IMG/VR virus record: IMGVR_UViG_3300014205_000183
Reading direction: 5' to 3' (one strand)
Source: a virus
Lineage: Duplodnaviria > Caudoviricetes
Length of the DNA: 64,000 bases
Numbering within the stretch: the first letter of the stretch is position 1; every line of letters begins with the position of its first letter. Shown here piece by piece: positions 1 to 64,000 of this stretch. The notes beneath the pieces are model-generated. The model was not told the DNA's origin, searched no databases, and worked only from the letters and a program-made list of their open reading frames with translations. Made by a program: the position numbers and the translations under genes.

Positions 1-402
1 CGTTTCGCAACACTGCACATGATCAAATGCATTTTGTCCAAATCGTTCCAATACCTTATCAGCCGACAATTCTATACCATCAAAGCCGGGAGTAACGTTC
101 ATGTCACTAATATGTATATCACTGGCAATGCGTGGAGGTAAAAAATTATTAACGTGCTCCCACACGCAAAGCACGCCTGCATTACCGGTGCCTAAATCAA
201 GCACACCGGTTCCCGAAGGCATAACCCCACCAAATGCAGTAGTAAATAAGGCTGCGTGGGAAGGAGGATACGGAATCACCAGTTCTGGATGTCGTAAAAA
301 TAATTCTCTGGTCTTGTCTTCTCGGACGATAACTTCATCTGCATTATAACAAGTAGTTTTAAGTTCTTGATATACTGCTTCACGGTGTGCTGCATCAAAC
401 AT
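1..402 (-). CDS. Class I SAM-dependent methyltransferase (partial, runs off the window start)
   Basis: Not in the ORF track. Hand translation from ATG at 402 (AAGGAG upstream) gives MFDAAHREAV...VLDLGTGNAG...FDHVQCCET, open to position 1, with motif I (VLDLGxG). Confidence 0.75.
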   Translation of the reverse strand, partial: MFDAAHREAVYQELKTTCYNADEVIVREDKTRELFLRHPELVIPYPPSHAALFTTAFGGVMPSGTGVLDLGTGNAGVLCVWEHVNNFLPPRIASDIHISDMNVTPGFDGIELSADKVLERFGQNAFDHVQCCET

Positions 403-2113
403 GTAACGCTCCTTTATTTTCTACTATTGTCCGCCAGGTATCCTGACAGAATTGGGCATAACCTGCCCTAGAATAATCACCCCTACGATCTGTAGCTACA
501 GGAAACAGCCCTTGTAATGGAACGTGTAATCCTACTTTCTCTTCACAATCTATGATATCATCTGGAACGATACCTCTGGCAATATCTCTAATAGCTCGCT
601 TGGTTATAAAATTTTTACCATCAAAATGTATCTTCTGTTCATCTGGCAGCCCGAGTGCTCCTTGGTATACCTCATCATCTAAAAAAGGTGCACGTGCCTC
701 AATACCCGCACAACCAGCGGCACGGTCATTCATCTGCACCAGTGATGGTAGAGTAAAGGCTATTTCCATCTGGGTAACAAATTGTAAAACAGAAATGGCG
801 TTTTTAGCTAACCCGTAAGCAGCACACAACGCCCAAGGAGGAATGACATCTCCGCCCCGTTTAATTAAATGAAGAAAGGCAGATGCCCACATAACTCGTT
901 CACCTAAATTCATTTCTATATTAGCAACACCACCATGATAATAGTCCATAAGCGGCTGGTAGCGTGCATACTTGGAACGGAATAGCATATCCTCATAAAA
1001 CAACAAGTCTCTAAAATAACCGCAGAATAATTCATCAGCTCCTTGCCCTGTCAATACTGCCTTTACATATTTAGAGGCTTCAGCAGCCAACGCAAAATCA
1101 GCAATTGGGGATTGCGTAGCCAAGGGACCGTCCGTATAATACACAGTTCGGGCAACGGCTTCTCTAGTAATCTCCGGTTTAACCACGTGATGTACAGCAC
1201 CTATACGTTTGGCGACCTTAGCAGCGAAGGCATACTCTCGCTTCCCAATAGAAGTATTGAAAGCACATGTAAATACGTGCTTCGGTCTAGCTATGCAGCA
1301 AATCAAGGCGGAATCTAATCCGCCAGAAAGATAAGCCCCTATTTCATGATTACCATGATCAGAACGTTCTACGATAGCATTATAGAGCAAATCACCAACA
1401 TTGGCAGTGGTCTGTGGGTTATTCCATTTTTTAAGCTGTTCAAATGCACCTCTAAAAGAAAAACCGTTATCAGTTTTCTTAAACACAACACAGTGATTAG
1501 CGGGAACAGTAGCTATACCTGGCACCATAGATGAGAGAGGTAAACCTCCCTTTAATGCAGGCATTCCAGCGACATCAAAAACCTGAGTTTCAAGAAAATC
1601 AATATCCGAATATTCTACAGCCGCAACTTCTAAAAAAGGCAATAATGCCTTACTTTCAGAAGAAAAATAGATATGTTTAGTATTCTCATTTTGATAAAAA
1701 TACAAAGGTCGTTCACCAAAAAAATCACGACATAGGGTTAATAATTGCTTTTTATTATTCCAATAAGCAAAAGCATATTGGCCATGCAATTCAGGAAGAT
1801 ATCTTACCCCCTGTACATTAAGGTCTTCCCATAGTAATTGATGTTGTTGAAGTACATGAAAAAGATACTCTGTGTCCGTCTTATACTGTTCTTTAGGATA
1901 ACCAAAAAGTTCACCATTAAATAGTAACCAATCACCATCTCTGTGTATAATATCCGCAGTCTGCTCTTGTCCGGTAATAGCTAATCTGGCAAAACCCAAT
2001 TCAAAATCCCCATACAAGGCTCTACGCATGTCATCAGGTCCACGATGTCGAACTCGCTTCAGCATCTCCGCAGATGCCCAGCCTTTTTCAGTTGTGCCAA
2101 CAATACCGCACAT
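395..2113 (-). CDS. asnB: Asparagine synthase (glutamine-hydrolysing)-like amidotransferase
   Basis: N-terminal MCGIVG Ntn Cys, HRGPD, FNGE, RDFFGERPLY, LSGGLDS, TGQGADELFCGY, EARAPFLD. Confidence 0.9.
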   Translation of the reverse strand: MCGIVGTTEKGWASAEMLKRVRHRGPDDMRRALYGDFELGFARLAITGQEQTADIIHRDGDWLLFNGELFGYPKEQYKTDTEYLFHVLQQHQLLWEDLNVQGVRYLPELHGQYAFAYWNNKKQLLTLCRDFFGERPLYFYQNENTKHIYFSSESKALLPFLEVAAVEYSDIDFLETQVFDVAGMPALKGGLPLSSMVPGIATVPANHCVVFKKTDNGFSFRGAFEQLKKWNNPQTTANVGDLLYNAIVERSDHGNHEIGAYLSGGLDSALICCIARPKHVFTCAFNTSIGKREYAFAAKVAKRIGAVHHVVKPEITREAVARTVYYTDGPLATQSPIADFALAAEASKYVKAVLTGQGADELFCGYFRDLLFYEDMLFRSKYARYQPLMDYYHGGVANIEMNLGERVMWASAFLHLIKRGGDVIPPWALCAAYGLAKNAISVLQFVTQMEIAFTLPSLVQMNDRAAGCAGIEARAPFLDDEVYQGALGLPDEQKIHFDGKNFITKRAIRDIARGIVPDDIIDCEEKVGLHVPLQGLFPVATDRRGDYSRAGYAQFCQDTWRTIVENKGALHV

Positions 2114-2117
2114 TTAA

Positions 2118-3116
2118 TTAAATCCCCACTCTATAGGTTGTTCCACGAAACTCATCACGGTCTGCACGAAGATCAAAATGAGCATTAGCCCGCCAACGAG
2201 TAGGAGTCTTCATAATCGCCCATATTCGATACTCCCCTCTTGTAACTTTGATGCCGTTAACCTCACCAATATGACCCCATAAAAATGGGTGTACGGATTG
2301 CATAACCTTATTATCATCACCAAGGTATTCATACACACAACACTGCCTATCTAAGATAGTATGCACCCCATAATTATTGAGGCGCAGGCCGTAATCACAA
2401 TCCTGGGGTTCAGGAACGCCATCATAGTCCTCATCATTACCATTGATAGCTAACGAGGCTTCTAGCGACATAGACATATTACGGCCGTAGCACCAAGCCC
2501 CGGAAACCAACTCATAATCCCCAATCATAATCGGCTTACCACTAGGCTGAGGATAGTTGGCGTATGCCCTCGGGTCGTCAGCAAGCGAAGCAGAAGTGTC
2601 TCTTAAGTTCTGTGTATTATTAGCATCAAAAGAACCTGTGCGACAAAACGCATTGTTTAAATCAAACGGCTCATGCGTAGCCAAGTCTGCAACATTGTGC
2701 CAATCTTTAAAAGACCATCCGAGACCAACCATGTGGCAGGGGTTACCGTCGTAGGAATAGGTAACCTGGTTACCCTTATAATGTCTATACAAAAAGTCGG
2801 GCTTAAACCAAATATTATCATCTACCCAGACCAGAATATCCCCTTGTGCCTCCATGATACCGCTGTTCCTGGCGTTAGACATGGCAGGCATATTAAAGTC
2901 ATGATAGATGGACCATTTAGGTTCTATAACTCTAACAGGGAATTTGCCTCCCACAATTCGACGTACAATATTATAATATGTCGGACGGGTACGTAATTTC
3001 CTATCCACTATGACCCATTCAAAATCAGTAAAAGTTTGATCAACCAGGCATTGCGCCATCTTATCAAGATTGGGGTTATCCCGGCAGGTGCAAGTTATAA
3101 CAGATATCTTTGGCAC
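2118..3116 (-). CDS. Glycosyltransferase family 2
   Basis: ISVIT...QTFTDFEWVIVD, ARNSGI...GDILVWVDD, late DCDYGLRL motif. Confidence 0.85.
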   Translation of the reverse strand: MPKISVITCTCRDNPNLDKMAQCLVDQTFTDFEWVIVDRKLRTRPTYYNIVRRIVGGKFPVRVIEPKWSIYHDFNMPAMSNARNSGIMEAQGDILVWVDDNIWFKPDFLYRHYKGNQVTYSYDGNPCHMVGLGWSFKDWHNVADLATHEPFDLNNAFCRTGSFDANNTQNLRDTSASLADDPRAYANYPQPSGKPIMIGDYELVSGAWCYGRNMSMSLEASLAINGNDEDYDGVPEPQDCDYGLRLNNYGVHTILDRQCCVYEYLGDDNKVMQSVHPFLWGHIGEVNGIKVTRGEYRIWAIMKTPTRWRANAHFDLRADRDEFRGTTYRVGI

Positions 3117-3851
3117 TTATTGTCTCCGAAATAAATTAAGAATCCAAGGTCTGTCACTTGCGGCAAGATGACCATCAAAATCCTCAGCAGCTACTACAGG
3201 TGCAATCGGCTGTGGCTTATTTTCTATCATAACAGGTACTGTTACAATAACAGGCGGCCGCATCTCTAGTGAAAGAGGCACGATCACCCTACTACGTGTG
3301 GTGGGAGGTAATTTAGCGTAAATACGCTTCCATACCGACTCTAACCCCTCGTTAATTAATATCTGATACAAATCGGATGCTTTGAAACCATATCTATTCT
3401 GAGCATGCGGGTACTCTTTAAAGTTAGTCCAATTACCTGCCCACTCCATCCCCAGACTTTTAACAATCTTTCCATATGCTGCCCAATTAACTTTTTGAGT
3501 TTTGCCTGTTGCATCAATGTATGTGTCTTTCCAACTCCATTGCATACCTATTTTAGTTTGGTCACCATCGGGGACCGCATCGAAGGCTAATCCATATGTG
3601 TGGAAACCCATACCCGGTTTGGCGTTTGTAACCACCGCCTTAGAATTAGTAACTACCCAAATACCATTTTGCTGTGTACGACCCTGTGAAAAGCGATCAA
3701 GCTGACGCTCCAGGCTTCTATAGGTCTCAAATACATATAAATCAAGCTCAGTCATCTTGCGGGCAGCTTTTGCAACCTGCTCTGCAAATGGTGGAAATAA
3801 TGTATCAAGGGAGCGTATAACCGTACTCATTGTAAAGGCCTCCTTATGCAA
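3117..3851 (-). CDS. M15-family peptidase (L-Ala-D-Glu peptidase), probable endolysin
   Basis: ETYRSLERQ, VTNAKPG..FHTYGLAFD, EWAGNW...EYPHAQ zinc-binding motifs. True start may be Met at 3830. Confidence 0.85.
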   Translation of the reverse strand: MHKEAFTMSTVIRSLDTLFPPFAEQVAKAARKMTELDLYVFETYRSLERQLDRFSQGRTQQNGIWVVTNSKAVVTNAKPGMGFHTYGLAFDAVPDGDQTKIGMQWSWKDTYIDATGKTQKVNWAAYGKIVKSLGMEWAGNWTNFKEYPHAQNRYGFKASDLYQILINEGLESVWKRIYAKLPPTTRSRVIVPLSLEMRPPVIVTVPVMIENKPQPIAPVVAAEDFDGHLAASDRPWILNLFRRQ

Positions 3852-3897
3852 AGGAATATAAATAAAGTATTATGGAATACCAACAAAAAAATAAATA

Positions 3898-4233
3898 TTA
3901 TTCTATTCGATCTGTGTAGTGAAATCCTTGAAATCCCCTATGAGGTATAGGTGTTTTTAAATATACAGGTGGGCATGCCAAAAGTAAATTAAGACCAAAC
4001 CACACTCGCCCAGTAACAGCACAAACAGGGTCTTGGATGTATCCTTTAAAAATGTGATAACAAGTAATAAAACCCTGCTCAATAAAGTATACTCTATCGC
4101 CCACATTTAACTTAGTAGGCTTTTTTGGTACCTTCCAAAATTGCACTACTGCATCTTTAAATTGAGAAACGACTACATCTTCTTTTACTTGATTGCCTGT
4201 TTCAGATTTTGGAATAGTTACTAGTAAATCCAT
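3898..4233 (-). CDS. Hypothetical protein, PUA/ASCH-like
   Basis: FWKV..PTKLNVGDRVYF and GFQGFHY pattern; GGAGG RBS. Confidence 0.5.
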   Translation of the reverse strand: MDLLVTIPKSETGNQVKEDVVVSQFKDAVVQFWKVPKKPTKLNVGDRVYFIEQGFITCYHIFKGYIQDPVCAVTGRVWFGLNLLLACPPVYLKTPIPHRGFQGFHYTDRIE

Positions 4234-5342
4234 TAGTCAACTCCTCCCATAACCCTATTAGAAAACATCATATCTTTTCCCAGATACCCGGTAGTTACAA
4301 TATCCATATCTAGGTCCAACGCTGAAGGGCAGAATGTTCGTGTAACATCCGTATGCGTAAGCCCTAATAATCCGCCTAGACTACTATTAATCATGAAACG
4401 ACCTGAAAAACCCATGAGCACCGCAAACTGTGACTCGTAAGCTAAACCTGTCTTCAACATCTCGACATACAGCTTCTTAGACTGAGTATAACATTTGAGT
4501 ATCTCATCCAACAATGCCTCATCTTTGATGTAGATTTCATACTGCTCAGCGTTATTTATACCGAAAAAAGGAGTCCAGATTTGCCGTTGAAGATTCACCT
4601 GGAAAGGTGGATTAGCCTGACGGAAGCTCATGTATGCCTGAAAGTCAGAAACAAATTCATAGGTTAGCGCCTGGCCAAAATCAAGCCCTGAGCGTAACGC
4701 CATATTATCTTCTGAGGCCGGGTTCATATATTCTTTAAGCATATTATCCCACACCTCCTTATCAATAGAAGGTATAAGCAGCCTCAGCTGATTCATTGGC
4801 TGCATTACCCAGGGATATATCAAATTGGCCAGTAAATATTCAGTATAAAAACCACTATCATTTTGTATAAATGTTGTACGGCCTACATCTCGCTGCGGTG
4901 TATATCCGGCGCACAAACGTTGACCCACCTTCTCTACCGCCTGCATCTGCTTCTTAACTGTTGCCACATCCCAAACATTGCCCGGGACCAGGGGTTCCAA
5001 TATTTGATTTGTTACCGGACCGGCTAAGACCTCCAATGTTCGTGCATTAGGAACTACATCCTCTGCAACCATATCAATTTTTAATGCATTTAGTTGAGTA
5101 CCTATGGGAAGAAGCGACTGGGCCACCCAAGTAGCAAGCGGATTTTTATGTCCCTGGCTCTCTAAGTGCTCCTTAACTTTGTGGTAAGTCTGAATAAAAA
5201 ATGACATGTTATTAGCATAATATTCACCAACCGAGGAGTCCATGATATGCGCTGGGCGTGTAAAATCAGACATAATCAGTTCAGACAACAGTGTGAGATT
5301 GGGATTGATTACAGACGCGCCATCAAGGTCAAGTATGTGCAT
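4233..5342 (-). CDS. Hypothetical protein, possibly a degenerate ThyX-like fold
   Basis: C-terminal QRQIWTPFFG...SQFAVLMGF resembles tandem ThyX proteins, but the catalytic RHR motif is absent. Confidence 0.35.
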   Translation of the reverse strand: MHILDLDGASVINPNLTLLSELIMSDFTRPAHIMDSSVGEYYANNMSFFIQTYHKVKEHLESQGHKNPLATWVAQSLLPIGTQLNALKIDMVAEDVVPNARTLEVLAGPVTNQILEPLVPGNVWDVATVKKQMQAVEKVGQRLCAGYTPQRDVGRTTFIQNDSGFYTEYLLANLIYPWVMQPMNQLRLLIPSIDKEVWDNMLKEYMNPASEDNMALRSGLDFGQALTYEFVSDFQAYMSFRQANPPFQVNLQRQIWTPFFGINNAEQYEIYIKDEALLDEILKCYTQSKKLYVEMLKTGLAYESQFAVLMGFSGRFMINSSLGGLLGLTHTDVTRTFCPSALDLDMDIVTTGYLGKDMMFSNRVMGGVD

Positions 5343-5359
5343 AGATTCTCCTATATAAT

Positions 5360-5659
5360 TTAAGTAAGCACTTTCTCCGGCTTAACAGTCGCTAGTATAA
5401 ATTCAAATTGATTGTTTCTAACAATATAATCACTAAACCGTGTAACAGACAAACGGTCGGCGTACTGTTCCTCCCCTGCACCCCTATTTACAGTAAAGTA
5501 CCCAATCAAAGAAGGTGACCCTGGAGTAATAATGAATTTATACTTGACAGCATGCTTATCTATAGGCGTTACCCCTTCTAGGCTCCGTATACTGGTCGTA
5601 GTTTTAAGCAACTGTATAATCGCTTTTGTTAACACCGTTTTTTGATCACGTTGGCGCAA
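5360..5659 (-). CDS. Hypothetical protein
   Basis: 99-aa ORF in a co-oriented gene run. Confidence 0.5.
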   Translation of the reverse strand: MRQRDQKTVLTKAIIQLLKTTTSIRSLEGVTPIDKHAVKYKFIITPGSPSLIGYFTVNRGAGEEQYADRLSVTRFSDYIVRNNQFEFILATVKPEKVLT

Positions 5660-5900
5660 TCGGATCTCCTATGAGTTCGAAATCCAAATACTTTACTTCC
5701 TGCCCACACAATACACAACGATCCTCAGCAAGTATTATGAAGGTCTTAGAATCTCGTCGGACCAACAACATACCTGTATAACAAAAAGGGCATTCCCGTT
5801 TAAAAACAGAATCTGGTGATGAAGGAACCAATGCGCGGTGGTGTATTTCTACTGGTGGCTTATGCATATTTATGCCAGCCAGATTTTTTGTTTTATTCAT
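5646..5900 (-). CDS. Small Zn-ribbon protein
   Basis: CPFC...CVLC. Start moved to ATG at 5900 to avoid overlap with the HD gene. Confidence 0.5.
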   Translation of the reverse strand: MNKTKNLAGINMHKPPVEIHHRALVPSSPDSVFKRECPFCYTGMLLVRRDSKTFIILAEDRCVLCGQEVKYLDFELIGDPIAPT

Positions 5901-5904
5901 GATC

Positions 5905-6861
5905 TTACCGGTTATCCATCTGTGGAACATACGCATAACCTGATAAAACTTGGGAGTAGTTTCCCCAACCGTCATCCGCAATAGCCTGTGTCCTAATAGC
6001 CTCTTCAATATGTCCAAGACTGCTCACCATATAATCTGCGTGATGCACTGCTAAGGCCTCCCGGGTGGCGGGTTTAATATCACCAAACTGACCGTGATGG
6101 GCTAAAATGCAGTGCCGAATGTGGTTTATGGTTTTGGTATCCACTAAAATGTTTCCTAACACCATAAAATGCGCAATTAATTCCAACGCCATTACTGCGT
6201 GTGAAACCAAACGTGCTTCTGGGGCGTAGGTCATGTCACCTGTGTATTCCTTGACTTTGCCTATATCGTGATACAAGGCGCAAAAGAATACCACGTTCAT
6301 ATCCATACCTTTAGACAACAATAGTTGATTATTAAGGATGGATAGTACCTCCCACGTATGCTTGGCCAAGCCACCGCGTAGAGCTTCATGATTCTTCTTA
6401 GCCGCCGGAGTAATGGTTAAATGCGGCTCCATATATTCAAACAACATCTGTGATAATTTTAAAATACTTGGGTCAGTGAAAGCGGTGGACCACTGTTTTA
6501 ATTCTATGATATACTTTTGAAGCTCATCTGCGGGAACAGTAGGTAGACATCTATTTTTAAATTCAGATAAATCACTAACATCGGTGATTATTCCCATGTG
6601 TGTAGCCCATACCTGTATACTACCTTTACTTTCTCCGATAACGCCTATAGCGTGTGCGACATCGCCCGGTTTAAAAACAGGCAGCGTTTTATTATTCTCA
6701 AATAAAGTCCCCATTACTGGATTTGCCATAATGTCAAATCCTGACCAAGCAAGATATTTAGTTTGATTAGACGCCGTGCGGATAGAGGTGGTTTGAATAT
6801 AAACCCAGCCATCAGCAGACGTTGCGACGGGGAGGCCCGAGAGAGCATTAGAATTTAGCAT
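5905..6861 (-). CDS. yhaM: OB-fold + HD-domain nuclease, YhaM/Cbf1-like 3'-5' exoribonuclease
   Basis: PAAKKNH...GGLAKHT, LYHDIGKVKEY, HCILAHHG, PATREALAVHHAD. Confidence 0.8.
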   Translation of the reverse strand: MLNSNALSGLPVATSADGWVYIQTTSIRTASNQTKYLAWSGFDIMANPVMGTLFENNKTLPVFKPGDVAHAIGVIGESKGSIQVWATHMGIITDVSDLSEFKNRCLPTVPADELQKYIIELKQWSTAFTDPSILKLSQMLFEYMEPHLTITPAAKKNHEALRGGLAKHTWEVLSILNNQLLLSKGMDMNVVFFCALYHDIGKVKEYTGDMTYAPEARLVSHAVMALELIAHFMVLGNILVDTKTINHIRHCILAHHGQFGDIKPATREALAVHHADYMVSSLGHIEEAIRTQAIADDGWGNYSQVLSGYAYVPQMDNR

Positions 6862-6943
6862 CAGTTCATCCTTTGTTAACCAGTAATTAAGATATATCGT
6901 ACAAAACCAAAAACCAATAAAAATAAATAATCTAAAACGTTAT

Positions 6944-7297
6944 TTATAATCTGCTATTTATATACGGCCAAACCTCACTACCATAACAAGCCTCCATAGC
7001 AGCCTCAAAGATATACTGACCAGTCTCCTCAACATGCTCGTGATTTTCTATACTCCCAATATATGCCTTACAAAGATCATGTACTTGCGTAAAATCAGGA
7101 TTCGAGTGCAGCTCCAGTGTCTTATTAACGGGAACTGGTGGTGCCAATTGCGTATTTTTGCCAATAGCGTTCAAAATCTTTAAAGCAATCTCCGGGTCTG
7201 ATTTTATTCTTCCCTCTAACTCCCAGCAGCGGTCACACAACTTCGTGCCCAACATAATTGTAGGCTCACCGCAAATGCGGCAGGGAATAGTGCTCAT
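6944..7297 (-). CDS. Hypothetical Zn-finger protein
   Basis: CRIC...CDRC. Confidence 0.55.
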   Translation of the reverse strand: MSTIPCRICGEPTIMLGTKLCDRCWELEGRIKSDPEIALKILNAIGKNTQLAPPVPVNKTLELHSNPDFTQVHDLCKAYIGSIENHEHVEETGQYIFEAAMEACYGSEVWPYINSRL

Positions 7298-7608
7298 AGG
7301 GTACCGCCTGTTTCTAAAGGTACTGTATTCTCTTCTGGAAGGTCTTCGAACGCACCTTCATTAACAGCCATTAAACTCTTGATTTCTTGAATTTGTAGGC
7401 TGATAGTTTTCTTGAAAACATCTGGAACAGACTGTGTTGTACCTTCGGGTATTGGAGGTCTGCGATGCGGGTCATCTACTTTAAAATTGAATTTAGTTGT
7501 GGCATACTTCTCCTCATCACGCATTGACCGCCAGGCAGCCAATACTTTGGATTCATCTGCCACCTTAAACAGATATTTAATATCGCTCTTTGTATAAATG
7601 ACTATCAT
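7294..7608 (-). CDS. Hypothetical protein
   Basis: ATGA-coupled to neighbours. Confidence 0.55.
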   Translation of the reverse strand: MIVIYTKSDIKYLFKVADESKVLAAWRSMRDEEKYATTKFNFKVDDPHRRPPIPEGTTQSVPDVFKKTISLQIQEIKSLMAVNEGAFEDLPEENTVPLETGGTL

Positions 7609-7796
7609 AACACCTCGCTAACCAATTTAGAAAAAGACTCCGGTTCTACTATGACCTCTTTACCATCTTTTTCCCGCTCCAGAGTTACTAATGACCGCCC
7701 ATGTAACTTCTTTACTTTATAGGTGGTCTTGGCCTTACCGTGGGCTATAAAACGCATACCCTCGGTGTATGCTGTGTGCGTAAGGGTAGAGGCCAT
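7605..7796 (-). CDS. Hypothetical protein
   Basis: Translationally coupled small ORF. Confidence 0.5.
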   Translation of the reverse strand: MASTLTHTAYTEGMRFIAHGKAKTTYKVKKLHGRSLVTLEREKDGKEVIVEPESFSKLVSEVL

Positions 7797-8335
7797 TAAC
7801 GGCTCCTCTTACTGTTATAGCTATTGAACGCCTGCTGCTCAGCACGGTCGGCGAGTTCCTTCCTTCTGCGACGTTGCGCCGGGGTCAGCTGCTCATCCGG
7901 TATGGCATCCTCATCATCATGCTTGTCATACCAAGCACCGCCTTTGCCCTTCTTTGGCTTAGAATGACTAGGTGTTACTGGAGCAGGTGCGGTTGTCTGC
8001 GCCTGAACAGGTGAAATCTTCGGCGGTGGCGCCACCATAGAAACCATCTCCGCGGGTGGCAACCCCATAAAACCCTGTTTCAAAGTATGCTTATCTTCGT
8101 ATCCCTCAACTGTCAGTACACTATAACTTACATCTATTAGGCCGCTGGTGTCATTAGCGTTACTTTGCAGAGTAAGATAGTGTCGCAGTGTCGATATAGT
8201 CTTGGCTCGGTCTATGCGCACGGTGCCGCTTTCTCGTTTTACTCCCAACATATCTTCCGGGGCCTGGAAGGAACCTTCGACATGCCTCTTACCAACCAAC
8301 ACAGCTTTATACCTTATTGTCGCGAAACCATTCAT
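7796..8335 (-). CDS. Hypothetical protein
   Basis: 179 aa, GAAGGGTG RBS. Confidence 0.55.
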   Translation of the reverse strand: MNGFATIRYKAVLVGKRHVEGSFQAPEDMLGVKRESGTVRIDRAKTISTLRHYLTLQSNANDTSGLIDVSYSVLTVEGYEDKHTLKQGFMGLPPAEMVSMVAPPPKISPVQAQTTAPAPVTPSHSKPKKGKGGAWYDKHDDEDAIPDEQLTPAQRRRRKELADRAEQQAFNSYNSKRSR

Positions 8336-8441
8336 TTGATCACCCTTCTTTTAAATTGTATGTAATAAACTCGCCCGAGAGTCAGTTTTCACAGGGAACC
8401 CTCGGACGAGTAACCCAGGGGAGGTAGTCCACCCAGATTTG

Positions 8442-8636
8442 TTAAAAATTTGAAAACCACAATAATAAACCATCTAATTGTCCTGCCTGTATTGATAGAC
8501 CGAGTACTTGTAAACAAAAAAGAAGTGCAAATCCCCAGGCCATAAAAGCCTCCCTATTACCATCTTGAAAAGATAGCATTAGCCCTAATATTATCACAAT
8601 CAACAATAAAGCATTTATTATAATCTGGTAGTGCAT
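8442..8636 (-). CDS. Small two-TM membrane protein
   Basis: AGGAG RBS before MHYQII and two hydrophobic segments. The 5' extension in the ORF track overlaps the DUF932 gene. Confidence 0.5.
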   Translation of the reverse strand: MHYQIIINALLLIVIILGLMLSFQDGNREAFMAWGFALLFCLQVLGLSIQAGQLDGLLLWFSNF

Positions 8637-8679
8637 ATCAAAGCTCCTAAAGAGGCCGGTATTACCCGGCCACATGTTT

Positions 8680-9609
8680 TTAAAGTGCCATTGCAGTTTC
8701 AAATGCCAACTGTTTAACATCCGCCCCGTGTCCAAGCAGTACAGAAGAATAGCGACGATCTTCGTCATTACGATTCGTATAATGATCAATATATTCTGTA
8801 GTGCCATTGAATAAATCCCATGCGCTACCTTGACCATTACCTTTACCGTTCTCAAACAGATTGGTGATATCTACTCGTTTAGCCCCGACCTTTGGGCGAC
8901 GAACCTTTCTCGAAACACCATCTATCTCCTGTATCTCAATCGGCTTACCTACAACAGTATCCAGGAATCTTTCAACCATTGCGCGGTCAAGCTGCTTCTG
9001 AGCGAGGTATTGACATTTTTCTTGAAAAGCTACAAAAGTATCCTGAGACATATTAAAGACCTTAACAGCCTCAGAAAAACGCTCAGCCAACGTGGTGCCT
9101 TTATGCTGAATACGAATCTCATCTTTACGACCCGCCCACATCAAGCGAAACTGATTAGCACACCATGCGCGAAGAGTTCCACTGAATGCCAATACTGAAC
9201 CACCACCATCATGGTGATTAGAAAGATTGATGTATTTATCAACATGGTCGCCTGGGCGTACATCAAAACCGCCATTAATCTTCATCTGAAGTAAGATATT
9301 AGCACCACCATTGAGACAGTAGGCATGCTCATATGTTGCACCATAGCGTTCAACAAGTGTATCTGCAAAGGCAAATGCCTCATGGTTCTGGAGTGGAGTA
9401 TACTTGAGACCTACGACGCCAATTACCGCCTGATTATCAGAGCGATAGAGAGCCTTGCGCTGAGGGACAGGCAAACCATTAGTGGTTATTAATTCAGACT
9501 GTTCCACAGTCCAATTAAGACCAGCAATAGACATTGCCTCCTCTGCCGTTTTAGCTGACTGAAGTGCTGCGTGTACAACCTGAGTCTGAATTGTGCTTGG
9601 TGTGTTCAT
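8680..9609 (-). CDS. DUF932 / TIGR03299 phage-plasmid protein
   Basis: AGLNWTV, YTPLQNHEAFAF, NHHDG, RAWCANQ, GSAWDLFNGTTEYIDH; AGGAGG RBS. Confidence 0.85.
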   Translation of the reverse strand: MNTPSTIQTQVVHAALQSAKTAEEAMSIAGLNWTVEQSELITTNGLPVPQRKALYRSDNQAVIGVVGLKYTPLQNHEAFAFADTLVERYGATYEHAYCLNGGANILLQMKINGGFDVRPGDHVDKYINLSNHHDGGGSVLAFSGTLRAWCANQFRLMWAGRKDEIRIQHKGTTLAERFSEAVKVFNMSQDTFVAFQEKCQYLAQKQLDRAMVERFLDTVVGKPIEIQEIDGVSRKVRRPKVGAKRVDITNLFENGKGNGQGSAWDLFNGTTEYIDHYTNRNDEDRRYSSVLLGHGADVKQLAFETAMAL

Positions 9610-9633
9610 GATACTACCTCCTAAAATGTTTTT

Positions 9634-9695
9634 GTCGAGCAGACCCTGTATCCGTCCGACAATTATAATATAATGATTCTAAAATTCAAAGTCAA
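9634..9695 (-). promoter_or_regulatory. Sigma70-type promoter (TTGACT-17-TATATT) plus 5' leader hairpin with ACAGG loop
   Basis: -35 at 9690-9695, -10 at 9667-9672, hairpin at 9634-9660. Confidence 0.65.
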
Positions 9696-10057
9696 CAAAA
9701 AAATATAAAAATAAGTGACGCTATGGTGATAAGAGTACATAAGCTAGCACGAGATGAAGGTGGCTTGCTATTGTAATACTCTCGCCAATCTGGGAGATCT
9801 GCTGCTCTACAGCTTTTAGGAACATCAACAGTTACATTAAAATGATTCTCAATTTTAACCTGTACCAAGATCTCACCGCTAATCTCATTAGTCACTGCAC
9901 GACAAATCACCTTTTGCGTGTTTGGCTTCCTGGTGCTATTTTTTACATACTGAGCATTAACGACGCGCATAACATCCTCGGCACAGTTAGCGGACTTAAG
10001 AGCATCGCGTAAGGCCTCTACATCGCGTAAGGCTTCTGCTTCAATTGCTGCGTTCAT
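9692..10057 (-). CDS. Hypothetical protein
   Basis: AGGAGG RBS, short EALRD duplication. Confidence 0.55.
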   Translation of the reverse strand: MNAAIEAEALRDVEALRDALKSANCAEDVMRVVNAQYVKNSTRKPNTQKVICRAVTNEISGEILVQVKIENHFNVTVDVPKSCRAADLPDWREYYNSKPPSSRASLCTLITIASLIFIFFC

Positions 10058-10080
10058 CTGTTACCTCCTTAGTTATGCTT

Positions 10081-10143
10081 GCCAGATAAACCCTGTATTC
10101 ATCCGACACTATATAATTTAATATATAGCATAATAAAAGTCAA
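10081..10143 (-). promoter_or_regulatory. Sigma70-type promoter plus second copy of the ACAGG-loop leader hairpin
   Basis: -35 TTGACT at 10138-10143, -10 TAAATT at 10115-10120, hairpin at 10081-10107. Confidence 0.6.
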
Positions 10144-10162
10144 CATAAAAATAAAAAAATAA

Positions 10163-11711
10163 TTATAGTTTATTAACCAATTTCTCTAACAAAGATAGCC
10201 TGCGGGCAACCAGCAGATTCTTGCTCTCCAGGAGCTTAAATAGCTTGCGAACAGTAGATAACTTCAATCGAATAAGGTCGCCTGTATCCGGCTTATGCAG
10301 CACAACAGTCAAATAAGGCGATCTGCCGGTCTTTGAATGCGGGTAGTATAATGTCTCGGCTGTGGCCAGATCCTGCCCCAGATACGCTGTTACCTTGTCT
10401 GACAGCTGCCTCGTAGCCATTACATTAAAATTCTTTAACCGTACAGGTTTAGGCATTTTAATACCCTTTCTAAAATTTTACATTAAAGTTATACCATGAG
10501 GGCTATTTGTATCATGACATCGATTAGGACAGGTTAAATCTCGTCCGCATGCAGTACATTGTGCGCCGTCTTCCTTATTCACCTGTCGTACCTCCCATAC
10601 TCGGTTAGAGAGGTCATGCATAGTTAGTAGGTCAACTATCCTGCCTAGCACATATTTGTCTGTATACTCGTTAGTAGACTCAATCACCGCCATTTTTATC
10701 TGGGGGTGCTCTCTCGGACTGTCCTTATTAGAACAAAATAATTCGTAGTTCATTTAATAGTATCTCCGGGATTATAGGTATCTAACATAGCGGAGCCAAA
10801 TAAATTAGCATACACATTATTTGCATCTCGCACATAAAGATGCTCTACGTGATTCTCAGAAGTTGCATGCTTTGCGATAACAATAATTGGGCGAGTTAAA
10901 GAATTTAATTTGACTATGTCCTGCTCCATATCCGAACAACCCTGGCAGCCACTCAAGCAAAATAACATACCTCCGTAAATAACTAACTTTTTCATTCAGT
11001 ACCCCCAAGAATAATATCTATACAACTATGGTTTGCGTGCTATTCTAAGCCGCCACCAACCTAAACGCACCTGGACACCTAAGAACTTAGTAACCTGCCC
11101 CTTTACAACTGCGCGGTAAAAGTATCCCTCACCCTTAGAGACATCCCACCATATAGTTTCAAATCCAAACCCGCAGTAGTTCATATATTATGATTCTTTC
11201 TTTTCATCTTGCATTTGTGGGTGTACCTTATCAGGTGTCGCTGTAAAATTTACGGTAACAGAGTATTTTTCTGGAGTATGGGACTCCATTATCATATGAG
11301 GTTGCAGGTTGTGCGTCACCCCTCTCCTTAAATCCGGCGCCAGACTGCGAGTATCGAGGCAAAGCCGCTCAATACGAACATCCACAAGGTCAGCCCCTCT
11401 GTTCTTTAACAACAAGGCTAGGTCATCTACTCGCATAAGCATTATTTTACTCTCCGCTTCTCACTATTGACTTTATTAGACTTGGTATCCTTGCGTTTCT
11501 TAACTATCTCACATGAATATTCATGCGGAGGTTTAGGCAGTTGAGTAGTCATTATAAAACCATTGGATTCCTTGCCTTTTTCTATTATCTCAAACATACC
11601 ATACCAAGCATCCAACCATCTGCACAACAGCGTACCGCTAATCGTCACCAGCCTAAATTCAAATTTATCATCTCCCTCTTTTGCTTTTTTCTGACATTCA
11701 ACTAGTGTCAT
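10163..11711 (-). CDS. Run of small hypothetical genes (10163-10456, 10478-10753, 10750-10995 lipoprotein-like, 11188-11442, 11442-11711)
   Basis: Co-oriented, coupled ORFs. 10750-10995 has a lipobox-like LSGC after MKK plus a hydrophobic stretch. Confidence 0.5.
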
Positions 11712-12124
11712 AACTCCTCCCGCAGCTCATAAAAAGTTGGTGGTGCATCTAAATTAAAAATTGAAGGTTCAGGCTCTGTACGGCCCAACATACGAACAAA
11801 CACTGTTTTGTTAAGTTTACTTGCGCGGTCAATCATATCCTTGGTACCTTTACTACGCCCATCCCACACCGCGATAAGAGCGTCGGCGTAATCAGCCATC
11901 TGCTGATTGCGCACCGGTCCGGCAAGTTTTCCATGCTTGTTCCACTCAGCAGGAAATCTTTTAACGGGTATCCCAGAGGCAGCTGCCCACTGTTCACCCA
12001 GCGTATCAACACCTCTAGCGCAACCACTGACTACTTCTGTAATATTGAAGTTAGCCGCCTTAATGACAGCACATACTTTTTCATATTCAATAACTGTTCG
12101 ACTACCTGCAATAATAGTTCTCAT
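11708..12124 (-). CDS. SLOG-family (DUF2493/YspA-like) protein
   Basis: IIAGSR, VVSGCARGVDTLGE, AGPVRNQQM, WDGRSKGTKDMI. Confidence 0.85.
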   Translation of the reverse strand: MRTIIAGSRTVIEYEKVCAVIKAANFNITEVVSGCARGVDTLGEQWAAASGIPVKRFPAEWNKHGKLAGPVRNQQMADYADALIAVWDGRSKGTKDMIDRASKLNKTVFVRMLGRTEPEPSIFNLDAPPTFYELREEL

Positions 12125-13349
12125 TTAGCTAACTCTCCTGCCTTCCATGAATCTATAAGCCGGATTGTTAAAGACATAAGTGCTGCATGTCGCTCTAGCT
12201 GGGCATCCTGTTCTTCTTTAATTCTACTCAATATCCACTGCGATACCTCTTGAAGGTCAGATGGGGTTATATGTGGATTGGGATTTTTTATCAACCCAAT
12301 GATAGGGTTAACCACCCCATGGACTGGCGTTAGCTTCAACGCTTCCAGACGGTCCCACAGCTGCATCCTAGTAAGTATATAGGTTTCAATGTGCGGTGCC
12401 GGGGTCTCGGCTTGCTCAGGTAGTATAGCCGGATAACCTGGCTCTTCCGGTTTATTAGCACAATTACACTCCTCAAGCGGCTCATGCCAATTACCATAAG
12501 CACAAAGACGTGAATCATTGTACTGCGAATATTGCCTATATTGCCTGGCCGTATCTAATATATCCTGCAACTCTTTTTGAGTCTTCTTACGCATCTGTGC
12601 TCCTTATAAATTACATCAGTCCGCCAGGCTTATCAGGTTTCCCCGGATGTCGTTCTTCCCTAATAGTATGTTTAGCTATTGAACTTAATGTTCCACCAAA
12701 TACGTTGGCCAACACCCGTAATTCCTCACCATATGTCAACTCTTTACAAGCCTCTATTAATACCCCTTTGATTTTAAACTCTGCTTCCTGTACCAAAGAT
12801 TCTCGATCGTGAATTCGAGGTAGATCACCAAACGCCATTGTCCCCTCCTCTTTCCTATCAGGTATGTATCTTTGTTTTGCAAGCTAAAACATTCTCCAAT
12901 TCGGAGATGATTGTTTCCGCTCTACGCAGCCTCTTTAGTAACAGCATAAATGAGGCAGAATGTTTAATTTTGTGAAAATTAACCTGATGAAAATGCTCAA
13001 TTTCTTTTAATGTACCCTGCTGTATTATTTTTTCATACTCTCGCTGGTCAACTAAGTATCTTTCGGCAGATGTGGGATTAGGAATAACACCCAGACCTTC
13101 ACAACGTTCACAAGGCATGCCGTGAGATACATGCGGTTGATCCCCTGTTCCTCTGCACGATGGACATGTTTTTAGTTGTGTTTCAGAATCTGTGTCTTTT
13201 ACTTCCATAGAGACTGCACCCAGAAAACCAAAACCCTTTACCGCAGCATCAAACTGTGCTTCTGTTATTTGAACCAAATCAGGTGATGTGTCAGATAATT
13301 GTGCAGTCATAGTTCTTCCCGAGGGGGTTATCAAATTTACTTGCTTCAT
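12121..13349 (-). CDS. Three hypothetical genes (12121-12594, 12611-12838, 12858-13349); the last has a DnaJ-type CxxCxGxG Zn finger
   Basis: CPSCRGTG...CERCEGLG in 12858-13349; GGAG/GAGG RBSs. Confidence 0.55.
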
Positions 13350-14324
13350 TTATGCCTCCACAACAATAGTTAAAAATCTGCGGGGTTTTAAGTGGACCCC
13401 GCAAGAAACCACCAACAACTTGTACGCTCTTACGAGGCGTGTGCCAGCGAGGCAGTGATAAAATCCACCTTGCATACCCGTGTTGCACCTGGAGCACGGT
13501 ACAGGTCGGGGGAGGGTTATAAGCTCCTCCGAAGAAATGCCTTTATTATGAGGCATACGCTGGATATCAATCAGCATTTTATTTTTAAAACCCCAGCCGG
13601 GCTGCCTATTTCCCGTGAAGCCAGTTATAGACGTCCGCCTTTCAGCGTCGGCCACTGGGGAGTATTTAAAGCAGCCGCCCCCTTGGGTATGAGCCATTAC
13701 CCTCAGTACCAAAAACCTTTACAAGAGACTCACTAGTTTTAGCGGCTGCTAATTTTCTCATTTTAGTCTATCCGTGTGAATGCGTCAACAATATGTGCAT
13801 CCCTCTCATCGTCATAAGATATCGTGTCATGTAAAGAGGCACGTTCATTTCTCCCACCTGCATCATACCCTGCACTAAACGCAGCCTCCAGCATAGCTTT
13901 TAATTTACTCTCTTCTATTGTGTGTAATTTGGTGGCCGACATAATAACCTCCCGTTAAACAGTTATTAAAATAAATACTGTAATAATGAAAGTCAACAAA
14001 AAAATAAAATATTATTGTAATAGCCCTTTAGCTACTGCATTGTGCACTTCATATGTCCAAGCAATGGCTGCATCCTCAAACTTATTAAAGGCAGCCTTTC
14101 TAACTTCTATAGCTCTGTGAACTGCTGCGTAACATTGTTGCAATTCAGCATCTGTAACAGTGTGTATATTTTGAACAATGCCTTGAGGACTGCCGCCTAT
14201 ATCACCAAATATAGCACGCCCTTTATTAAATAACTCCTCGAATATCTTATCATTCATCGCGTGTATCCTTTGATTAGATTCAATAAAAAACCCCAACCAA
14301 GTATGGCTGGGGTTGTGTTACTTC

Positions 14325-15788
14325 TTATCTGAGATTTTCAACCTCTCTAATATAAGACAAGATACCCTCGCTGAAGCCGCTGATATGGTTCCAAGTTCCC
14401 CTAGGACCTACACCGTGCTCTGCTGAAGCCACGTTAACCATGTAAGCCAGCGGCGTTCTGGCGTTTGGAACTGATGTCCTGGACTGCTCATCGGTGAACA
14501 CTATAAGCCGGTCATAATCCTTCTTCTCTGCTGCGGATACTGCATAGGCGATGTCAGTGCCACCACCGAATACAGCGCCTGCCAAGGCATCCCGCAAAGC
14601 GAATCCTTTGCGTGGTGGCAACAGCAGTAACTCACCCCTATTGCCAAAGCTGTAAATATCTACATCATCACAAACCCATCGCAACACCATGGCCAACCCG
14701 AAGGCAGCCTCGTATCGCATAAGTTCTGACTTATCAGATAGAGGGTCTTTCATCGAACCACTAGTATCTACCAGCAACGCTGTACGACCAGCCAATTTAA
14801 CCTGGCTTAATATAGACTTCTCCATAACGGCCTCTAACTCTGGCTCAAAAGCCGGCGCATGCTTGGCTGCGGCGATGAATCTGAATGGCAATATCTTGCT
14901 AGTCTTCATAGCAAGCAACGCCTCCTTTATTAACGCCCGGTCAACACCTGCCTGCTCCATGTTACGCAAGTTGCGTAACAAGGCCATCCCACCAAGCAGC
15001 TCCTCCTTTATCAGGCGAGTGAAGGTCTTCTTCTTATCTGCACCTGCACTTAAAGCGGTCTCCCAGGTATCTGGGATAGGTAATACAGCCTCCTCATAGT
15101 TGGTGCATGGCTCACCTGGCTTACGCCGCTTTACTGGCTTCTTAGCCTTCTTGCGAGCCTGTTCAGCCTTCTTTATAGCTGCTGGAGAGGCATGGTCGTC
15201 ACACTTACACCAACAATGCTTACAGAAGTTACCACTAAGGGTCTTGAACAGTCTGTCCTGCTCCTTATCAACTGCCTTTGGTCTAGCCAAAAACAACACG
15301 TCACGCAACTTCACAGCTGCATTGTTGAAGTCCCACTTAGACAGACGCTCAAGATCAAACTTACCGAGACCGGCAGCCAATCCTCGCTTAAGCTGCTTGG
15401 ATAGCATCTTGCGGTCACCGTTTACTGACCAGTAAAGGCTTACCAACTCGCCCAGCTCATCTGGGCGCTGAATCACAGCCTCTGCGGTCTTGGCCACAAA
15501 CTCAGGATGAAACTTGCACATAGCAACGACAATCATGAGTGGGGCATGCCGCATATGCCACTTTGACCGAACCTCTATAGCCCAATCACTGGCAAACTGA
15601 CCAGACACCTTGGCCACTGCATCATATATAGCAGTCTTTATGGTCTTACCATCTACATAGAACTGATCCTCTCCCAGGAAGCAACAGGCAGTTAGCCGTT
15701 GTAGTAGCTGCTCTGGAGTATTTCTGATAGCTACCGCACCCTCGTGGGTGTGTGGAGCTGGGGTTACGATTTTACGATTTGACTTCAT
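14325..15788 (-). CDS. rsr: Ro60/Rsr TROVE-domain RNA-binding protein with C-terminal vWA
   Basis: THEGA, VIQRPDEL, KQLKRGLA, KLRDVLFL.RPK, TWETALS, MALLRNLRN, LPFRFIAA; vWA DTSGSM, GGTD, VFTDEQ. Confidence 0.93.
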   Translation of the reverse strand: MKSNRKIVTPAPHTHEGAVAIRNTPEQLLQRLTACCFLGEDQFYVDGKTIKTAIYDAVAKVSGQFASDWAIEVRSKWHMRHAPLMIVVAMCKFHPEFVAKTAEAVIQRPDELGELVSLYWSVNGDRKMLSKQLKRGLAAGLGKFDLERLSKWDFNNAAVKLRDVLFLARPKAVDKEQDRLFKTLSGNFCKHCWCKCDDHASPAAIKKAEQARKKAKKPVKRRKPGEPCTNYEEAVLPIPDTWETALSAGADKKKTFTRLIKEELLGGMALLRNLRNMEQAGVDRALIKEALLAMKTSKILPFRFIAAAKHAPAFEPELEAVMEKSILSQVKLAGRTALLVDTSGSMKDPLSDKSELMRYEAAFGLAMVLRWVCDDVDIYSFGNRGELLLLPPRKGFALRDALAGAVFGGGTDIAYAVSAAEKKDYDRLIVFTDEQSRTSVPNARTPLAYMVNVASAEHGVGPRGTWNHISGFSEGILSYIREVENLR

Positions 15789-16036
15789 TGGATATCCTTT
15801 CTTTTATATGAAACAATTCTTTCAAGAGGTTTCTCATCCTCATTAGCGGCTCTAATCGCAGCTGTACACACATATTGACAATGATACATATGTACAGAAG
15901 CAGTGTCATACAACTCAGCAAATCCGTCTACTGTGCTAGCTAGGGCGTGTTCTGTTATATCTTTGGGTATATGTACTAATCTACGTTCTAACTCGTTGTC
16001 TGCATTCACTAATAGAATTGTACCTTCGATAGCCAT
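15785..16036 (-). CDS. Hypothetical protein coupled to Ro60
   Basis: AGGAGG RBS before MAIEG at 16036. The longer ORF-track version runs into a Y RNA. Confidence 0.6.
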   Translation of the reverse strand: MAIEGTILLVNADNELERRLVHIPKDITEHALASTVDGFAELYDTASVHMYHCQYVCTAAIRAANEDEKPLERIVSYKRKDIQ

Positions 16037-16105
16037 TACATACCTCCTGTTAAGTACAAATAAAAAAGCCACGGACAATATGTTCGTGGCTAGATTTATA
16101 AAGTA

Positions 16106-16239
16106 TTGCGGGTAACGCATGAAACGAGCTTTTTTTGACGGTTGCTCTGCCAACTGAGCTACAGCAGCCTAAGCCGCTGATGGGACTCGAACCCATGACC
16201 TACTGTGTGGTTGAAGTATTCGTCTCTCCAACACCGCAA
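16106..16239 (-). ncRNA. yrlA: Y RNA (YrlA-type) #1
   Basis: Terminal stem GCGGTGTTG...TACTTC / CGTTACCCGC enclosing a permuted tRNA module: T arm GGTTCGAGTCC, capped acceptor CAGCGGC-TTAG-GCTGCTG, D arm TAGCTCAGTTGGCAGAGC. Lies upstream of Ro60. Confidence 0.88.
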
Positions 16240-16246
16240 ATTATAA

Positions 16247-16332
16247 ATCCGGGAACGTTCGACTGCCGTTAGTGGGTTACCCCACGGTCATACCAAAAAA
16301 GAATGAAGTAACGGATGTCTATCACCACGGAT
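16247..16332 (-). ncRNA. Short Y RNA #2 lacking the tRNA module
   Basis: Same Ro-binding stem motif ATCCGTGGTGATAG...TACTTC...CGTTCCCGGAT. Confidence 0.7.
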
Positions 16333-16348
16333 CATTTTTCTTATTAAT

Positions 16349-16462
16349 AAGTCGGGAACGGGCACTGCACGTTAGCCCTTACCAAATAGGGCGAGGCATC
16401 TGGCGTTAACCAGGTGCACTGGGATTTGAACCTAGAAGTAGGTGCAATAATCACCACGACTT
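16349..16462 (-). ncRNA. yrlA: Y RNA (YrlA-type) #3
   Basis: GTCGTGGTGAT...TACTTC, T arm GGTTCAAATCC, D arm GCCCTATTTGGTAAGGGC, CGTTCCCGAC. Confidence 0.8.
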
Positions 16463-17235
16463 GAATATGTGAAAGAACAAATAGACCAATTTATAAACCC
16501 AGTTAGAGGAAAAATAGAGGTAAAAAATAACCCCTACCGTGGCTGTTGCCAGTACCGCCCTCCAACCAAGCAATTTTTAAGAGTAGCTTGAGTGTCGGTA
16601 CCGGTACTAATGATCTGTCCATATGAACAAACCCGTTCTCAGCCCTTGTTCTCTCACTACTCAACGTTTAAGGTTACCTTGATAATATTAGCTAACATTA
16701 ATGTGGCCACAAAGAACGTCGAATACCAGGTACTGGTTATGAGCCAGCAGTCCAATATCACCTTTAAGACCTTCTTGCTACCAAAATATTATCAAAGAAC
16801 CAGTTTCTGTGTTCACGGGAGTGTCAGGCATCATCAGTGCAGGATTGAGAGCTACCCGGGCAGAATCGATTCTACTTGACCGGACAATCCTAACTGCACC
16901 CAACACAAGAAACTCCCGAGAACACACAATCAATTTGGAGCCAGACGCCCCCGGTTGATTAGACCGAAGGTTTGCTACGGAATCACCCGTATGCTGGCAA
17001 GTTTTTACCTCTCTTCGTATCTCTACAGGCAGGAGGAGATCCCGGGAGCTGTTTTACCAGCCGCCACCCACCACCGTATTTTGTTAAATACGGAAAATAT
17101 TTCTCGTCGTAAGAATAAAGAGGCTTGTGGCCCCGCCTGGTCCCCGGCCTTACAACGAAATTTTAAAGGGGGTATATCCTTATCTTTTAGGGATAAGTGC
17201 CCTCGGGTGGAGTCTATATACCCTTTAATTTATAA

Positions 17236-17370
17236 TGCCGGTAACGTGCGAAACACTGACGTGTGCGCTCTACCACTGAGCTACGTTCGGCATGAATGGG
17301 CCAAACGACAGGATTCGAACCTGTGACCTCACCCTCCAAAAGGGAAGTAAGTGTATCTATCAACACGGCA
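17236..17370 (-). ncRNA. yrlA: Y RNA (YrlA-type) #4
   Basis: GCCGTGTTGATAG...TACTTC, GGTTCGAATCC, TAGCTCAGTGGTAGAGC, CGTTACCGGC. Confidence 0.88.
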
Positions 17371-17402
17371 AATTTTATATCAAAGAACAAGCTAATCTAC
17401 AA

Positions 17403-17531
17403 ACCTCAGCAGAAGTGGGAGTCGAACCCACAGAACCCAGAGAGATAACAGACTCTCTAAGTAACCTCTTTTCGCTTGCCGTTATCGCAGCTACTCGAAA
17501 GCGCGGCTGCCAATTTTCGCCATTCTGCTGA
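17403..17531 (-). ncRNA. tRNA-like RNA with enlarged anticodon and variable regions
   Basis: TCAGCAGAA/TTCTGCTGA acceptor, GGCG..TGGCAG.CGC D arm, GTGGGTTCGACTCCCAC T arm, no 7-nt anticodon loop. Confidence 0.6.
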
Positions 17532-18430
17532 TTTCTTTTTAACGATCATAGAGGGGCATGGTCAGCACGGAGGTTTATAAGCCCCTCACCGCTGAGTATT
17601 TAATTCAGCTTCAACCAACTATGCTTGTCCTCTACAATCTACATGTCAAAGTCATGGGTCAGAATTTAGTCAAAAACTTAACCTAAACCCTAAGTCTCTG
17701 CTTCTGTTTGGACTGGCTACCGTCCATGCAAATATGGCGCCCCTACAATAGAGTGACTATTCACAACACTTGCCCTAATGCCTTGCAGTTACCCCGGGTG
17801 CGGCACCTACTCTAGTGTCATTGCAGCATCTCTTCGCTGCGTAGAGGACTTTTAATAAGTGCTACTAGATCCGGTTGTTGGAGCTGCATTAGCGCCTAGA
17901 GAGGATGTGTTCGCACGGTTTAAAGATTCTCACAAGGTTGGGCAGGTAGTGTCTCCTGCTCTGACTGGTCAAGCCTCTTTATTCTCGGCCCTTCCCACGT
18001 AACCAACGGGTGAGCTTCCGAGTTCATCAACGTGTTTCAACGCTGCACCAACCCTGTCAGAATCCTTAACTCTTTTACAAGTGAGGTTGGCTAACACGCA
18101 CTTGTGTCCGAGTTGTTTACCGAGTTCGCTCGGTGGTCCACGGGCAACCCTGCGTTGCTCCTCACTTATTTTTTAAGGGTGTCCTGAACTTTAGACGAAC
18201 TGCGTCAAGCAAGCCGGATCGTGACCCCGGATTTCCCTAAGTTTGAAGACACAGCCAAGGGTCGCGCCCTTCTCGACGGTCTCTCACCGCAAGCCATGCC
18301 AAATTTATAAACCAACAGGAGATATATCCATAAGGATATAACAAAGTTACTGGAGCAATTACGCTTCATCACAACGGTAGCGACCTTACGGTGCGCCCAT
18401 CCTGTTGATAATTTATTTCAAAGAACAAAA

Positions 18431-18629
18431 ATCATATATCGATGGAGTCGAACCACCTAGTCTGCCTACTTACATTTACCTACCGGATTTTCATGTCCGT
18501 TCCAGTGTAGGCCGTGCACCAGTTGTTTAGACCGCACACGTACAGGATTTGAACCCGCAATAAATGTGTGCTTCAACAGCATTTGCAGCTTACGAGGCTA
18601 CTGCGTTCACCATGACGCCCCACATATGA
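18431..18629 (-). ncRNA. Giant tRNA-Thr(CGT)-like RNA with ~130-nt insert containing a second T arm
   Basis: TCATATGT/ATATATGA acceptor, GTAGC-CTCGTAA-GCTGC anticodon arm, internal GCGGGTTCAAATCCTGT and terminal GGTGGTTCGACTCCATC. Confidence 0.6.
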
Positions 18630-18658
18630 TTTTAAAAGAACATTTTAATTTCCTAAAT

Positions 18659-18687
18659 AACATAAACTATTAAAAATTAAAAGTCAA
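18659..18687 (-). promoter_or_regulatory. Promoter of the ncRNA-Ro60 operon
   Basis: TTGACT(18682-87)-17-TATGTT with upstream T-tract, followed by boxA-like GTTCTTTTAAAA. Confidence 0.65.
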
Positions 18688-18826
18688 CATAAAAATAAAA
18701 AAAAATTATCACACTCGGTACGATTATTCTTTACATCTCATTTTTAACACTATATATTAGCAGCATCATCGACCAACGGAGTTTAACCATTTTGATATCT
18801 ACTCCGTATATCAAGAAAGGACATGT

Positions 18827-19531
18827 ATGATGCATTCAAATTCTTTTGTCTTAGCTGTCAAGTCGGCGGACAACAAAATCCTTCGTGAAATCGGAGGACA
18901 GGTTTTCCTCACATTCAATTCAGAGTATTCTCTCCTGCTGAAGAACCTTAACAATGTAAAAAGCTGTTGCACAGTTAGCATTGACGGAACGGATGTTCTA
19001 GGTGGTCACGAGTTGATCGTCGAAGCACATTCCAGTATTGACCTAGAGAGATTTGTGGTAGATGGCAACTTTGGAAGTGGTCGCCGCTTCAAATTTGTAC
19101 CACTTACGGACTCTAAGGTACAAGACCCCTCTTCTGCTGAAAATGGTATCGTGGAAGTGCGGTTCTGGAAAGAGAAAGTTATTCAACCTATCTTCATAGG
19201 GAGTAACTCTCTTCTTCGATCAAGCGGGGTGATCCATCCTAACTCCAGCAGTTGCTTCTATTCAGCTCCTATAGGTACTGCCTGCTGTGATAGTATGGCT
19301 ACTCCAGCGGCTGCGGGGGCTACTGTAGAAGGTGCATATAGCAATCAGCAGTTTGGCAGCGGATACTTCGGAGAAAAAGACGGGGCACCCACCGTGCTGC
19401 GGCTTAAGTTGGTTGGTCAGGTAGATAAACCACTAACAGTAGAAGCTACTAAAAATAAACACTGCACTAACTGTGGCCGAAAAGCCAAGTTCAATGATTA
19501 TTTCTGTGGTGGCTGCGGTAAAGCTCTATAA
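18827..19531 (+). CDS. Hypothetical protein with C-terminal Zn ribbon, lone antisense gene in the RNA region
   Basis: 234 aa, VSIDGTDVL...NGIVEVRF, CTNC...CGGC; own promoter TTTACA-17-TATATT at 18730-18758. Confidence 0.75.
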   Translation: MMHSNSFVLAVKSADNKILREIGGQVFLTFNSEYSLLLKNLNNVKSCCTVSIDGTDVLGGHELIVEAHSSIDLERFVVDGNFGSGRRFKFVPLTDSKVQDPSSAENGIVEVRFWKEKVIQPIFIGSNSLLRSSGVIHPNSSSCFYSAPIGTACCDSMATPAAAGATVEGAYSNQQFGSGYFGEKDGAPTVLRLKLVGQVDKPLTVEATKNKHCTNCGRKAKFNDYFCGGCGKAL

Positions 19532-19554
19532 GATCCAGTTACTCGGTCGATGAC

Positions 19555-19586
19555 AGCCCGGCTTCCATGGTGGAGGCCGGGTTTTT
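19555..19586 (+). terminator. Intrinsic terminator
   Basis: GCCCGGCTTCCA-TGG-TGGAGGCCGGGT followed by a T tract. Confidence 0.8.
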
Positions 19587-19593
19587 AATTTAA

Positions 19594-19716
19594 TGCCGGT
19601 AACGTGCGTTTTCGGATGTTTTTTGTTTTACCATTAAACTACACCTTACGGCGTCGGGATTCGAACCCGAATCTTTCTTTAGACAGAAGAAGTATCCGAT
19701 AACTATCAACACGGCA
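19594..19716 (-). ncRNA. yrlA: Y RNA (YrlA-type) #5, last unit of the tRNA array
   Basis: Terminal stem nearly identical to #4; GGTTCGAATCCC; minimal acceptor CGCC-GTAA-GGTG; TAGTTTAATGGTAAAC. Confidence 0.85.
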
Positions 19717-19720
19717 ATTT

Positions 19721-19809
19721 TGGCGGATGAAGTGAGACTCGAACTCACAACGCCGTCTCTGGCGCTACTGCTTTTCAAGAGCAGCTCCCGTTCCAGCAGG
19801 AACTCATCC
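19721..19809 (-). tRNA. tRNA-Ser(TGA)
   Basis: Cloverleaf, long variable arm, GCCA. Confidence 0.85.
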
Positions 19810-19817
19810 ATATATTT

Positions 19818-19894
19818 TGGAGCACCCTCCCGGAATTGCACCGAGGTATTAATCGGGTTGCGACCGACCGCCTTACTGTCTTGGCTAAGAGTGC
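19818..19894 (-). tRNA. tRNA-Cys(GCA)
   Basis: Loop TC-GCA-AC, TCCA end. Confidence 0.85.
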
Positions 19895-19904
19895 ATATAA
19901 ATTT

Positions 19905-19985
19905 TGGTGCGCTAGGAGGGACTTGCACCCCCACGATTTCTCGGCAGATCCTAAGTCTGCTGCGTCTGCATTCCGCCACAAGCGC
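19905..19985 (-). tRNA. tRNA-Leu(TAG)
   Basis: Cloverleaf, ACCA. Confidence 0.9.
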
Positions 19986-19991
19986 ATAATC

Positions 19992-20068
19992 TGGTATCCT
20001 CGGTTGGATTCTAACCAACGACATCCTCTTTAGGAAAGAAGAACTCTGAACAGCTGAGCTACGAGGAT
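19992..20068 (-). tRNA. tRNA-Arg(CCT)
   Basis: Cloverleaf, CCA. Confidence 0.88.
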
Positions 20069-20069
20069 A

Positions 20070-20146
20070 TGGTGCTTCGAGTCGGACTTAAACCGACGGC
20101 ATCAGCCTTCGGAAAGCTGCGCTCTATTCATCTGAGCTATCGAAGC
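20070..20146 (-). tRNA. tRNA-Arg(CCG)
   Basis: Cloverleaf, CCA. Confidence 0.88.
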
Positions 20147-20151
20147 CTGTT

Positions 20152-20228
20152 TGGCGTTCATGGAAGGACTTGAACCTTCAGCCTCCTGGTCCGTAGCCAG
20201 GTGCTCTATCCAATTGAGCTACACGAAC
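20152..20228 (-). tRNA. tRNA-Arg(ACG)
   Basis: Canonical cloverleaf, CCA. Confidence 0.92.
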
Positions 20229-20234
20229 ATATTT

Positions 20235-20310
20235 TGGCAGGAGAGGCCGGAGTTGAACCGACGACATCCAGCTCCAGAGGCTGGCGTTCTACCAACTGAA
20301 CTACTCTCCA
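20235..20310 (-). tRNA. tRNA-Gln(CTG)
   Basis: Canonical cloverleaf, CCA. Confidence 0.9.
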
Positions 20311-20317
20311 ACGATTT

Positions 20318-20391
20318 TGGCTGAGGTGCATCGACTTGCACGATGATAACAGGCTCCAAAGGCCTGGGTCCTACTATTGAACGACACCCCA
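20318..20391 (-). tRNA. tRNA-Gln(TTG)
   Basis: Cloverleaf, CCA. Confidence 0.9.
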
Positions 20392-20425
20392 AAATTTTTA
20401 AAAGAGCCGGGTGGTTGTCCCCGGC

Positions 20426-20986
20426 TTATGCTTCAAGTTCAACATCCCAATAAACAAAGTCTTTCCAACTCTCGTGCGGCAGGTGCTTAAGAGCCTGAAT
20501 CTTCAGGGTTATTTCACGCTCAAGAGAGAGGTCGTACTTCGGCGCCTGGGGTGTGCACCACAAGTGCATTCCAGCTTGTGCCGGCGTTCGGTTAGCCTTC
20601 TTGCCGTTGCAAGCTAAGCAGCAGCATACAAGATTACGCCAATGACTTGTTCCACCCTGGTCACGAGGAACCACGTGGTCCCAGTGCATCTTCTGGATAG
20701 GTAAAAACGTCCGGCAATACTGACAATGCCCCCGGTCACGAATCCACAGATTCTTACGGGACAGCCGCATAACACGGCCACGCTTCTGGACATTGCCCGC
20801 AAAGTAAAGCAATCTGATAATAGCTGGGGCTTCCATAGCCTGCTTCCAGGAACGCAGATGCTTATCGGGGTAACTGGCAATGATTTCAGCGCGACCAGCT
20901 TCCACTTTCGTGATAGCATCTTCCCAACTAGCATACATATTCACAGGCGCATAGTTGCGGCTCAACACTAAACAAGTTGTACTCAT
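20426..20986 (-). CDS. HNH endonuclease (McrA-like)
   Basis: RDRGHCQYC, DHVVPRDQGG, NLVCCCLACNGKK; AGGAGG RBS. Confidence 0.9.
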   Translation of the reverse strand: MSTTCLVLSRNYAPVNMYASWEDAITKVEAGRAEIIASYPDKHLRSWKQAMEAPAIIRLLYFAGNVQKRGRVMRLSRKNLWIRDRGHCQYCRTFLPIQKMHWDHVVPRDQGGTSHWRNLVCCCLACNGKKANRTPAQAGMHLWCTPQAPKYDLSLEREITLKIQALKHLPHESWKDFVYWDVELEA

Positions 20987-21015
20987 TGAATTACCTCCTT
21001 TCTGTGATTAAGTTT

Positions 21016-21090
21016 TGGAGCGGCAAGCGGGCATCGCACCCGCGACATTCACCTTGGCAAGGTGACATTCTACTACTGAATTATTGCCGC
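21016..21090 (-). tRNA. tRNA-Gly(GCC)
   Basis: Cloverleaf, TCCA. Confidence 0.9.
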
Positions 21091-21102
21091 ATATTATAAA
21101 TT

Positions 21103-21176
21103 TGGTACCCCTACTTGGAATCGGACCAAGGTCCACGGATTAAGAGTCCGCTGCACTACCACTGTGCTATAGAGGC
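21103..21176 (-). tRNA. tRNA-Lys(CTT)
   Basis: Cloverleaf, CCA. Confidence 0.9.
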
Positions 21177-21177
21177 A

Positions 21178-21254
21178 TGGTGCTTCCGGTGAGTATCGCA
21201 CTCACGACCCCCTCATTAAAAGTGAGGTGCTCTAACTAGCTGAGCTACGGAGGC
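21178..21254 (-). tRNA. tRNA-Lys(TTT)
   Basis: Cloverleaf, CCA. Confidence 0.9.
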
Positions 21255-21269
21255 ATAATTTTAAATTTG

Positions 21270-21342
21270 AGCCTTCTGCCGGAGTCGCGCCGGCGACCTG
21301 CTGCTTACGAAACAGCTGCTCTACTGACTGAGCTAAGAAGGC
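21270..21342 (-). tRNA. tRNA-Thr(CGT)
   Basis: Cloverleaf, CCA not encoded. Confidence 0.85.
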
Positions 21343-21368
21343 ACGCCTGATGGCGCTTGGCTGTTATT

Positions 21369-21444
21369 TGGAGCCTGCGACCGGAGTTGCACCGATGACT
21401 TCCACATTACAAGTATGGCGCTCTACTGACTGAGCTACGCAGGC
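21369..21444 (-). tRNA. tRNA-Thr(TGT)
   Basis: Cloverleaf, CCA. Confidence 0.9.
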
Positions 21445-21585
21445 AAGTTTAAACCCACTACCGTCCTCCCCCGCCCCTCGTACGAATTTCACGTAGCCGC
21501 TTGGGTCAACCCGGCAGCAGATGACTTAATGACTCTATAAATCCGAGAAATGACAACATAAAACTTTTAAATGACAATATAAAAA

Positions 21586-21656
21586 TGGAACTGCGGGGAG
21601 TCGCACCCCGGTCTCGACTATGCCATAGTCGGATTCTACTGCTGAAATACAGCCCC
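21586..21656 (-). tRNA. tRNA-Ala(GGC)
   Basis: G3:U70, cloverleaf, CCA not encoded. Confidence 0.85.
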
Positions 21657-21666
21657 AGATTGATTT

Positions 21667-21742
21667 TGGTGGAATCGAAGGGCATCGAACCCTCAACCCC
21701 TAGCTTGCAAAGCTAGTGCTCTCCCAATTGAGCTACGACCCC
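21667..21742 (-). tRNA. tRNA-Ala(TGC)
   Basis: G3:U70, CCA. Confidence 0.92.
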
Positions 21743-21747
21743 ATATT

Positions 21748-21821
21748 TGGTACCCCTACGCGGTTATGCTCCGCGGTCAGATGGCTGAAAACCACCGGTT
21801 CTACTATTAAACTATAGGGGC
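21748..21821 (-). tRNA. tRNA-Glu(TTC)
   Basis: Cloverleaf, atypical T loop AGCATAA, CCA. Confidence 0.85.
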
Positions 21822-21829
21822 ATGAATTT

Positions 21830-21904
21830 TGGTACTCATATGGGGAATTGCACCCCAGTCAGACGGCTGAGAACCGCCGATCCTAACTACTGGACGATAT
21901 GAGT
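21830..21904 (-). tRNA. tRNA-Glu(CTC)
   Basis: Cloverleaf, CCA. Confidence 0.88.
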
Positions 21905-21912
21905 ATGTATTT

Positions 21913-21988
21913 TGGTGCGAACTCCCGGAATCGCACCGGGGACGCCAGCCTTTTCAGGGCTGCGCTCTACTGTCTGAGCTAAGTCCGC
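21913..21988 (-). tRNA. tRNA-Phe(GAA)
   Basis: Cloverleaf, CCA. Confidence 0.9.
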
Positions 21989-21998
21989 ATAATAATTT

Positions 21999-22074
21999 TG
22001 GCACGGGTAGTAGGATTTGCACCCACATCTCCAGGCTTAGAAAACCTGCACACTATCTATTGTGCTATACCCGT
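21999..22074 (-). tRNA. tRNA-Arg(TCT)
   Basis: CAGGT-TTTCTAA-GCCTG, GCCA. Confidence 0.85.
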
Positions 22075-22079
22075 AAGAT

Positions 22080-22201
22080 TGGAGGATTCCGCCAGGCTAT
22101 TCTGGACCGCCCGGCAATGCCCGCACGTCATACAGGCTTAGATACCGGTTACACACCGATGACGTCGGTGCAGTGGCGGAGCATTGCAACTCCCGGAACT
22201 C
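22080..22201 (-). ncRNA. CCA-terminated ~122-nt tRNA-like RNA of unknown class
   Basis: GAGTTCCG/CGGAATCC acceptor-like stem plus TCCA, several internal hairpins, no canonical D, T or anticodon loops. Confidence 0.5.
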
Positions 22202-22205
22202 TTTT

Positions 22206-22280
22206 TGGAGCGCCTGGCCGGATTCCCACCGGCGTAAGTCAGCTTGGAAGGCTGGTGGACAAGTACTATCCCACAGACGC
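22206..22280 (-). tRNA. tRNA-Gly(TCC)
   Basis: Cloverleaf, TCCA. Confidence 0.85.
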
Positions 22281-22513
22281 ATAATGTTAACAAAGGTGTG
22301 GTGGGCGCCCCGGATTCTCAGGTCCTGGCCGACCAGATTCCACTTCACCTTCAAATTTTAAAATCTCCGGTAGCCCGACTCGAACGGACTCAGGCGCCCG
22401 CTAAGGCCCCCTGCTACCCTTACATCATTCCCGAAGATATTGTACAGGAGACCATCCGCGTTGTCACGTAGAAGCCAGTTTTACCGCGTTTGCAGCCCGA
22501 ACCTGTTTACTTT

Positions 22514-22589
22514 TGGTAGCGCAGGTGAGAATCCAACTCACCGCCCCAGGCTTATGAGACCCGGATGCCCAGCAGGGCACCTCCGCGCA
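22514..22589 (-). tRNA. tRNA-Met(CAT), initiator-like
   Basis: 1:72 mismatch, CTCATAA loop, ACCA. Confidence 0.75.
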
Positions 22590-22592
22590 ATT

Positions 22593-22668
22593 TGGTATCG
22601 CCAGCTCGATTCGCACGAGCGACATCAGCCTTATGAGAGCTGCGTTCTTCTACCTGAACTATGGCGAT
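22593..22668 (-). tRNA. tRNA-Met/Ile2(CAT)
   Basis: Cloverleaf, CCA. Confidence 0.85.
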
Positions 22669-22676
22669 ATGAATTT

Positions 22677-22752
22677 TGGCTGTCCGGGCAAGGATCGAAC
22701 TTGCGACCTTCTCATTAACAGTGAGTTGCTCTGCCTACTGAGCTACTGGACA
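22677..22752 (-). tRNA. tRNA-Asn(GTT)
   Basis: Canonical cloverleaf, GCCA. Confidence 0.92.
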
Positions 22753-22783
22753 ATGAATTACTGTTATATTTATATGCGTGTTA

Positions 22784-23761
22784 CTAATTATTTTTTAAAC
22801 TTGTTCTGTACGCTTGATAATGGGATAAGGAACAGAAAAAATGAGATTGATTACATTTTTCTTTTTCTTTTATTCTCTTAACTTTTATAGCAAATAAGCT
22901 ATGACAATATGCACAGGATATTTGTGTATACGCGGCTCTTTTTATTCGACCCTGCTTTCCTTGTTCTACAAATGCCACACGGTGTGTGAGATTATTCTTA
23001 GTCCAATATCCGCGCCCTATTTTTGTATGTATCCCGTACAATTTACACCATTTTCTTATGGAATTTCCAGTTACTCCGTAAACCTGCGCTATTTTTGTGA
23101 TGGGCGAGGATTTAACTAATAATTGTAATTGCTCCATACTAGGTCTGTTCGTAATTTTTTTTACTGCATGCTGTCTGGCAGCACACGAGAGACATCGGGT
23201 GCTTACTTTTGAAATTATCGAACCACAATCAATGCAATTTTTGATCTTTCGTCTATTTTTACCGTTGGTGGTGGGTAGCTGCATATTACAATTAGGACAT
23301 ACTATTCTTAAATTTTCTATACGATAATCATCTCGATGTCCATTTATATGGTCAAGTATTAACGTTAATGGTTTTTCAAACCATTCTGGTCTTTGTCCAC
23401 ATAATGCACATATATTTTTTAAAATACCCTCTTTCAATAATCGATGTTTAAGTCCTCGATTATCTTTACACGGAGAGTGGTTTATAAGTAATTCACTAAG
23501 AGGTCTAGCAGGAACTCTGAACTTTAAATCCGCTCCTTGTTTAGCTTTAAAATGTTCAATATTTATTTTATCATAATCTAATCGTTCTTTTAACGCACGA
23601 AGTGCCGCGCCGTTCTTAACCCTACCAAAGTAAGACAGTATAGCTGAAAAGGACGAACATTTTTTAACAACCTGCTCAAAAGTATCCCGGTCTAAAGACC
23701 AGAACACTCCATTACGCTTTAGTTGTCTTTCTTTACTATAATGTTCTTGGTTCATATCCAT
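22784..23761 (-). CDS. HNH homing endonuclease with Zn fingers and HTH
   Basis: CALCG...LDHINGHRDDYRIENLRIVCPNC; AT-rich insert between tRNAs. Confidence 0.88.
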   Translation of the reverse strand: MDMNQEHYSKERQLKRNGVFWSLDRDTFEQVVKKCSSFSAILSYFGRVKNGAALRALKERLDYDKINIEHFKAKQGADLKFRVPARPLSELLINHSPCKDNRGLKHRLLKEGILKNICALCGQRPEWFEKPLTLILDHINGHRDDYRIENLRIVCPNCNMQLPTTNGKNRRKIKNCIDCGSIISKVSTRCLSCAARQHAVKKITNRPSMEQLQLLVKSSPITKIAQVYGVTGNSIRKWCKLYGIHTKIGRGYWTKNNLTHRVAFVEQGKQGRIKRAAYTQISCAYCHSLFAIKVKRIKEKEKCNQSHFFCSLSHYQAYRTSLKNN

Positions 23762-23801
23762 AATAAACTAAATAAAACAAAATAACAAAGCAAGAAAAAT
23801 A

Positions 23802-23878
23802 CAGGGCTGACGGGACTTGCACCCGCAAAAACCTCCCGCGTGACAGGCGGGCGCTCTAACTATTTGAGCTACAGCCCT
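23802..23878 (-). tRNA. tRNA-Asp(GTC)
   Basis: Cloverleaf, G73, CCA not encoded. Confidence 0.88.
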
Positions 23879-23890
23879 ATGAATTTTAAA

Positions 23891-23966
23891 TGGAGCCTTC
23901 AAGGAGAATCGCACTCCTGACCTCGTCCTTACCAAGGACGTGCTCTACTAACTAAGCTATGAAGGC
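23891..23966 (-). tRNA. tRNA-Thr(GGT)
   Basis: Cloverleaf, CCA. Confidence 0.9.
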
Positions 23967-23967
23967 A

Positions 23968-24053
23968 TGGCGGAGAAGGTGAGATTTGCACTCACAGACC
24001 ATCGCTGGTTGCGGCGTTTCCAACACCGTGCTCGACTACTGAGCGACTTCTCC
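23968..24053 (-). tRNA. tRNA-Ser(GGA)
   Basis: Long variable arm, GCCA. Confidence 0.88.
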
Positions 24054-24057
24054 ATTT

Positions 24058-24144
24058 TGGCGGAAGTAGAAAGACTTGAACTTTCATACCCTTTCGGGTT
24101 TGCCAGTTTTCGAGGCTGGTGACCTACCATTGGTCGATACTTCC
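24058..24144 (-). tRNA. tRNA-Ser(CGA)
   Basis: Long variable arm, GCCA. Confidence 0.9.
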
Positions 24145-24195
24145 ATCTTCACGTCTTCACGTTTACGTGAAACCATGATATTTCGTGAATAATAT

Positions 24196-24285
24196 TGGCG
24201 GAAGAGACAGGACTTGCACCTGCAAGACGGTTTTAACCGCCGGATGGTTAGCAACCACCTGCCTTACTGATTAGACTACTCTTCC
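24196..24285 (-). tRNA. tRNA-Ser(GCT)
   Basis: Long variable arm, GCCA. Confidence 0.9.
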
Positions 24286-24290
24286 ATATT

Positions 24291-24367
24291 TGGTACTCCG
24301 TAATCGAGTTGCACGATTGACCTTCGCCTTATCAGAGCGACGTTCTAACTAACTGAACTAACGGAGC
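24291..24367 (-). tRNA. tRNA-Ile(GAT)
   Basis: Cloverleaf, CCA. Confidence 0.9.
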
Positions 24368-24371
24368 AAGT

Positions 24372-24448
24372 TGGTACGGGAGATACGATTTGCACGTACA
24401 TATGTCACCTTATAAGAGTGATGCCTTAACTAGTCGAGCCACTCCCGT
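24372..24448 (-). tRNA. tRNA-Ile(TAT)
   Basis: TCACT-CTTATAA-GGTGA, ACCA. Confidence 0.85.
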
Positions 24449-24456
24449 GAGAATAT

Positions 24457-24531
24457 TGGCAGGCCGACTCGGACTCGAACCGAGGTCAATGGTTTTGGAG
24501 ACCACCACACTAACCGCTGTGCTATCAGCCT
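24457..24531 (-). tRNA. tRNA-Trp(CCA)
   Basis: Canonical cloverleaf, GCCA. Confidence 0.92.
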
Positions 24532-24538
24532 ATGAAAT

Positions 24539-24615
24539 TGGTCAGCATGACAGGATTTGCACCTGCGGTCTCTCGGTCCCGAACCGAGCGCACTACTGGG
24601 CTGTGCTACATGCTG
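24539..24615 (-). tRNA. tRNA-Pro(CGG)
   Basis: C1-G72, cloverleaf, CCA. Confidence 0.9.
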
Positions 24616-24698
24616 ATGATTTTAGCGGACACACCGGCGCAGACAACCGCAGAGAGGGTACTACCCATTGGAGCTGACTGTCCGACATGTCCTGGATT

Positions 24699-24775
24699 TG
24701 GTCGGGTAAGCCGGAATCGCACCGACGACATTCTGGTCCCAAACCAGACGCTCTACTTGGCTGAGCTACTACCCG
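24699..24775 (-). tRNA. tRNA-Pro(TGG)
   Basis: C1-G72, cloverleaf, CCA. Confidence 0.9.
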
Positions 24776-24791
24776 TAATACTTTAGAGTTG

Positions 24792-25544
24792 TTAATTTGT
24801 TTTTGTCTTAATCAAATTATGTAAAGTTTTTCTTCCTTTACCATGATTAAGACCACCCCACGTGGGTGTCATAGCATGACAATTAGGACATAAAACTTCA
24901 TGATTACCTGGTGTTTGATTGAAGGCATTGCCATCTTTGTGGTTTACTTGCAGTACACTTTTATTTGATGAGGGATTTGGCTTATTAAATCCACATTGTT
25001 GGCATTTGTAACCTGCTTCTTTTATTAGATAGTTTCGTAAGATACGAGGTATGGGCATCGGCCCGTTTTTTAAACCGGCTTTCCATTCAGTTATATATTT
25101 TTGTTGCCTATATTTTACTTGACAACTATGCGAACAATATTTTTGATTACCTGGTATCTCTTTTTGGCATTCTACACATTTTGAAATACTTGATTTTCTT
25201 TTAGGAAACATCCTGTTATTATACACCGCAGCACACGATCTGCTGCAAAAGATATTTTTACTTTTCTTTCTACGTGCCCTGTATTGTGTTAGTGTAAGTT
25301 CTTTTCCGCAGTTTATGCAATTAAGTTTTTCCCTAACCTTAAACCACTTATCCTGATTTAATTGAATGAGGCATTTTTTAGAACATACGGACTTTGGTCG
25401 ATATTTTAATCGAAAGTTACTTCTAACTATTGGTGCTTGGCAAACACAACATTTAACAACAGGCATACCTATAATATATCTTAAAGGAGTCGAAAAAGCT
25501 AATACAATACACCATATTAAGATATTACTATGTTCGAATCCCAA
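24792..25544 (-). CDS. HNH homing endonuclease with Cys-rich repeats
   Basis: CQQCG...LQVNHKDGN...NHEVLCPNCH. True start may be MPVVKC at ~25466. Confidence 0.85.
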   Translation of the reverse strand: MGFEHSNILIWCIVLAFSTPLRYIIGMPVVKCCVCQAPIVRSNFRLKYRPKSVCSKKCLIQLNQDKWFKVREKLNCINCGKELTLTQYRARRKKSKNIFCSRSCAAVYNNRMFPKRKSSISKCVECQKEIPGNQKYCSHSCQVKYRQQKYITEWKAGLKNGPMPIPRILRNYLIKEAGYKCQQCGFNKPNPSSNKSVLQVNHKDGNAFNQTPGNHEVLCPNCHAMTPTWGGLNHGKGRKTLHNLIKTKTN

Positions 25545-25556
25545 TATACTTTAAAA

Positions 25557-25632
25557 TGGGGTGTCGTACGGGTTCTGCCCCCGTGCCGCATCCTCCACAG
25601 GGATGTGTGCTTCTAGTTACACTAACGACACC
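25557..25632 (-). tRNA. tRNA-His(GTG)
   Basis: G-1:C73, CCA. Confidence 0.88.
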
Positions 25633-25749
25633 ATGATTTCATATGAGTATTTCCTGAAGGGGACCCACCGCTGTGGATGCCGGGTATCACCCCGGTTCAG
25701 GCAATGCGCCGCCTGATTTTAAGTCCCCTTCAAGAAACAAATTTTAATT

Positions 25750-25829
25750 TACCCCCACTGAGACTTGCACTCAGAAGCCGAAGCATAGAGGCTTAAACTC
25801 TACGTGTTTTCTAATTTCACCATGGGGGC
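25750..25829 (-). tRNA. tRNA-Leu(TAA)
   Basis: Variable arm present, CCA not encoded. Confidence 0.85.
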
Positions 25830-25841
25830 AAGGGCTAGTTT

Positions 25842-25917
25842 TGGTGCCGTCGGAGGTGGTTGCAACCTCACTGGGTGGCTTTTGAGACCACTATCTCTGC
25901 TCTTGGATTACGACGGC
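25842..25917 (-). tRNA. tRNA-Leu(CAA), short variable loop
   Basis: GTGGT-CTCAAAA-GCCAC, ACCA. Confidence 0.82.
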
Positions 25918-26014
25918 AAATTTGGTGCCGCCAGGACTCTCCCTAGGGGCAGTGGTCACACCACTGACATTCCACGAATGAATGCGATGAGCAGGTGTCG
26001 CTGATACATATGCA

Positions 26015-26102
26015 TGGTACTTCGGGTGGGACTTGCACCCACAGGTGAGCTTGCGCTCGCGTGCACCTCAAGCACGTAGCTATGCTATTCGCCTACCGAA
26101 GT
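26015..26102 (-). tRNA. tRNA-Leu(GAG)
   Basis: Long variable arm, ACCA. Confidence 0.88.
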
Positions 26103-26109
26103 ATGATTT

Positions 26110-26193
26110 TGGTGCGCCGTGATGGAATCGAACCACCTGTCCGTTAAGAACGCCGGGTTACAACCGGTTACCCCGCCATGGAGAATACGACGC
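26110..26193 (-). tRNA. tRNA-Tyr(GTA)
   Basis: Long variable arm, ACCA. Confidence 0.85.
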
Positions 26194-26216
26194 ATGAATT
26201 TTAAAAAGAAAAATAA

Positions 26217-26288
26217 TAGGGCCAGAAAGACTTGCACTTTCAACCTTCTGGATGTAAGCCAGCTGCGCTGCTATTGCGCCATGGCCCC
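26217..26288 (-). tRNA. tRNA-Val(TAC)
   Basis: Cloverleaf, CCA not encoded; first tRNA of the array. Confidence 0.85.
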
Positions 26289-26537
26289 ATATTTGAATAA
26301 TCGTACCTGAAATGTCAAAGATCTTATCACCCGGACGTTCCCCGTGTGCCAGTAGCTCCAGCGCGGCTTACGCGGCTTACGGAGTTCCCAGTATATCAAT
26401 TAGCTATCGACAAAAAAAGAACGCGCAGGCTAGTGTGTTGGCACCAACATGCGCGTTCTAATTTATACCTGATGGTTTGGATGGCCGTCCGTGCCACCAG
26501 GCTGTCGAAAATTTTCTAACTCTATCCTACTAAACCC

Positions 26538-26573
26538 AAAACAAAAAACCCTCGGTTTTGGCCGAGGGTTCTT
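26538..26573 (-). terminator. Intrinsic terminator (attenuator) upstream of the tRNA array
   Basis: AAGAACCCTCGG-CCAAAA-CCGAGGGTTTTTTGTTTT. Confidence 0.88.
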
Positions 26574-26601
26574 CTTTTATCTGTGCAAGAAAAAACCCTC
26601 G
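26563..26601 (-). promoter_or_regulatory. Antiterminator hairpin, mutually exclusive with the terminator
   Basis: CGAGGGTTTTTT directly after the leader stop pairs over 12 bp with GAAGAACCCTCG, the terminator's 5' arm. Confidence 0.8.
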
Positions 26602-26739
26602 TTAGGTTCGGTGTCCTTCCATATCATTATTGCCTAGTGTGGCAACAGTCATATAGACTGACAAACAAATGGGCTGCGCCCATACGCCTGTGCGTCTTTG
26701 ACTTTTGGATATAAATGGGGTTTTTAATAACGAAGACAT
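26602..26739 (-). CDS. 45-aa leader peptide containing all 20 amino acids
   Basis: AAGAGG RBS 5 nt before ATG; MSSLLKTPFISKSQRRTGVWAQPICLSVYMTVATLGNNDMEGHRT*. Below the ORF-track cutoff. Confidence 0.78.
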   Translation of the reverse strand: MSSLLKTPFISKSQRRTGVWAQPICLSVYMTVATLGNNDMEGHRT

Positions 26740-26786
26740 TTTTCCTCTTTTAACTTTTTAATGTTTCTAAATCTACAAGCTCCCTT

Positions 26787-26815
26787 AATATAGCACATGA
26801 AATATGGAATGTCAA
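26787..26815 (-). promoter_or_regulatory. Promoter of the leader/tRNA operon
   Basis: TTGACA-17-TATATT with extended -10 TGn. Confidence 0.8.
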
Positions 26816-26876
26816 TAGTTTTTTTTATTAAATCGTAAAATAAATTTATTACTTATTTTATTTTGTTATTTTTATG

Positions 26877-26906
26877 TTGACTTTTAATATTTGCATAGAG
26901 TATACT
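26877..26906 (+). promoter_or_regulatory. Divergent sigma70-type promoter
   Basis: TTGACT-18-TATACT. Confidence 0.6.
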
Positions 26907-26938
26907 ATAAAGGTAAACAATTTAAAAGGAGGCTCGTA

Positions 26939-27382
26939 ATGGCAGATATAATGATACCGTATAGAAATCAAATCATAAGACACGATCGCAGTTTGGATAA
27001 ATTTTATATCCTTAAGTCAAACATCATATCGCGCACAGGAGGATTTGACAGCCTAACAGAGGCACTTGATTACATTAAGGAAATAAAACGCAAGCCACTT
27101 AACATCCCAGTTGCCATTGTTGAGTATCATGGGAGCAAGGTAGTTAGAGGCCTCGTACAAGAGCATAGAAATGGATGGGTAACTGTGCGGGTGAATCCCG
27201 AGAGAGAAATCACTACAATACTGGAAAACGTATATCTGGATAATGAAACTAACCGTGAACAACTAAATTTACTGGATTGGGCATATACGATTATTAACGC
27301 TAACGCTCAAGAAATACCCAGCATGCGTAAGAAATTGGTACCTTTCACGCCAACAACTAAAAAAAGTAAAAAAGCATTATAA
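26939..27382 (+). CDS. Hypothetical protein, paralog of the next gene
   Basis: AGGAGG RBS before ATG at 26939; GGF..L..ALDYI...PV...NVYLD shared with 27394-27837. Confidence 0.65.
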   Translation: MADIMIPYRNQIIRHDRSLDKFYILKSNIISRTGGFDSLTEALDYIKEIKRKPLNIPVAIVEYHGSKVVRGLVQEHRNGWVTVRVNPEREITTILENVYLDNETNREQLNLLDWAYTIINANAQEIPSMRKKLVPFTPTTKKSKKAL

Positions 27383-27393
27383 GGAGGTTCATA

Positions 27394-27837
27394 ATGTCAG
27401 AAATAGAAATCCCTCACAAAAAACACACGATCAAATATAACCGGCATATTGAGTCATTTCAGGTGTACTCTGATAAAACTGGTAAGAGGATAGGTGGCTT
27501 CAAGAAGCTACACACAGCTATAGACTATATTGACTCCCTCAGCCACAAGACAACGAACACCCCGGTTGTAGTCATATTTAACGATCGTTATAAAGCTATG
27601 AGAGGCGTCGCAAAAAAATACAGTAGAGGGGTTGTGACTGTCGCTTTAGAAGGCGCACAAAAAGTCAATGTTAATGCGTCTTGTGTATATTTAGACGATG
27701 ACAGTAATCACGATGAATTACAGTTCCTAGACAAGGTGTATGATGTCATCCACGTTAATCTGGCTACTGTGGATAAAATCAAAGCATATCTGACTCCTTT
27801 TAAGGCCACACACCGTGCCGTGGCCAGAGGTAAGTAA
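27394..27837 (+). CDS. Hypothetical protein, paralog of the previous gene
   Basis: AGGAGG RBS, shared motifs. Confidence 0.65.
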   Translation: MSEIEIPHKKHTIKYNRHIESFQVYSDKTGKRIGGFKKLHTAIDYIDSLSHKTTNTPVVVIFNDRYKAMRGVAKKYSRGVVTVALEGAQKVNVNASCVYLDDDSNHDELQFLDKVYDVIHVNLATVDKIKAYLTPFKATHRAVARGK

Positions 27838-28361
27838 TGGCAACATATACTCCGATTAATTTACCAGAAATGCAAGAACTGCTTAAAGTAGAGAAAGGTT
27901 GGGTCCTGGTGGAGCCGCCCGGCGCTGAATGTTACTTTGACTTTATACCCAAAAAATTAGCGGCGCTTCAAAGGCCACCCATAAAAAACCTAAAGGCTTC
28001 TGTAAAACCTCAGCAAGAGGTCACGGCCATAACTATTAGAGTGTACAGCACTATCGTGCATGGAGCTTCCAGAAGCTGCGGCACAGATGCTATTAGAGTT
28101 TGTATTGTAGCAGCCATTACTAACAAGGATGCGGGAATTCTTAAAGGCATTCAAAGTTTTAAACGAGTACACCGCACCCAGAATTGGCGAGAAAATCTAA
28201 CTGCGCGGGTAACCGAGGCATACGACTGGGCTAATAATAATATTCGATTCTGCCCAGACTGCGGGTCTGTATTAACGGTGCGACTTAGTAACCAAGGTAA
28301 GCAGTTCTTCGGCTGCATACAATACCCACAATGTAAACACACAGAATCTATGAGGAAATAA
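27837..28361 (+). CDS. Protein with C-terminal topoisomerase C4 Zn ribbon
   Basis: CPDCGSVLTVR...GKQFFGCIQYPQCKHT. Confidence 0.75.
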   Translation: MATYTPINLPEMQELLKVEKGWVLVEPPGAECYFDFIPKKLAALQRPPIKNLKASVKPQQEVTAITIRVYSTIVHGASRSCGTDAIRVCIVAAITNKDAGILKGIQSFKRVHRTQNWRENLTARVTEAYDWANNNIRFCPDCGSVLTVRLSNQGKQFFGCIQYPQCKHTESMRK

Positions 28362-28363
28362 CA

Positions 28364-29198
28364 ATGGGACTTAATCTAAGCATAGATAACATATTTAAGC
28401 AGGCGTTAAATCGTGCCTGTAGAACGACTGCCTTAAAACAGGTTGGGGCACCCGCAGAGATCGTCGAGAGTGCCAGTCGCTTACTGTCAGACTCTGTCGC
28501 AGCTGCCCGGGTGCTAACTTCCATCATAATGGCAGATATGAAGGCCCAGGCCATATATGCAATTAAACATAGTAACCCCTGCTGTTATTGCGGACATCAT
28601 CAAGAAAAGCATCCTGGTATGGATATAGAAAACACTGACAGCTATGAATTCATATGCTATAAAGGGCATGAAATCCACAGTGATGAGGCAATAATGGAGA
28701 AATCTGAGGGTTGCCTGGATTACACTCCTGAAGGGGCTATTTTAGACCGTGGGCACATTAAAGGTGAACTCGAGCGAGAAGAACAATATCACTCAGAAAC
28801 CTCTGCTGCCAGGGCATTCAGGGCCATAGGTCAAGCAATGGTGGATATGGCAAATAAAGAACTCGGAGAGTAATAAGATGGTAACCTTTAAAAACGAATT
28901 TACAAGAAGGCTTACCGCTATAGGGTTATATAAGCCTTTATCCGAAATAAAAGGTGTTGCTCTTGATCTATTTAAGGATATGGTCTCCGAGTTAAACCTC
29001 ACAAATATTGATTTTAATAAAGTTAATTTTATAGTACCTGAAATGCGCACCATCGTTTTAAAAGGTAATGAGGAATTAGGCAGATACCCCTGTTATCAAT
29101 GTGTGCCCGGGTGTCAAGTTTATCACACTGTGTATATGGATAAAATATTTGATATGTTACTTCCTGATGTAAATCAGAATTTTAAGGAGGCAGTATGA
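28364..29198 (+). CDS. Two hypothetical genes (28364-28873, 28878-29198)
   Basis: Co-oriented ORFs with RBS. Confidence 0.55.
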
Positions 29199-30832
29199 AG
29201 TGGTTTCTTCGCTTAAGACAGAGATTAGCTGATCTAATTAAACCAGAACCTGAACAGCTAATTCAAATAGAACCTGCGGAAACGGAAATTGATGTAACCT
29301 TGAAAGACGCGCAGTATGCTGATAAATGTATAAAAGAATTACAGCAAATGTCACCTGGAAACGCTGCGACGTCCGCAGAAACCTTGACGGAAAGCACAAT
29401 ACAACAAAATGCTGAAGGACCTACCAGCGAATCTAAAACAAAAAGGGAAAAAAAGAAAGCAGACCCAAATCAACAAAACTTATTTGAACCTCATGACGAA
29501 GAAGCCGCCCAAAAAGAAAGACGAGCAAAAACTCATAAAAATGCCTGGGATACATTTGCTGCGGCGGTTAACAATAAAGATATTGCACTCATTGAAGATT
29601 CCCCAGACGAGCAGATAAATAAGGTAAAGAGTATCAATGCAATAAAACCAGGAGATCTACTAAAAAATATAGTCACCCCCAAAAAACCTAGTGCGGATGC
29701 TACTCCGCCAATACCCATTACTGTTGACAAGGAAGAACAAAATAAAGAAGAAAATAAGATATCCACAAACTGTCGTAAGTGGTCTATCAAATGGCTAGCC
29801 AATAACAATGAAGGATGCATAGCTAATAAACAAATACCTCTCAAATATGCAATTATACATGTATCAGAAACGAGTATCACCATCACCCACAAATTGTACA
29901 CCCTATTTTTTAAAAATACGGACGGGCGATTTAATGTTTACTTGACCGACGACAAACAAGTTTTAAAAATAGCGCCCAATATAATGGGTAGGTTCAAATG
30001 GCTTAAAAAAGAGAAGAGACGTAAGTATGTCCATAATATATCTATATCGTCACGTGGGTTAATATCACATATAGTCCCAGGTACTGGTTATGTGCCTGAA
30101 GAAATTGAAAACCAGTTAGTTGTTAAATTGGTATTAAAAAACCCAGTAAGAGACTCGATAGTCCAAGAAGAAGAAGAAGAAGAAGAACAACCTAAGCCAA
30201 TAGTATCCTCGTCAACGGAGGTCATGACACAAAGACCGGCAGTAAAAACAGTATTCACACCCGAAGTGTCGGTAATGCCCCCATCTAAGGCATACCCTAC
30301 AACTACAGAAGAAACTGTTATACCCCCACCTCCCCAATGTGAGCCAGAAAGATCTAAAAACCACGGTTGGGATAAGCCATATGTACCCCCCACAACAATA
30401 AAAAATAACGAACCAGTCAGCACAAACACCACAAGCACACCAGCTAAGGAAGCTGAGACCACGGTAGTAGCTGCGTATGCACCAAAACTAGATCCTGTAA
30501 CTAAACGAGTTGTGCATCTCACAAAATGCGAGGCATATAATCAAGATACACCTCTAAACCCCTTGCAACTTGAGATCGTGCGTGGGCATCCTGAATTTCA
30601 AGCATTTATAGAATGCTACCCAAAAAAAGAGGATATAGAGCCTGCGTTAAGGGAATGGAATAAACTGATTAAAAATAAGGGTAAGGATGCTGCTATTATA
30701 CTGTTACAAACTATCCTACCTATATTAGCAAAACAAAATGCGTCTATCTCCTGGAATGAAGCCTTTCCTAAATATATAAAATCTCCTAAAAGCTATTTAG
30801 CAGATAAGCTCTGGACAAACACAGTAAGGTAA
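29195..30832 (+). CDS. Large low-complexity hypothetical protein; C-terminus resembles phage replication-organiser domains
   Basis: 545 aa; FIECYPKK...W.KL...YIKSPKSYL...W tail. Confidence 0.5.
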   Translation: MKWFLRLRQRLADLIKPEPEQLIQIEPAETEIDVTLKDAQYADKCIKELQQMSPGNAATSAETLTESTIQQNAEGPTSESKTKREKKKADPNQQNLFEPHDEEAAQKERRAKTHKNAWDTFAAAVNNKDIALIEDSPDEQINKVKSINAIKPGDLLKNIVTPKKPSADATPPIPITVDKEEQNKEENKISTNCRKWSIKWLANNNEGCIANKQIPLKYAIIHVSETSITITHKLYTLFFKNTDGRFNVYLTDDKQVLKIAPNIMGRFKWLKKEKRRKYVHNISISSRGLISHIVPGTGYVPEEIENQLVVKLVLKNPVRDSIVQEEEEEEEQPKPIVSSSTEVMTQRPAVKTVFTPEVSVMPPSKAYPTTTEETVIPPPPQCEPERSKNHGWDKPYVPPTTIKNNEPVSTNTTSTPAKEAETTVVAAYAPKLDPVTKRVVHLTKCEAYNQDTPLNPLQLEIVRGHPEFQAFIECYPKKEDIEPALREWNKLIKNKGKDAAIILLQTILPILAKQNASISWNEAFPKYIKSPKSYLADKLWTNTVR

Positions 30833-31040
30833 GCATGGAATTCTTTAATCACACACAAAAACAGTATATCCAAGATGTAGTTACGCTGCCTATGCGGGAC
30901 TTCTTGCAGAAGCACCTTAAGTTAACCAAAACACAACGAGGATGCCCTAAACTTAAATTACGTATTCAACTGGCTATTGCAGATGCTCTGGCCACAGAAG
31001 AAGCCCGACAAGAACAACAGAACAGATAAAGGAAAATAGT

Positions 31041-31913
31041 ATGAAAGATAAATTTACAGCTAAATGGATCATGGAAGTTGGTATCCCTATTGTGGAATCC
31101 TATGGGGGCAATATCACACTACGCGCCCTACACTACCAGCTTGTAGCTTTAGGTATGACTAATGATGTATCCCACTATAAGAAAGTTGTTTCTGCGATGA
31201 TAACCGCCCGCTGGGAAGGTCGCGTGGCTTTTGATGCCTTCTTAGACCATGAACGTGGCTCCATAGGTACCACTGAGTACGAGCAAACCAATGTGAAAGA
31301 TTCCGCGGATACCGCCAAAAAGCAGATCCAAGCATGGGCAACCAGCTACAGAAAGAATCGCTGGGAAAATCAGCCGATATATCCTGAAGTTTTTATCGAA
31401 AAAAAGGCACTACAAGGCGTGTTCTCGGCCCCTTGTAAGTCCTGGGACGTGGCACTCAACCCTTGCAAAGGTTACCCATCCTTAACCTTCTTGTATGATT
31501 GTAAAAAACGTTTTGATACCGCTATAGATTTGAAAAAAACTCCTATTATTCTATACTTTGGTGATTATGATTGTTCGGGAGAAGATATTCCTCGAAGCAT
31601 TGCCAATACCCTCGACAGAATGGGCACACCTGTAGAGGTGCGACGTATTGCACTAATGGAAGAACAGGTTGTCGCCTGGAAACTCCCGCCGGCCCCCACA
31701 AAAACACAAGATACTAGAAGCCATAACTGGTCAGGGTTAGGGCAAGTAGAGTTAGATGCTGTAGAACCCAGGAAAATAGTAAAACTATGTGAAGAAGCTC
31801 TTGAAGGTATTTTTGATGCAGATCTGTATGCGGATCTATTGGAGTTAGAGTTGACTGAAAAGAATGCATTTAAAAAGATCTTAAAAAAAGATTTTAAGTC
31901 ATTACTTGATTAA
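31041..31913 (+). CDS. Topo VI-A / JetD-like Toprim protein
   Basis: TLRALHYQL, VFIEKKAL, KGYPS, LYFGDYDCSGEDI, ELDAV. Confidence 0.75.
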   Translation: MKDKFTAKWIMEVGIPIVESYGGNITLRALHYQLVALGMTNDVSHYKKVVSAMITARWEGRVAFDAFLDHERGSIGTTEYEQTNVKDSADTAKKQIQAWATSYRKNRWENQPIYPEVFIEKKALQGVFSAPCKSWDVALNPCKGYPSLTFLYDCKKRFDTAIDLKKTPIILYFGDYDCSGEDIPRSIANTLDRMGTPVEVRRIALMEEQVVAWKLPPAPTKTQDTRSHNWSGLGQVELDAVEPRKIVKLCEEALEGIFDADLYADLLELELTEKNAFKKILKKDFKSLLD

Positions 31914-31927
31914 AGAGGATAATAGCT

Positions 31928-32242
31928 ATGGCTGATGGATTAAGAGGTAGGTTGTACTATGTACAAGATTCTCGCAGTTATGTCGGAAATGATGTTCTAT
32001 GGTGGGGCCGCAATAGCGCGGGCTACACCACCAATATTGATGAGGCCGAGGTGTATACTGATTTAGAGATAGGCACCTTCAGGGATACCGATATTCCCTG
32101 GCCATTTGATTACATCAATCGCATTGCCCGACGAGCGGTAGACCACCAAAAACTGGAAAGACGCATGAGTCCTGCGCTTAATAAGCTGGATAATAAAACG
32201 GTAAAACTAAATAAAGCAGATACCAAAAAGAGGCAAAGATAA
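31928..32242 (+). CDS. Conserved phage hypothetical protein
   Basis: QDSRSYVGNDVLWW..GYTT...DIPWP. Confidence 0.65.
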   Translation: MADGLRGRLYYVQDSRSYVGNDVLWWGRNSAGYTTNIDEAEVYTDLEIGTFRDTDIPWPFDYINRIARRAVDHQKLERRMSPALNKLDNKTVKLNKADTKKRQR

Positions 32243-32835
32243 TGGAGAAGGTGTCTTTACCAGATATGGAGCAGGGGCAATGGCGAGTTGAGAAATTTAC
32301 CACCGTCAAAATCTGCTGGGCATCCGAGAAAGCTGGGCGGCATGTACCGGTAGGACAAACCTTTACTCGACTATTATTTGACGGACAGCTCCTCATGTCA
32401 GACACTCCAGCAGAACAGAACGATCATCGTCTACCTATAATAAAAGCTACAGGGGACTGTATGCTGCATGGACTGGGTTTAGGCCTCGTCTTAAAAAACA
32501 TATTATTGAAACCCGAAGTACAAACAGTCACAGTTATTGAGTCCAGTCAGACTCTGATAGACTTAATTGCACCGCATTACTCAGACCCCCGGGTAGTATT
32601 TATCAATGCTGATGCCTTGACTTATAAACCTCCCAAATGTCAAAGATACCACATGGTATGGTCTGATATCTGGCCAACGATAACAATGGATAATCTTAAA
32701 ACCATGGGTATTTTGCACCGAAAATACGGTAAGCGTGCTGATTGGCATGGCTGCTGGTGTCATTATGAATGCCTACGCTTAAAACGTAAGCATAACGAAC
32801 GGATTAACTTTTTACGTCAGATAGGACTAGAGTAA
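32242..32835 (+). CDS. SAM-dependent methyltransferase, spermidine-synthase-like fold
   Basis: LMSDTPAE, HGLGLG, VTVIE, ADA, DIW. Confidence 0.75.
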   Translation: MEKVSLPDMEQGQWRVEKFTTVKICWASEKAGRHVPVGQTFTRLLFDGQLLMSDTPAEQNDHRLPIIKATGDCMLHGLGLGLVLKNILLKPEVQTVTVIESSQTLIDLIAPHYSDPRVVFINADALTYKPPKCQRYHMVWSDIWPTITMDNLKTMGILHRKYGKRADWHGCWCHYECLRLKRKHNERINFLRQIGLE

Positions 32836-32846
32836 TTAATATGAAC

Positions 32847-33795
32847 GAATTATTAGAAGATGATTGCCCACCTTGGTGAAAGACGCAGACACAATAAATA
32901 TTAACTTTATGAGGTGAACACATGTTAACAAATACAGGCATAAAACCCCACCATAGTGGAGACTATTTAGACTATTTACTTAAAGATCACACTCCCCAAC
33001 TACAACAAGGAAAGTTTACATACAGTTGCTGCGGAAGACTAGCCCAGGAAGGTATCAACCAGTGGCCACAAGAAGCTAGCTGCCCCGTCTGCGTAGCGAA
33101 GGTATCTTTTATTGGTGTGGGTGGTTATCGCACATATGAGCGAGATGGTGACGGTTGGAGAGACGACGCGGCCTGGTGGTCAGAAGTACTGGACCCCAAA
33201 ACATTCCCAAGCACTCGAGACCTTTTAAACTATATCCATATTGGACGACATCAGGAATGGTTCCGACTATTCAAACAAGTATGTGCAGAAATAACAGACA
33301 CAAAATCTAACTGGTGTAATCTTAACGACTATGCAAATTATAAAAAACTCAAGGAAAATAAAAATCGCGGTCAAGAGTGGGAATATAAGGCGGTCGCGCT
33401 ATTGGAAAAACTATTAATCATAGAGCCGCAATTAATAGGCGAGCAAACCAAGGTAAAACCTTACAAAGTAACACATAAAAAAGATGTTAACTGGTCTCTT
33501 CAGGCCTACTATGATGCACACATGCAGCTACTATCTTTACTAAATCAATATACAGTTTTCACACAAGCTCCTCTGGATGCCAAAATTACTGTAGTAGAGC
33601 TATCAGAGGATGCCCTGTTACTGTTGGATGAAATGGATATTCGAGAATCGTTCTTATGGGTGATTTTAAGTAATCAACAAAAAATAAACCAAGTCTTATT
33701 TAACACAATGCAAACTGTGATAGAACACATGCGCCGAGCCGGTATGGAGTTAATAGGATGAGTGAATTATTAGAAGATGATTGCCCACCTTGGTG
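32847..33795 (+). repeat. 32-bp perfect direct repeat (32847-32878 and 33764-33795) flanking the 32922-33761 gene
   Basis: GAATTATTAGAAGATGATTGCCCACCTTGGTG occurs twice. Confidence 0.9.
32922..33761 (+). CDS. Hypothetical protein
   Basis: 279 aa, GAGG RBS. Confidence 0.65.
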   Translation: MLTNTGIKPHHSGDYLDYLLKDHTPQLQQGKFTYSCCGRLAQEGINQWPQEASCPVCVAKVSFIGVGGYRTYERDGDGWRDDAAWWSEVLDPKTFPSTRDLLNYIHIGRHQEWFRLFKQVCAEITDTKSNWCNLNDYANYKKLKENKNRGQEWEYKAVALLEKLLIIEPQLIGEQTKVKPYKVTHKKDVNWSLQAYYDAHMQLLSLLNQYTVFTQAPLDAKITVVELSEDALLLLDEMDIRESFLWVILSNQQKINQVLFNTMQTVIEHMRRAGMELIG

Positions 33796-35158
33796 TAAGG
33801 GTCACGGCAAACCAGAGTATATACTATGTGCTGCAAACCATTACGACGATGGACTCAAATATGACCACCAACCAAGAAACATACAGCAAGGGTTCGTTAT
33901 TACGGGAAGGCGTCATCACAACTGCATATTGACATTCTCAGTTATAGCTAAATTAAAAGACCCTGAAGGAATGAAAAAACTACCTTGTATACAAGGGTTC
34001 TTAACTAGCAAAGATAGATTCTTAAATAGACAAGATAGCTATGATCTGGCCATCACATGTGGCCAACTTAAAGGTGAAGCAATTAAAAAAGTACGCACAG
34101 TGTTAATGAGTGAAGACTTATGGTAAGGAGATTTCATGGGTAAACTAAAAAAAGAAACAGCAACCTGCCGAAAGTGTAAAAATGTACTACACTTCGCGCA
34201 ATTTCAAGGTATGCGGATTATTGAAGATGGCTTGTTAGCTGCGCGATGCATCATCTGTGGCGCACATTATACGATGCCCCCTGCACCCCCGAACGAAAAA
34301 GAGGAGGGTATAAAATCTAAGTCATGGGCACAAGGAGATAAACGTGTAAACGCTTATATGCCTCCCATAACCAGGGCACTAAACGCTGCGGGCTTAACTG
34401 AATTTGATGCTCGCCGAAAGGGAGTATATAATGCATGCTACCAAGCGGTATTCAAAGCAATAAGAGACTATACAGGAGATATAGGATGAGACATAACTTT
34501 GCAGATAAAAAATACACCGTTGTATTTGACGAAGAGACAGCTTTATTTGAAGCACTTCGACATGGGGAACCTTGGCGAGACTTATGCGGTGACGGGCTAA
34601 TCTTAGCCATGCTACAAGAAGTGGATCATCTCAAAGAACAATTAGCGGCGGCCAATGCCTGGATACCTTGTGCAGACAGACTACCAGAAGCAGATGGTGA
34701 ATATATTGCACACTATAAGTGGTCGGACAAAAGTCCCTTCGCAGCGTTCAACGACAGCGCCCAGGCTAATAACTGTGTACTGGCAATATTTAGAAATGGA
34801 CATTGGCAGACTGATACCCGGCGCATCACACACTGGCGAGCAAAACCAACACCTCCACCAAGGAGCACAAATGAAACTGGTAATTGAGATAGAAACTAAA
34901 AATCAAAAAATTATTCTACAGGAACTACAAGATATCTATATACAAGTTAAGCAGGAACTAGCATCTCCTGCCTGCAAAGGTTGTAAGGCTTGTAAGGACC
35001 CTAAAAAAGGTTGTATCGTAGGAGGAGGTAACTCTGAACCCCGCGTGGCGCTGGAATCTAGGTGGCAGCTTTCTCGAAAATATATAGAACACAAGAAAAT
35101 ATGTACGTCGAAAAATAAAAAACCAGGGGTGGTAGTATACACTATATATACTAGTTGA
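33758..35158 (+). CDS. Run of hypothetical genes (33758-34126, 34136-34489, ~34486-34887 DUF551-like, ~34871-35158)
   Basis: Coupled ORFs; WIPCADRLPE...ITHW motif in the third. Confidence 0.55.
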
Positions 35159-35183
35159 CATTTGCTGCATATTGATTATATTA
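35155..35183 (+). promoter_or_regulatory. tmRNA promoter
   Basis: TTGACA-17-TATATT. Confidence 0.7.
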
Positions 35184-35212
35184 TAATCTGACTGCTATTT
35201 GAAATAATTGAC

Positions 35213-35563
35213 GTGGGCGCATTGGTTTCGACTGGTAAGGGAGATCAGGGCTTGCATGCAGAGGATGATAGTTGGCCTCTTTAATCACTCTATTAAGTAA
35301 TAACTAACAACGATAAAGTTGTTTCTTTGGCTATACGCCAGAGCGCAGCGATTGAAGCCTGCTTCATGGCTTCTCTTGCCAGTGTAAAAGCAAATGAAGA
35401 ATTCCGCGCAGCTGCCTAAGCTCGTGTAGGTCTTATCAAATAGTGCTGCTGAGGGTCAGGTTTTGTCCGAAACACCACCTCAGAGTAAGCTAAGAATCGG
35501 AATAAGCATGTAGAAGTTTTGGTTAAAGTTAACAGGACGCGAGTTCGATTCTCGCCGCCTACA
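35213..35563 (+). ncRNA. ssrA: tmRNA
   Basis: GTGGGCG/CGCCTAC acceptor with G3:U70, GGTTTCGAC, GCATG helix, ATAACT resume context, tag ending AAA*, GGACGCGAGTTCGATTCTCGC T arm. Confidence 0.92.
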
Positions 35564-35575
35564 TTTTTCTCATTA

Positions 35576-35620
35576 GCCTGGGCTGCCTAAGTAAACAATA
35601 AGCAGCTTCCAGGCTTTTTT
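35576..35620 (+). terminator. Intrinsic terminator after tmRNA
   Basis: GCCTGG.GCTGC...GCAGC..CCAGGC followed by a T tract. Confidence 0.7.
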
Positions 35621-38600
35621 ATTTTATAGCCATCTCTTCGGGGTCAGAGGATATACCTCGCAAATTATCTGTGCGGCCACAACCTGGACCTGGTAATTTT
35701 GAAAACAACTTAAGCAGCTTCATGTCCAGCCTAGACGGACTACGATAGAAGGTATCACAGCGACACATGCAGGTGTCTGCCTGCCTGTTGCCCCAATCAA
35801 AAGGAGGCTGGGTATTAATTAACTCTGTCACTGAATACTCGCATGAGTATCAAATTTTATTTTACTAATAGCGGCTGGATTGCCGTAGCCTATATTCACC
35901 CATTCAGCGTATTCCAGATCATAACTGAGCGGCAATATATAATTACCGCACATGGCGCACGCCCCATCCCCGGAATTAAGGCCGATACTGGTTACAACCG
36001 CCTTAACAATGCCTCGAAAGGTTATACAACCTACCTCCATACCTAACATCAGGTCTTCTCGACCGAGCTTACTATTTATATTGGTAAAAGCAGCATGCGG
36101 ATTCTCAAAAGCAGCATCGGCCTCCACTAAACCCCACCGCACAATTCGACAACCAATCCTCTCCTTTACTGTCCAATTTAGAATACCCATGTCAGTACCA
36201 ACGAGTATGCCCTGCCGGGGAGGTATATCACCCACAAATTCACCGGGTTCTGGGACCATCTCGACCTTATGAACTGTTTTATCGTACACGAGTCGTCTCC
36301 TTTGTTAGCTTCTCATATTCAAGCTCACAGCAATCCCATACGCCACACTTAGGACATTTGGTACTCGTACATGAACCCTCAAAAGAGGCGTCAGCTTGCA
36401 AATCTGTGTGTGTGAAAGTAGCCCCACATTTGTAACACTCCACCTTCGTAGGCACGTACTTACACAGAAAATCAGGTGCAGGCGTCAACCAAGCTATATT
36501 CTGAGTATCTTTCTCTTCTCTTTTATCAAGCTGCCACACATCTATTTTGCCATCCCATAACTGTCGCAAGCATTCATGCCTGCCCCCATATGGTTTAAGC
36601 GCCATATCTATATCCCTCTCAGTTGATAAAATCTTATAGCTAGTAACCCGGCCATCCACCAAATCTTGTAGTACAAACTCTCTGGAGGTAGGAGGTGTTG
36701 TGGGTGTATTTTTCCCTTTTAATATTGTCTGTTCTATATCCTGAACCACAAGCTGTGTAATATATACATGTGATTTTCCTTGTACTGTTTTATTAGTTCT
36801 GCCTGCATCTGGGTTGCGCTTTATTGACTTTTTGTTAATCCTTATTAGGTATGCTATTGGCGTTCGATCTTTAAACTTTTTCATCACGTGCTCTCTCTGT
36901 AGATTGATATTTCCAGCAGGTTAATATTTAAAAATAATAAATGTATTGAGAATTTAGGGTTAGGCTCCATGTCAAACAAATCCAGGTTTATATTAAACTC
37001 AAAGAAAGATACCCCATCCTTAAAGTCTCTAATAAAATAAAATCCCGCCAGCTCAAAAACCCAACCACCAGGTAATGGGAACCATATGACATTCATAATT
37101 AACACGAGAAGTGGGTTTGCGCTGTGGGTTCATAAAATCGGAAAGTGGTACTGCGCAGAAACTCCTCCCATATGGATAAAGGCATAGTATCAGTACACCC
37201 ATCAAGCAAGTTGACTATCCGCAGCTCCTCCAGGCGAGGCATACTTCCCGTATTTTGCAATAACAGCTCTTGAAATTTGTTGCGTGCCATAATGTCAACT
37301 CTCTTCTTTTGGTAACTCTTCAACCTCAACACTAATTGTCACCTGCTTATTATTGAGAATACCTGTGCCCTCAACTTTAAACTCAGACCAATTTACACCT
37401 GCTCCGGCCACTCCGGCCAGAATGTCATTAACGCTTTTCTGTTCATCCGCCATATTAGCTCCTTATTTATAAATACTAATTAGTAAACAATCAAGTGCAC
37501 ACACTAATCCTACAATAGTTGCCAGGATCATCATCCGATACAACCGCCTGTACCAAAACACAATCGACATTAAAAATCAGCTACTGCGGCTATAGGAAGC
37601 AACTGTAGTAAATCTTCTGGGGTTAACAAGGTCATTGAGTCATCACCATCCTCGTCACCATCTCCGCAGTAGTGTGGACGTGTTCCCTGATGGCTTGTAG
37701 TTCCTTTATAATATCATTAACAGCAGCCTCTATGTTGTAACCCTCTTCATTCATAACAGTGCTAGGGGCGACTACTTTTGCTTGTGCATCTGCAATACGT
37801 GCATGCAGCTCTTCCTCAGATACTCCTACAAGCCTCAAGGTATGCCCATTTTTAAATGATAATACAAGGTCTGATTTAAAATCAAATGCAGCACCCAACA
37901 CTGGCTTTGCCTGCGGCTCTAACTCGGTTACTGTGGATATATCGGTAGGGTCAAAACTCTGCTGACCGTTGATTCTAATTAACATCGACTCCCCTTACTT
38001 AGATAAGCGTTTAGCCTGCTATTGAATTCATATCTGCATTAAGCCCTATGTTAATATCATGTATGACTGAATGTAGTAACTGCTGCTGTATGGCCGGGTC
38101 TTGAGAACTGGCCTCAATGGTTCGAATAGCTCCACTCTTCATACTAATATTGATCACTTTCACCTTTGTAGATGAGGTCACCATACCTTCTCGCTTGGTT
38201 TCCTGAACTTCCTCCGCCTCCTCGACTGCTTCTATATTAAGTGGATTGACAAACATTCCACCTAAGTTAACCATTGCTGCCATGGGCTTGCTCCTTAGAT
38301 CTAATATTTACAACCGGTGCAGGTGTCGCCTGGGGCTTAGGTGCAGAGGGTGGAGTACCTACTCCCTGACTATTCTCTTTTGGAGGTTGTTGTCTCCTGT
38401 TATAAGTAGATTTGGCCGGGCGCTCCTGTTGAATGTGGGTGTCAGGGTAATCAGGAACCCACATAGCGGTCTCATTATTCATTATTTTTAATATTACTTG
38501 TTCACCAACTTTTAAGGAGTCAATCACTTTAACAGGTGAGCGGTCATCCCAGATCTCCGTGATAAAGCCAGCCTGAGCCATAAGCTCTATAATGATATAC

Positions 38601-38930
38601 CGCTGATTTTTAAAACCACTTATCCGACCGCAGGCTACTATACGCCCCCTATTGGTGCGATCCAATACCAGGTCAAATGCTCGACGGAGATTATTGCTCA
38701 TCCGCATCATCCTCGTCAACCGGAATTGGCAATTCTCCTAGACCCCGTATGGAAAGCTCTTCGGGGTCTGCATCATCATCGTAGTTGCCTGCTGATGCCA
38801 TAGCGTCATCTTCAGCAGCCAGAGCATCGATCTCCTCCTCAATATCTTGTGGATCGATGTCATCAATATCCATACTTGAAAAATCATCAGGGTCACGTGG
38901 CATATATCCTCCTATTAAAATAATGTTCAC
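35619..38930 (-). CDS. Minus-strand block of hypothetical genes (35619-35831, 35828-36289, 36279-36887, 36884-37105, 37632-37985, 38011-38283, 38267-38719, 38691-38930)
   Basis: Coupled ORFs; the last is highly acidic. Confidence 0.5.
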
Positions 38931-39077
38931 TGATGAGTATAAATTTCAAAACTTCTGAAGTCAAGTATTTTTATAATGTTAAAAATAATATATCCTTTTA
39001 TTTTTTTGTTGACTTTTACTGTTTTATTTTATTACTTTAACTTTACACAAATATTCACACTAATAATAGGAGTTGGT

Positions 39078-39815
39078 ATGCACAATCGTTACCCCGAGAA
39101 GTTTGCCAAAATTACCCAAGACACTACGGTTCTACGTAAAATATCTACTGAAGTAGATATAGGCGATGCCACTCAGATAGAGCACTGCCGAGTCCTCGCA
39201 GAAGAAATGTCTGAAATTTTACTCATAAACAAAATAGAGCAGAATACCCTAGGCAAAACCCTCTCCTATGCAGACATAAACTCACTCGCTGATTGCTTCA
39301 AAAATATACAACTTGATGCAGGAAACATAATAGGATACGGACTAGCAGCTCGGCAGCTCAAATCCCAGGAAGCTGTAGACACTCCACGCTTATCTGTAGC
39401 AGTGCTACCTAGAGCAGTTAGAGGCAGTCGCACCCTCCAGGCCGGACAACTACTCTGGATGGTCAATCCCACCCTACTCCGCAGCTCCATCATGAAGAGG
39501 TACAAAGGAGAAGGCTGCTTAAGTATGCCTGGAGTATATCATAACACCGACCGGCATATGCTGGCTACTGTGGGCTTCATCGACCTTATAAAGCTATTAG
39601 AGAACCCCACAGACCCCCTCAAAGCCGCACGTGAGATAGAGTTCGCAGGTGTTGAAGCGGTGGTCATGCAACATGAGTTAGACCACCATGATGGTAAACT
39701 ATTCACTGATAAAGCACGGGTCCCCGCTGTAAAGCAAGACAAGATAGGTATGAATGAACCCTGTCCTTGTGGCTCAGGTAAAAAGTATAAGAAATGCTGC
39801 GCGGGTAAAATATAA
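39078..39815 (+). CDS. def: Peptide deformylase with C-terminal SEC-C motif
   Basis: [19 protein letters not shown]; [24 protein letters not shown] before ATG at 39078. Confidence 0.9.
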
Positions 39816-39817
39816 TT

Positions 39818-40240
39818 ATGAGCCAAAAACAGAAAACAATCAAATTTATACCGATAAGTAAGATACTAGCAATGTATAAAAAAGGAGTAACGTGTACAAA
39901 CATTGCACAACAATGTGGCACATATGGTGCCATAATTACCGGTATACTACGGACCGCAGGTATTCGTATACGCACTAGGTCAGAAATTTCTTCAGCGCCT
40001 CGACTAAAGGGTAAATGGGCTAGAAAATATGATGCATGTATCGATTGTGGAGGTACTGATAAAAAGCATGTTGGAAAAGGATTATGCTGCAATTGTTATC
40101 AACTCAGAATCGTAGTTGAAAAAAGAGGATATACCTGCGAGTACAAGGCAGGAAAACGAATATTTAATCAAGAACATAAAGCTAAATTAAGTAAAGCTGC
40201 GTATAAGAGACATAACAAAAAGGATTCACATGATTCGTAA
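39818..40240 (+). CDS. HTH/Zn-finger DNA-binding protein, homing-endonuclease-associated type
   Basis: HTH-like N-terminus, CIDC..H..KGLC..CY, EHKAKLS. Confidence 0.55.
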   Translation: MSQKQKTIKFIPISKILAMYKKGVTCTNIAQQCGTYGAIITGILRTAGIRIRTRSEISSAPRLKGKWARKYDACIDCGGTDKKHVGKGLCCNCYQLRIVVEKRGYTCEYKAGKRIFNQEHKAKLSKAAYKRHNKKDSHDS

Positions 40241-43200
40241 CGCTGTAAAGAAAACTAAGGCTGGGAAAGTAAAAAACACAAAAATCATAAGCCGTGTCGC
40301 CAGGATCTCAGAAGAGTACCCAGATGCACTTAAGATGGCCGGCTATGATGATTGTATTCTTGGTATATGCACCCGCTTCGGACAAGAGCCTATAATAGCC
40401 TACGATAGAGCTAAGGTTTTAGCCAACCTTCAGCGCGATGGAATGTCGTATGAAGATGCAGAAGAATTTTTTGAGTTTAATCAAATCGGTGCTTGGATGG
40501 GTGATGCAACACCATGCTTCGTTGATCTTTACTAATACAGAAGGGAGTTAACATGGCCACCACAATATTAAATTCATCAAAAGACGGCAAAGTGGTATTG
40601 GAGATGGACACGCAATTCATCGTCCGGGCACCAGGCTGTATTACCCGTACTTATTCTGACCTCTCTCAAGTGGTATTTGATTTCGGTATAAAGGTAATAG
40701 ATCACGAGGCGGGAATTAAACGTACATCACCAACTGAAGATGCTCCCAAACCATCACCCATAACAACGCCAGATACTCGTCCATATATCCTCGATGAAGA
40801 ACTTGTAGAAGACGCAATATTCCGAAATATAAAAACAAAAGCTAGTTATCAGATTGTGGGAATAGTAAAAAATACCACTAATGATCATGATGGCCAAACA
40901 ATGGTGGCGTATCGACAATTGGGGGTACTCGCCCGTAAGGAGTTCTTTGTCCGTGAAAAAGAAGAATTCAAATGTAAGTTTATAAAGGTACCTGGGCTAT
41001 GATGAAACGCAGTCATTATGAGCGGCTGCTCAGCATTGTGGACCATAACCTGCTACAGATTTTTGACCAGGCGAATGCCCGAAACTTTGAAGAATTTGTA
41101 GAGATTCCAGCTATGCGAATTATGGTGGGGGATGAAAATAACCCGCAGTTTGCCAGCATGAACTCCACGCTACAACTGCTATTTCACCTATACTCCATGC
41201 GTAAGCACGGTGAAAAAATATTTGTGCTTGAACCAGATATTACCTTGATGTTGTCCAACACTGACATCAAAGGTGTGATAGGAAATCAATTAAGAACTCC
41301 TTATCAAGAACAACTATTTGTATTACCTGAAAATCAAACTCTGTTAGAACTGTACAATCCTGATACTGGGTACCACCGGCTATCTGAAATATATGTGTCT
41401 TATCTTGATGGCGAACTGAGGCTAATGGCTGTGGGCGCAGCCAATGGAAACTCAATAGATGAACATGATGACACTTTTGCATACTTCCGGTTTGTAATCA
41501 CAGGCGACCAAGACCTTAAAGCACAGATCACGGCCCAAATTGATCATCACAGTAAAGACAGCCTCCTGGTACTGTCAGGTGGCGTACATAATCTGGATAA
41601 GGCCGCATACTTATTTAATTTCATCCTCAATACATTGCTATATGTGTGCTCACCAGACGCAGAGACCTACTACGAAGGTTGGGCGGACGTAGATCGTAAA
41701 ATTAGCAAGCTGAGTGGGAAAGCTAAAAAAGCGGCCATAAGCAAGCTAAAAGCACGACACCACTTCCTCAAAATACGCCTGGGGGCTAATGTTAAATTAA
41801 CTGCTGAACAGCGACAGTATTATGCCAGTGGTTCTACCAGTAAACGCACCTTAGTTATGGGGCACTGGATGCATTATCATATTGGTGTAGGCCGCACAGA
41901 GATAGTGCTAAAATGGCGACAACCCTTCTGGCGCGGTGTCGGTGAATTATCGAACGTACCTCATCTTTTATAAGGAGTCTGCATGGAAAACGAAGAGTAC
42001 AAACAATTATTGGGTTTCGGTGAAATTTATAAGAGTGGCATGCCAGTAGCGGCTCTTTCGGATATAATCGCAGCAATTGGTGAAAGCGAACCTTTAAATG
42101 TAAACTTCTTCAATCGACATAAAATACCCCAACAGGATCTTGAAACTAGTATGCCTATAGGTATTATGACGGACAACGGAGTGGTTAATGCAGTAGTCAA
42201 GAGTATTGAGAAAAATGCTAAGACCGCCACAGCAGTAAACTCCGGGCATATATACCCGCTGGAATACTGCCCGGATAAAGAATGTTGGGTAAATCACACC
42301 GCCATGAGTACTCGTGGCGTAAATACAAGTCGATTCCTACAGGAGCAGATATAAACGTATGGCTAAGTTAACAAGATTAATACACACCATTTATGATGTA
42401 GGTGGTTCTCGAAAAATAGCAACTATGATAGACCTGCCAATAAAAGTGGATACTAAAGGTCGGTTTGCATGTAAAACCGAAGATCCCCAGGTTATAGCTT
42501 ATGCAGACCAGTCCCTGCCAGACATCTCAGCATACCGACAGGGTGTATTTTATTCTCATAATTTAGAAGATTTAAAATCCCTAGTTATTAGAACATATAA
42601 AGAGGCTTATTGTACAACCAGTAAAGAAGAGTTAGTTATACGATACACCGTGAAAGCCAAGATGTCATTTGTTCGGGATGGGGCTGACTATAGACCTAAT
42701 GCCTGTAGCCCACAAAACCCCAATGATTGGGAGTGGGAAAAGCACCCTTTTTTCGGAGATATCCATGCTGGCTCTAATCGGGAGGCTTACTCAATATCTC
42801 TTGGAGCATATATCCTGACACGTGTCACCGTGTATCGGGCAAATGGTACTTCTTACTATACTTACACCTCTGCCGAGGACACGTTACTTGGCCATTGGGG
42901 AAAAGAGTTAGAAAGCTGGTGCGGTCTACGTCGTCATATGGCTGAGGTGGATGAAACAGAACAAGAAATACCATACTCTGAAGAAGCGGCAAAGTTTTTC
43001 CATCTAAGCATGTTATCACTGGTTAAACTGGCAGATAGTATGTTTCAATTCTTTAACAAACCACAAAATGAACTGCTGGCAATAATAAAAACCGGTACTC
43101 AAAGGGTATTAACCAACAAGGGGAATGCTGATGTCTGAATCTATAAAACAACCTCGCCAACCCTGCATGGACGTTCGTGTCGGGGCAGAGTGTATGAATA

Positions 43201-46200
43201 AACAGACCACCCGTAAAGACGTATGTGACGCCTGCGGTACCTGTAATAATCATTTTGGATTCTTCTTAGATGATTTAATGGGTGAACTATTTTATGAGTT
43301 AGAACGAATACAGGATGGTCAAGCTGGACACCGAGTAGCCTTTAAAGCACCCTCTAAAGAAAAGGCCATACAGATTATGTGTGAACGGTTAAAACCCTTC
43401 TTGTTGAAGGCTATGTATGCATGTGATGCCCATGGAAGAGAGGTGCAGCATGGCTGACGCCGAATGCCCCTACTGCTCTGCCGCAGTAGAAATCAATCAT
43501 GACGATGGATATGGTTATAGTGAAAATGAAACCTATACACAAGAATGTCACGCATGTGGTAAAACTTTTGTGTTCACTACCTGTATAAGTTTTGACTATG
43601 AAACATTTGAAGCTCCTTGTCAAAATGGCGGTGAGCATGCTTGGGTTCCTGTTAAAGGACATCCGCCTGAAGCATATCAATACAAAAAACGATGTAGCTA
43701 CTGTTCTGAAGAAATTATAACTGACCAGGCAGCATATGATGCCGCGTGGAATGTATATCTTGATAGTTTTAAAAATAGGCCACCACCTACTAAGAATTGT
43801 CCGCCTTTTGAAAAGATATCTACCCCTGATAAAAAGGAGATATAAAATGAGCGCATTCCAACAAGTTCCTGCGGATGATCCTCTAATGATTGCATGGGCA
43901 GCCTTTAAAGAAACTGACAAATATCGCAACATTATGTATTGGATTGAAAGAGAACACTATGCAGGAGAAACATGGGCGTTATTTGTTGCAGGGTATGAAG
44001 CGGCTACAAAGGATCATACTAAAACTATAACACTTATTCCACAAAAACTACCAATCGCACCAGCAACCTGTCAATACCATGAGTGGTTACGCCTTGGAAA
44101 AGAATTTACCGGTTTTGTGACCTGCCCATATTGTAGTCAACCATTGTAAAAGGAAAACAGTATGATTAAATTATTTTTATCTTTATTTATTCCAGGGGTG
44201 CTACTCATTATCCTGGGTAAACTGGATTTAGATCCTAATTCTATTGCACTCATCACGTTCGGGGGTGGTCTGGTGATATCCGCGTTCTTTTTAATCTGGT
44301 TATATCATGGGCTGCCATTCCCCTTTATAAATATAGCCTGCAAATTAAATATACATCACTGGCTTGGTACGGGGAATATAGGGTCATCTCAAGTCTTCTG
44401 GTACGGACACCGAGATGCACAGCACAAAAAAGTTTTTAAATATGTCGAAGGTAAAGAGGTCTGTTGTAAAAAATGCGGAGCATATGCTACAGAGCTGCTA
44501 CACAAAAGAGAAAACTGGGAATATGTCAAACGGGCAGTAGGTGAACAGAGAACAAGGGAGATCTGCTTCCCTTATATGTATAACAATCAAAATGATTAAT
44601 GGAGGCGGTATGAGAGCATGGTATAATAATAGTGCAGAAGCTGTGCATGTCCTATTAGGTGAGGGAGAAGAGCTGCTAATGTCCGTAGCTAAAGCAAAAC
44701 AATATATCGAGCAGCTTAACAAGGCGGTAGCTGAGGCTGAAAACCTTACAATAAAAACTTCACCCTCCGGTCTATTTGATTTCGGTGCTAATGACACTGA
44801 TTATCGATTCATGGTATTGACGGTGCGTAATGAAGGGGCAGCTGATAAACATGTGACTGTATATGTACATAAAAGTCAACTACCTAAAAACATGCAAAAA
44901 AGCCTAGTGCCTGCGGATTTCGACTGGTTGCAGAGCTTGCTTCCACCGCGGCTGGCAGGAACAGTTATCGCTATGGAGGCCATAGAAGCAAGCCTAACCT
45001 ATATCAAGTCAACCAGTGAGGAGTAATATGGAACACAATCTTGAATTAAACCGATGGCATGTCAATGAAGACCAAACTTGCTTTGTTAAACCATTAGAAG
45101 AATTAGGTCCAGATAAACGAGCACTATGTATCTTTATTGCGACCAGTCATTCGCATGTACAAGTAACCCGAAGCCGCCGAGATGCCCTATTATTAAAACA
45201 AGACGCATATACCCCCTGCGAAGCTAAACCGATCGAACTATACACGTCGCAGCTAGCATCTAAGTTGATGGGCGCCTATCAGCCTGGAGAACGTAACAGT
45301 TACCCCTTTAAAAACAGTAAGCAGACACCCGGCATATTGAAATTTTTTGGGCAGGCAGATTGAGGAGCATACATGCAAAATGATATGTATACTAAAGTAA
45401 ATATAGAGTTATTGATACTGAATGATAAGCAGACCAATAAACCTTTAATGCAGCTTCCCGTAATGGAATCTATTACGAAAGGTAGTCCTATTGAATTGCG
45501 GGTAATATTCACCACTCCTGAAGGTGCCGCGTATATTACACCTGCTGATGAAGGAAAACCTATACGAGCACATCTGGTGGGATTTGCAATACCTTCAAAA
45601 TCTGGTAAATCTTAAATAAAATCGGAGGGACAATGTGTGCGCCTAAGTATGTAAGAAAAATAAAACCATTTACCTGGTATGATGCCACAAAGGTGACTCC
45701 TCCTCCAGAAATGTGGGGAGGTGCGCACCCGCTACTAATTATACGAAAAGGACAACCAGAATGGGAAAAAGGCTGGTACACCACAACGGCGGACTCCCAA
45801 CCACTCTGGATAATTCCACAGAGACCGGGGGACACAGCGGAGGTTGCGTATTGGATGGATATAACTACTGATGATGTCACACTAATTAATGACGGACTAC
45901 ATCGACATGTTAAACATGAAGACCCTAGATGGTCACCACATACATATACCTGCATCTGCGGCTTCGAGACACCAGAAAATGCTGTATGGAGTATACACCT
46001 TAAAAATAAAAAATAATGTAAAGGAACAACATGCAGTACATAAAATGGTTTGCGCAACTAAATTTATTTCAACCTCAAAAAGCTAAATCTCTAGCTGAAC
46101 TTGAATTAAATGTGGGAGACAAGATAGTTGTATTACAAGACGATGGTAGTCCATATGCTATGTGCGGGGCTGTATATCCTCCAGTCCAGAATACATTAGT

Positions 46201-47110
46201 ACAGAGAAAGAATAAACTTCTAGGAAAACCGTTATTAGCATAACAAAGTATGATACTCACTCAACTAAAGTCGCAAAGATTCGGGTCTAAAGCCCATGTA
46301 TTAATATTCCCACCGGATGCTAAACACCCTTCGGAATATTCCACTTGCTTAGAATGGGATGCAATAACTGCAAAAACTCCTCCGACTAAAATGCAGGCTT
46401 ATCTGCAAGATAGAACGAATGCCCGTAAATACCAAGAAAGTTGTACAGATACTTTCATTTCACATGGATTAACAGAACGAAATATAACACCCAAAGAACT
46501 AAACGCTACTCGATTAAAATTAAAACAAAGGAAACTACATGGCTGATAAAGTACACACTGTCAGAGGCACTCTGTTCATCGACATTGACGGCACTATAAT
46601 AAGTAGTGAGTCGGGTGAGCCACTATCCCAGGCCGTTGAAAAAATTAACAAAGCACATGCAGACGGGTATCTTATTATACTGACTACGCTGCGTGGTGCA
46701 TGGTTTGCACCTGATTCTATATATTCTACAACCGAAACCCTGAGACTGTTAAAATCTATAGGTCTTATCTATGACCACATTATATGGGACTGCCCTTCAC
46801 CTAGAAAAATAATAAATGATGATGGTGCTGCGGCCATAAACCATCCTCGCAATAGTGGCTGGGAAAACTATAACTTTTAACCTGTTGGGGGAACATGCAT
46901 ATACATAAATTCAAACACATACCCTTAACCTTGGGGTTAGTAAAACGTGGAGTCTTGGCTAGACGCGGTTGTGTTAAGTGTGGTCGCACCTTCATAAAAA
47001 AATATATTTATCGTAATATTTTCGGTGGGCTTAAGTGGGTAGAAACCCGGCAGCTGCCGCTCGAAGAGGCAGAGGCGGCCTGCGGCGTAATAAAAAATAA
47101 TACAAATTAG
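40230..47110 (+). CDS. Plus-strand run of ~15 hypothetical genes (includes DUF1653-like 40553-41002, 40999-41973, 42359-43138, Cys-rich ~43450-43845, membrane 44162-44599)
   Basis: Dense co-oriented ORFs with GGAG RBSs. Confidence 0.55.
46539..46880 (+). CDS. Minimal HAD-family phosphatase
   Basis: FIDIDGT, ILTTLR, INDD. Confidence 0.75.
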   Translation: MADKVHTVRGTLFIDIDGTIISSESGEPLSQAVEKINKAHADGYLIILTTLRGAWFAPDSIYSTTETLRLLKSIGLIYDHIIWDCPSPRKIINDDGAAAINHPRNSGWENYNF

Positions 47111-47124
47111 AATAGGAGTCCTCA

Positions 47125-47439
47125 ATGAGTAAACCAGAAATCAAAATCAGTAAACCAGTAGAGACACCGCCAAGTAATAACGCGGAGTTCGTAGATACTT
47201 TAACATATAAGTCGGTCAGCTTCGGCGACCGAACCGGGCATGCAAAAGATGCTCGCTATTTAGCAATATCAAAGTACGGTGAAAAGGAAGTAGCCGCCTT
47301 GACTGACCGTGAGATTGGAGAAAGGTTTATAGAAGACGGGCTTATACCTGTCAAGATTAATTCGAATACACAGGATGATGAAACCATCTTCTTAATATCC
47401 AAAGCAGTGTTACGCCGAGTAAATGTTTTGTCAAGATAA
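47125..47439 (+). CDS. Hypothetical protein
   Basis: AGGAG RBS; convergent with nadD. Confidence 0.55.
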   Translation: MSKPEIKISKPVETPPSNNAEFVDTLTYKSVSFGDRTGHAKDARYLAISKYGEKEVAALTDREIGERFIEDGLIPVKINSNTQDDETIFLISKAVLRRVNVLSR

Positions 47440-48054
47440 GTAAAGATTGTAGTATTCAATATATCCCGCCACCGAGGGGTGTAGCATCGCACATGCCTGT
47501 TTAAGATTCTTATTTACCAGATTATCTCGCACAGCCGTGGAGGAGGTATCTGATATATGGGCGTGCGGAAAAACTTGATGAGGAGGATTTCTGTACCACT
47601 CCTGTAGACCTCCCTCTCCCACTCGGGGAAATACCAAAAAGGGAATCATCTTCAGCAAATCCTCATACCTATACCAAGAATTTATAGTGTCTGCATTGTC
47701 TTGTCCAATAATGTAGCTAAACTCATAAGCAGCGAACAGAGGGTCAGCCAACAACTGCGTTATAAAATCATAAGTGTGCCCTGATGTTAGATTAAGTGTC
47801 TCCTCATAACTAAACACGGACATCTTAGATGGGGAGTTTAAAGAGGATATAGGCAACATAAGCGCACACATTTTGACTCTGTGATCGTAATCCACAAGCT
47901 GCTTACCGAAGGCATGACCAAGGCAAGGGGTGATCCATACCTCATCTACTGCCTTACGAGCTACAGCCGCCTGTGCAAGCTCCAGGTGGCCTATGGTGGG
48001 AGGATTAAAGGCACCTCCTAATATGCCTACTCGTGTTTTTACAGCAGTATCCAT
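47431..48054 (-). CDS. nadD: Nicotinate-nucleotide adenylyltransferase
   Basis: GILGGAFNPPTIGH, IIGQDN...W, SSTAVR. Confidence 0.9.
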   Translation of the reverse strand: MDTAVKTRVGILGGAFNPPTIGHLELAQAAVARKAVDEVWITPCLGHAFGKQLVDYDHRVKMCALMLPISSLNSPSKMSVFSYEETLNLTSGHTYDFITQLLADPLFAAYEFSYIIGQDNADTINSWYRYEDLLKMIPFLVFPRVGEGGLQEWYRNPPHQVFPHAHISDTSSTAVRDNLVNKNLKQACAMLHPSVAGYIEYYNLYLS

Positions 48055-48452
48055 TTACGACTCCTTTTCTTACGCTCAGCGCGAGCATGCTGGAGAACAT
48101 CTGGGGGGAGTGGAAATCCTTTAGATTTGAATCGACACTTGATGGGAAGTTTAGGCAACGCCACCCAGTATATTACATCGACCCAAGCTCCGCTATACCC
48201 CTCTTGCCAACACTTGGCCAGATCATTAAAATGAACAAACGCCTTCCGAAACAGTATATCACCTACGTCGTGTGTAAAAAATTTAGGTTTATTCTCAGCC
48301 GTAACTACTTCTTGAATAATCCCAATAACCATGGCATGTTCTGGTAGTAGTTTGTCTGCCTTAATCCATCCCCGACCATACAACTGAGGAACGTTATGAT
48401 ACCGCTGCATAGCCACGCGGCGGCGGTCATCTCTTTCAATTTTTTCTTTCAT
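48039..48452 (-). CDS. Hypothetical protein, DUF551-like
   Basis: WIKADKLLPE...VIYWVALP. Confidence 0.55.
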   Translation of the reverse strand: MKEKIERDDRRRVAMQRYHNVPQLYGRGWIKADKLLPEHAMVIGIIQEVVTAENKPKFFTHDVGDILFRKAFVHFNDLAKCWQEGYSGAWVDVIYWVALPKLPIKCRFKSKGFPLPPDVLQHARAERKKRSRKWILL

Positions 48453-49636
48453 CGGTCACCCTTGAAGCAATTTTTAGGATTAAGTTGTGCGTAGTTAGGT
48501 GTTAATTTGCCTGTCCAGCCGTTGTAAGTTAAAGAAACAACTCTCCCAATCCAATCTTGCTTATTGATTAGTATCTCAGCGGCTGTAGCCATAGGCCCCT
48601 TCAAAGTAGCATCAAATACCTTACCCGCACCATCCATTTTATTACCATTCACATCATAGAGTTTACCTGCAATCATCTGCACTGTAATAACCTTGGCTTT
48701 ACCTGCCCAGTTACCTTCCCCTTCTTTAATATCCAGAATAAAGAATTCATCATCATCTTCAGGCTTCATTTTCAACAGCGCATTTGTCCGCTTGTGTTTG
48801 TACCCCACATTCATCCTGACAATAGCACCCTCGTACCCATCCTCCAGATATTCCTTATATATGGCTTCGATCTCAGCCTCATTATTAGCCCACCGATAGT
48901 CTGCTACCTGGTACATAGGAGGAGCATCTTTAAACAGTATCTTAAGAGCTTCACGGCGTTCCGCACAAGGCATATCTTCTGTAATCTCCTGTCCTGTTAC
49001 AGGATGAGTGAATCCGTAACCATCATATACGTAATATTTTACAATCTCAGCACTACGTCGTAACAGTTCCGGTGTGATGTTAACATATGTCCTAACGATA
49101 CTAACCAGTTCATTAAGCTCGTATCTCAGGTCATGGTTATAGAGTTCACCATCCACATAGAGTAAAGGAAATACTTTAAGTAATTTTTTATTCATTCCTT
49201 CAAAAATATGCGGAGCGGAAAGAATGTCCTCGCCGGTGCGCGTCCGTGGCCCTTCTTCAATAGTGATCTGTCGCATACCGTTATATTTCCGGTCCACCAT
49301 TACAGGATACACCACTTTATGCTTATGCTCCTTGAATTTGTTAGCCAACATAGGCTCATTAAACAAAACTATATCAATATCTGTCTGGTTCTCCCAGTAA
49401 CCCTTACTCTTCTTCTTCTTCTTCCACTGCGCTTCGGCATCCTTAAGCGCCTGCTCTTCAGCAGTAGTGGCGTTGGCTTTACCTATACTTTTTGGTTTGC
49501 AGGTAGTCCAGGCGCTGGTAGTCTTCTGACCTCCCTGCTGCCCTGTAATAGTGCGGTAATTAGCACCCTCAATTTCAATTTCCCATTCAAGAACTTTGCC
49601 AGTCTCAGCCCTGGCATATAAAATCGGTAGTTTCAT
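48449..49636 (-). CDS. lig: ATP-dependent DNA ligase
   Basis: EPMLA, KYNGMR (motif I), DGELY, YYVYD, EGAIVR, LLKMK. Confidence 0.9.
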   Translation of the reverse strand: MKLPILYARAETGKVLEWEIEIEGANYRTITGQQGGQKTTSAWTTCKPKSIGKANATTAEEQALKDAEAQWKKKKKSKGYWENQTDIDIVLFNEPMLANKFKEHKHKVVYPVMVDRKYNGMRQITIEEGPRTRTGEDILSAPHIFEGMNKKLLKVFPLLYVDGELYNHDLRYELNELVSIVRTYVNITPELLRRSAEIVKYYVYDGYGFTHPVTGQEITEDMPCAERREALKILFKDAPPMYQVADYRWANNEAEIEAIYKEYLEDGYEGAIVRMNVGYKHKRTNALLKMKPEDDDEFFILDIKEGEGNWAGKAKVITVQMIAGKLYDVNGNKMDGAGKVFDATLKGPMATAAEILINKQDWIGRVVSLTYNGWTGKLTPNYAQLNPKNCFKGDR

Positions 49637-49743
49637 TGTTCATCCTTTAGTAATATCCTCAGTTAATGCGAGGACAGTTTAATATATTCGATTTGTGATA
49701 AAGGCTATGATACCTATTATCCCACCTCTAAGCCCTTGATATT

Positions 49744-50412
49744 TCAAGCATCTTCGCCACTCCATCGAGAAGAGGCAGATATTCTTTCTTTATATGTGCT
49801 ATCACCTAAAACAGAAACCTCGGCATCCCCTGTCGCCCTTAAAAATAACTGCCTCGGTTGACATAATGAAGACCATCCCTTATGTTCATGTGCACAAAAA
49901 GAACCACGACAACCATTAAATTCATTAGTGTGCTGCAAGCAAAAAACATTCTCACAACCTCGTTCATGCCACATATCTGTAGTTATGGGATATTGCATAG
50001 GCTCTCTTAAGAGTAGTGCCGGCACAGATTTTGATAACACATCAAATGTAGGATTCTGATTTATTTTTTTAATCAGGCCTTTACAAGAAACACAGTAGGG
50101 TAAGCCCATTGGAGGTGCCGCTGTCTTACATAGTTTACACAACACATTATCTGTTTTTAAAGATGATTTTATTGTACTGTCATCCACAGTGTCTAAGTCT
50201 GCAATACTCCCAAGAGGTTCCCACCTAAGAAGGCTGGTAGATGAGCAATCTTTACATTCATCCACTATAATATCAACTTTAGTATCTACCTGCAAGGGTT
50301 CCTGCCTCCGGTCACATATGCGCTGTATATCAGCAATTCTGGTGTCTATATTTGCATGCTTTTGACAAGTAAGACAAGACCGAGCAGGCGTGTTTGGAGG
50401 ACTCTTGGCCAT
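49744..50412 (-). CDS. Cys-rich hypothetical protein
   Basis: Several CxxC pairs. Confidence 0.55.
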   Translation of the reverse strand: MAKSPPNTPARSCLTCQKHANIDTRIADIQRICDRRQEPLQVDTKVDIIVDECKDCSSTSLLRWEPLGSIADLDTVDDSTIKSSLKTDNVLCKLCKTAAPPMGLPYCVSCKGLIKKINQNPTFDVLSKSVPALLLREPMQYPITTDMWHERGCENVFCLQHTNEFNGCRGSFCAHEHKGWSSLCQPRQLFLRATGDAEVSVLGDSTYKERISASSRWSGEDA

Positions 50413-50527
50413 ATAAATGCTCTCTTTCTTTATTTAACACTATCTTTAACCACTGTAACCTAATAAAATTAAATATTAAAAAACAACAAAAAAATAAATA
50501 AACCACCTTCAGTGTGCTAATGAAAGT

Positions 50528-51244
50528 TTAAAACTCTTTCTCATCTACAAACTTCAACAGCTGCCCGGGACGCCCCCTCGTTGGGTGTGCGGGGTGTGAT
50601 AATACAGCTATTTGGAACCTCCGCATGATTTTACGACGAAAGTTAGTAGCGGTATATTCAACACCTGTAATCGTCGTGTAAGCATCCTGCAACTGTGTCC
50701 AGGTAAACCACTCAGGAAGCAATCTGAATATAACAGATGAATACCAGGCCTTACCGCGTAGTCTAGCAAGAAGGTCAGAGACAATCTTGGAATGGTCAAA
50801 CGCCAGGTCCATCTTTACCAATGTCATACTAAACCACTCCGCAGCGGCAGCATCATCGCCTGCTTTTGGTTTAATTCGTTGCAGAGAAGCGTGCGAGAGT
50901 AGCGCAAAGTAAGCGACTGTCACCACACGTTTACGCGGGTCCCTCCGCTTATCCCCGTAAGTACCCAGTTGTTCTAAGTATACTGTACCGCCTTGAATAG
51001 CAGTCTCCTCTAAAAGTTCACGAGAAGCAGCGTCATATAGCGTCTCATCCTTATCTACATCTAGGAAACCTCCGGGTAAAGCCCATTTACCTCTAAAGGG
51101 TGCTTCCCCACGCTTAATGAGTAACACCTGGAGAGTATTAGCATACAAACGGCAGATAGCAACATCAACAGTTACGGACGGATCTTTGTATATCTCTGGG
51201 CGGTAGTTTGAGAGGTCATCTTTTAATTTAGGGTGTTTTTTCAT
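50528..51244 (-). CDS. nrtR: NrtR: Nudix (ADP-ribose) domain plus wHTH regulator
   Basis: VTVD, WALPGGF...RELLEET, EQLGTYG..RDPR, LAFDH, FTWTQLQ..Y, NFRRK, GRP. Confidence 0.9.
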   Translation of the reverse strand: MKKHPKLKDDLSNYRPEIYKDPSVTVDVAICRLYANTLQVLLIKRGEAPFRGKWALPGGFLDVDKDETLYDAASRELLEETAIQGGTVYLEQLGTYGDKRRDPRKRVVTVAYFALLSHASLQRIKPKAGDDAAAAEWFSMTLVKMDLAFDHSKIVSDLLARLRGKAWYSSVIFRLLPEWFTWTQLQDAYTTITGVEYTATNFRRKIMRRFQIAVLSHPAHPTRGRPGQLLKFVDEKEF

Positions 51245-51252
51245 GTTATGCC

Positions 51253-51825
51253 TTACCGGTCATCATTTGCATGACCAAAAAAGAAAAAGCTGTCTCCCAC
51301 CGATACTTTGGCTGCATACATCTCAGCTAATGCGGTAACTGTGGTGGCTGGAGAAATTGCAGCAGTAAAATTAGAAGCTATATAGGTATTAATACCACGA
51401 TGTGCCAAACCTACAGCCGCAGCCTTGACACAATAATCAAATGCAACACCTACCAACATTACCGTCTCAATTCCCTCCTCTTTTAACCACGGTTCTAAAT
51501 TTTTGTTCCCGAACTGTGGGTCAAAAACATCGTAACACCTCTTAGTAAACACTACCTGATTATCGTCTAACTCTGGTGTGATGATAGATTTAGCGCCTTC
51601 GGTATTCATCATAGCATGTCTCGGGAAAGGACCGCCATTCTCTTGCATCTCAACCTCTGTGCCATCGTGCAGGTCACTAACAAAGAATGTTGGAATATCC
51701 TCATCGATTGCAGAGGAATATAACTTCCTGAGCGGAGTGATTAATTCCTTAGCTCCCTGAACATACAAGGCACCATCTTCTTTCATAAAGTCATTCAAAA
51801 CATCAATGAATCCAATAGCAATCAT
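51253..51825 (-). CDS. pncA: Nicotinamidase
   Basis: IDVLNDF, DLH, FPRH, K, VGVAFDYCV. Confidence 0.88.
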   Translation of the reverse strand: MIAIGFIDVLNDFMKEDGALYVQGAKELITPLRKLYSSAIDEDIPTFFVSDLHDGTEVEMQENGGPFPRHAMMNTEGAKSIITPELDDNQVVFTKRCYDVFDPQFGNKNLEPWLKEEGIETVMLVGVAFDYCVKAAAVGLAHRGINTYIASNFTAAISPATTVTALAEMYAAKVSVGDSFFFFGHANDDR

Positions 51826-51827
51826 AA

Positions 51828-52754
51828 TTAGCTCCCCTCTAAGTTAATACCAGCAAACAGATCAACACGGCTAAGATTACATGGGTCCTGCCGCTTGAAA
51901 TGAGTACGTTCGTAACGCTGCACAACTGGGTGTGTAGCGAGTGTGTCTCTATATTCTTTAAACGTATCGTAGTCCTCTGTTCGCCCCTCGTATTTCAGAT
52001 CAAGGCTATCCGTAAACATTAAATAATTATTCGTAAGCCAGGTCTTAAGGATCTTATCCACCTCTGTGTAACTCGAAGCACCAAGTTGTTCCAAATCTGA
52101 ATCGGTGATACCGAGACCATCTGTTGGTGTAGCAGTGATACATGCCGTAAGTGCCTTGGCTGCACATTTGTTGTTGGCATTCTCATTGGTCACCATCCAC
52201 TGTGCTAGGTCATAAACCTCCGTCTTCCACAAATTTTGAATGAGGCCATAATTCCCAACATCCCCATGCAGCGTCCAGAAACCCAAATACAATTCTGTCA
52301 ATACATCAGTCCCCAGAACCATACCGTTAAAATCAAACGCTTTGTCAAACAGCATAATCATACGAATACGCGCCTTGATATTACCAAAAGCAACACGAGT
52401 CTTTAGAGACTCCGAACTTAGCGTATTTGAATTCCGCAGACACGCTGATATAAGCGGAGTGACTAGGTCAGATATATCATAGTAATGATAAGAGTGACAA
52501 AACTCATGACCAATAGCAACAGAACGTACTTCCTCGTCAGCCTGATTAGACGATGTCGGTAGGTAGAACCCAATTAAAGGAATCTTTAGCTCATAACACA
52601 CCGGACTTGCAATAGCGGCTACTAATGCCGAGTCGATACCACCGGACACACCAAGTACTAGGGATTTCAAATTACAACCTACGACGTAATCCCGCAACTT
52701 ACTGCGCATATTGTTTAAAACGGGTTCCCAATTAAATCCTGACTTCATAATCAC
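51828..52754 (-). CDS. nadE: NH3-dependent NAD+ synthetase
   Basis: LGVSGGIDSA, GNIKARIRM, GFWTLHGD, KTEVY, PTDGL. Confidence 0.92.
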   Translation of the reverse strand: MIMKSGFNWEPVLNNMRSKLRDYVVGCNLKSLVLGVSGGIDSALVAAIASPVCYELKIPLIGFYLPTSSNQADEEVRSVAIGHEFCHSYHYYDISDLVTPLISACLRNSNTLSSESLKTRVAFGNIKARIRMIMLFDKAFDFNGMVLGTDVLTELYLGFWTLHGDVGNYGLIQNLWKTEVYDLAQWMVTNENANNKCAAKALTACITATPTDGLGITDSDLEQLGASSYTEVDKILKTWLTNNYLMFTDSLDLKYEGRTEDYDTFKEYRDTLATHPVVQRYERTHFKRQDPCNLSRVDLFAGINLEGS

Positions 52755-53953
52755 TCCTTATGGTTAGTTAATATTTTATACTGCTTATTTTTCTTGTCAA
52801 TAACCTTGTGTAGATATTGCGTATAAACACGGTCTCTACACATGGCCTTACCGGGACTATCCGATATCTTGGCCACTGGATGGCCATTACATTCTGTCAT
52901 CTTGACAACTATGTTCAGAGGTTTTGAACCTGGAAAATCATTATCCAAGTCAGTACCAATACCGAAAGCTGTTTTCATCCTATTGTCTACATAGTTATAT
53001 AGTTTGATAGCTTTTGGGAAGCTGAGGCCGTCAGTGAAAACCACAGTCTTGGTCTTAGGGTCAATACCCAATCTTTTATAATGCGCATATACCTTGTCAA
53101 ACCACACAAAAGGATCGCCGGAATCGTGGCGTACGCCATCAAACATCCTGGCATACAGGCTATTAAAATCCGCTAAAAAAGCATCAATACCCCATACATC
53201 AGAGAGCGCAATACCCAGATTACCTTGATACTCTTGCATCCAGGCGTCCAGCGCCCACTTCTGTGCATTTGGTAACCAGGTCATAGACTGAGCAGCCTGT
53301 AAAAGCTCATGCCCCATGGTGCCTTCGTACTTAATACCCAACTCTTTAGCAAACGCAACATTACTGGTACCTCTCAGTGCCTTGGTACGCTGCTTAGTGA
53401 GGATACGATCCAGGACCGTTCGCTGCCAGCGTTTAGAACGTCGTCTACGTGTACCAAACTCAGAGTAAGTAAACCCTGGATTCTCATCCGCAAGTTTTAT
53501 TTTGGCATCCAATGCGGCCAAAGCACCTGCGTAATTAGGCGCGGGGTCTACAGCATCGAAGTAACATTCATTGACAATAGCCAACGAAAATATCTCAAAC
53601 ATAGACTCTGAAATAATAGGACAGATGTCTGAGCCGAATTCAATCTTAAATGGACGCTTGGTCATCTTCACGTAACGCTCTGGTTGTAGTCTAAACCCAT
53701 ATAGAAAATCAATAAAGTCCGGTTTCAGGAAAGGAATGGTCTCCAGATAAGCGGCCTCGTCATCAGATAACCGTAGACCTTCTAATGAGTATATCTCTGA
53801 CCTCACCCTGTCATATACCTGAGATAAGTCCGCATCTGTATTTCTACCTTTAAACTCAGACTTAGCAGTCGCACCCGAAAATCGATGCATGTAACACTGC
53901 GCCATTGTCAGTTTGTAAAGGTCTTGATCGAGCATACTGGTTATGATTGGCAT
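52751..53953 (-). CDS. pncB: Nicotinate phosphoribosyltransferase
   Basis: DQDLYKLTM, EFGTRRR, GTSNV, GTMGHE, RHDSGDP, KISDSPGK. Confidence 0.93.
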   Translation of the reverse strand: MPIITSMLDQDLYKLTMAQCYMHRFSGATAKSEFKGRNTDADLSQVYDRVRSEIYSLEGLRLSDDEAAYLETIPFLKPDFIDFLYGFRLQPERYVKMTKRPFKIEFGSDICPIISESMFEIFSLAIVNECYFDAVDPAPNYAGALAALDAKIKLADENPGFTYSEFGTRRRRSKRWQRTVLDRILTKQRTKALRGTSNVAFAKELGIKYEGTMGHELLQAAQSMTWLPNAQKWALDAWMQEYQGNLGIALSDVWGIDAFLADFNSLYARMFDGVRHDSGDPFVWFDKVYAHYKRLGIDPKTKTVVFTDGLSFPKAIKLYNYVDNRMKTAFGIGTDLDNDFPGSKPLNIVVKMTECNGHPVAKISDSPGKAMCRDRVYTQYLHKVIDKKNKQYKILTNHKE

Positions 53954-53962
53954 AGATACTCC

Positions 53963-54843
53963 TTAACTTCCAAAGCGTTCAGATTGAGATTCACCAGCAC
54001 AACTGCCTCCTGGTTGGCAAGTGATATCACTCGATGAGTACTCGTTAAACCTACTCTTAGATTGTGGCGTATACCCACCTCTAATTTGAGGTGCACTTAT
54101 GTTTAGATTGACTTCCATGTCCCCAGGTAACCCCTTAAGAATCTCAATAGCTTCAGATGGTTTCATTAACAACTCCTTAATATTATTACTTTCTAATCTT
54201 TAAGATCCCAGTTTACGTAAGTATAACTGCACACTCTCTTGCAATGTAGGAGCTAAATTGTCCTTATCCTTATTCCAATGAACATCCGCCATCGTATGGT
54301 TCACCTGCTTAACCATATACATACCCGCATGCTCAGGTATTGCCACTCGACGAACAAAACGGTGCCCATGCCTCATTATATATTCATCTCCTGCTTTATA
54401 ATGCCGATCAGAAAATATTGAGATGGCTTCATTAGGAATACGGCGTATTGATAGGTTATGCTTCTCTATTGTATCAAAGATATCTGTGGCCTCCGCCAAT
54501 AACTCTTGCTCTGTAGCAACCATTGATTTCGTAATAGCATTCATTTAACAGCCCCTCATTTGCCCGACCCACCGCAAGCCAAGCAAGAAGCACCCAAAGT
54601 TAACCCATCTTCATTAGACGGAGCGATATCTCCAGAACCTAAACAAGTCGGGCAAATTCCATCCTCAACTTTGTGGATTGGGGTGTCTTTAGATTGAGCC
54701 GCTCTTTGCCCCGCATAGAAAGCAGAAGTCCAAATAATATCATCTGTTAAATCCTTAAATAGAGGCTTACGTCCTGTGATTGGATTAGGAGTATTCCTAA
54801 ACTTATGAATTAACTCACCGAGTGAATCAGCTATAATAATCAT
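53963..54843 (-). CDS. Three small hypothetical genes heading the NAD operon (53963-54172, 54200-54544, 54556-54843)
   Basis: Co-oriented, with RBSs. Confidence 0.5.
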
Positions 54844-54888
54844 TTCTTTTCTCTCCTTACCATTCTCATTTTAACTCCTTATTTTTGA

Positions 54889-54964
54889 TTATTATTACTT
54901 CGATAATAACAATATAGCACTTAAAATAACAAAAGTCAAATACTTTTTATCAAAATGATAATAA
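54889..54964 (-). promoter_or_regulatory. NAD operon promoter flanked by two 21-bp palindromes (candidate NrtR operators)
   Basis: TTGACT(54934-39)-17-TATATT; TTATTAT-N7-ATAATAA (54889-54909) and TTTTTAT-N7-ATAATAA (54944-54964). Confidence 0.6.
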
Positions 54965-54993
54965 TTACTAGTAAGATAAATAAAAACGTGAAT

Positions 54994-55662
54994 TTAATCT
55001 AAATCTGCATCCAATGGCTCAGATAAAGTGCTTTCAGGAGGGATGAGTGATACATCTCCGTCTGGGCGATTCATACGCAGCCGCCAGTAGCGATATTGTA
55101 ATGTCATAAGGATAGACATGGTCTGAGCGGAGGTTATCGGCTCTCTGTGCAGCTTAGGTGCCTGCTTAATAACCGTGGCCGCATACCAATCACTGTTACC
55201 CATGTGGATTAACCCTGCATATGCGGGTACTTCCGTATCTTTTAACATACCAGTAGGACATACGTACCAAAAATAATTAGGCCGAGACATGGCCATCCTG
55301 TTATCCGCCGTTAATTTACTTTTAGACATCCAATTAGTGTTACAGAGTAAGTCATGTTTTTGTAATTTAAGCTCCTGATCACGCAAACTACGAGAACCCT
55401 GTTCCAACACAATGTGCTTGGTGTATTTTTGAGCGTCAGCCTTAAAATCAGATCTGCTTATCTTAATCTCATATTCATGCACGTAGCCCGCTTTGGTAAG
55501 GCTCACCATGTCAGACTCCCACTCATACAAAGATATATTGGGTGCCATCTCATGGTGGCTCTTGCGTAATAAGTATCGATAGAGCTGCTCTTGAATACGC
55601 CGTTCAGAAGTAGAATTCTTAACTCGACTTGCAAATAAATCATCTGATTTTACTATCGTCAT
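54994..55662 (-). CDS. MmcB-like PD-(D/E)XK nuclease
   Basis: ESD...EYEIKISRSDFKAD, PNYFWYVCP, AGLI. Confidence 0.75.
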   Translation of the reverse strand: MTIVKSDDLFASRVKNSTSERRIQEQLYRYLLRKSHHEMAPNISLYEWESDMVSLTKAGYVHEYEIKISRSDFKADAQKYTKHIVLEQGSRSLRDQELKLQKHDLLCNTNWMSKSKLTADNRMAMSRPNYFWYVCPTGMLKDTEVPAYAGLIHMGNSDWYAATVIKQAPKLHREPITSAQTMSILMTLQYRYWRLRMNRPDGDVSLIPPESTLSEPLDADLD

Positions 55663-55670
55663 GCTACAGC

Positions 55671-57866
55671 TTAATCCTTACTTTTGTAATGTAAATATCT
55701 AACACATGCCTGCCGATGCTTCCCCGCAAACCACACGGAGGAACGCAGACAGATGTCACTGAACAAGTAGCGGCCGCACTCATGATTGATTGTACACCAA
55801 TGGTTGCAGCAACCCCGTGTAGTTCTCCAGGCTATCTTACGCCGATTGTGTGTACGAGCAGCAGAAACCATAATGCAAATCAATGCAAAGAAGAAGATAA
55901 ATGATATTATCCAAGCAGCGGATACCCAACAAATCATAGTATCTCCGCCCCGTCAGGAACAAATCCAACTTGATTACCCCACGCATCCACCTCAAACCAT
56001 CCTTCTTCTCGAGTAGATGTCTGGTTAGGTGCCGTGGCTACTAATTCCTTTGGAAAGGCATCTTTATGCCACGGGTCTAATCCGCGCTCCCATTTACCAT
56101 ATGTCCCGCCTGTTGGCGGATGGTCTTTATCCACCCTCATTGGTCACCCAGCCCATCCTCTACCTGCTTCCGTATACCCTTTTCATTATGCACCAGGTAA
56201 TCTCGAATAGCTGGAATGACATTTACATCTTCTTCAATTAACCATAGCAGGTAAGATGCTGGTATATCATCCAACGGTATACCCTTGTGCATACCAAACG
56301 TCATCCTCACTACATTATCTGCTTCAGAATTTGTGGTTGTGCTCATCGTCTTCCTCTTGAGGGATCTCGCCTACGGCAGACCCGGGTATTAAAGATGCTC
56401 GTCCGCAGGCTGCGACAAGGCGCAGGACGGGCTTTAAATTTAGGTAAGTTACTGACTAATGTCTGTGCTTTATGCTTATGCAAACGCGGCGGCACGGGCA
56501 CTCTGCGACGTTTTGGTGGATTGAGTTCTAACATGGGCGGTCCAGAAGTCGAAACAGCATCTCCAAAGACAGCATCATATCCTTCAAACCCAGAACCAAT
56601 TGTGCTGTTGCTGTAATCCGCAGTACCCGTGTAGCAGCCAAATAGCCCCGCATCAGATACAGGGTAGCCACTGGTAGTATCGTAGGCGGTACCTCTTATA
56701 GTATTGAAAGTGATAAAGGTATTGTTGCCCACCCTTGGCGATGTATCTACCATTATGATTTACCCTTTCGAATAAACAGACCTGTTAATGCCCGGCGCAG
56801 CCTCAATCTCCAGGGTAACTCCCGCGTTGTTGGAAACTTAATATGCAACACCCACTCGTGTAGTATAGCCGGAAATTGCGCAGGAACAGTCAGCGTGTTG
56901 TCATCTGAAAAATCGGAATCTGCTAGCATCATACTGGTATTAGGGTTAATCAACCATACATATCTACCTGAAGGATATACCTGCTTAACCCGGTAATATA
57001 CACGGTCACCTGGTTTAACGGAATGTCCATAAGGCATACCCCACAAATCAGTCATAGACTCAAATAGTACGTAATCATTAACCTGCAAAGTGGCAACAGA
57101 TAACTTTTTTAACATATTCTAGCTGTCTGCTGTAGTTTCAATCACATCATGTGGTAGGATTAATTCCCCCTCTGCCACCTCCGTGTACTCAGCATCTGGG
57201 TCAATATTATTATACTTGAAAAAGGAATCATCCAGGTTCATTCCTGCCGCCTCTTCGTGTGCTTCTCGGTTAGTCATGCTTCTTCCGCCACTATAGGTCT
57301 AACCTCAACAAACCATTTGCTCATACAGTCAGGTATTGAAGCGTCCTCTGCCGGGTCTGTCAATGCCACCCAAATAAACGCTACGGTGTGATCAGACAAC
57401 TCCATAACATCCAGCTCCCCATCCATAAGTTCACAATAAAAAATATCACCCGCGCGAAGCTGCTCAAATTTAACTTCTTTAATACCTACGCCCTCATGCG
57501 TAAACACAAAGGTCTTCTTAGAAATTTTAACTCTCTTGCTCATCCTAACCTCCTATTAGTGTGTGATCATCTAGTCACCAATTCAAAAAACGAACCCAGC
57601 GACTTCTTTTTCTTAACCGCAGGATACATCTTAAAACGAGTAAGTAAGTCACCAAGTAATATCGCAGAATCTTCTGCTTTGTCATTCAGTGTGCAAAACA
57701 ACTTGGGAGCGTTGGCATCCCATATTGAGTCCTCTATAAAGCAAGTCACTCTTATGTTGTATATTTTACCTCGGGTATACACTCCCTTAAGAGGCTTTAT
57801 ACATTTGGCTTTGAAAAATTCAGGCATATTTATCTTGATGGGAATAGAGCATATTTTCGCAGACAT
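55671..57866 (-). CDS. Run of small hypothetical genes (includes DUF3820-like 56137-56346)
   Basis: MTFGMHKG...IPASYLLWL in 56137-56346. Confidence 0.5.
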
Positions 57867-57876
57867 TTAAACCTCC

Positions 57877-58869
57877 TCAGTATGTAGTCATCAAATACGC
57901 CAGCTTGGCATTAATATCGTTACTAACTTGCCTCGTCATAATCTCATAAATCTTAACTAGGTTACGACCCGTGCGGCCATCAAAGCCTGCTACCGGAGCG
58001 TCGGTAATATGACGATGTTTAATCACCCTCTCGTATTCCGTAGGATTCAACATACCCCCAAAACCACAGTTAGGACATTGAAATATTGCGATACCTAACT
58101 CTCGGTCACGCGACACCATCTGTGTTAATAAATCAGGATCACAAGAATCTTCAGGAAACTCTCCATTGTCGTAGGCTCTATCAAACTTCCAGCGAGAAAA
58201 TAAGCTATCACACTTCTCACACGGTTTACGCCAACGTCGCCCAAAACTATTAATGTCAGGTCCGTGGTGTATGTGGTACAGTTGGTTAGCTGCTTGCGTA
58301 AATCGCTGTCCTGTATACACCATGCGATGCGCCAGTAATTCATAGTCGGCAGCATAGGTTAACGCCTCATCAAAACCATTAAGTATATAGAAGAAGGTCT
58401 TACGGTCAAATACAAATACTGGTCTTGATGTATGTGTTGTAATTCCTCCTAAATCGACTGTGTGCCTAAAACCATCATATGCTGTAGATAGTACGGTAGG
58501 TGCTTCAAAGACCGGCAGTTGCCAGTTCTTCATTAACCCCTCAGCTACCGTTTCCACAAACCCAGGCATAGGATAGTGTGTATCGCTTAAAAAAATAAAG
58601 CGTTCAGTCGGAGCCAGTAGCGCCAGGTTATTTTTAATTGAAAAATCACACCTCTTGGGAAAATCTATGTTGTGTACAAGGGGAACATGGTGAAATTGAA
58701 AAGTGCGTGCTTTCTTAATCCAAGACTGATGTTTATTTATGTGATGATTAGTGTCCATGGCTATGACAACAAAGTCATGGTAGGTCTGCTGGTCAAGCCA
58801 GTGTAATTGAGACTCCAAATAACCAGTTTTAAGAACGGGTATCAAAATTGTTAACATGCTCATCCCCAA
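57877..58869 (-). CDS. Divergent GT2 glycosyltransferase
   Basis: TILIP...QQTYHDFVVIAMD, KNNLA, NGFDE..DYEL. Confidence 0.7.
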   Translation of the reverse strand: MGMSMLTILIPVLKTGYLESQLHWLDQQTYHDFVVIAMDTNHHINKHQSWIKKARTFQFHHVPLVHNIDFPKRCDFSIKNNLALLAPTERFIFLSDTHYPMPGFVETVAEGLMKNWQLPVFEAPTVLSTAYDGFRHTVDLGGITTHTSRPVFVFDRKTFFYILNGFDEALTYAADYELLAHRMVYTGQRFTQAANQLYHIHHGPDINSFGRRWRKPCEKCDSLFSRWKFDRAYDNGEFPEDSCDPDLLTQMVSRDRELGIAIFQCPNCGFGGMLNPTEYERVIKHRHITDAPVAGFDGRTGRNLVKIYEIMTRQVSNDINAKLAYLMTTY

Positions 58870-58887
58870 TCACCTCAGCAATAATCT

Positions 58888-59595
58888 TTAGTAGTCTTCA
58901 ACAGTCGCAACAATTGCAGGTCTAAATATATCCTCATGAATCCCACTTCCAAAATCTATATCAATAGGTCGGTTAGATTTACAAAATGGACACTGGTCTG
59001 GTTTAAAAGTTTGTAAATCCAATTCAACTAGTGCCGAAATAGTAATCTCAGATGGCGGGGCGGCATCTTCGGATGCCAGGTATCTGAGAACACGTATACT
59101 GCCACGGTCACATATAGACACTGCCCCGCCAACTCTACCCCCTGCTCTATTAACCGCCTGAGCTAAAGCTACTAAGGTCTGACCTGTAGTGACAACAGCA
59201 TCTACCAGCAAAACCGTCTTATTTCTCACAAGATGCTGAAAGCCTCTGCGTAATGTTCGGTGAGTAGGGCTGTGTGGGTTCCTGTCCGCGAATGCAAACA
59301 ATACCTCTCCTCGGCGGTCCATTGATAAGTTATAAGCAATGTTTTGCCCTAACGCGATACCACTGGTAGCCGGAGCTACCACAATATCAAATATAGGACC
59401 AAAAGAATTGAGGGCGCAATCTGTAAGCATCACACAGACATCATCCAATTTCAAAGGGTGTGCGTAAAGGGCGTCTTTATTAATATAAAAATCACCATGT
59501 AAGCCACTATTGTACACATAGTGACCTCCATCATGGAATACTCCACACTCTTTAAGAATCTTTCGCGTTTTTGTTTGAGGGTCTATCATTGACAT
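58888..59595 (-). CDS. pyrE: Orotate phosphoribosyltransferase-like type I PRTase
   Basis: GHYVYNSGLHGDFYINK, PATSGI, VLLVDAVVTTG, CPFC tail. Confidence 0.75.
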   Translation of the reverse strand: MSMIDPQTKTRKILKECGVFHDGGHYVYNSGLHGDFYINKDALYAHPLKLDDVCVMLTDCALNSFGPIFDIVVAPATSGIALGQNIAYNLSMDRRGEVLFAFADRNPHSPTHRTLRRGFQHLVRNKTVLLVDAVVTTGQTLVALAQAVNRAGGRVGGAVSICDRGSIRVLRYLASEDAAPPSEITISALVELDLQTFKPDQCPFCKSNRPIDIDFGSGIHEDIFRPAIVATVEDY

Positions 59596-59644
59596 TATGT
59601 ACCCAATATATAAAACAACAGATGTAAATGCAACAATTATTTTT

Positions 59645-60294
59645 TTACGCTACAGGAACCACAGATAAGGCCACACTACCGGCAGCAGCAGTCACTAATC
59701 CCTCAATAATAGCTTGTCGTAAGGGGAGGCTCTCCAACACCTGGTTAGCTGAAAACAACGTCCCCAAATCCAATGTACCCCCAAAAAGTGTGCTATTGGT
59801 GCCCTCGCTGCCAGTCAACAATCGTGTTGTCTGACTATCTACTAACTCAATTGCTTGTGCCCCTATTTTTATAACCACCTTAATGTTACCTTCTTTTTTA
59901 GTGATCGCAATAGGGTCTCCTGCTTGAGCATGAGATATGAATTCTGAAATTGTGTAATTTGCCATAAAACCTCCTAAAATATTAGTTATCGCTCTTGCTA
60001 TGTGTTAAGTTTACTTGTGGAATCCAGCCGAACAACTCCTCTAGCAGTAGACAGGATATTGGTACGTACCAGGGTATTCAACTGCACTGAGTTAATAATA
60101 TCTGTGGGGTAAAATAGGTATCCCAAATCATACGTCGAATTGGTTGAAGTGAGCTGCACATAGTTGTAGCCAATAGAAAAAGATACGGGTACTGTAGTAT
60201 CTACTAACGCAACTAGAATTGCGTTGCCGGAATACACTTCTTGTATAAACCGAGAATAGCTGTAAATATCGTTAGTTTCTGGTATGGGTGGCAT
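59645..60294 (-). CDS. Two tandem paralogous small proteins (59645-59965, 59998-60294)
   Basis: Shared S.FI...G..I and T.DLG.LF....I..S patterns. Confidence 0.55.
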
Positions 60295-60304
60295 AATGAC
60301 CTTA

Positions 60305-62635
60305 TTAGCTTTCCAGGGTCAAATCGATTGCCTCGGCATAACCGCCAACAACGTTTGACACAACTTTTGCCCGTTCTTCCTGCTCCCGCTTATCTTTAGG
60401 TGACATCTCCATCTTCTCTGCTTTAGGAGCTTCTTTTGGTTTGGTTGGATAAGCATGCTTTTCATTCTTACCTTCTGATATGTCTTTAACCCCATCATAA
60501 GTATCATCCTGTACCAACTTATGAGCAGCCTTTAAGCAGCCCTTGCAAACAGCCAGGACAGGGTTTTTAGCCTGCCAAACCTTTCCCACCGGAATAGGTA
60601 GGGGATTCTCTTTGAGAGCCTCGGCAAGCAGTCTCAGAAACCCTTTAGGCATCGTGGTACCACCGGCCACTACAAAATTAAGAGGCTCCTTGACTTTGAT
60701 ATCCCGCCGATGCTTTTCCATGGCCGCTGATAAATGTCCAATGACATATTCAAGCATCGCCTTATAAAAAATTGTGATTGCCTCTTGAATATCATTCTTA
60801 GGAGCCAACAAATCCAAATCCTCGGCCTCCTTCTCCGCCGTCGCATCAGAAACAGCAATACCCCGACTCTGCGCCACTTGTTGGTCAATCCAATCCCCAC
60901 AATTGTGAACAGTCATGTATGGTAGGGTGAACGAGTGATTTTCACTTCTAATACGTAGGTCGTAAACCTCGACGGCTCGGCCTTGTATAGGAACAACTTC
61001 TTTTATAACTGAGGAAAGCATAGGCACTGGCAGTCCATAAACACTGTGGCCATCATAGTCAGAAAACATGCAAAGTAATTTTACCACGTCATGTTTGGTT
61101 CCAATTTTATACTCATATACAATCTTAGTTCCCACAATAGGAACCCCTCTTTTATTTTTATGACCGCTAGTCCGAGGTTTCCGAATCTGAAGTGCCCCTT
61201 GAATCCCAACTCGGCCAAGAAGTTGACGAAACACCCATACAAGCTGACTTGAAGTATTGCAGAAGGATATTGTGCTCTTATCTGGGCTAATGTAGCCATC
61301 TGAATCTAATAGCCCTTCTAAAATTCCCAAAGCCATGTTATCCGGTATGGTATTAAGAGAAATTGGGAGTGTTTTCACCCCATCATCATCATAAAATTCC
61401 AACATCTTCTTAGCTATTATTTTATCAGTTATCTTCAGATTTACTACGGAAGATTCCTTACCATGGGACGCCAGCCTAATACTGGTTCCTGCCGGAAATA
61501 TAGATTCCACTATTTTGGTGTACTTACGAAAGCCCTCAACATCCTTTTTGTTAAATGCGATACTTACATGATACTGACTTGTCTCTGTGTTAAATATTGC
61601 ATGTCCATCACCAAGAAAAGCACCTATAAACCTGCCGACATTTCGACATGCCTGCGGCTTTATGCATCGATATGTGCCATCCCCATTTGGTGTATTACCG
61701 AAATAGACTTGCTTAATAGGTTCTGTACAATGTATAACAGGCTCACCTACAGTCATGCCTGCTTTAAGGTCTTTGGTAGCAACATACGACCAATTTATCC
61801 CACTCTGAACAAGTATGGGATGGTCAGATGTCGCAACTCTCTGCATACCCAATCCTGAAACAGTTATACCAAACAAATCGGACCGAACGCCGTTATTTAC
61901 TGTCTCATCTACCTCACAAAGTATACCGTGAGAATCAGACACCCTATGGTAACCTGGAATTATATTTTTTATAGGAACAAATCCCTTATCTGTGCACACT
62001 AACGTTGAAGCCTCCAAGCATCGGGCAACACTGAAACTGAACACCTCTAATCCACGATAAGCCAGACAACAGTTTGCCATTCCCGCGCCCCAAGAAATGG
62101 ATACTCCTGTCAACTCCTTATCCTCAAGTTCACACCAAGCAACAGCCAAAGCCTCATTGATAGGCTCAGCCTTGTAGCCTAAATCACTTAAAAAGCGCCT
62201 AAACATCTCACGGTGGTATATGTTATTGAAATCCGCATCCACTGGATTAGCGGGTATAGAGAAGTAAGCTACATCCCCCGGATCACCCTGCCCTGAAACT
62301 CGACGGATAATCTCCTTCAGGATAAATTCAGTATCTTTCTCTCGGGCACTGATGACACCAGACGCCAGAGGACGACGCAGCTCCTGACCAAATAACACTG
62401 CCATATCAAATGCCTCGTTACCTATAACAAAAATGTCTCGCTTACCCTCCACATTGGGGCGGTCTTTTACAATGAACGGCACCTTCGATTCTGTAAGCAT
62501 ATGCTTTCGCTGGTCCAGATAAGGCATCACAAAAAATCCATCACGAACCATCTTGGCAGCTACATTATCTTTATTGTACCTGGCACTAGCTATAAAGGCT
62601 GTTCCAATATCTACTCCTATTGCTTTCATGCTCAT
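60305..62635 (-). CDS. Actin-like ATPase (MreB/MamK-like) containing an intein
   Basis: IGVDIGT, RRPL.SGVI, INEALAV, ISWGAG, VAGGTT, AVCKG. Confidence 0.85.
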   Translation of the reverse strand: MSMKAIGVDIGTAFIASARYNKDNVAAKMVRDGFFVMPYLDQRKHMLTESKVPFIVKDRPNVEGKRDIFVIGNEAFDMAVLFGQELRRPLASGVISAREKDTEFILKEIIRRVSGQGDPGDVAYFSIPANPVDADFNNIYHREMFRRFLSDLGYKAEPINEALAVAWCELEDKELTGVSISWGAGMANCCLAYRGLEVFSFSVARCLEASTLVCTDKGFVPIKNIIPGYHRVSDSHGILCEVDETVNNGVRSDLFGITVSGLGMQRVATSDHPILVQSGINWSYVATKDLKAGMTVGEPVIHCTEPIKQVYFGNTPNGDGTYRCIKPQACRNVGRFIGAFLGDGHAIFNTETSQYHVSIAFNKKDVEGFRKYTKIVESIFPAGTSIRLASHGKESSVVNLKITDKIIAKKMLEFYDDDGVKTLPISLNTIPDNMALGILEGLLDSDGYISPDKSTISFCNTSSQLVWVFRQLLGRVGIQGALQIRKPRTSGHKNKRGVPIVGTKIVYEYKIGTKHDVVKLLCMFSDYDGHSVYGLPVPMLSSVIKEVVPIQGRAVEVYDLRIRSENHSFTLPYMTVHNCGDWIDQQVAQSRGIAVSDATAEKEAEDLDLLAPKNDIQEAITIFYKAMLEYVIGHLSAAMEKHRRDIKVKEPLNFVVAGGTTMPKGFLRLLAEALKENPLPIPVGKVWQAKNPVLAVCKGCLKAAHKLVQDDTYDGVKDISEGKNEKHAYPTKPKEAPKAEKMEMSPKDKREQEERAKVVSNVVGGYAEAIDLTLES
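60902..62020 (-). mobile_element. Intein with LAGLIDADG homing endonuclease (373 aa)
   Basis: R|CLEASTLV start, TSDHP block B, IGAFLGDG and LEGLLDSDG, VYDL...TVHN|C end. Confidence 0.92.
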
Positions 62636-62662
62636 CCTCCTACTTTTCTATTTATGGGTCTG

Positions 62663-62959
62663 TCATTCATCCATGATAATATCATCACCCAGGTTATCTG
62701 CATTATGTACTTCAATATTCTCCACCCTACTTGCGGACTTAATAGCAGCTTGCACGTCCGCCTGCACCCTCATAGCCTTGGCCTGCATTGTTGGTGTACT
62801 AACTGCGTCCTCGCTTGAGTTAAGCTGTCCTATTTTAGATAAATAACTTAAATCCGTTAAGGCTTTGTCAATACGGCGGGATAATCGAATGCTAAACAAT
62901 ACCCACCAGCAACTATTGACAAGATATAATATCAGGCCTATTATAATCCATTTTTCCAT
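62663..62959 (-). CDS. Small membrane-anchored protein
   Basis: N-terminal hydrophobic helix. Confidence 0.6.
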   Translation of the reverse strand: MEKWIIIGLILYLVNSCWWVLFSIRLSRRIDKALTDLSYLSKIGQLNSSEDAVSTPTMQAKAMRVQADVQAAIKSASRVENIEVHNADNLGDDIIMDE

Positions 62960-62967
62960 GATTATCC

Positions 62968-64000
62968 TTAAGGTGCGTTTTCGCGCAGCATCTTTACAAT
63001 ATCCACCAGTGCCCCATAAACTTCTTTATGTGAACCAATGACCGGCGCTTCGGTGGTGGTACTGTCATCATACCATCTCTTCTCCCAAGAGAATATTACG
63101 TCTTGCCTGTCTATCCAATTACGCAGTAGCAATTCTCGGTCAACATACTTGTAGACACCATTAGCCAATGGATTTCGATAAAAATCCTCATAGTTGTTAA
63201 TAATAAAAATAAGTTCCAACGGACTTGTGGCATTCCAATCCACGACCACTGCACGCCAAGTGTAGGAATCCAAATACTGAATAAGTGAGGTGGCGCTTTC
63301 AGAAACGTCGGGTACAGGGTCATTGACACCAAATACATTTCTTGTAGTGCCAGGTATCTGAGGTATGGCCAGGCGGCCACCAAAATCCTGCCGCTCCCAC
63401 TTCCGCTGGAAGGCCTGCACATCGTAAGGCAACATAGAAGGCAGCGAAGAAACTGCTGGGGCATTATCTCGTAAAAACTGTACAACATCCTTCAGCGCTC
63501 CATGTACCTGCTTATTAGAACCCATAATAGGACGTTCAGTAAACGATCCGTCACTATATATTTGTTTTTCCCATGTAAAAGTTAAATCCTGTTGGTCTAT
63601 CCAAGCCTGCATTAGCATATCTGTACCTACGGCCTTATAAACACCATAGTTGAGAGGATCACGAAACAAACTCTCATAGTCTGTGATTAGATAAATCAAT
63701 TCCACCGTAGATGAGTCATCCCATTTCACCGTCAATGCCTGCCATTGATAAGTATCAGTTACAAATAACAGCGGAATGCTACTAGAGCTACTGGAACTGC
63801 ATGAGCAGCTTGATGAACAGGAACTACTACAGGAACAAGAACAGCTGGAGGAGCAAGAACTACTGCATGAACAGGAACTACTGCATGAACAGGAGCTACT
63901 ACAGGAGCAGGAGCTACTACATGAGCAGGAGCTACTACAGGAGCAAGAGCTACTACAGGAGCAAGAGCTACTGCATGAACAGGAGCTACTACAGGAGCAG
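62968..64000 (-). CDS. Ser/Cys-repeat protein with duplicated C-terminal domain (partial, starts beyond the window)
   Basis: Frame is open from 63999 through 63735; two copies of Y.W.A..V.W...ELI..I..YE...R.PL..GVYK...WID.QD..F.WEK. Confidence 0.8.
   Translation of the reverse strand, partial: CSCSSSCSCSSSCSCSSSCSCSSSCSCSSSCSCSSSCSCSSSCSCSSSCSSSCSCSCSSSCSSSCSCSSSSSSSIPLLFVTDTYQWQALTVKWDDSSTVELIYLITDYESLFRDPLNYGVYKAVGTDMLMQAWIDQQDLTFTWEKQIYSDGSFTERPIMGSNKQVHGALKDVVQFLRDNAPAVSSLPSMLPYDVQAFQRKWERQDFGGRLAIPQIPGTTRNVFGVNDPVPDVSESATSLIQYLDSYTWRAVVVDWNATSPLELIFIINNYEDFYRNPLANGVYKYVDRELLLRNWIDRQDVIFSWEKRWYDDSTTTEAPVIGSHKEVYGALVDIVKMLRENAP
63780..64000 (-). repeat. 18-bp tandem repeat encoding (SSSCSC)n
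   Basis: Degenerate CTACAGGAGCAAGAGCTA units with synonymous variation. Confidence 0.9.

Follow-up and report, generated by a model that had tools for sequence, protein, structure and literature searches.

Most tRNAs in a phage array carry A18 and G55 at the elbow in place of G18 and U55

Most tRNAs encoded by the phage described here carry A18 and G55 at the elbow, in place of the G18 and U55 that form the textbook "universal" tRNA corner contact. The window, a 64,000-nucleotide stretch of Caudoviricetes DNA (IMG/VR record IMGVR_UViG_3300014205_000183), holds 38 tRNA genes, 26 of which (68%) have G55, with T-loops that are mostly UGCRA. On balance, we read these genes as working tRNAs with a second way to lock the elbow; their coding capacity, identity elements, and gene-encoded CCA ends point to function. 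ARAGORN called 35 tRNAs in 19721-26289 (-), Rfam added tRNA-Glu(TTC) and tRNA-His(GTG), and hand parsing added an initiator-like tRNA-Met. A few non-tRNA units and three ORFs interrupt the array; one ORF encodes an HNH endonuclease, and the other two have sub-threshold matches only, one of them HNH-like. The features are as follows, with positions 18 and 19 given before the T-loop; CCA is encoded in 33 of the 38 genes.

19721..26289 (-), tRNA gene array: 38 tRNAs, all 20 amino acids, 26 with G55
19721..19809 (-), tRNA-Ser(TGA): GG D loop, TTCGAGT, canonical
19818..19894 (-), tRNA-Cys(GCA): A18 G19 / TGCAATT (G55); also C33
19905..19985 (-), tRNA-Leu(TAG): TGCAAGT (G55); D loop GAATGCAGA ambiguous
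19992..20068 (-), tRNA-Arg(CCT): G18 U19 / TTAGAAT (U55 A56); 19:56 swapped to U:A
20070..20146 (-), tRNA-Arg(CCG): G18 A19 / TTTAAGT (U55 U56); 19:56 swapped to A:U
20152..20228 (-), tRNA-Arg(ACG): canonical GG / TTCAAGT
20235..20310 (-), tRNA-Gln(CTG): canonical GG / TTCAACT
20318..20391 (-), tRNA-Gln(TTG): A18 G19 / TGCAAGT
21016..21090 (-), tRNA-Gly(GCC): A18 G19 / TGCGATG
21103..21176 (-), tRNA-Lys(CTT): G18 G19 / TCCGATT (C55 with G18)
21178..21254 (-), tRNA-Lys(TTT): A18 G19 / TGCGATA
21269..21342 (-), tRNA-Thr(CGT): A18 G19 / CGCGACT (C54 G55, CGNRA type); no encoded CCA
21369..21444 (-), tRNA-Thr(TGT): A18 G19 / TGCAACT
21585..21657 (-), tRNA-Ala(GGC): A18 G19 / TGCGACT; G3:U70 kept; no encoded CCA
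21667..21742 (-), tRNA-Ala(TGC): canonical GG / TTCGATG
21748..21821 (-), tRNA-Glu(TTC): missed by ARAGORN; A18 G19 / AGCATAA (A54 G55 ... U58)
21830..21904 (-), tRNA-Glu(CTC): A18 G19 / TGCAATT
21913..21988 (-), tRNA-Phe(GAA): A18 G19 / TGCGATT
21999..22074 (-), tRNA-Arg(TCT): A18 G19 / TGCAAAT
22206..22280 (-), tRNA-Gly(TCC): A18 C19 / TGGGAAT (G55 G56); both pairs changed
22514..22589 (-), initiator-like tRNA-Met(CAT): hand-found; U1/U72 mismatch; G18 C19 / TTGGATT (U55 G56)
22593..22668 (-), tRNA-Met(CAT): A18 G19, D loop AGGTAGAA / TGCGAAT
22677..22752 (-), tRNA-Asn(GTT): canonical GG / TTCGATC
23801..23879 (-), tRNA-Asp(GTC): A18 G19 / TGCAAGT; no encoded CCA
23891..23966 (-), tRNA-Thr(GGT): A18 G19 / TGCGATT
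23968..24053 (-), tRNA-Ser(GGA): A18 G19 / TGCAAAT
24058..24144 (-), tRNA-Ser(CGA): canonical GG / TTCAAGT
24196..24285 (-), tRNA-Ser(GCT): A18 G19 / TGCAAGT
24291..24367 (-), tRNA-Ile(GAT): A18 G19 / TGCAACT
24372..24448 (-), tRNA-Ile(TAT): A18 G19 / TGCAAAT
24457..24531 (-), tRNA-Trp(CCA): canonical GG / TTCGAGT
24539..24615 (-), tRNA-Pro(CGG): A18 G19 / TGCAAAT
24699..24775 (-), tRNA-Pro(TGG): A18 G19 / TGCGATT
25557..25632 (-), tRNA-His(GTG) with G-1:C73: missed by ARAGORN; A18 G19 / GGCAGAA (G54 G55 ... G58)
25749..25830 (-), tRNA-Leu(TAA): A18 G19 / TGCAAGT; no encoded CCA
25842..25917 (-), tRNA-like unit: 7-bp acceptor, CAA anticodon arm, T arm TGCAACC (G55), encoded CCA, no foldable D stem
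26015..26102 (-), tRNA-Leu(GAG): A18 G19 / TGCAAGT
26110..26193 (-), tRNA-Tyr(GTA): canonical GG / TTCGATT
26216..26289 (-), tRNA-Val(TAC): A18 G19 / TGCAAGT; no encoded CCA

An earlier note on this DNA had counted G55 in 27 of 39 tRNAs, which agrees with our tally because it includes the tRNA-like unit, probably its 39th tRNA. It had also claimed that A18 accompanies G55 while TTC loops keep GG, and the curated table bears this out: the 18/55 combinations are A/G in 25 tRNAs, G/U in 11, and G/C in one (Lys-CTT), with Leu-TAG undecided. A18 occurs in 25 of the 26 G55 tRNAs (with G19 except in Gly-TCC, which has C19), and G18 in all 12 others (Fisher p = 5.4e-10, or 4.8e-9 with Leu-TAG taken as discordant). 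Leu-TAG had been singled out as an exception, and its D loop is indeed ambiguous, with GAATGCAGA read as G18-C19 by Infernal at low posterior and as A18-G19 in another register. The association persists in an alignment-free test, in which a D-loop GG is missing from 25 of the 26 G55 tRNAs and present in 10 of the 12 others (p = 1.4e-6); the exceptions are accounted for by G15G16 in Met and by G18 followed by U19 or A19 in Arg-CCT and Arg-CCG. Structural alignment, which the note had proposed as a check, preserves the covariation: against the Rfam tRNA model, Infernal places A under G18 and G under U55 in Cys, Gln-TTG, Ala-GGC, Glu-CTC, and Glu-TTC, and reads Arg-CCT as G18-U19/U55-A56 and Arg-CCG as G18-A19/U55-U56. 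The neighboring 19/56 pair covaries as the note had described, with 33 G:C, two C:G (Gly-TCC and the initiator-like Met), one U:A, and one A:U. The pair is thus Watson-Crick in 37 of 37 tRNAs, including the four swaps (permutation p ≤ 5e-6).

The same corner design has precedents outside tRNA. Among non-tRNA T-loops, 88.7% are UGNRA and 10.9% CGNRA, and a near-invariant adenosine intercalates between positions 4 and 5 (bioRxiv 10.1101/2022.12.26.521914); the G55 tRNAs of the window, with UGCRA and an inserted adenosine, follow this generic design, which riboswitches also use. The tymovirus valine tRNA-like structure (TLS; Rfam RF00233) has a consensus D loop of CAGU and T loop of UGCAACU, the same A18/G55 corner, and tRNA-Ala(GGC) weakly matches that model. 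From these other RNAs, we infer by analogy the hydrogen-bond geometry that A18 and G55 would adopt in tRNA.

In the mechanism we propose, the T-loop in 26 of the 38 genes would have shifted from U54-U55-C56-R57-A58 to U54-G55-C56-R57-A58, a generic UGNRA T-loop. Opposite 55, the D-loop base slotted between 57 and 58 would have changed from G18 to A18, the usual partner of such loops. The outer 19:56 pair remains G19:C56 or is exchanged for another Watson-Crick pair, so the flat face and L shape, the features recognized by RNase P, the ribosome, EF-Tu, and synthetases, would be preserved. Psi55 and Gm18 are standard modifications at these positions (PMC7912444). As a matter of chemistry, G55 cannot become pseudouridine-55 (TruB), A18 cannot become Gm18 (TrmH), and factors that read U55 or G18 base-specifically would miss A18/G55 tRNAs. 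For a phage with a complete tRNA set, the gain might be an elbow that is stable in the unmodified transcript, so that tRNAs made in a burst need not wait for the host enzymes that modify the T-loop and D-loop or act as chaperones. As the selective reason, such a modification- and chaperone-independent elbow is a tentative proposal, under which the selected benefit may be that U55 and G18 are no longer there to be modified. The proposal does not readily account for the 12 tRNAs, the tmRNA, and the Y-RNA modules, all of which have the canonical elbow. Scanning 30 ORFs of the window turned up no gene for tRNA modification or processing, so nothing there ties the array to modification.

The pair also occurs elsewhere. 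In an elbow-neutral IMG/VR sample, G55 is carried by seven of 583 tRNAs (~1.2%), each of which combines it with AG rather than GG, and GG accompanies U55-C56 in 564 of 571 tRNAs. Among 1,054 pooled unique phage tRNAs, 111 combine UGCRA with AG, versus two UGCRA with any other dinucleotide. The earlier note had argued for selection rather than decay, and the near absence of discordant combinations in the window and among these ~1,050 phage tRNAs, together with intact identity elements, supports it. Its implied phage specificity does not hold: A18/G55 is neither private to this phage nor phage-specific, being present in chromosomal tRNAs of SAR11 (Phe), Streptomyces (Gly-UCC), CPR (Phe, Thr-GGU), and DPANN archaea (Ala), as well as in the tymovirus TLS and riboswitch T-loops. 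The cellular examples sit beside canonical neighbors; these lineages keep U55 in other tRNAs, so TruB loss is no general correlate. A description of A18/G55 tRNAs was not found in the searchable literature.

The design could instead be an escape from a base-specific enemy: decoding tRNAs would be hidden from a nuclease or toxin, of the host or of a competitor, that recognizes or cleaves U54-U55 or G18, or would survive while the phage's own nuclease destroyed the tRNAs of the host; canonical Y RNAs and tmRNA could then be decoys or sensors. The RNAs concerned are listed here.

14325..15788 (-), Ro60 (TROVE + vWA) protein gene, adjoining the RNA operons (context)
16100..18600 (-), Y RNA/tRNA-mimic operon downstream of Ro60: five further T-arm hairpins, all TTCRA
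19593..19699 (-), Y RNA-like: YrlA model 31.6 bits, below gathering score; T arm TTCGAAT, D arm AATGGTA, canonical
35213..35563 (+), tmRNA, tag ANEEFRAAA: T arm TTCGATT, canonical; outside the array, for comparison

The operon hairpins have 5' ends at 18558, 18457, 17431, 17324, and 16196, with D arms AGTGGTA and AGTTGGCA visible in two units. As the earlier note had stated, the Y RNAs keep canonical elbows, with GG D loops seen in three. TTCRA is found in all eight mimic T arms (six Y-RNA/mimic operon hairpins, the array unit at 22389, and the tmRNA), so that G55 occurs in 0/8 non-decoding mimics versus 26/38 tRNAs, 12 of which are canonical (p = 5e-4). With the outer 19:56 face preserved, the two designs are distinguishable only to factors that read positions 18 and 55 base-specifically, which suits an escape. 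A parallel that also favors it comes from phage T5-type tRNAs, whose loop mutations let them evade anticodon nucleases, but we know of no phage-defense system aimed at the T-loop or G18, and none was found in the literature searched. A T-loop tRNase does exist, as CdiA-CT(E479) cleaves between the conserved T and Psi (PMC9086364). Twelve essential tRNAs would nevertheless remain exposed, including initiator-like Met, Trp, Tyr, and Asn; the pair is also found in housekeeping tRNAs of free-living cells; and a nuclease candidate was not identified in the window. We regard escape as unlikely. None of the functional interpretations in the earlier note (nuclease evasion, TruB independence, and a Y-RNA decoy role) is favored by anything measured here.

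A history of neutral change seems no more probable: an equally good elbow would arise by rare double changes, and an ancestral mobile array with arm-sequence exchange among neighboring genes would raise its share at no benefit to the phage. Consistent with this, A18/G55 is scattered at low frequency across phages, bacteria, and archaea, and the G55 share varies widely among arrays, from 0/29 and 0/11 (two actinophages) and 1/23 (an Aeromonas phage) to 4/18 and 5/20 (Ro60-linked relatives) and 14/15 (L019). Identical T stems also accompany either loop type in the window, as with GAAAG/CTTTC in Val-TAC (G55) and Ser-CGA (U55), and GTGAG/CTCAC occurs four times. However, independent neutral flips cannot produce 26 of 38 against a background of ~1.2%, the array's tRNAs for 17 amino acids lack a recent common ancestor, and high shares are reached in several unrelated arrays. 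Intermediates are nearly absent, which implies strong epistasis, so each switch must be either selected or the product of a rare double change.

That the G55 genes are decaying copies, or are diverted to non-ribosomal use like the staphylococcal non-proteinogenic (cell-wall) tRNA-Gly lacking G18, G19, U55, and C56 (PMC4574755), is very improbable: several score low (Rfam 42-47 bits), three tRNAs are missed by ARAGORN, and five lack encoded CCA, but G55-type tRNAs alone serve 11 amino acids (Cys, Leu, Gly, Thr, Glu, Phe, Asp, Ile, Pro, His, and Val), their stems and anticodon loops are intact, as are the identity elements of the whole set (G3:U70 in tRNA-Ala, G-1:C73 in tRNA-His, U73 in Cys and Gly, and G73 in Gln/Asn/Trp/Ser), and the matching change at 18 runs directly counter to decay, whereas the staphylococcal tRNAs carry uncompensated U18/U19 or C18/U19 (PMC4574755).

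Together, the descriptive claims of the earlier note and its case for selection stand, and its phage-specific reading does not. Since the pair recurs in cellular tRNAs, the tymovirus TLS, and riboswitch T-loops, A18/G55 represents a general alternative solution to the fold that is unusually frequent here. What distinguishes this phage is the high proportion of its tRNAs that carry it.

The tRNA genes of the window, which is part of a large phage with a G+C content of 43%, are gathered in one minus-strand array. Using ARAGORN, we located 35 tRNA genes at 19721-26289 (-). Two genes that ARAGORN missed, tRNA-Glu(TTC) at 21748-21821 and tRNA-His(GTG) at 25557-25632, the latter with an extra G-1 opposite C73, were recovered by Rfam only, and hand parsing of 22514-22589 yielded an initiator-like tRNA-Met in which U1 and U72 are mismatched. 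The resulting 38 tRNAs serve all 20 amino acids within 6.6 kb. At 25842-25917 lies a further tRNA-like unit that has no D stem but does have an acceptor stem, CCA, an anticodon arm with CAA and a T arm with TGCAACC; once it is counted, the tally of the earlier note, 27 tRNAs with G instead of U at T-loop position 55 (G55) among 39, is reproduced. Large phage tRNA arrays often come with homing endonucleases and tmRNA, and this one likewise consists of tens of clustered same-strand genes accompanied by an HNH ORF and a tmRNA. The features concerned are:

14325-15788 (-), Ro60 gene
20426-20986 (-), HNH endonuclease ORF (PF14279, E=2e-12), interrupting the tRNA array
22784-23761 (-), ORF with a sub-threshold HNH match only, interrupting the tRNA array
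24792-25544 (-), ORF for a 250-aa protein with sub-threshold zinc-finger matches only, interrupting the tRNA array
35213-35563 (+), tmRNA

Pfam scans of 30 window ORFs revealed no tRNA-modifying, repair or nuclease genes other than HNH homing endonucleases. Elsewhere, the window encodes a 776-aa protein with Volactin and LAGLIDADG domains, possibly intein-bearing (60305-62635, -), a peptide deformylase with a C-terminal SEC-C motif (38976-39815, +), and an asparagine synthase (395-2113, -).

In the canonical elbow, G18 of the D-loop is matched with U55 of the T-loop. Position 55 of the 38 array tRNAs is G in 26, U in 11 and C in one (Lys-CTT). Among the G55 T-loops, 23 read UGCRA, alongside UGGGA in Gly-TCC, CGCGA in Thr-CGT, AGCAU in Glu-TTC and GGCAG in His. 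In an alignment-free test, the D-loop GG dinucleotide was absent from 25 of the 26 G55 tRNAs and present in 10 of the 12 others (p=1.4e-6). Apparent GG exceptions are explained by register: G15-G16 precedes A18-G19 in Met, and the dinucleotide at 18-19 is G18-U19 in Arg-CCT and G18-A19 in Arg-CCG. With positions assigned and Leu-TAG left out, the array comprises 25 A18/G55, 11 G18/U55 and one G18/C55 tRNA, with zero discordant combinations (p=5e-10). Leu-TAG is not confidently placed, as the Rfam model gives G18-C19 at low posterior and the other register gives A18-G19; taken as discordant, it lowers the significance of the coupling to p=5e-9. In every printed Infernal alignment to the Rfam tRNA model, the G18 column holds A and the U55 column holds G; therefore, the covariation described in the earlier note does not vanish on proper structural alignment. 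The matching of the outer elbow pair, 19:56, which had also been proposed, is borne out, being Watson-Crick in all 37 assignable tRNAs (permutation p<=5e-6) with four departures from G:C, namely U:A in Arg-CCT, A:U in Arg-CCG, and C:G in both Gly-TCC and the initiator-like Met.

The G18 and U55 conserved in the Rfam tRNA family (RF00005) are not shared by the G55 tRNAs (26 of 38; 25 with A18). Since these genes are tRNA by every other criterion, they represent a variant and do not fall outside the tRNA class. An Rfam tRNA or tRNA-Sec model match or an ARAGORN call supports the cloverleaf in 37 of the 38 array tRNAs, and 34 reach the RF00005 threshold (29 bits). Judged by sequence, the array genes look like working tRNA genes. 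Their stems are intact, CCA is encoded in 33 of 38, and identity elements are in place, including G3:U70 in Ala and G-1:C73 in His. The discriminators follow bacterial rules, with U73 in Cys and Gly, G73 in Gln, Asn, Trp and Ser, and A73 in Leu, Phe, Tyr and Pro. Seventeen amino acids involve G55 tRNAs, and for 11 of them every array tRNA is of this type.

Several further details of the array were recorded. The five genes without encoded CCA are all of the G55 type and lie on the minus strand: Thr-CGT (21269-21342), Ala-GGC (21585-21657), Asp (23801-23879), Leu-TAA (25749-25830) and Val-TAC (26216-26289). ARAGORN draws the acceptor stem of the last four with 8 bp, since a 5' T pairs with the base that follows position 72; this does not apply to Thr-CGT. 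In tRNA-Cys(GCA) (19818-19894, -), C33 replaces the near-universal U33 within the anticodon loop TCGCAAC. Matched changes are also seen in the 54-58 closing pair, irrespective of the 18/55 state: A54...U58 occurs as AGCAU in the window, as AGCGU and AGCAU in two database loci (L019 and L246), and, together with GG, as AUCRU in a further 12 phage tRNAs; G54...G58 occurs as GGCAG in the window and as GUCRG in phage and SAR11 tRNAs. Identical T stems recur across different window tRNAs whose loop types differ, with GAAAG/CTTTC common to Val-TAC (G55) and Ser-CGA (U55), GTGAG/CTCAC to Ser-TGA, Lys-TTT, Ser-GGA and the initiator-like Met, and GCAGG/CCTGT to Pro-CGG and Ser-GCT; chance, EF-Tu constraint or arm exchange between genes could account for them.

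The altered elbow has counterparts outside tRNA. Of the T-loops in FMN and cobalamin riboswitches, 88.7% read UGNRA and 10.9% CGNRA, and the base inserting between T-loop nucleotides 4 and 5, facing position 2, is adenosine in 99.96% of FMN riboswitches; the same study sets tRNA apart as a T-loop class with U at position 2 and mentions a GGAAG rRNA type (bioRxiv 10.1101/2022.12.26.521914). According to a citing paper, Chan, Chetnani and Mondragon (2013) report the five-nucleotide T-loop motif in FMN and cobalamin riboswitches, RNase P and rRNA. In tRNA, the inserting base is G18, facing position 55 (PMC4810234); consequently, substitution of U55 by G together with G18 by A would give the elbow of a tRNA the arrangement of a generic T-loop. 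The described classes accommodate the UGCRA loops with A18, CGCGA in Thr-CGT (minor CGNRA class) and GGCAG in His, but generic T-loops belong to riboswitches and large RNAs, whereas those of the window are in the tRNA genes themselves. Apart from the outliers AGCAU and GGCAG, the G55 loops match the generic consensus (Y1, G2, R4, A5), and alignment positions place an A at the homologue of the intercalating G18 in 25 of 26.

A second counterpart is the valine tRNA-like structure (TLS) of tymoviruses. Colussi et al. (2014) and Hartwick et al. (2018) solved the turnip yellow mosaic virus (TYMV) TLS, in whose crystal structure the T-loop is contacted by a D-loop adenosine (PMC6265322). The Rfam consensus (RF00233), with D loop CAGU and T loop UGCAACU, corresponds to A18-G19 and U54-G55-C56-A57-A58, the same elbow as in the G55 tRNAs of the window, with nothing else in common: the TLS is the 3' end of a plus-strand plant RNA virus with a pseudoknotted acceptor arm and a valine anticodon only, whereas the window genes are ordinary cloverleaf tRNAs. 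Two of the window tRNAs weakly match RF00233 because the elbow consensus is common to both. An assignment as TLS-Val is ruled out by best scores of 26.8 and 20.8 bits, short of the gathering score of 40, and by the identity of the matches as Ala and Glu genes in a DNA phage.

Compared with the canonical elbow (G18-Psi55, G19:C56, T54-A58; PMC4810234, PMC7912444), the array tRNAs keep the cloverleaf, the 7-nt T-loop and the 19:56 and 54-58 pairs. Twelve array tRNAs retain the canonical elbow, whereas the "universally conserved" bases 18 and 55 are both replaced in 26. A natural tRNA without G18, G19, U55 and C56 has precedent in the non-proteinogenic tRNA-Gly of Staphylococcus, which is diverted to cell-wall synthesis (PMC4574755). 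That tRNA, however, carries U18/U19 or C18/U19 with no compensating partner (PMC4574755), in contrast to the tRNAs of the window, which have a matched pair and serve all amino acids. Membership of the G55 tRNAs in the cell-wall type is ruled out, given that their pairs are compensated, that 17 amino acids are involved and that 11 of these have no canonical alternative in the set. A match of the cell-wall tRNA-Gly as GUGC was not confirmed, the reported loss being uncompensated (PMC4574755).

We next consider how far A18/G55 extends beyond the window. A pattern demanding A18-G19 and G55 returned at least 120 matches each in IMG/VR and in species-representative genomes, which establishes presence and not frequency. 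With an elbow-neutral pattern, 184 IMG/VR seed matches included 181 GG/U55 and 2 AG/G55 tRNAs and zero discordant combinations; across the tRNAs on these loci, G55 occurred in 7 of 583 (1.2%), all with AG instead of GG. A pool of 1,054 unique phage tRNAs obeys the rules of the window: UUCRA is paired with GG in 854 and UCCRA with GG in 18, UGCRA is paired with AG in 111 and otherwise in 2, and UUURA goes with GA (7), UUGRA with GC and UUARA with GU. Among the matches listed, chromosomal A18/G55 beside canonical neighbours was found for tRNA-Phe in dozens of SAR11 genomes, Streptomyces tRNA-Gly(UCC), CPR tRNA-Phe and tRNA-Thr(GGU), and DPANN tRNA-Ala. A18/G55 is thus a general, rare alternative and not unique to the window, as it is spread over phage, bacterial and archaeal tRNAs at low share. 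What sets the window apart is that share, 68% G55 against a background of about 1%.

The proportion varies between arrays. It reaches 14 of 15 on one IMG/VR contig, and the cultured Aeromonas phage avDM12-TAAL has a single A18/G55 tRNA, a tRNA-Phe, among 23. Mycobacteriophage Myrna and Streptomyces phage Frankenweenie, both found as blast matches to tRNA-Thr, have no A18/G55 tRNAs and are fully canonical, as are the tRNAs of Leptolyngbya phage Lbo-JY46. Eleven relatives (38-45% identity) were fetched on the basis of Ro60; arrays lay within reach in two, with G55 in 4 of 18 and 5 of 20 tRNAs, and in two complete jumbo phages from this group the motif GGTGCRANNCC was no commoner than its reversed control. 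A tblastn search for Ro60 in the short stretches of 120 A18/G55-seeded loci gave no match. Searched by megablast against 50,697 named phages, the array yielded one 44-nt tRNA match only, and blastn against 120 IMG/VR loci yielded only short tRNA-level matches, with no DNA-level relative of the window; hence, these searches supplied no close relative for an ortholog-by-ortholog comparison.

The scans also turned up other unusual tRNAs. Among the matches listed from L001-L120, 25 A18/G55 tRNAs have an eight-nt anticodon loop (ARAGORN "Pro|Thr, tggt"); they reside in phage contigs of 60-360 kb, many from IMG/VR sample 3300045988, and could have four-base anticodons or be unusual in some other way. 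In many SAR11 genomes among the matches listed (L148, L169, L177 and others), the A18/G55 tRNA-Phe adjoins a tRNA-Thr(GGT) with either the T-loop GTCAGTA (G54...G58) or the D loop TAGTGTTA and T-loop TTAGATT (U19:A56); this streamlined lineage holds several elbow variants. The Streptomyces tRNA-Gly(UCC) (L123, L134, L141 and others) combines A18-G19 with a TGCGAT or TGCAAT T-loop, six nt in the ARAGORN drawing, and adjoins canonical tRNA-Gly(GCC) copies. On a chromosome of the gut bacterium Segatella copri (L200), a small cluster of odd tRNAs, comprising Arg-CCT with A19:U56, Pro-AGG with A18/G55 and one with C19:G56, is probably a mobile element.

With regard to consequences, G55 is not isomerisable by TruB and A18 is not the G18 of TrmH, so the sites of Psi55 and Gm18 are gone (for background on these modifications, see PMC7912444). 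RNase P, the ribosome and T-boxes stack on the outer elbow face, the 19:56 pair. This face is presumably unchanged, and the two designs would then be distinguished only by factors sensitive to the bases at 18 and 55. As the driver we tentatively rate modification-independent folding most likely, in which the selected benefit would be that a large, rapidly made tRNA pool folds by itself.

Escape from a base-specific nuclease or toxin ranks next, and we consider it rather unlikely. In T5 and mycobacteriophages, anticodon-loop changes in phage tRNAs reportedly permit escape from host anticodon nucleases. Those tRNAs, like the ones studied here, differ from host tRNAs at conserved loop positions, but the changes lie in the anticodon loop, a demonstrated nuclease target, whereas those of the window lie in the elbow, are compensated and have no known target. 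To our knowledge, no phage defence cuts or otherwise targets the tRNA T-loop, although CdiA-CT(E479) offers a precedent for a T-loop tRNase (PMC9086364). A historically fixed neutral alternative is given about the same low probability.

The earlier note had also observed that the Y RNAs, the Ro60-linked tRNA mimics encoded near the array, keep canonical elbows. This is correct: all six T-arm hairpins of the Ro60 operon read TTCRA, as do one unit inside the array and the tmRNA, and three Y RNAs have GG D loops. G55 thus occurs in 0 of 8 mimics versus 26 of 38 array tRNAs (p=5e-4). One possible reading is that the Y RNAs and tmRNA act as decoys; another is that the mimics depend on host factors needing canonical bases, or were acquired separately. 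A combined scenario, which we regard as a long shot, would join a private decoding pool invisible to U55 and G18 readers with host-type elbows on the Y RNAs and tmRNA serving as decoys or sensors for the very factors evaded, the whole amounting to a self/non-self mark in an arms race centred on tRNA. The readers evaded would be host TruB and TrmH, and host- or phage-made nucleases or toxins directed at the T-loop. If the change were such a mark, of defence or counter-defence, the elbow would be a new front in phage-host conflict.

In about 8.4 million open papers and preprints, a coverage outside which subscription journals and old compilations lie, we found no description of natural A18/G55 tRNAs, and two elbow reviews (PMC7912444, PMC4810234) do not mention the alternative. 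As genes, the tRNAs of the window are ordinary for a phage; what they add is an alternative elbow lock, a design already known from other RNAs. On the practical side, gene finders under-score or miss such tRNAs, with three missed by ARAGORN and several scoring only 42-47 bits, and the A18/G55 design could be adopted in orthogonal tRNA engineering. Natural tRNAs that should be without Psi55 and Gm18 are useful for probing the purpose of these modifications and the chaperone activity of TruB. G18 and pseudouridine-55 are taught as invariant tRNA features. A complete, apparently functional tRNA set that is two thirds A18/G55, with near-perfect covariation, suggests that at least two designs are workable, the invariance being a frozen choice between them, and it connects the elbow of tRNA with the T-loop grammar common to structured RNAs.

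Follow-up and report, generated by a model that had tools for sequence, protein, structure and literature searches.

A candidate translation-sensing terminator switch upstream of the tRNA array of an uncultured phage

Leader attenuators and candidate tRNA leaders of cultured phages

In the leader-peptide attenuators of enterobacteria, a ribosome that has arrived at the leader's end masks an upstream RNA strand, and the terminator then forms. To our knowledge, the regulation of phage tRNA genes is essentially unstudied, and no description of leader-attenuator control for tRNA genes was found in the literature. The nearest published system in logic to the locus described here is the uORF of mycobacterial whiB7, a uORF-terminator switch that responds to many translation troubles. 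Knock-down of amino-acid synthesis genes, tRNAs or tRNA synthetases activates this system, and the uORF's coding sequence determines which shortages are sensed (bioRxiv 10.1101/2023.06.02.543512). The whiB7 uORF is bacterial, enriched in alanine and controls a transcription factor, whereas the leader described below is unenriched, belongs to a phage and precedes tRNA genes. In antibiotic-responsive attenuators such as mef(E)/mel, the ribosome stalled on the leader ORF relieves an intrinsic terminator, and the stalling is reported to be specific to the drug and to take place at particular peptide motifs (PMC4335068).

Among cultured phages of Caulobacter and Brevundimonas, a leader of a similar kind is found in front of tRNA genes. 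In phiCbK (JX100813), an annotated terminator is located ahead of the Phe-Val-Ile-Ile-Val-Gln-Gln tRNA array, and upstream of this terminator are a TTGACA promoter and a 32-codon ORF (L004:4543-4641), in which Phe, Val, Ile or Gln accounts for 9 of the 15 residues at codons 4-18. A near-copy of the terminator 3' arm is located inside the ORF, and the predicted antiterminator and terminator states are closely balanced (-52.2 versus -52.4, with a barrier of 8.6 kcal/mol). By blastn, the phiCbK leader element was matched in 46 phage records, with identities as low as 67%; Rogue, CcrSC, Colossus and Brevundimonas phage Gurke retain the ORF together with its arm copy and the terminator. In this group the TTGACA promoter is followed by an ORF of 31-32 codons rich in the amino acids of the downstream array. 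The leaders of Colossus and Gurke, of which the arrays include tRNA-Asn, contain three and two Asn codons, respectively, against one each in phiCbK and Rogue; the CcrSC leader has a single Asn codon although its array carries tRNA-Asn. The arm copy covaries with the terminator arms, CcrSC carrying the same substituted 11-mer in both and Colossus its own matching pair. A second terminator was not seen in the Caulobacter phages, and the genome paper of phiCbK mentions neither attenuation nor leaders. As judged from these sequence comparisons, the phage tRNA-leader design class looks real, and the prior for the locus under study is raised thereby.

Two further arrangements were observed in these phages. 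Rogue, Colossus and Gurke contain a conserved AGGAG and a 5-codon mini-ORF after the leader terminator, immediately ahead of the first tRNA (L005 about 1085-1115, L007 about 1070-1100 and L008 about 1060-1090, respectively), which may be a second regulatory stage. In phiCbK, the annotated 45-codon gene gp083 (L004:2741-2878), of which 23 of the 45 residues are Pro, Lys, Leu or Ser, is followed by an annotated terminator and then by a Pro-Pro-Lys-Lys-Leu-Leu-Leu-Ser-Ser array, and is probably another leader of like kind.

The locus under study is located within a window of 64,000 nucleotides, the whole stretch of DNA analyzed, which is part of the 236,752-bp metagenomic sequence of an uncultured phage. 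The window DNA is identical in one landfill run, the probable source, and one groundwater run, so that there is no sequence variation between the two; no RNA run was listed as carrying this DNA. As in the phiCbK group, a TTGACA-type promoter, a mini-ORF, a copy of the terminator 3' arm, isoenergetic states and downstream tRNA genes are all aligned on one strand. Sequence similarity between this locus and the phiCbK group is absent, and the likeness is one of design, with descent not implied. In the phiCbK group the array is partial and the leader favors its few amino acids; the arm copy is part of the ORF, and a good 1:2 hairpin is present. In contrast, the leader of this locus samples all 20 amino acids, the copy is located just past the stop codon, and a second terminator, T2, intervenes before the tRNA genes.

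The trpL, hisL, pheL, leuL, thrL and multivalent ilv leaders share with this locus the promoter-proximal short ORF and a terminator 5' arm with an alternative upstream partner, and also, by prediction, a mutually exclusive antiterminator that can be masked by a ribosome at the leader end. The leaders of the trp, his, phe and ilv type contain codon runs for a single amino acid or a small number of them, precede genes for biosynthetic enzymes and form a stable 1:2 (anti-antiterminator or pause) hairpin. In contrast, the leader of this locus has no codon runs, precedes tRNA genes, is missing the stable 1:2 hairpin and is followed by the fixed terminator T2 before the genes. The Rfam leader models stayed below their cut-offs, with 25.7 bits for Phe_leader (cut-off 55), 17.9 for His_leader (49) and 15.6 for Leu_leader (50), and these alignments cover essentially the terminator part only.

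Phage relatives were sought in phage records, IMG/VR, JGI metagenomes and two protein collections, and none was found. Searches by blastn and megablast against phage records gave no related DNA, while neither the exact T1 pattern nor the neighboring 163-aa and 545-aa proteins and the alignment of the neighboring paralogues retrieved any relative from IMG/VR. The two protein collections comprise 5.8 billion clusters and 1.84 billion representatives. Word-indexed protein searches returned the query itself only, and a HMMER profile of the paralogues, run against the 1.84 billion representative proteins, returned both paralogues and one unrelated repeat protein. The antiterminator/terminator pattern matched 8 unrelated hairpins in JGI metagenomes, and tblastn with the 572-aa protein gave just matches of about 25% identity. 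The absence of relatives from these collections, and with it of any conserved or covarying counterpart of this leader, counts against the attenuator reading proposed below.

Promoter, leader ORF and terminator T1

The features of the leader are as follows, in the order of transcription.

26815-26787, minus strand: sigma-70-type promoter (TTGACA, 17 nt, TATATT) with an extended -10 (TG), in the intergenic region 26740-26890
26749-26744, minus strand: Shine-Dalgarno-like AAGAGG, 4 nt before the leader ATG and about 40 nt after the predicted start
26739-26602, minus strand: leader ORF of 45 sense codons and TAA, with 37 distinct codons, 20 of the 20 amino acids and five Ser codons
26601-26590, minus strand: antiterminator strand (region 2), a 12-mer that is an exact copy of the T1 3' arm and U-tract and begins at the first base after the TAA
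26574-26543, minus strand: intrinsic terminator T1, with a 13-bp stem, a 6-nt loop and a U-rich tail (-19.2 kcal/mol)

The promoter matches the consensus at 11 of 12 positions, in addition to the extended -10, and showed the highest sigma-70 PWM score of the whole 64-kb window (16.4), the next-best score inside 26290-26830 being 9.8. Transcription is predicted to start at about 26780 on the minus strand. A second promoter of like type was detected at 54919 (TTGACT, then TGCTATATT). An earlier sequence-only reading of this DNA had described the same promoter (TTGACA-17-TATATT, extended -10), the AAGAGG as ribosome-binding site, the 45-codon ORF with 37 distinct codons, 20 amino acids and five Ser codons, and an antiterminator strand that follows the TAA with zero spacing; all of these were found again at the positions given above, and our recount of the codons agrees.

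In the leader ORF each of the 20 amino acids is present one to five times, with no runs longer than pairs, and a cluster of codons for a regulating amino acid (or amino acids) is absent. The combination of at least 37 distinct codons and 20 amino acids per 45 codons was obtained in 0.11% of composition-matched iid draws; the frequency was 0.03% among stop-free windows taken from this DNA, and of 2021 windows drawn from long ORFs (gene windows) none qualified; among 118 short ORFs of similar length, the only case was the leader ORF itself. The comparison with random 45-codon windows, proposed together with the earlier reading, marks the leader as unusual at about 1 in 1,000, a statistic (~1e-3) that refers to a single sequence (n=1) spotted post hoc. 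The ORF samples 30 of the 37 phage tRNA species, while random windows sample 24.4 +/- 2.5 (p ~0.015-0.02; jointly with codon diversity ~1e-3), a test of low power because the array is complete and any ORF will match it in part. With respect to amino acids, the sets of the leader and of the array are 20 versus 20.

Relative to gene windows, the codon score of the leader ORF falls at the 6th percentile, like that of spurious ORFs, and the ORF was left uncalled by a public gene caller. Its synonymous usage (mean RSCU) is average, for which reason a sensor of rare codons was rejected. The codons ATA, AGA, CGA and CTA, which the sequence-only reading had singled out, are ordinary in this phage (RSCU 0.84-1.29). 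The leader peptide gave no matches to protein families, and its sole hydrophobic stretch has a Kyte-Doolittle mean of about 1.2, under the usual level of membrane helices. A toxin-antitoxin unit was also rejected, because no plus-strand promoter for an antisense RNA was found and the peptide is not clearly membrane-spanning. At the RNA level, the leader ORF is more structured than shuffled sequences (z -3.7) and is tiled with hairpins.

The 5' arm of T1 (26574-26562) is common to the terminator and the antiterminator. The 12-mer at 26601-26590 pairs with this arm over 11-12 bp and 3 more, T1 being located 27 nt beyond, and by an arithmetic estimate chance would give an exact 12-mer repeat at such close range (within 60 nt) ~4e-6 times. 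The isolated energies are -19.2 kcal/mol for T1, -17.3 for the antiterminator and -4.7 to -8.0 for the anti-antiterminator (1:2). Once the 3' arm has been made, the antiterminator (-17.3 kcal/mol) and the terminator (-16.7 kcal/mol) are isoenergetic, with a barrier to branch migration of 6.4 kcal/mol.

The effect of ribosome position was modeled in two ways. In the co-transcriptional view, the transcript was cut just before the T1 3' arm is made and the ribosome footprint was placed at each A-site codon. Before synthesis of the T1 3' arm, the antiterminator forms with P ~1 in the absence of a ribosome and at every A-site position from codon 2 to codon 43, and it is blocked only when the A site is at codons 44, 45 or the stop (46). 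In equilibrium folding with the whole leader free, the terminator is favored at every stall position (P 0.79-0.999); stall positions are not discriminated by equilibrium folding with ribosome masks, and the co-transcriptional view alone does so. Folding with the nucleotides after the stop blocked, also proposed earlier, gave the predicted masking in the co-transcriptional view, by codons 44-46 only, and not at equilibrium, where the terminator always wins. Because the terminator wins at equilibrium at all stall positions, any regulation must be kinetic, and a modest dynamic range is predicted from the low refolding barrier. The weak 1:2 pairing implies that there is no clear pause or synchronizing hairpin of the trp kind, and that an untranslated leader should read through rather than be super-attenuated. 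These models support the T1 region having the geometry of a ribosome-dependent terminator/antiterminator switch, and the structure fits a kinetic attenuator that depends on ribosome position, probably of modest dynamic range.

The second terminator and the tRNA array

Between T1 and the end of the tRNA array, the following features were identified.

26508-26407, minus strand: structured RNA, with a 6-bp closing stem, a 9-bp hairpin with an 18-nt loop, and then T2 (-50 kcal/mol, z -7.1)
26459-26412, minus strand: terminator T2, with a 10-bp GC-rich lower stem, a 7-bp upper stem and 7 U
26398-26390, minus strand: weak candidate promoter of the array, an extended -10 (TGATATACT) with no -35
26323-26313, minus strand: boxA-like motif, 23 nt before the first tRNA
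26289-19721, minus strand: tRNA array of 38 tRNA genes for all 20 amino acids
20426-20986, 22784-23761 and 24792-25544, minus strand: three HNH homing-endonuclease genes inserted within the tRNA array

A total of 36 tRNA genes were called by ARAGORN, and His-GTG and Glu-TTC were added by Rfam and a relaxed ARAGORN run. The first gene of the array is tRNA-Val(TAC) (26289-26216, minus strand), and one more tRNA-like gene is located outside the array at 18534. The earlier count of 39 tRNAs is thereby corrected to 38, while the coverage of all 20 amino acids that it reported is borne out by the tRNA calls.

The distance from T1 to the first tRNA is 254 nt, with T2 in between. In a scan of both strands, T2 was the strongest terminator-like hairpin of the window and T1 was among the top five. 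No competing fold was found for T2, neither an upstream copy of an arm nor an alternative structure, and in these models T2 looks unconditional. The sequence-only reading had placed the array directly after T1 and taken the leader as its attenuator. The geometry of the switch, with its folding and isoenergetic states, stands; the proposed control of the array is not supported in that form, T2 being in between.

The tandem arrangement of T1 and T2, both among the five strongest hairpins of the window and the second unconditional, is also what would be expected of an autonomous early unit. The product would be a short RNA, either the mRNA of a 45-residue protein or a dual-function small RNA, insulated from the array by the two terminators. 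The array would then be driven from elsewhere (the extended -10 at 26398-26390, internal promoters or a promoter type specific to the phage), the 12-mer would select between 3' ends at T1 and T2 or represent a relic of terminator duplication, and the amino-acid diversity would be due to chance. We regard such a unit as somewhat unlikely, though a serious candidate. In its favor, the first copy of the repeat resembles T1 minus the inner part, and roughly one short ORF per 1,000 should reach the observed diversity, very many windows having been read. On the other hand, the repeat is exact, sharply bounded and abuts the stop codon, the pairing extends past the 12 nt, and the switch is isoenergetic like the conserved leaders of Caulobacter phages; the peptide also gave no family matches, and its hydrophobic stretch is below membrane-helix level.

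The position of the array promoter bears on the same question. Both the boxA-like site and the extended -10 are located downstream of T2, the neighboring non-coding operon has a promoter directly before its own boxA-like site, and promoter-like sites are present inside the array (for example at 22467), which speaks for an independently driven array. However, the downstream candidate is at chance level, with a PWM score of 7.5 that is reached ~2.9 times per kb by chance, and no other strong sigma-70 promoter was found between the leader and the first tRNA. The 9-mer TGATATACT is present five times in the window, on both strands (368, 6507, 26398, 39541 and 48261), against ~0.9 expected; two of the copies are antisense inside genes, and the 9-mer is therefore not simply a promoter -10. 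In a 10-mer search for a promoter motif that the T2-tRNA gap shares with other parts of the window, just this 9/10-mer was detected.

The RNA of about 130 nt between T1 and the array is structured, and the part at 26508-26407 could be a small RNA that depends on read-through. In the T1-T2 interval no mini-ORF with a Shine-Dalgarno site was found, Rfam assigned the T1-T2 RNA to no known small-RNA family, and its antisense matches were 10-mers at chance level only. A T-box riboswitch was rejected for this RNA, with zero T-box hits at E up to 10 and no competitor for the T2 5' arm. The T1-T2 part ends with an AU-rich stretch, a hairpin and U7, as in Hfq-type small RNAs. This end would suit a structured small RNA carrying an untranslated ORF, with T1 left largely open owing to the upstream 12-mer and the mature RNA ending at T2 (~370 nt). 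The formation of the antiterminator first in the absence of a ribosome (P ~1), the codon score resembling that of non-coding sequence and the omission of the ORF by the gene caller are in agreement with this model. We consider it improbable, since a Shine-Dalgarno-like site at working distance together with an ATG was found in just 14 of 381 short ORFs of the window (3.7%), a stop codon exactly at the edge of the switch would be unneeded, and Rfam families gave zero matches.

The boxA-like motif (G-N-TCTTT-N-A) has six matches in the window, five of which fall, on the minus strand, within the 16.4-26.4 kb region of non-coding RNA (26323, 20407, 18641, 18426 and 16478). These motifs are located where untranslated stretches begin, namely behind a promoter, behind an HNH gene and ahead of the first tRNA. 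Their recurrence across non-coding operons, the strongest promoter with two strong terminators behind it and a 7-kb non-coding operon beyond them, and the leader RNA tiled with hairpins (z -3.7) recall the gate of the lambda PR'-tR' kind. In such a gate, a strong constitutive promoter would give a short terminated RNA, and at a set time of infection a phage factor or a put-like cis RNA in the structured leader would render RNA polymerase resistant to terminators; the enzyme would then pass T1 and T2 and enter the array, and translation of the ORF would be irrelevant. Little likelihood is given to this gate, because no Q-, N- or put-like element was recognized by Rfam, the boxA-like site is located after the terminators and not before them, and both the exact arm copy next to the stop codon and the Shine-Dalgarno site are left unexplained.

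Outside the leader and the array, the window contains a phage tmRNA (35213-35566, plus strand; 118.7 bits; tag peptide ANEEFRAAA), which together with Ro60 (14325-15788) and the tRNA set forms a large toolkit of RNA quality control. Tandem paralogues with 29% identity (26939-27382 and 27394-27837, plus strand) are transcribed divergently from the leader. A 776-aa protein (60305-62635, minus strand) has an actin-like Volactin domain interrupted by a LAGLIDADG homing-endonuclease domain, which is unusual for a phage; the insertion is probably an intein.

Proposed mode of action and its biological meaning

Based on the evidence above, our tentative reading, to which we assign a probability of about 0.45, is a translation-sensing attenuator at T1, of the phage tRNA-leader class, arranged in series with the fixed terminator T2. 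RNA polymerase would initiate at the region's strongest promoter, with a ribosome translating the 45-codon leader. When the ribosome keeps pace and has reached the last two codons or the stop, it would cover the 12 nt, and T1 would form and end transcription. When the ribosome is delayed at codons 2-43 or is not loaded, the 12 nt would pair first with the 5' arm of T1, and with the antiterminator paired, part of the polymerases would pass T1. The read-through transcript would contain first the structured RNA of 130 nt and then the fixed strong T2, and only transcripts passing T2 would reach the boxA-like site and the array of 38 tRNA genes. Both translation of the leader and the kinetic competition are presumed to take place in vivo, and the tRNA array is presumably the target of the switch. 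Since T2 is in series, the switch would alter transcription of the array by a fold factor and would not be its sole gate.

Because the leader holds all 20 amino acids and 30 of the 37 tRNA species, nearly any shortage in decoding would be registered. A stronger proposal is that the leader has been selected as a gauge of the whole tRNA pool, in which the loss of almost any tRNA, or a block of translation, opens T1 as an inducible counter-defense. We consider this proposal doubtful, and the link to anti-phage tRNA nucleases and a role in counter-defense is purely speculative. Phage tRNAs are described as rescuing infection from tRNA-cutting defenses in three reports (eLife PMC10264068; Nat Commun PMC11555353; Nature PMC11464382). 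If the proposal is true, the gauge of the tRNA pool would sense the damage itself, for instance that caused by a host anticodon nuclease, rather than a defense protein, and the opening of T1 would raise transcription of the complete tRNA set of the phage's own.

A leader that reads the progress of the ribosome over all codons would represent a simple feedback, in which a falter in decoding leads to the making of tRNAs. The presence of the same design in cultured Caulobacter phages, with covariation, makes the idea testable at the bench. If true, a regulatory principle known for 50 years would be extended from amino-acid genes to tRNA genes.
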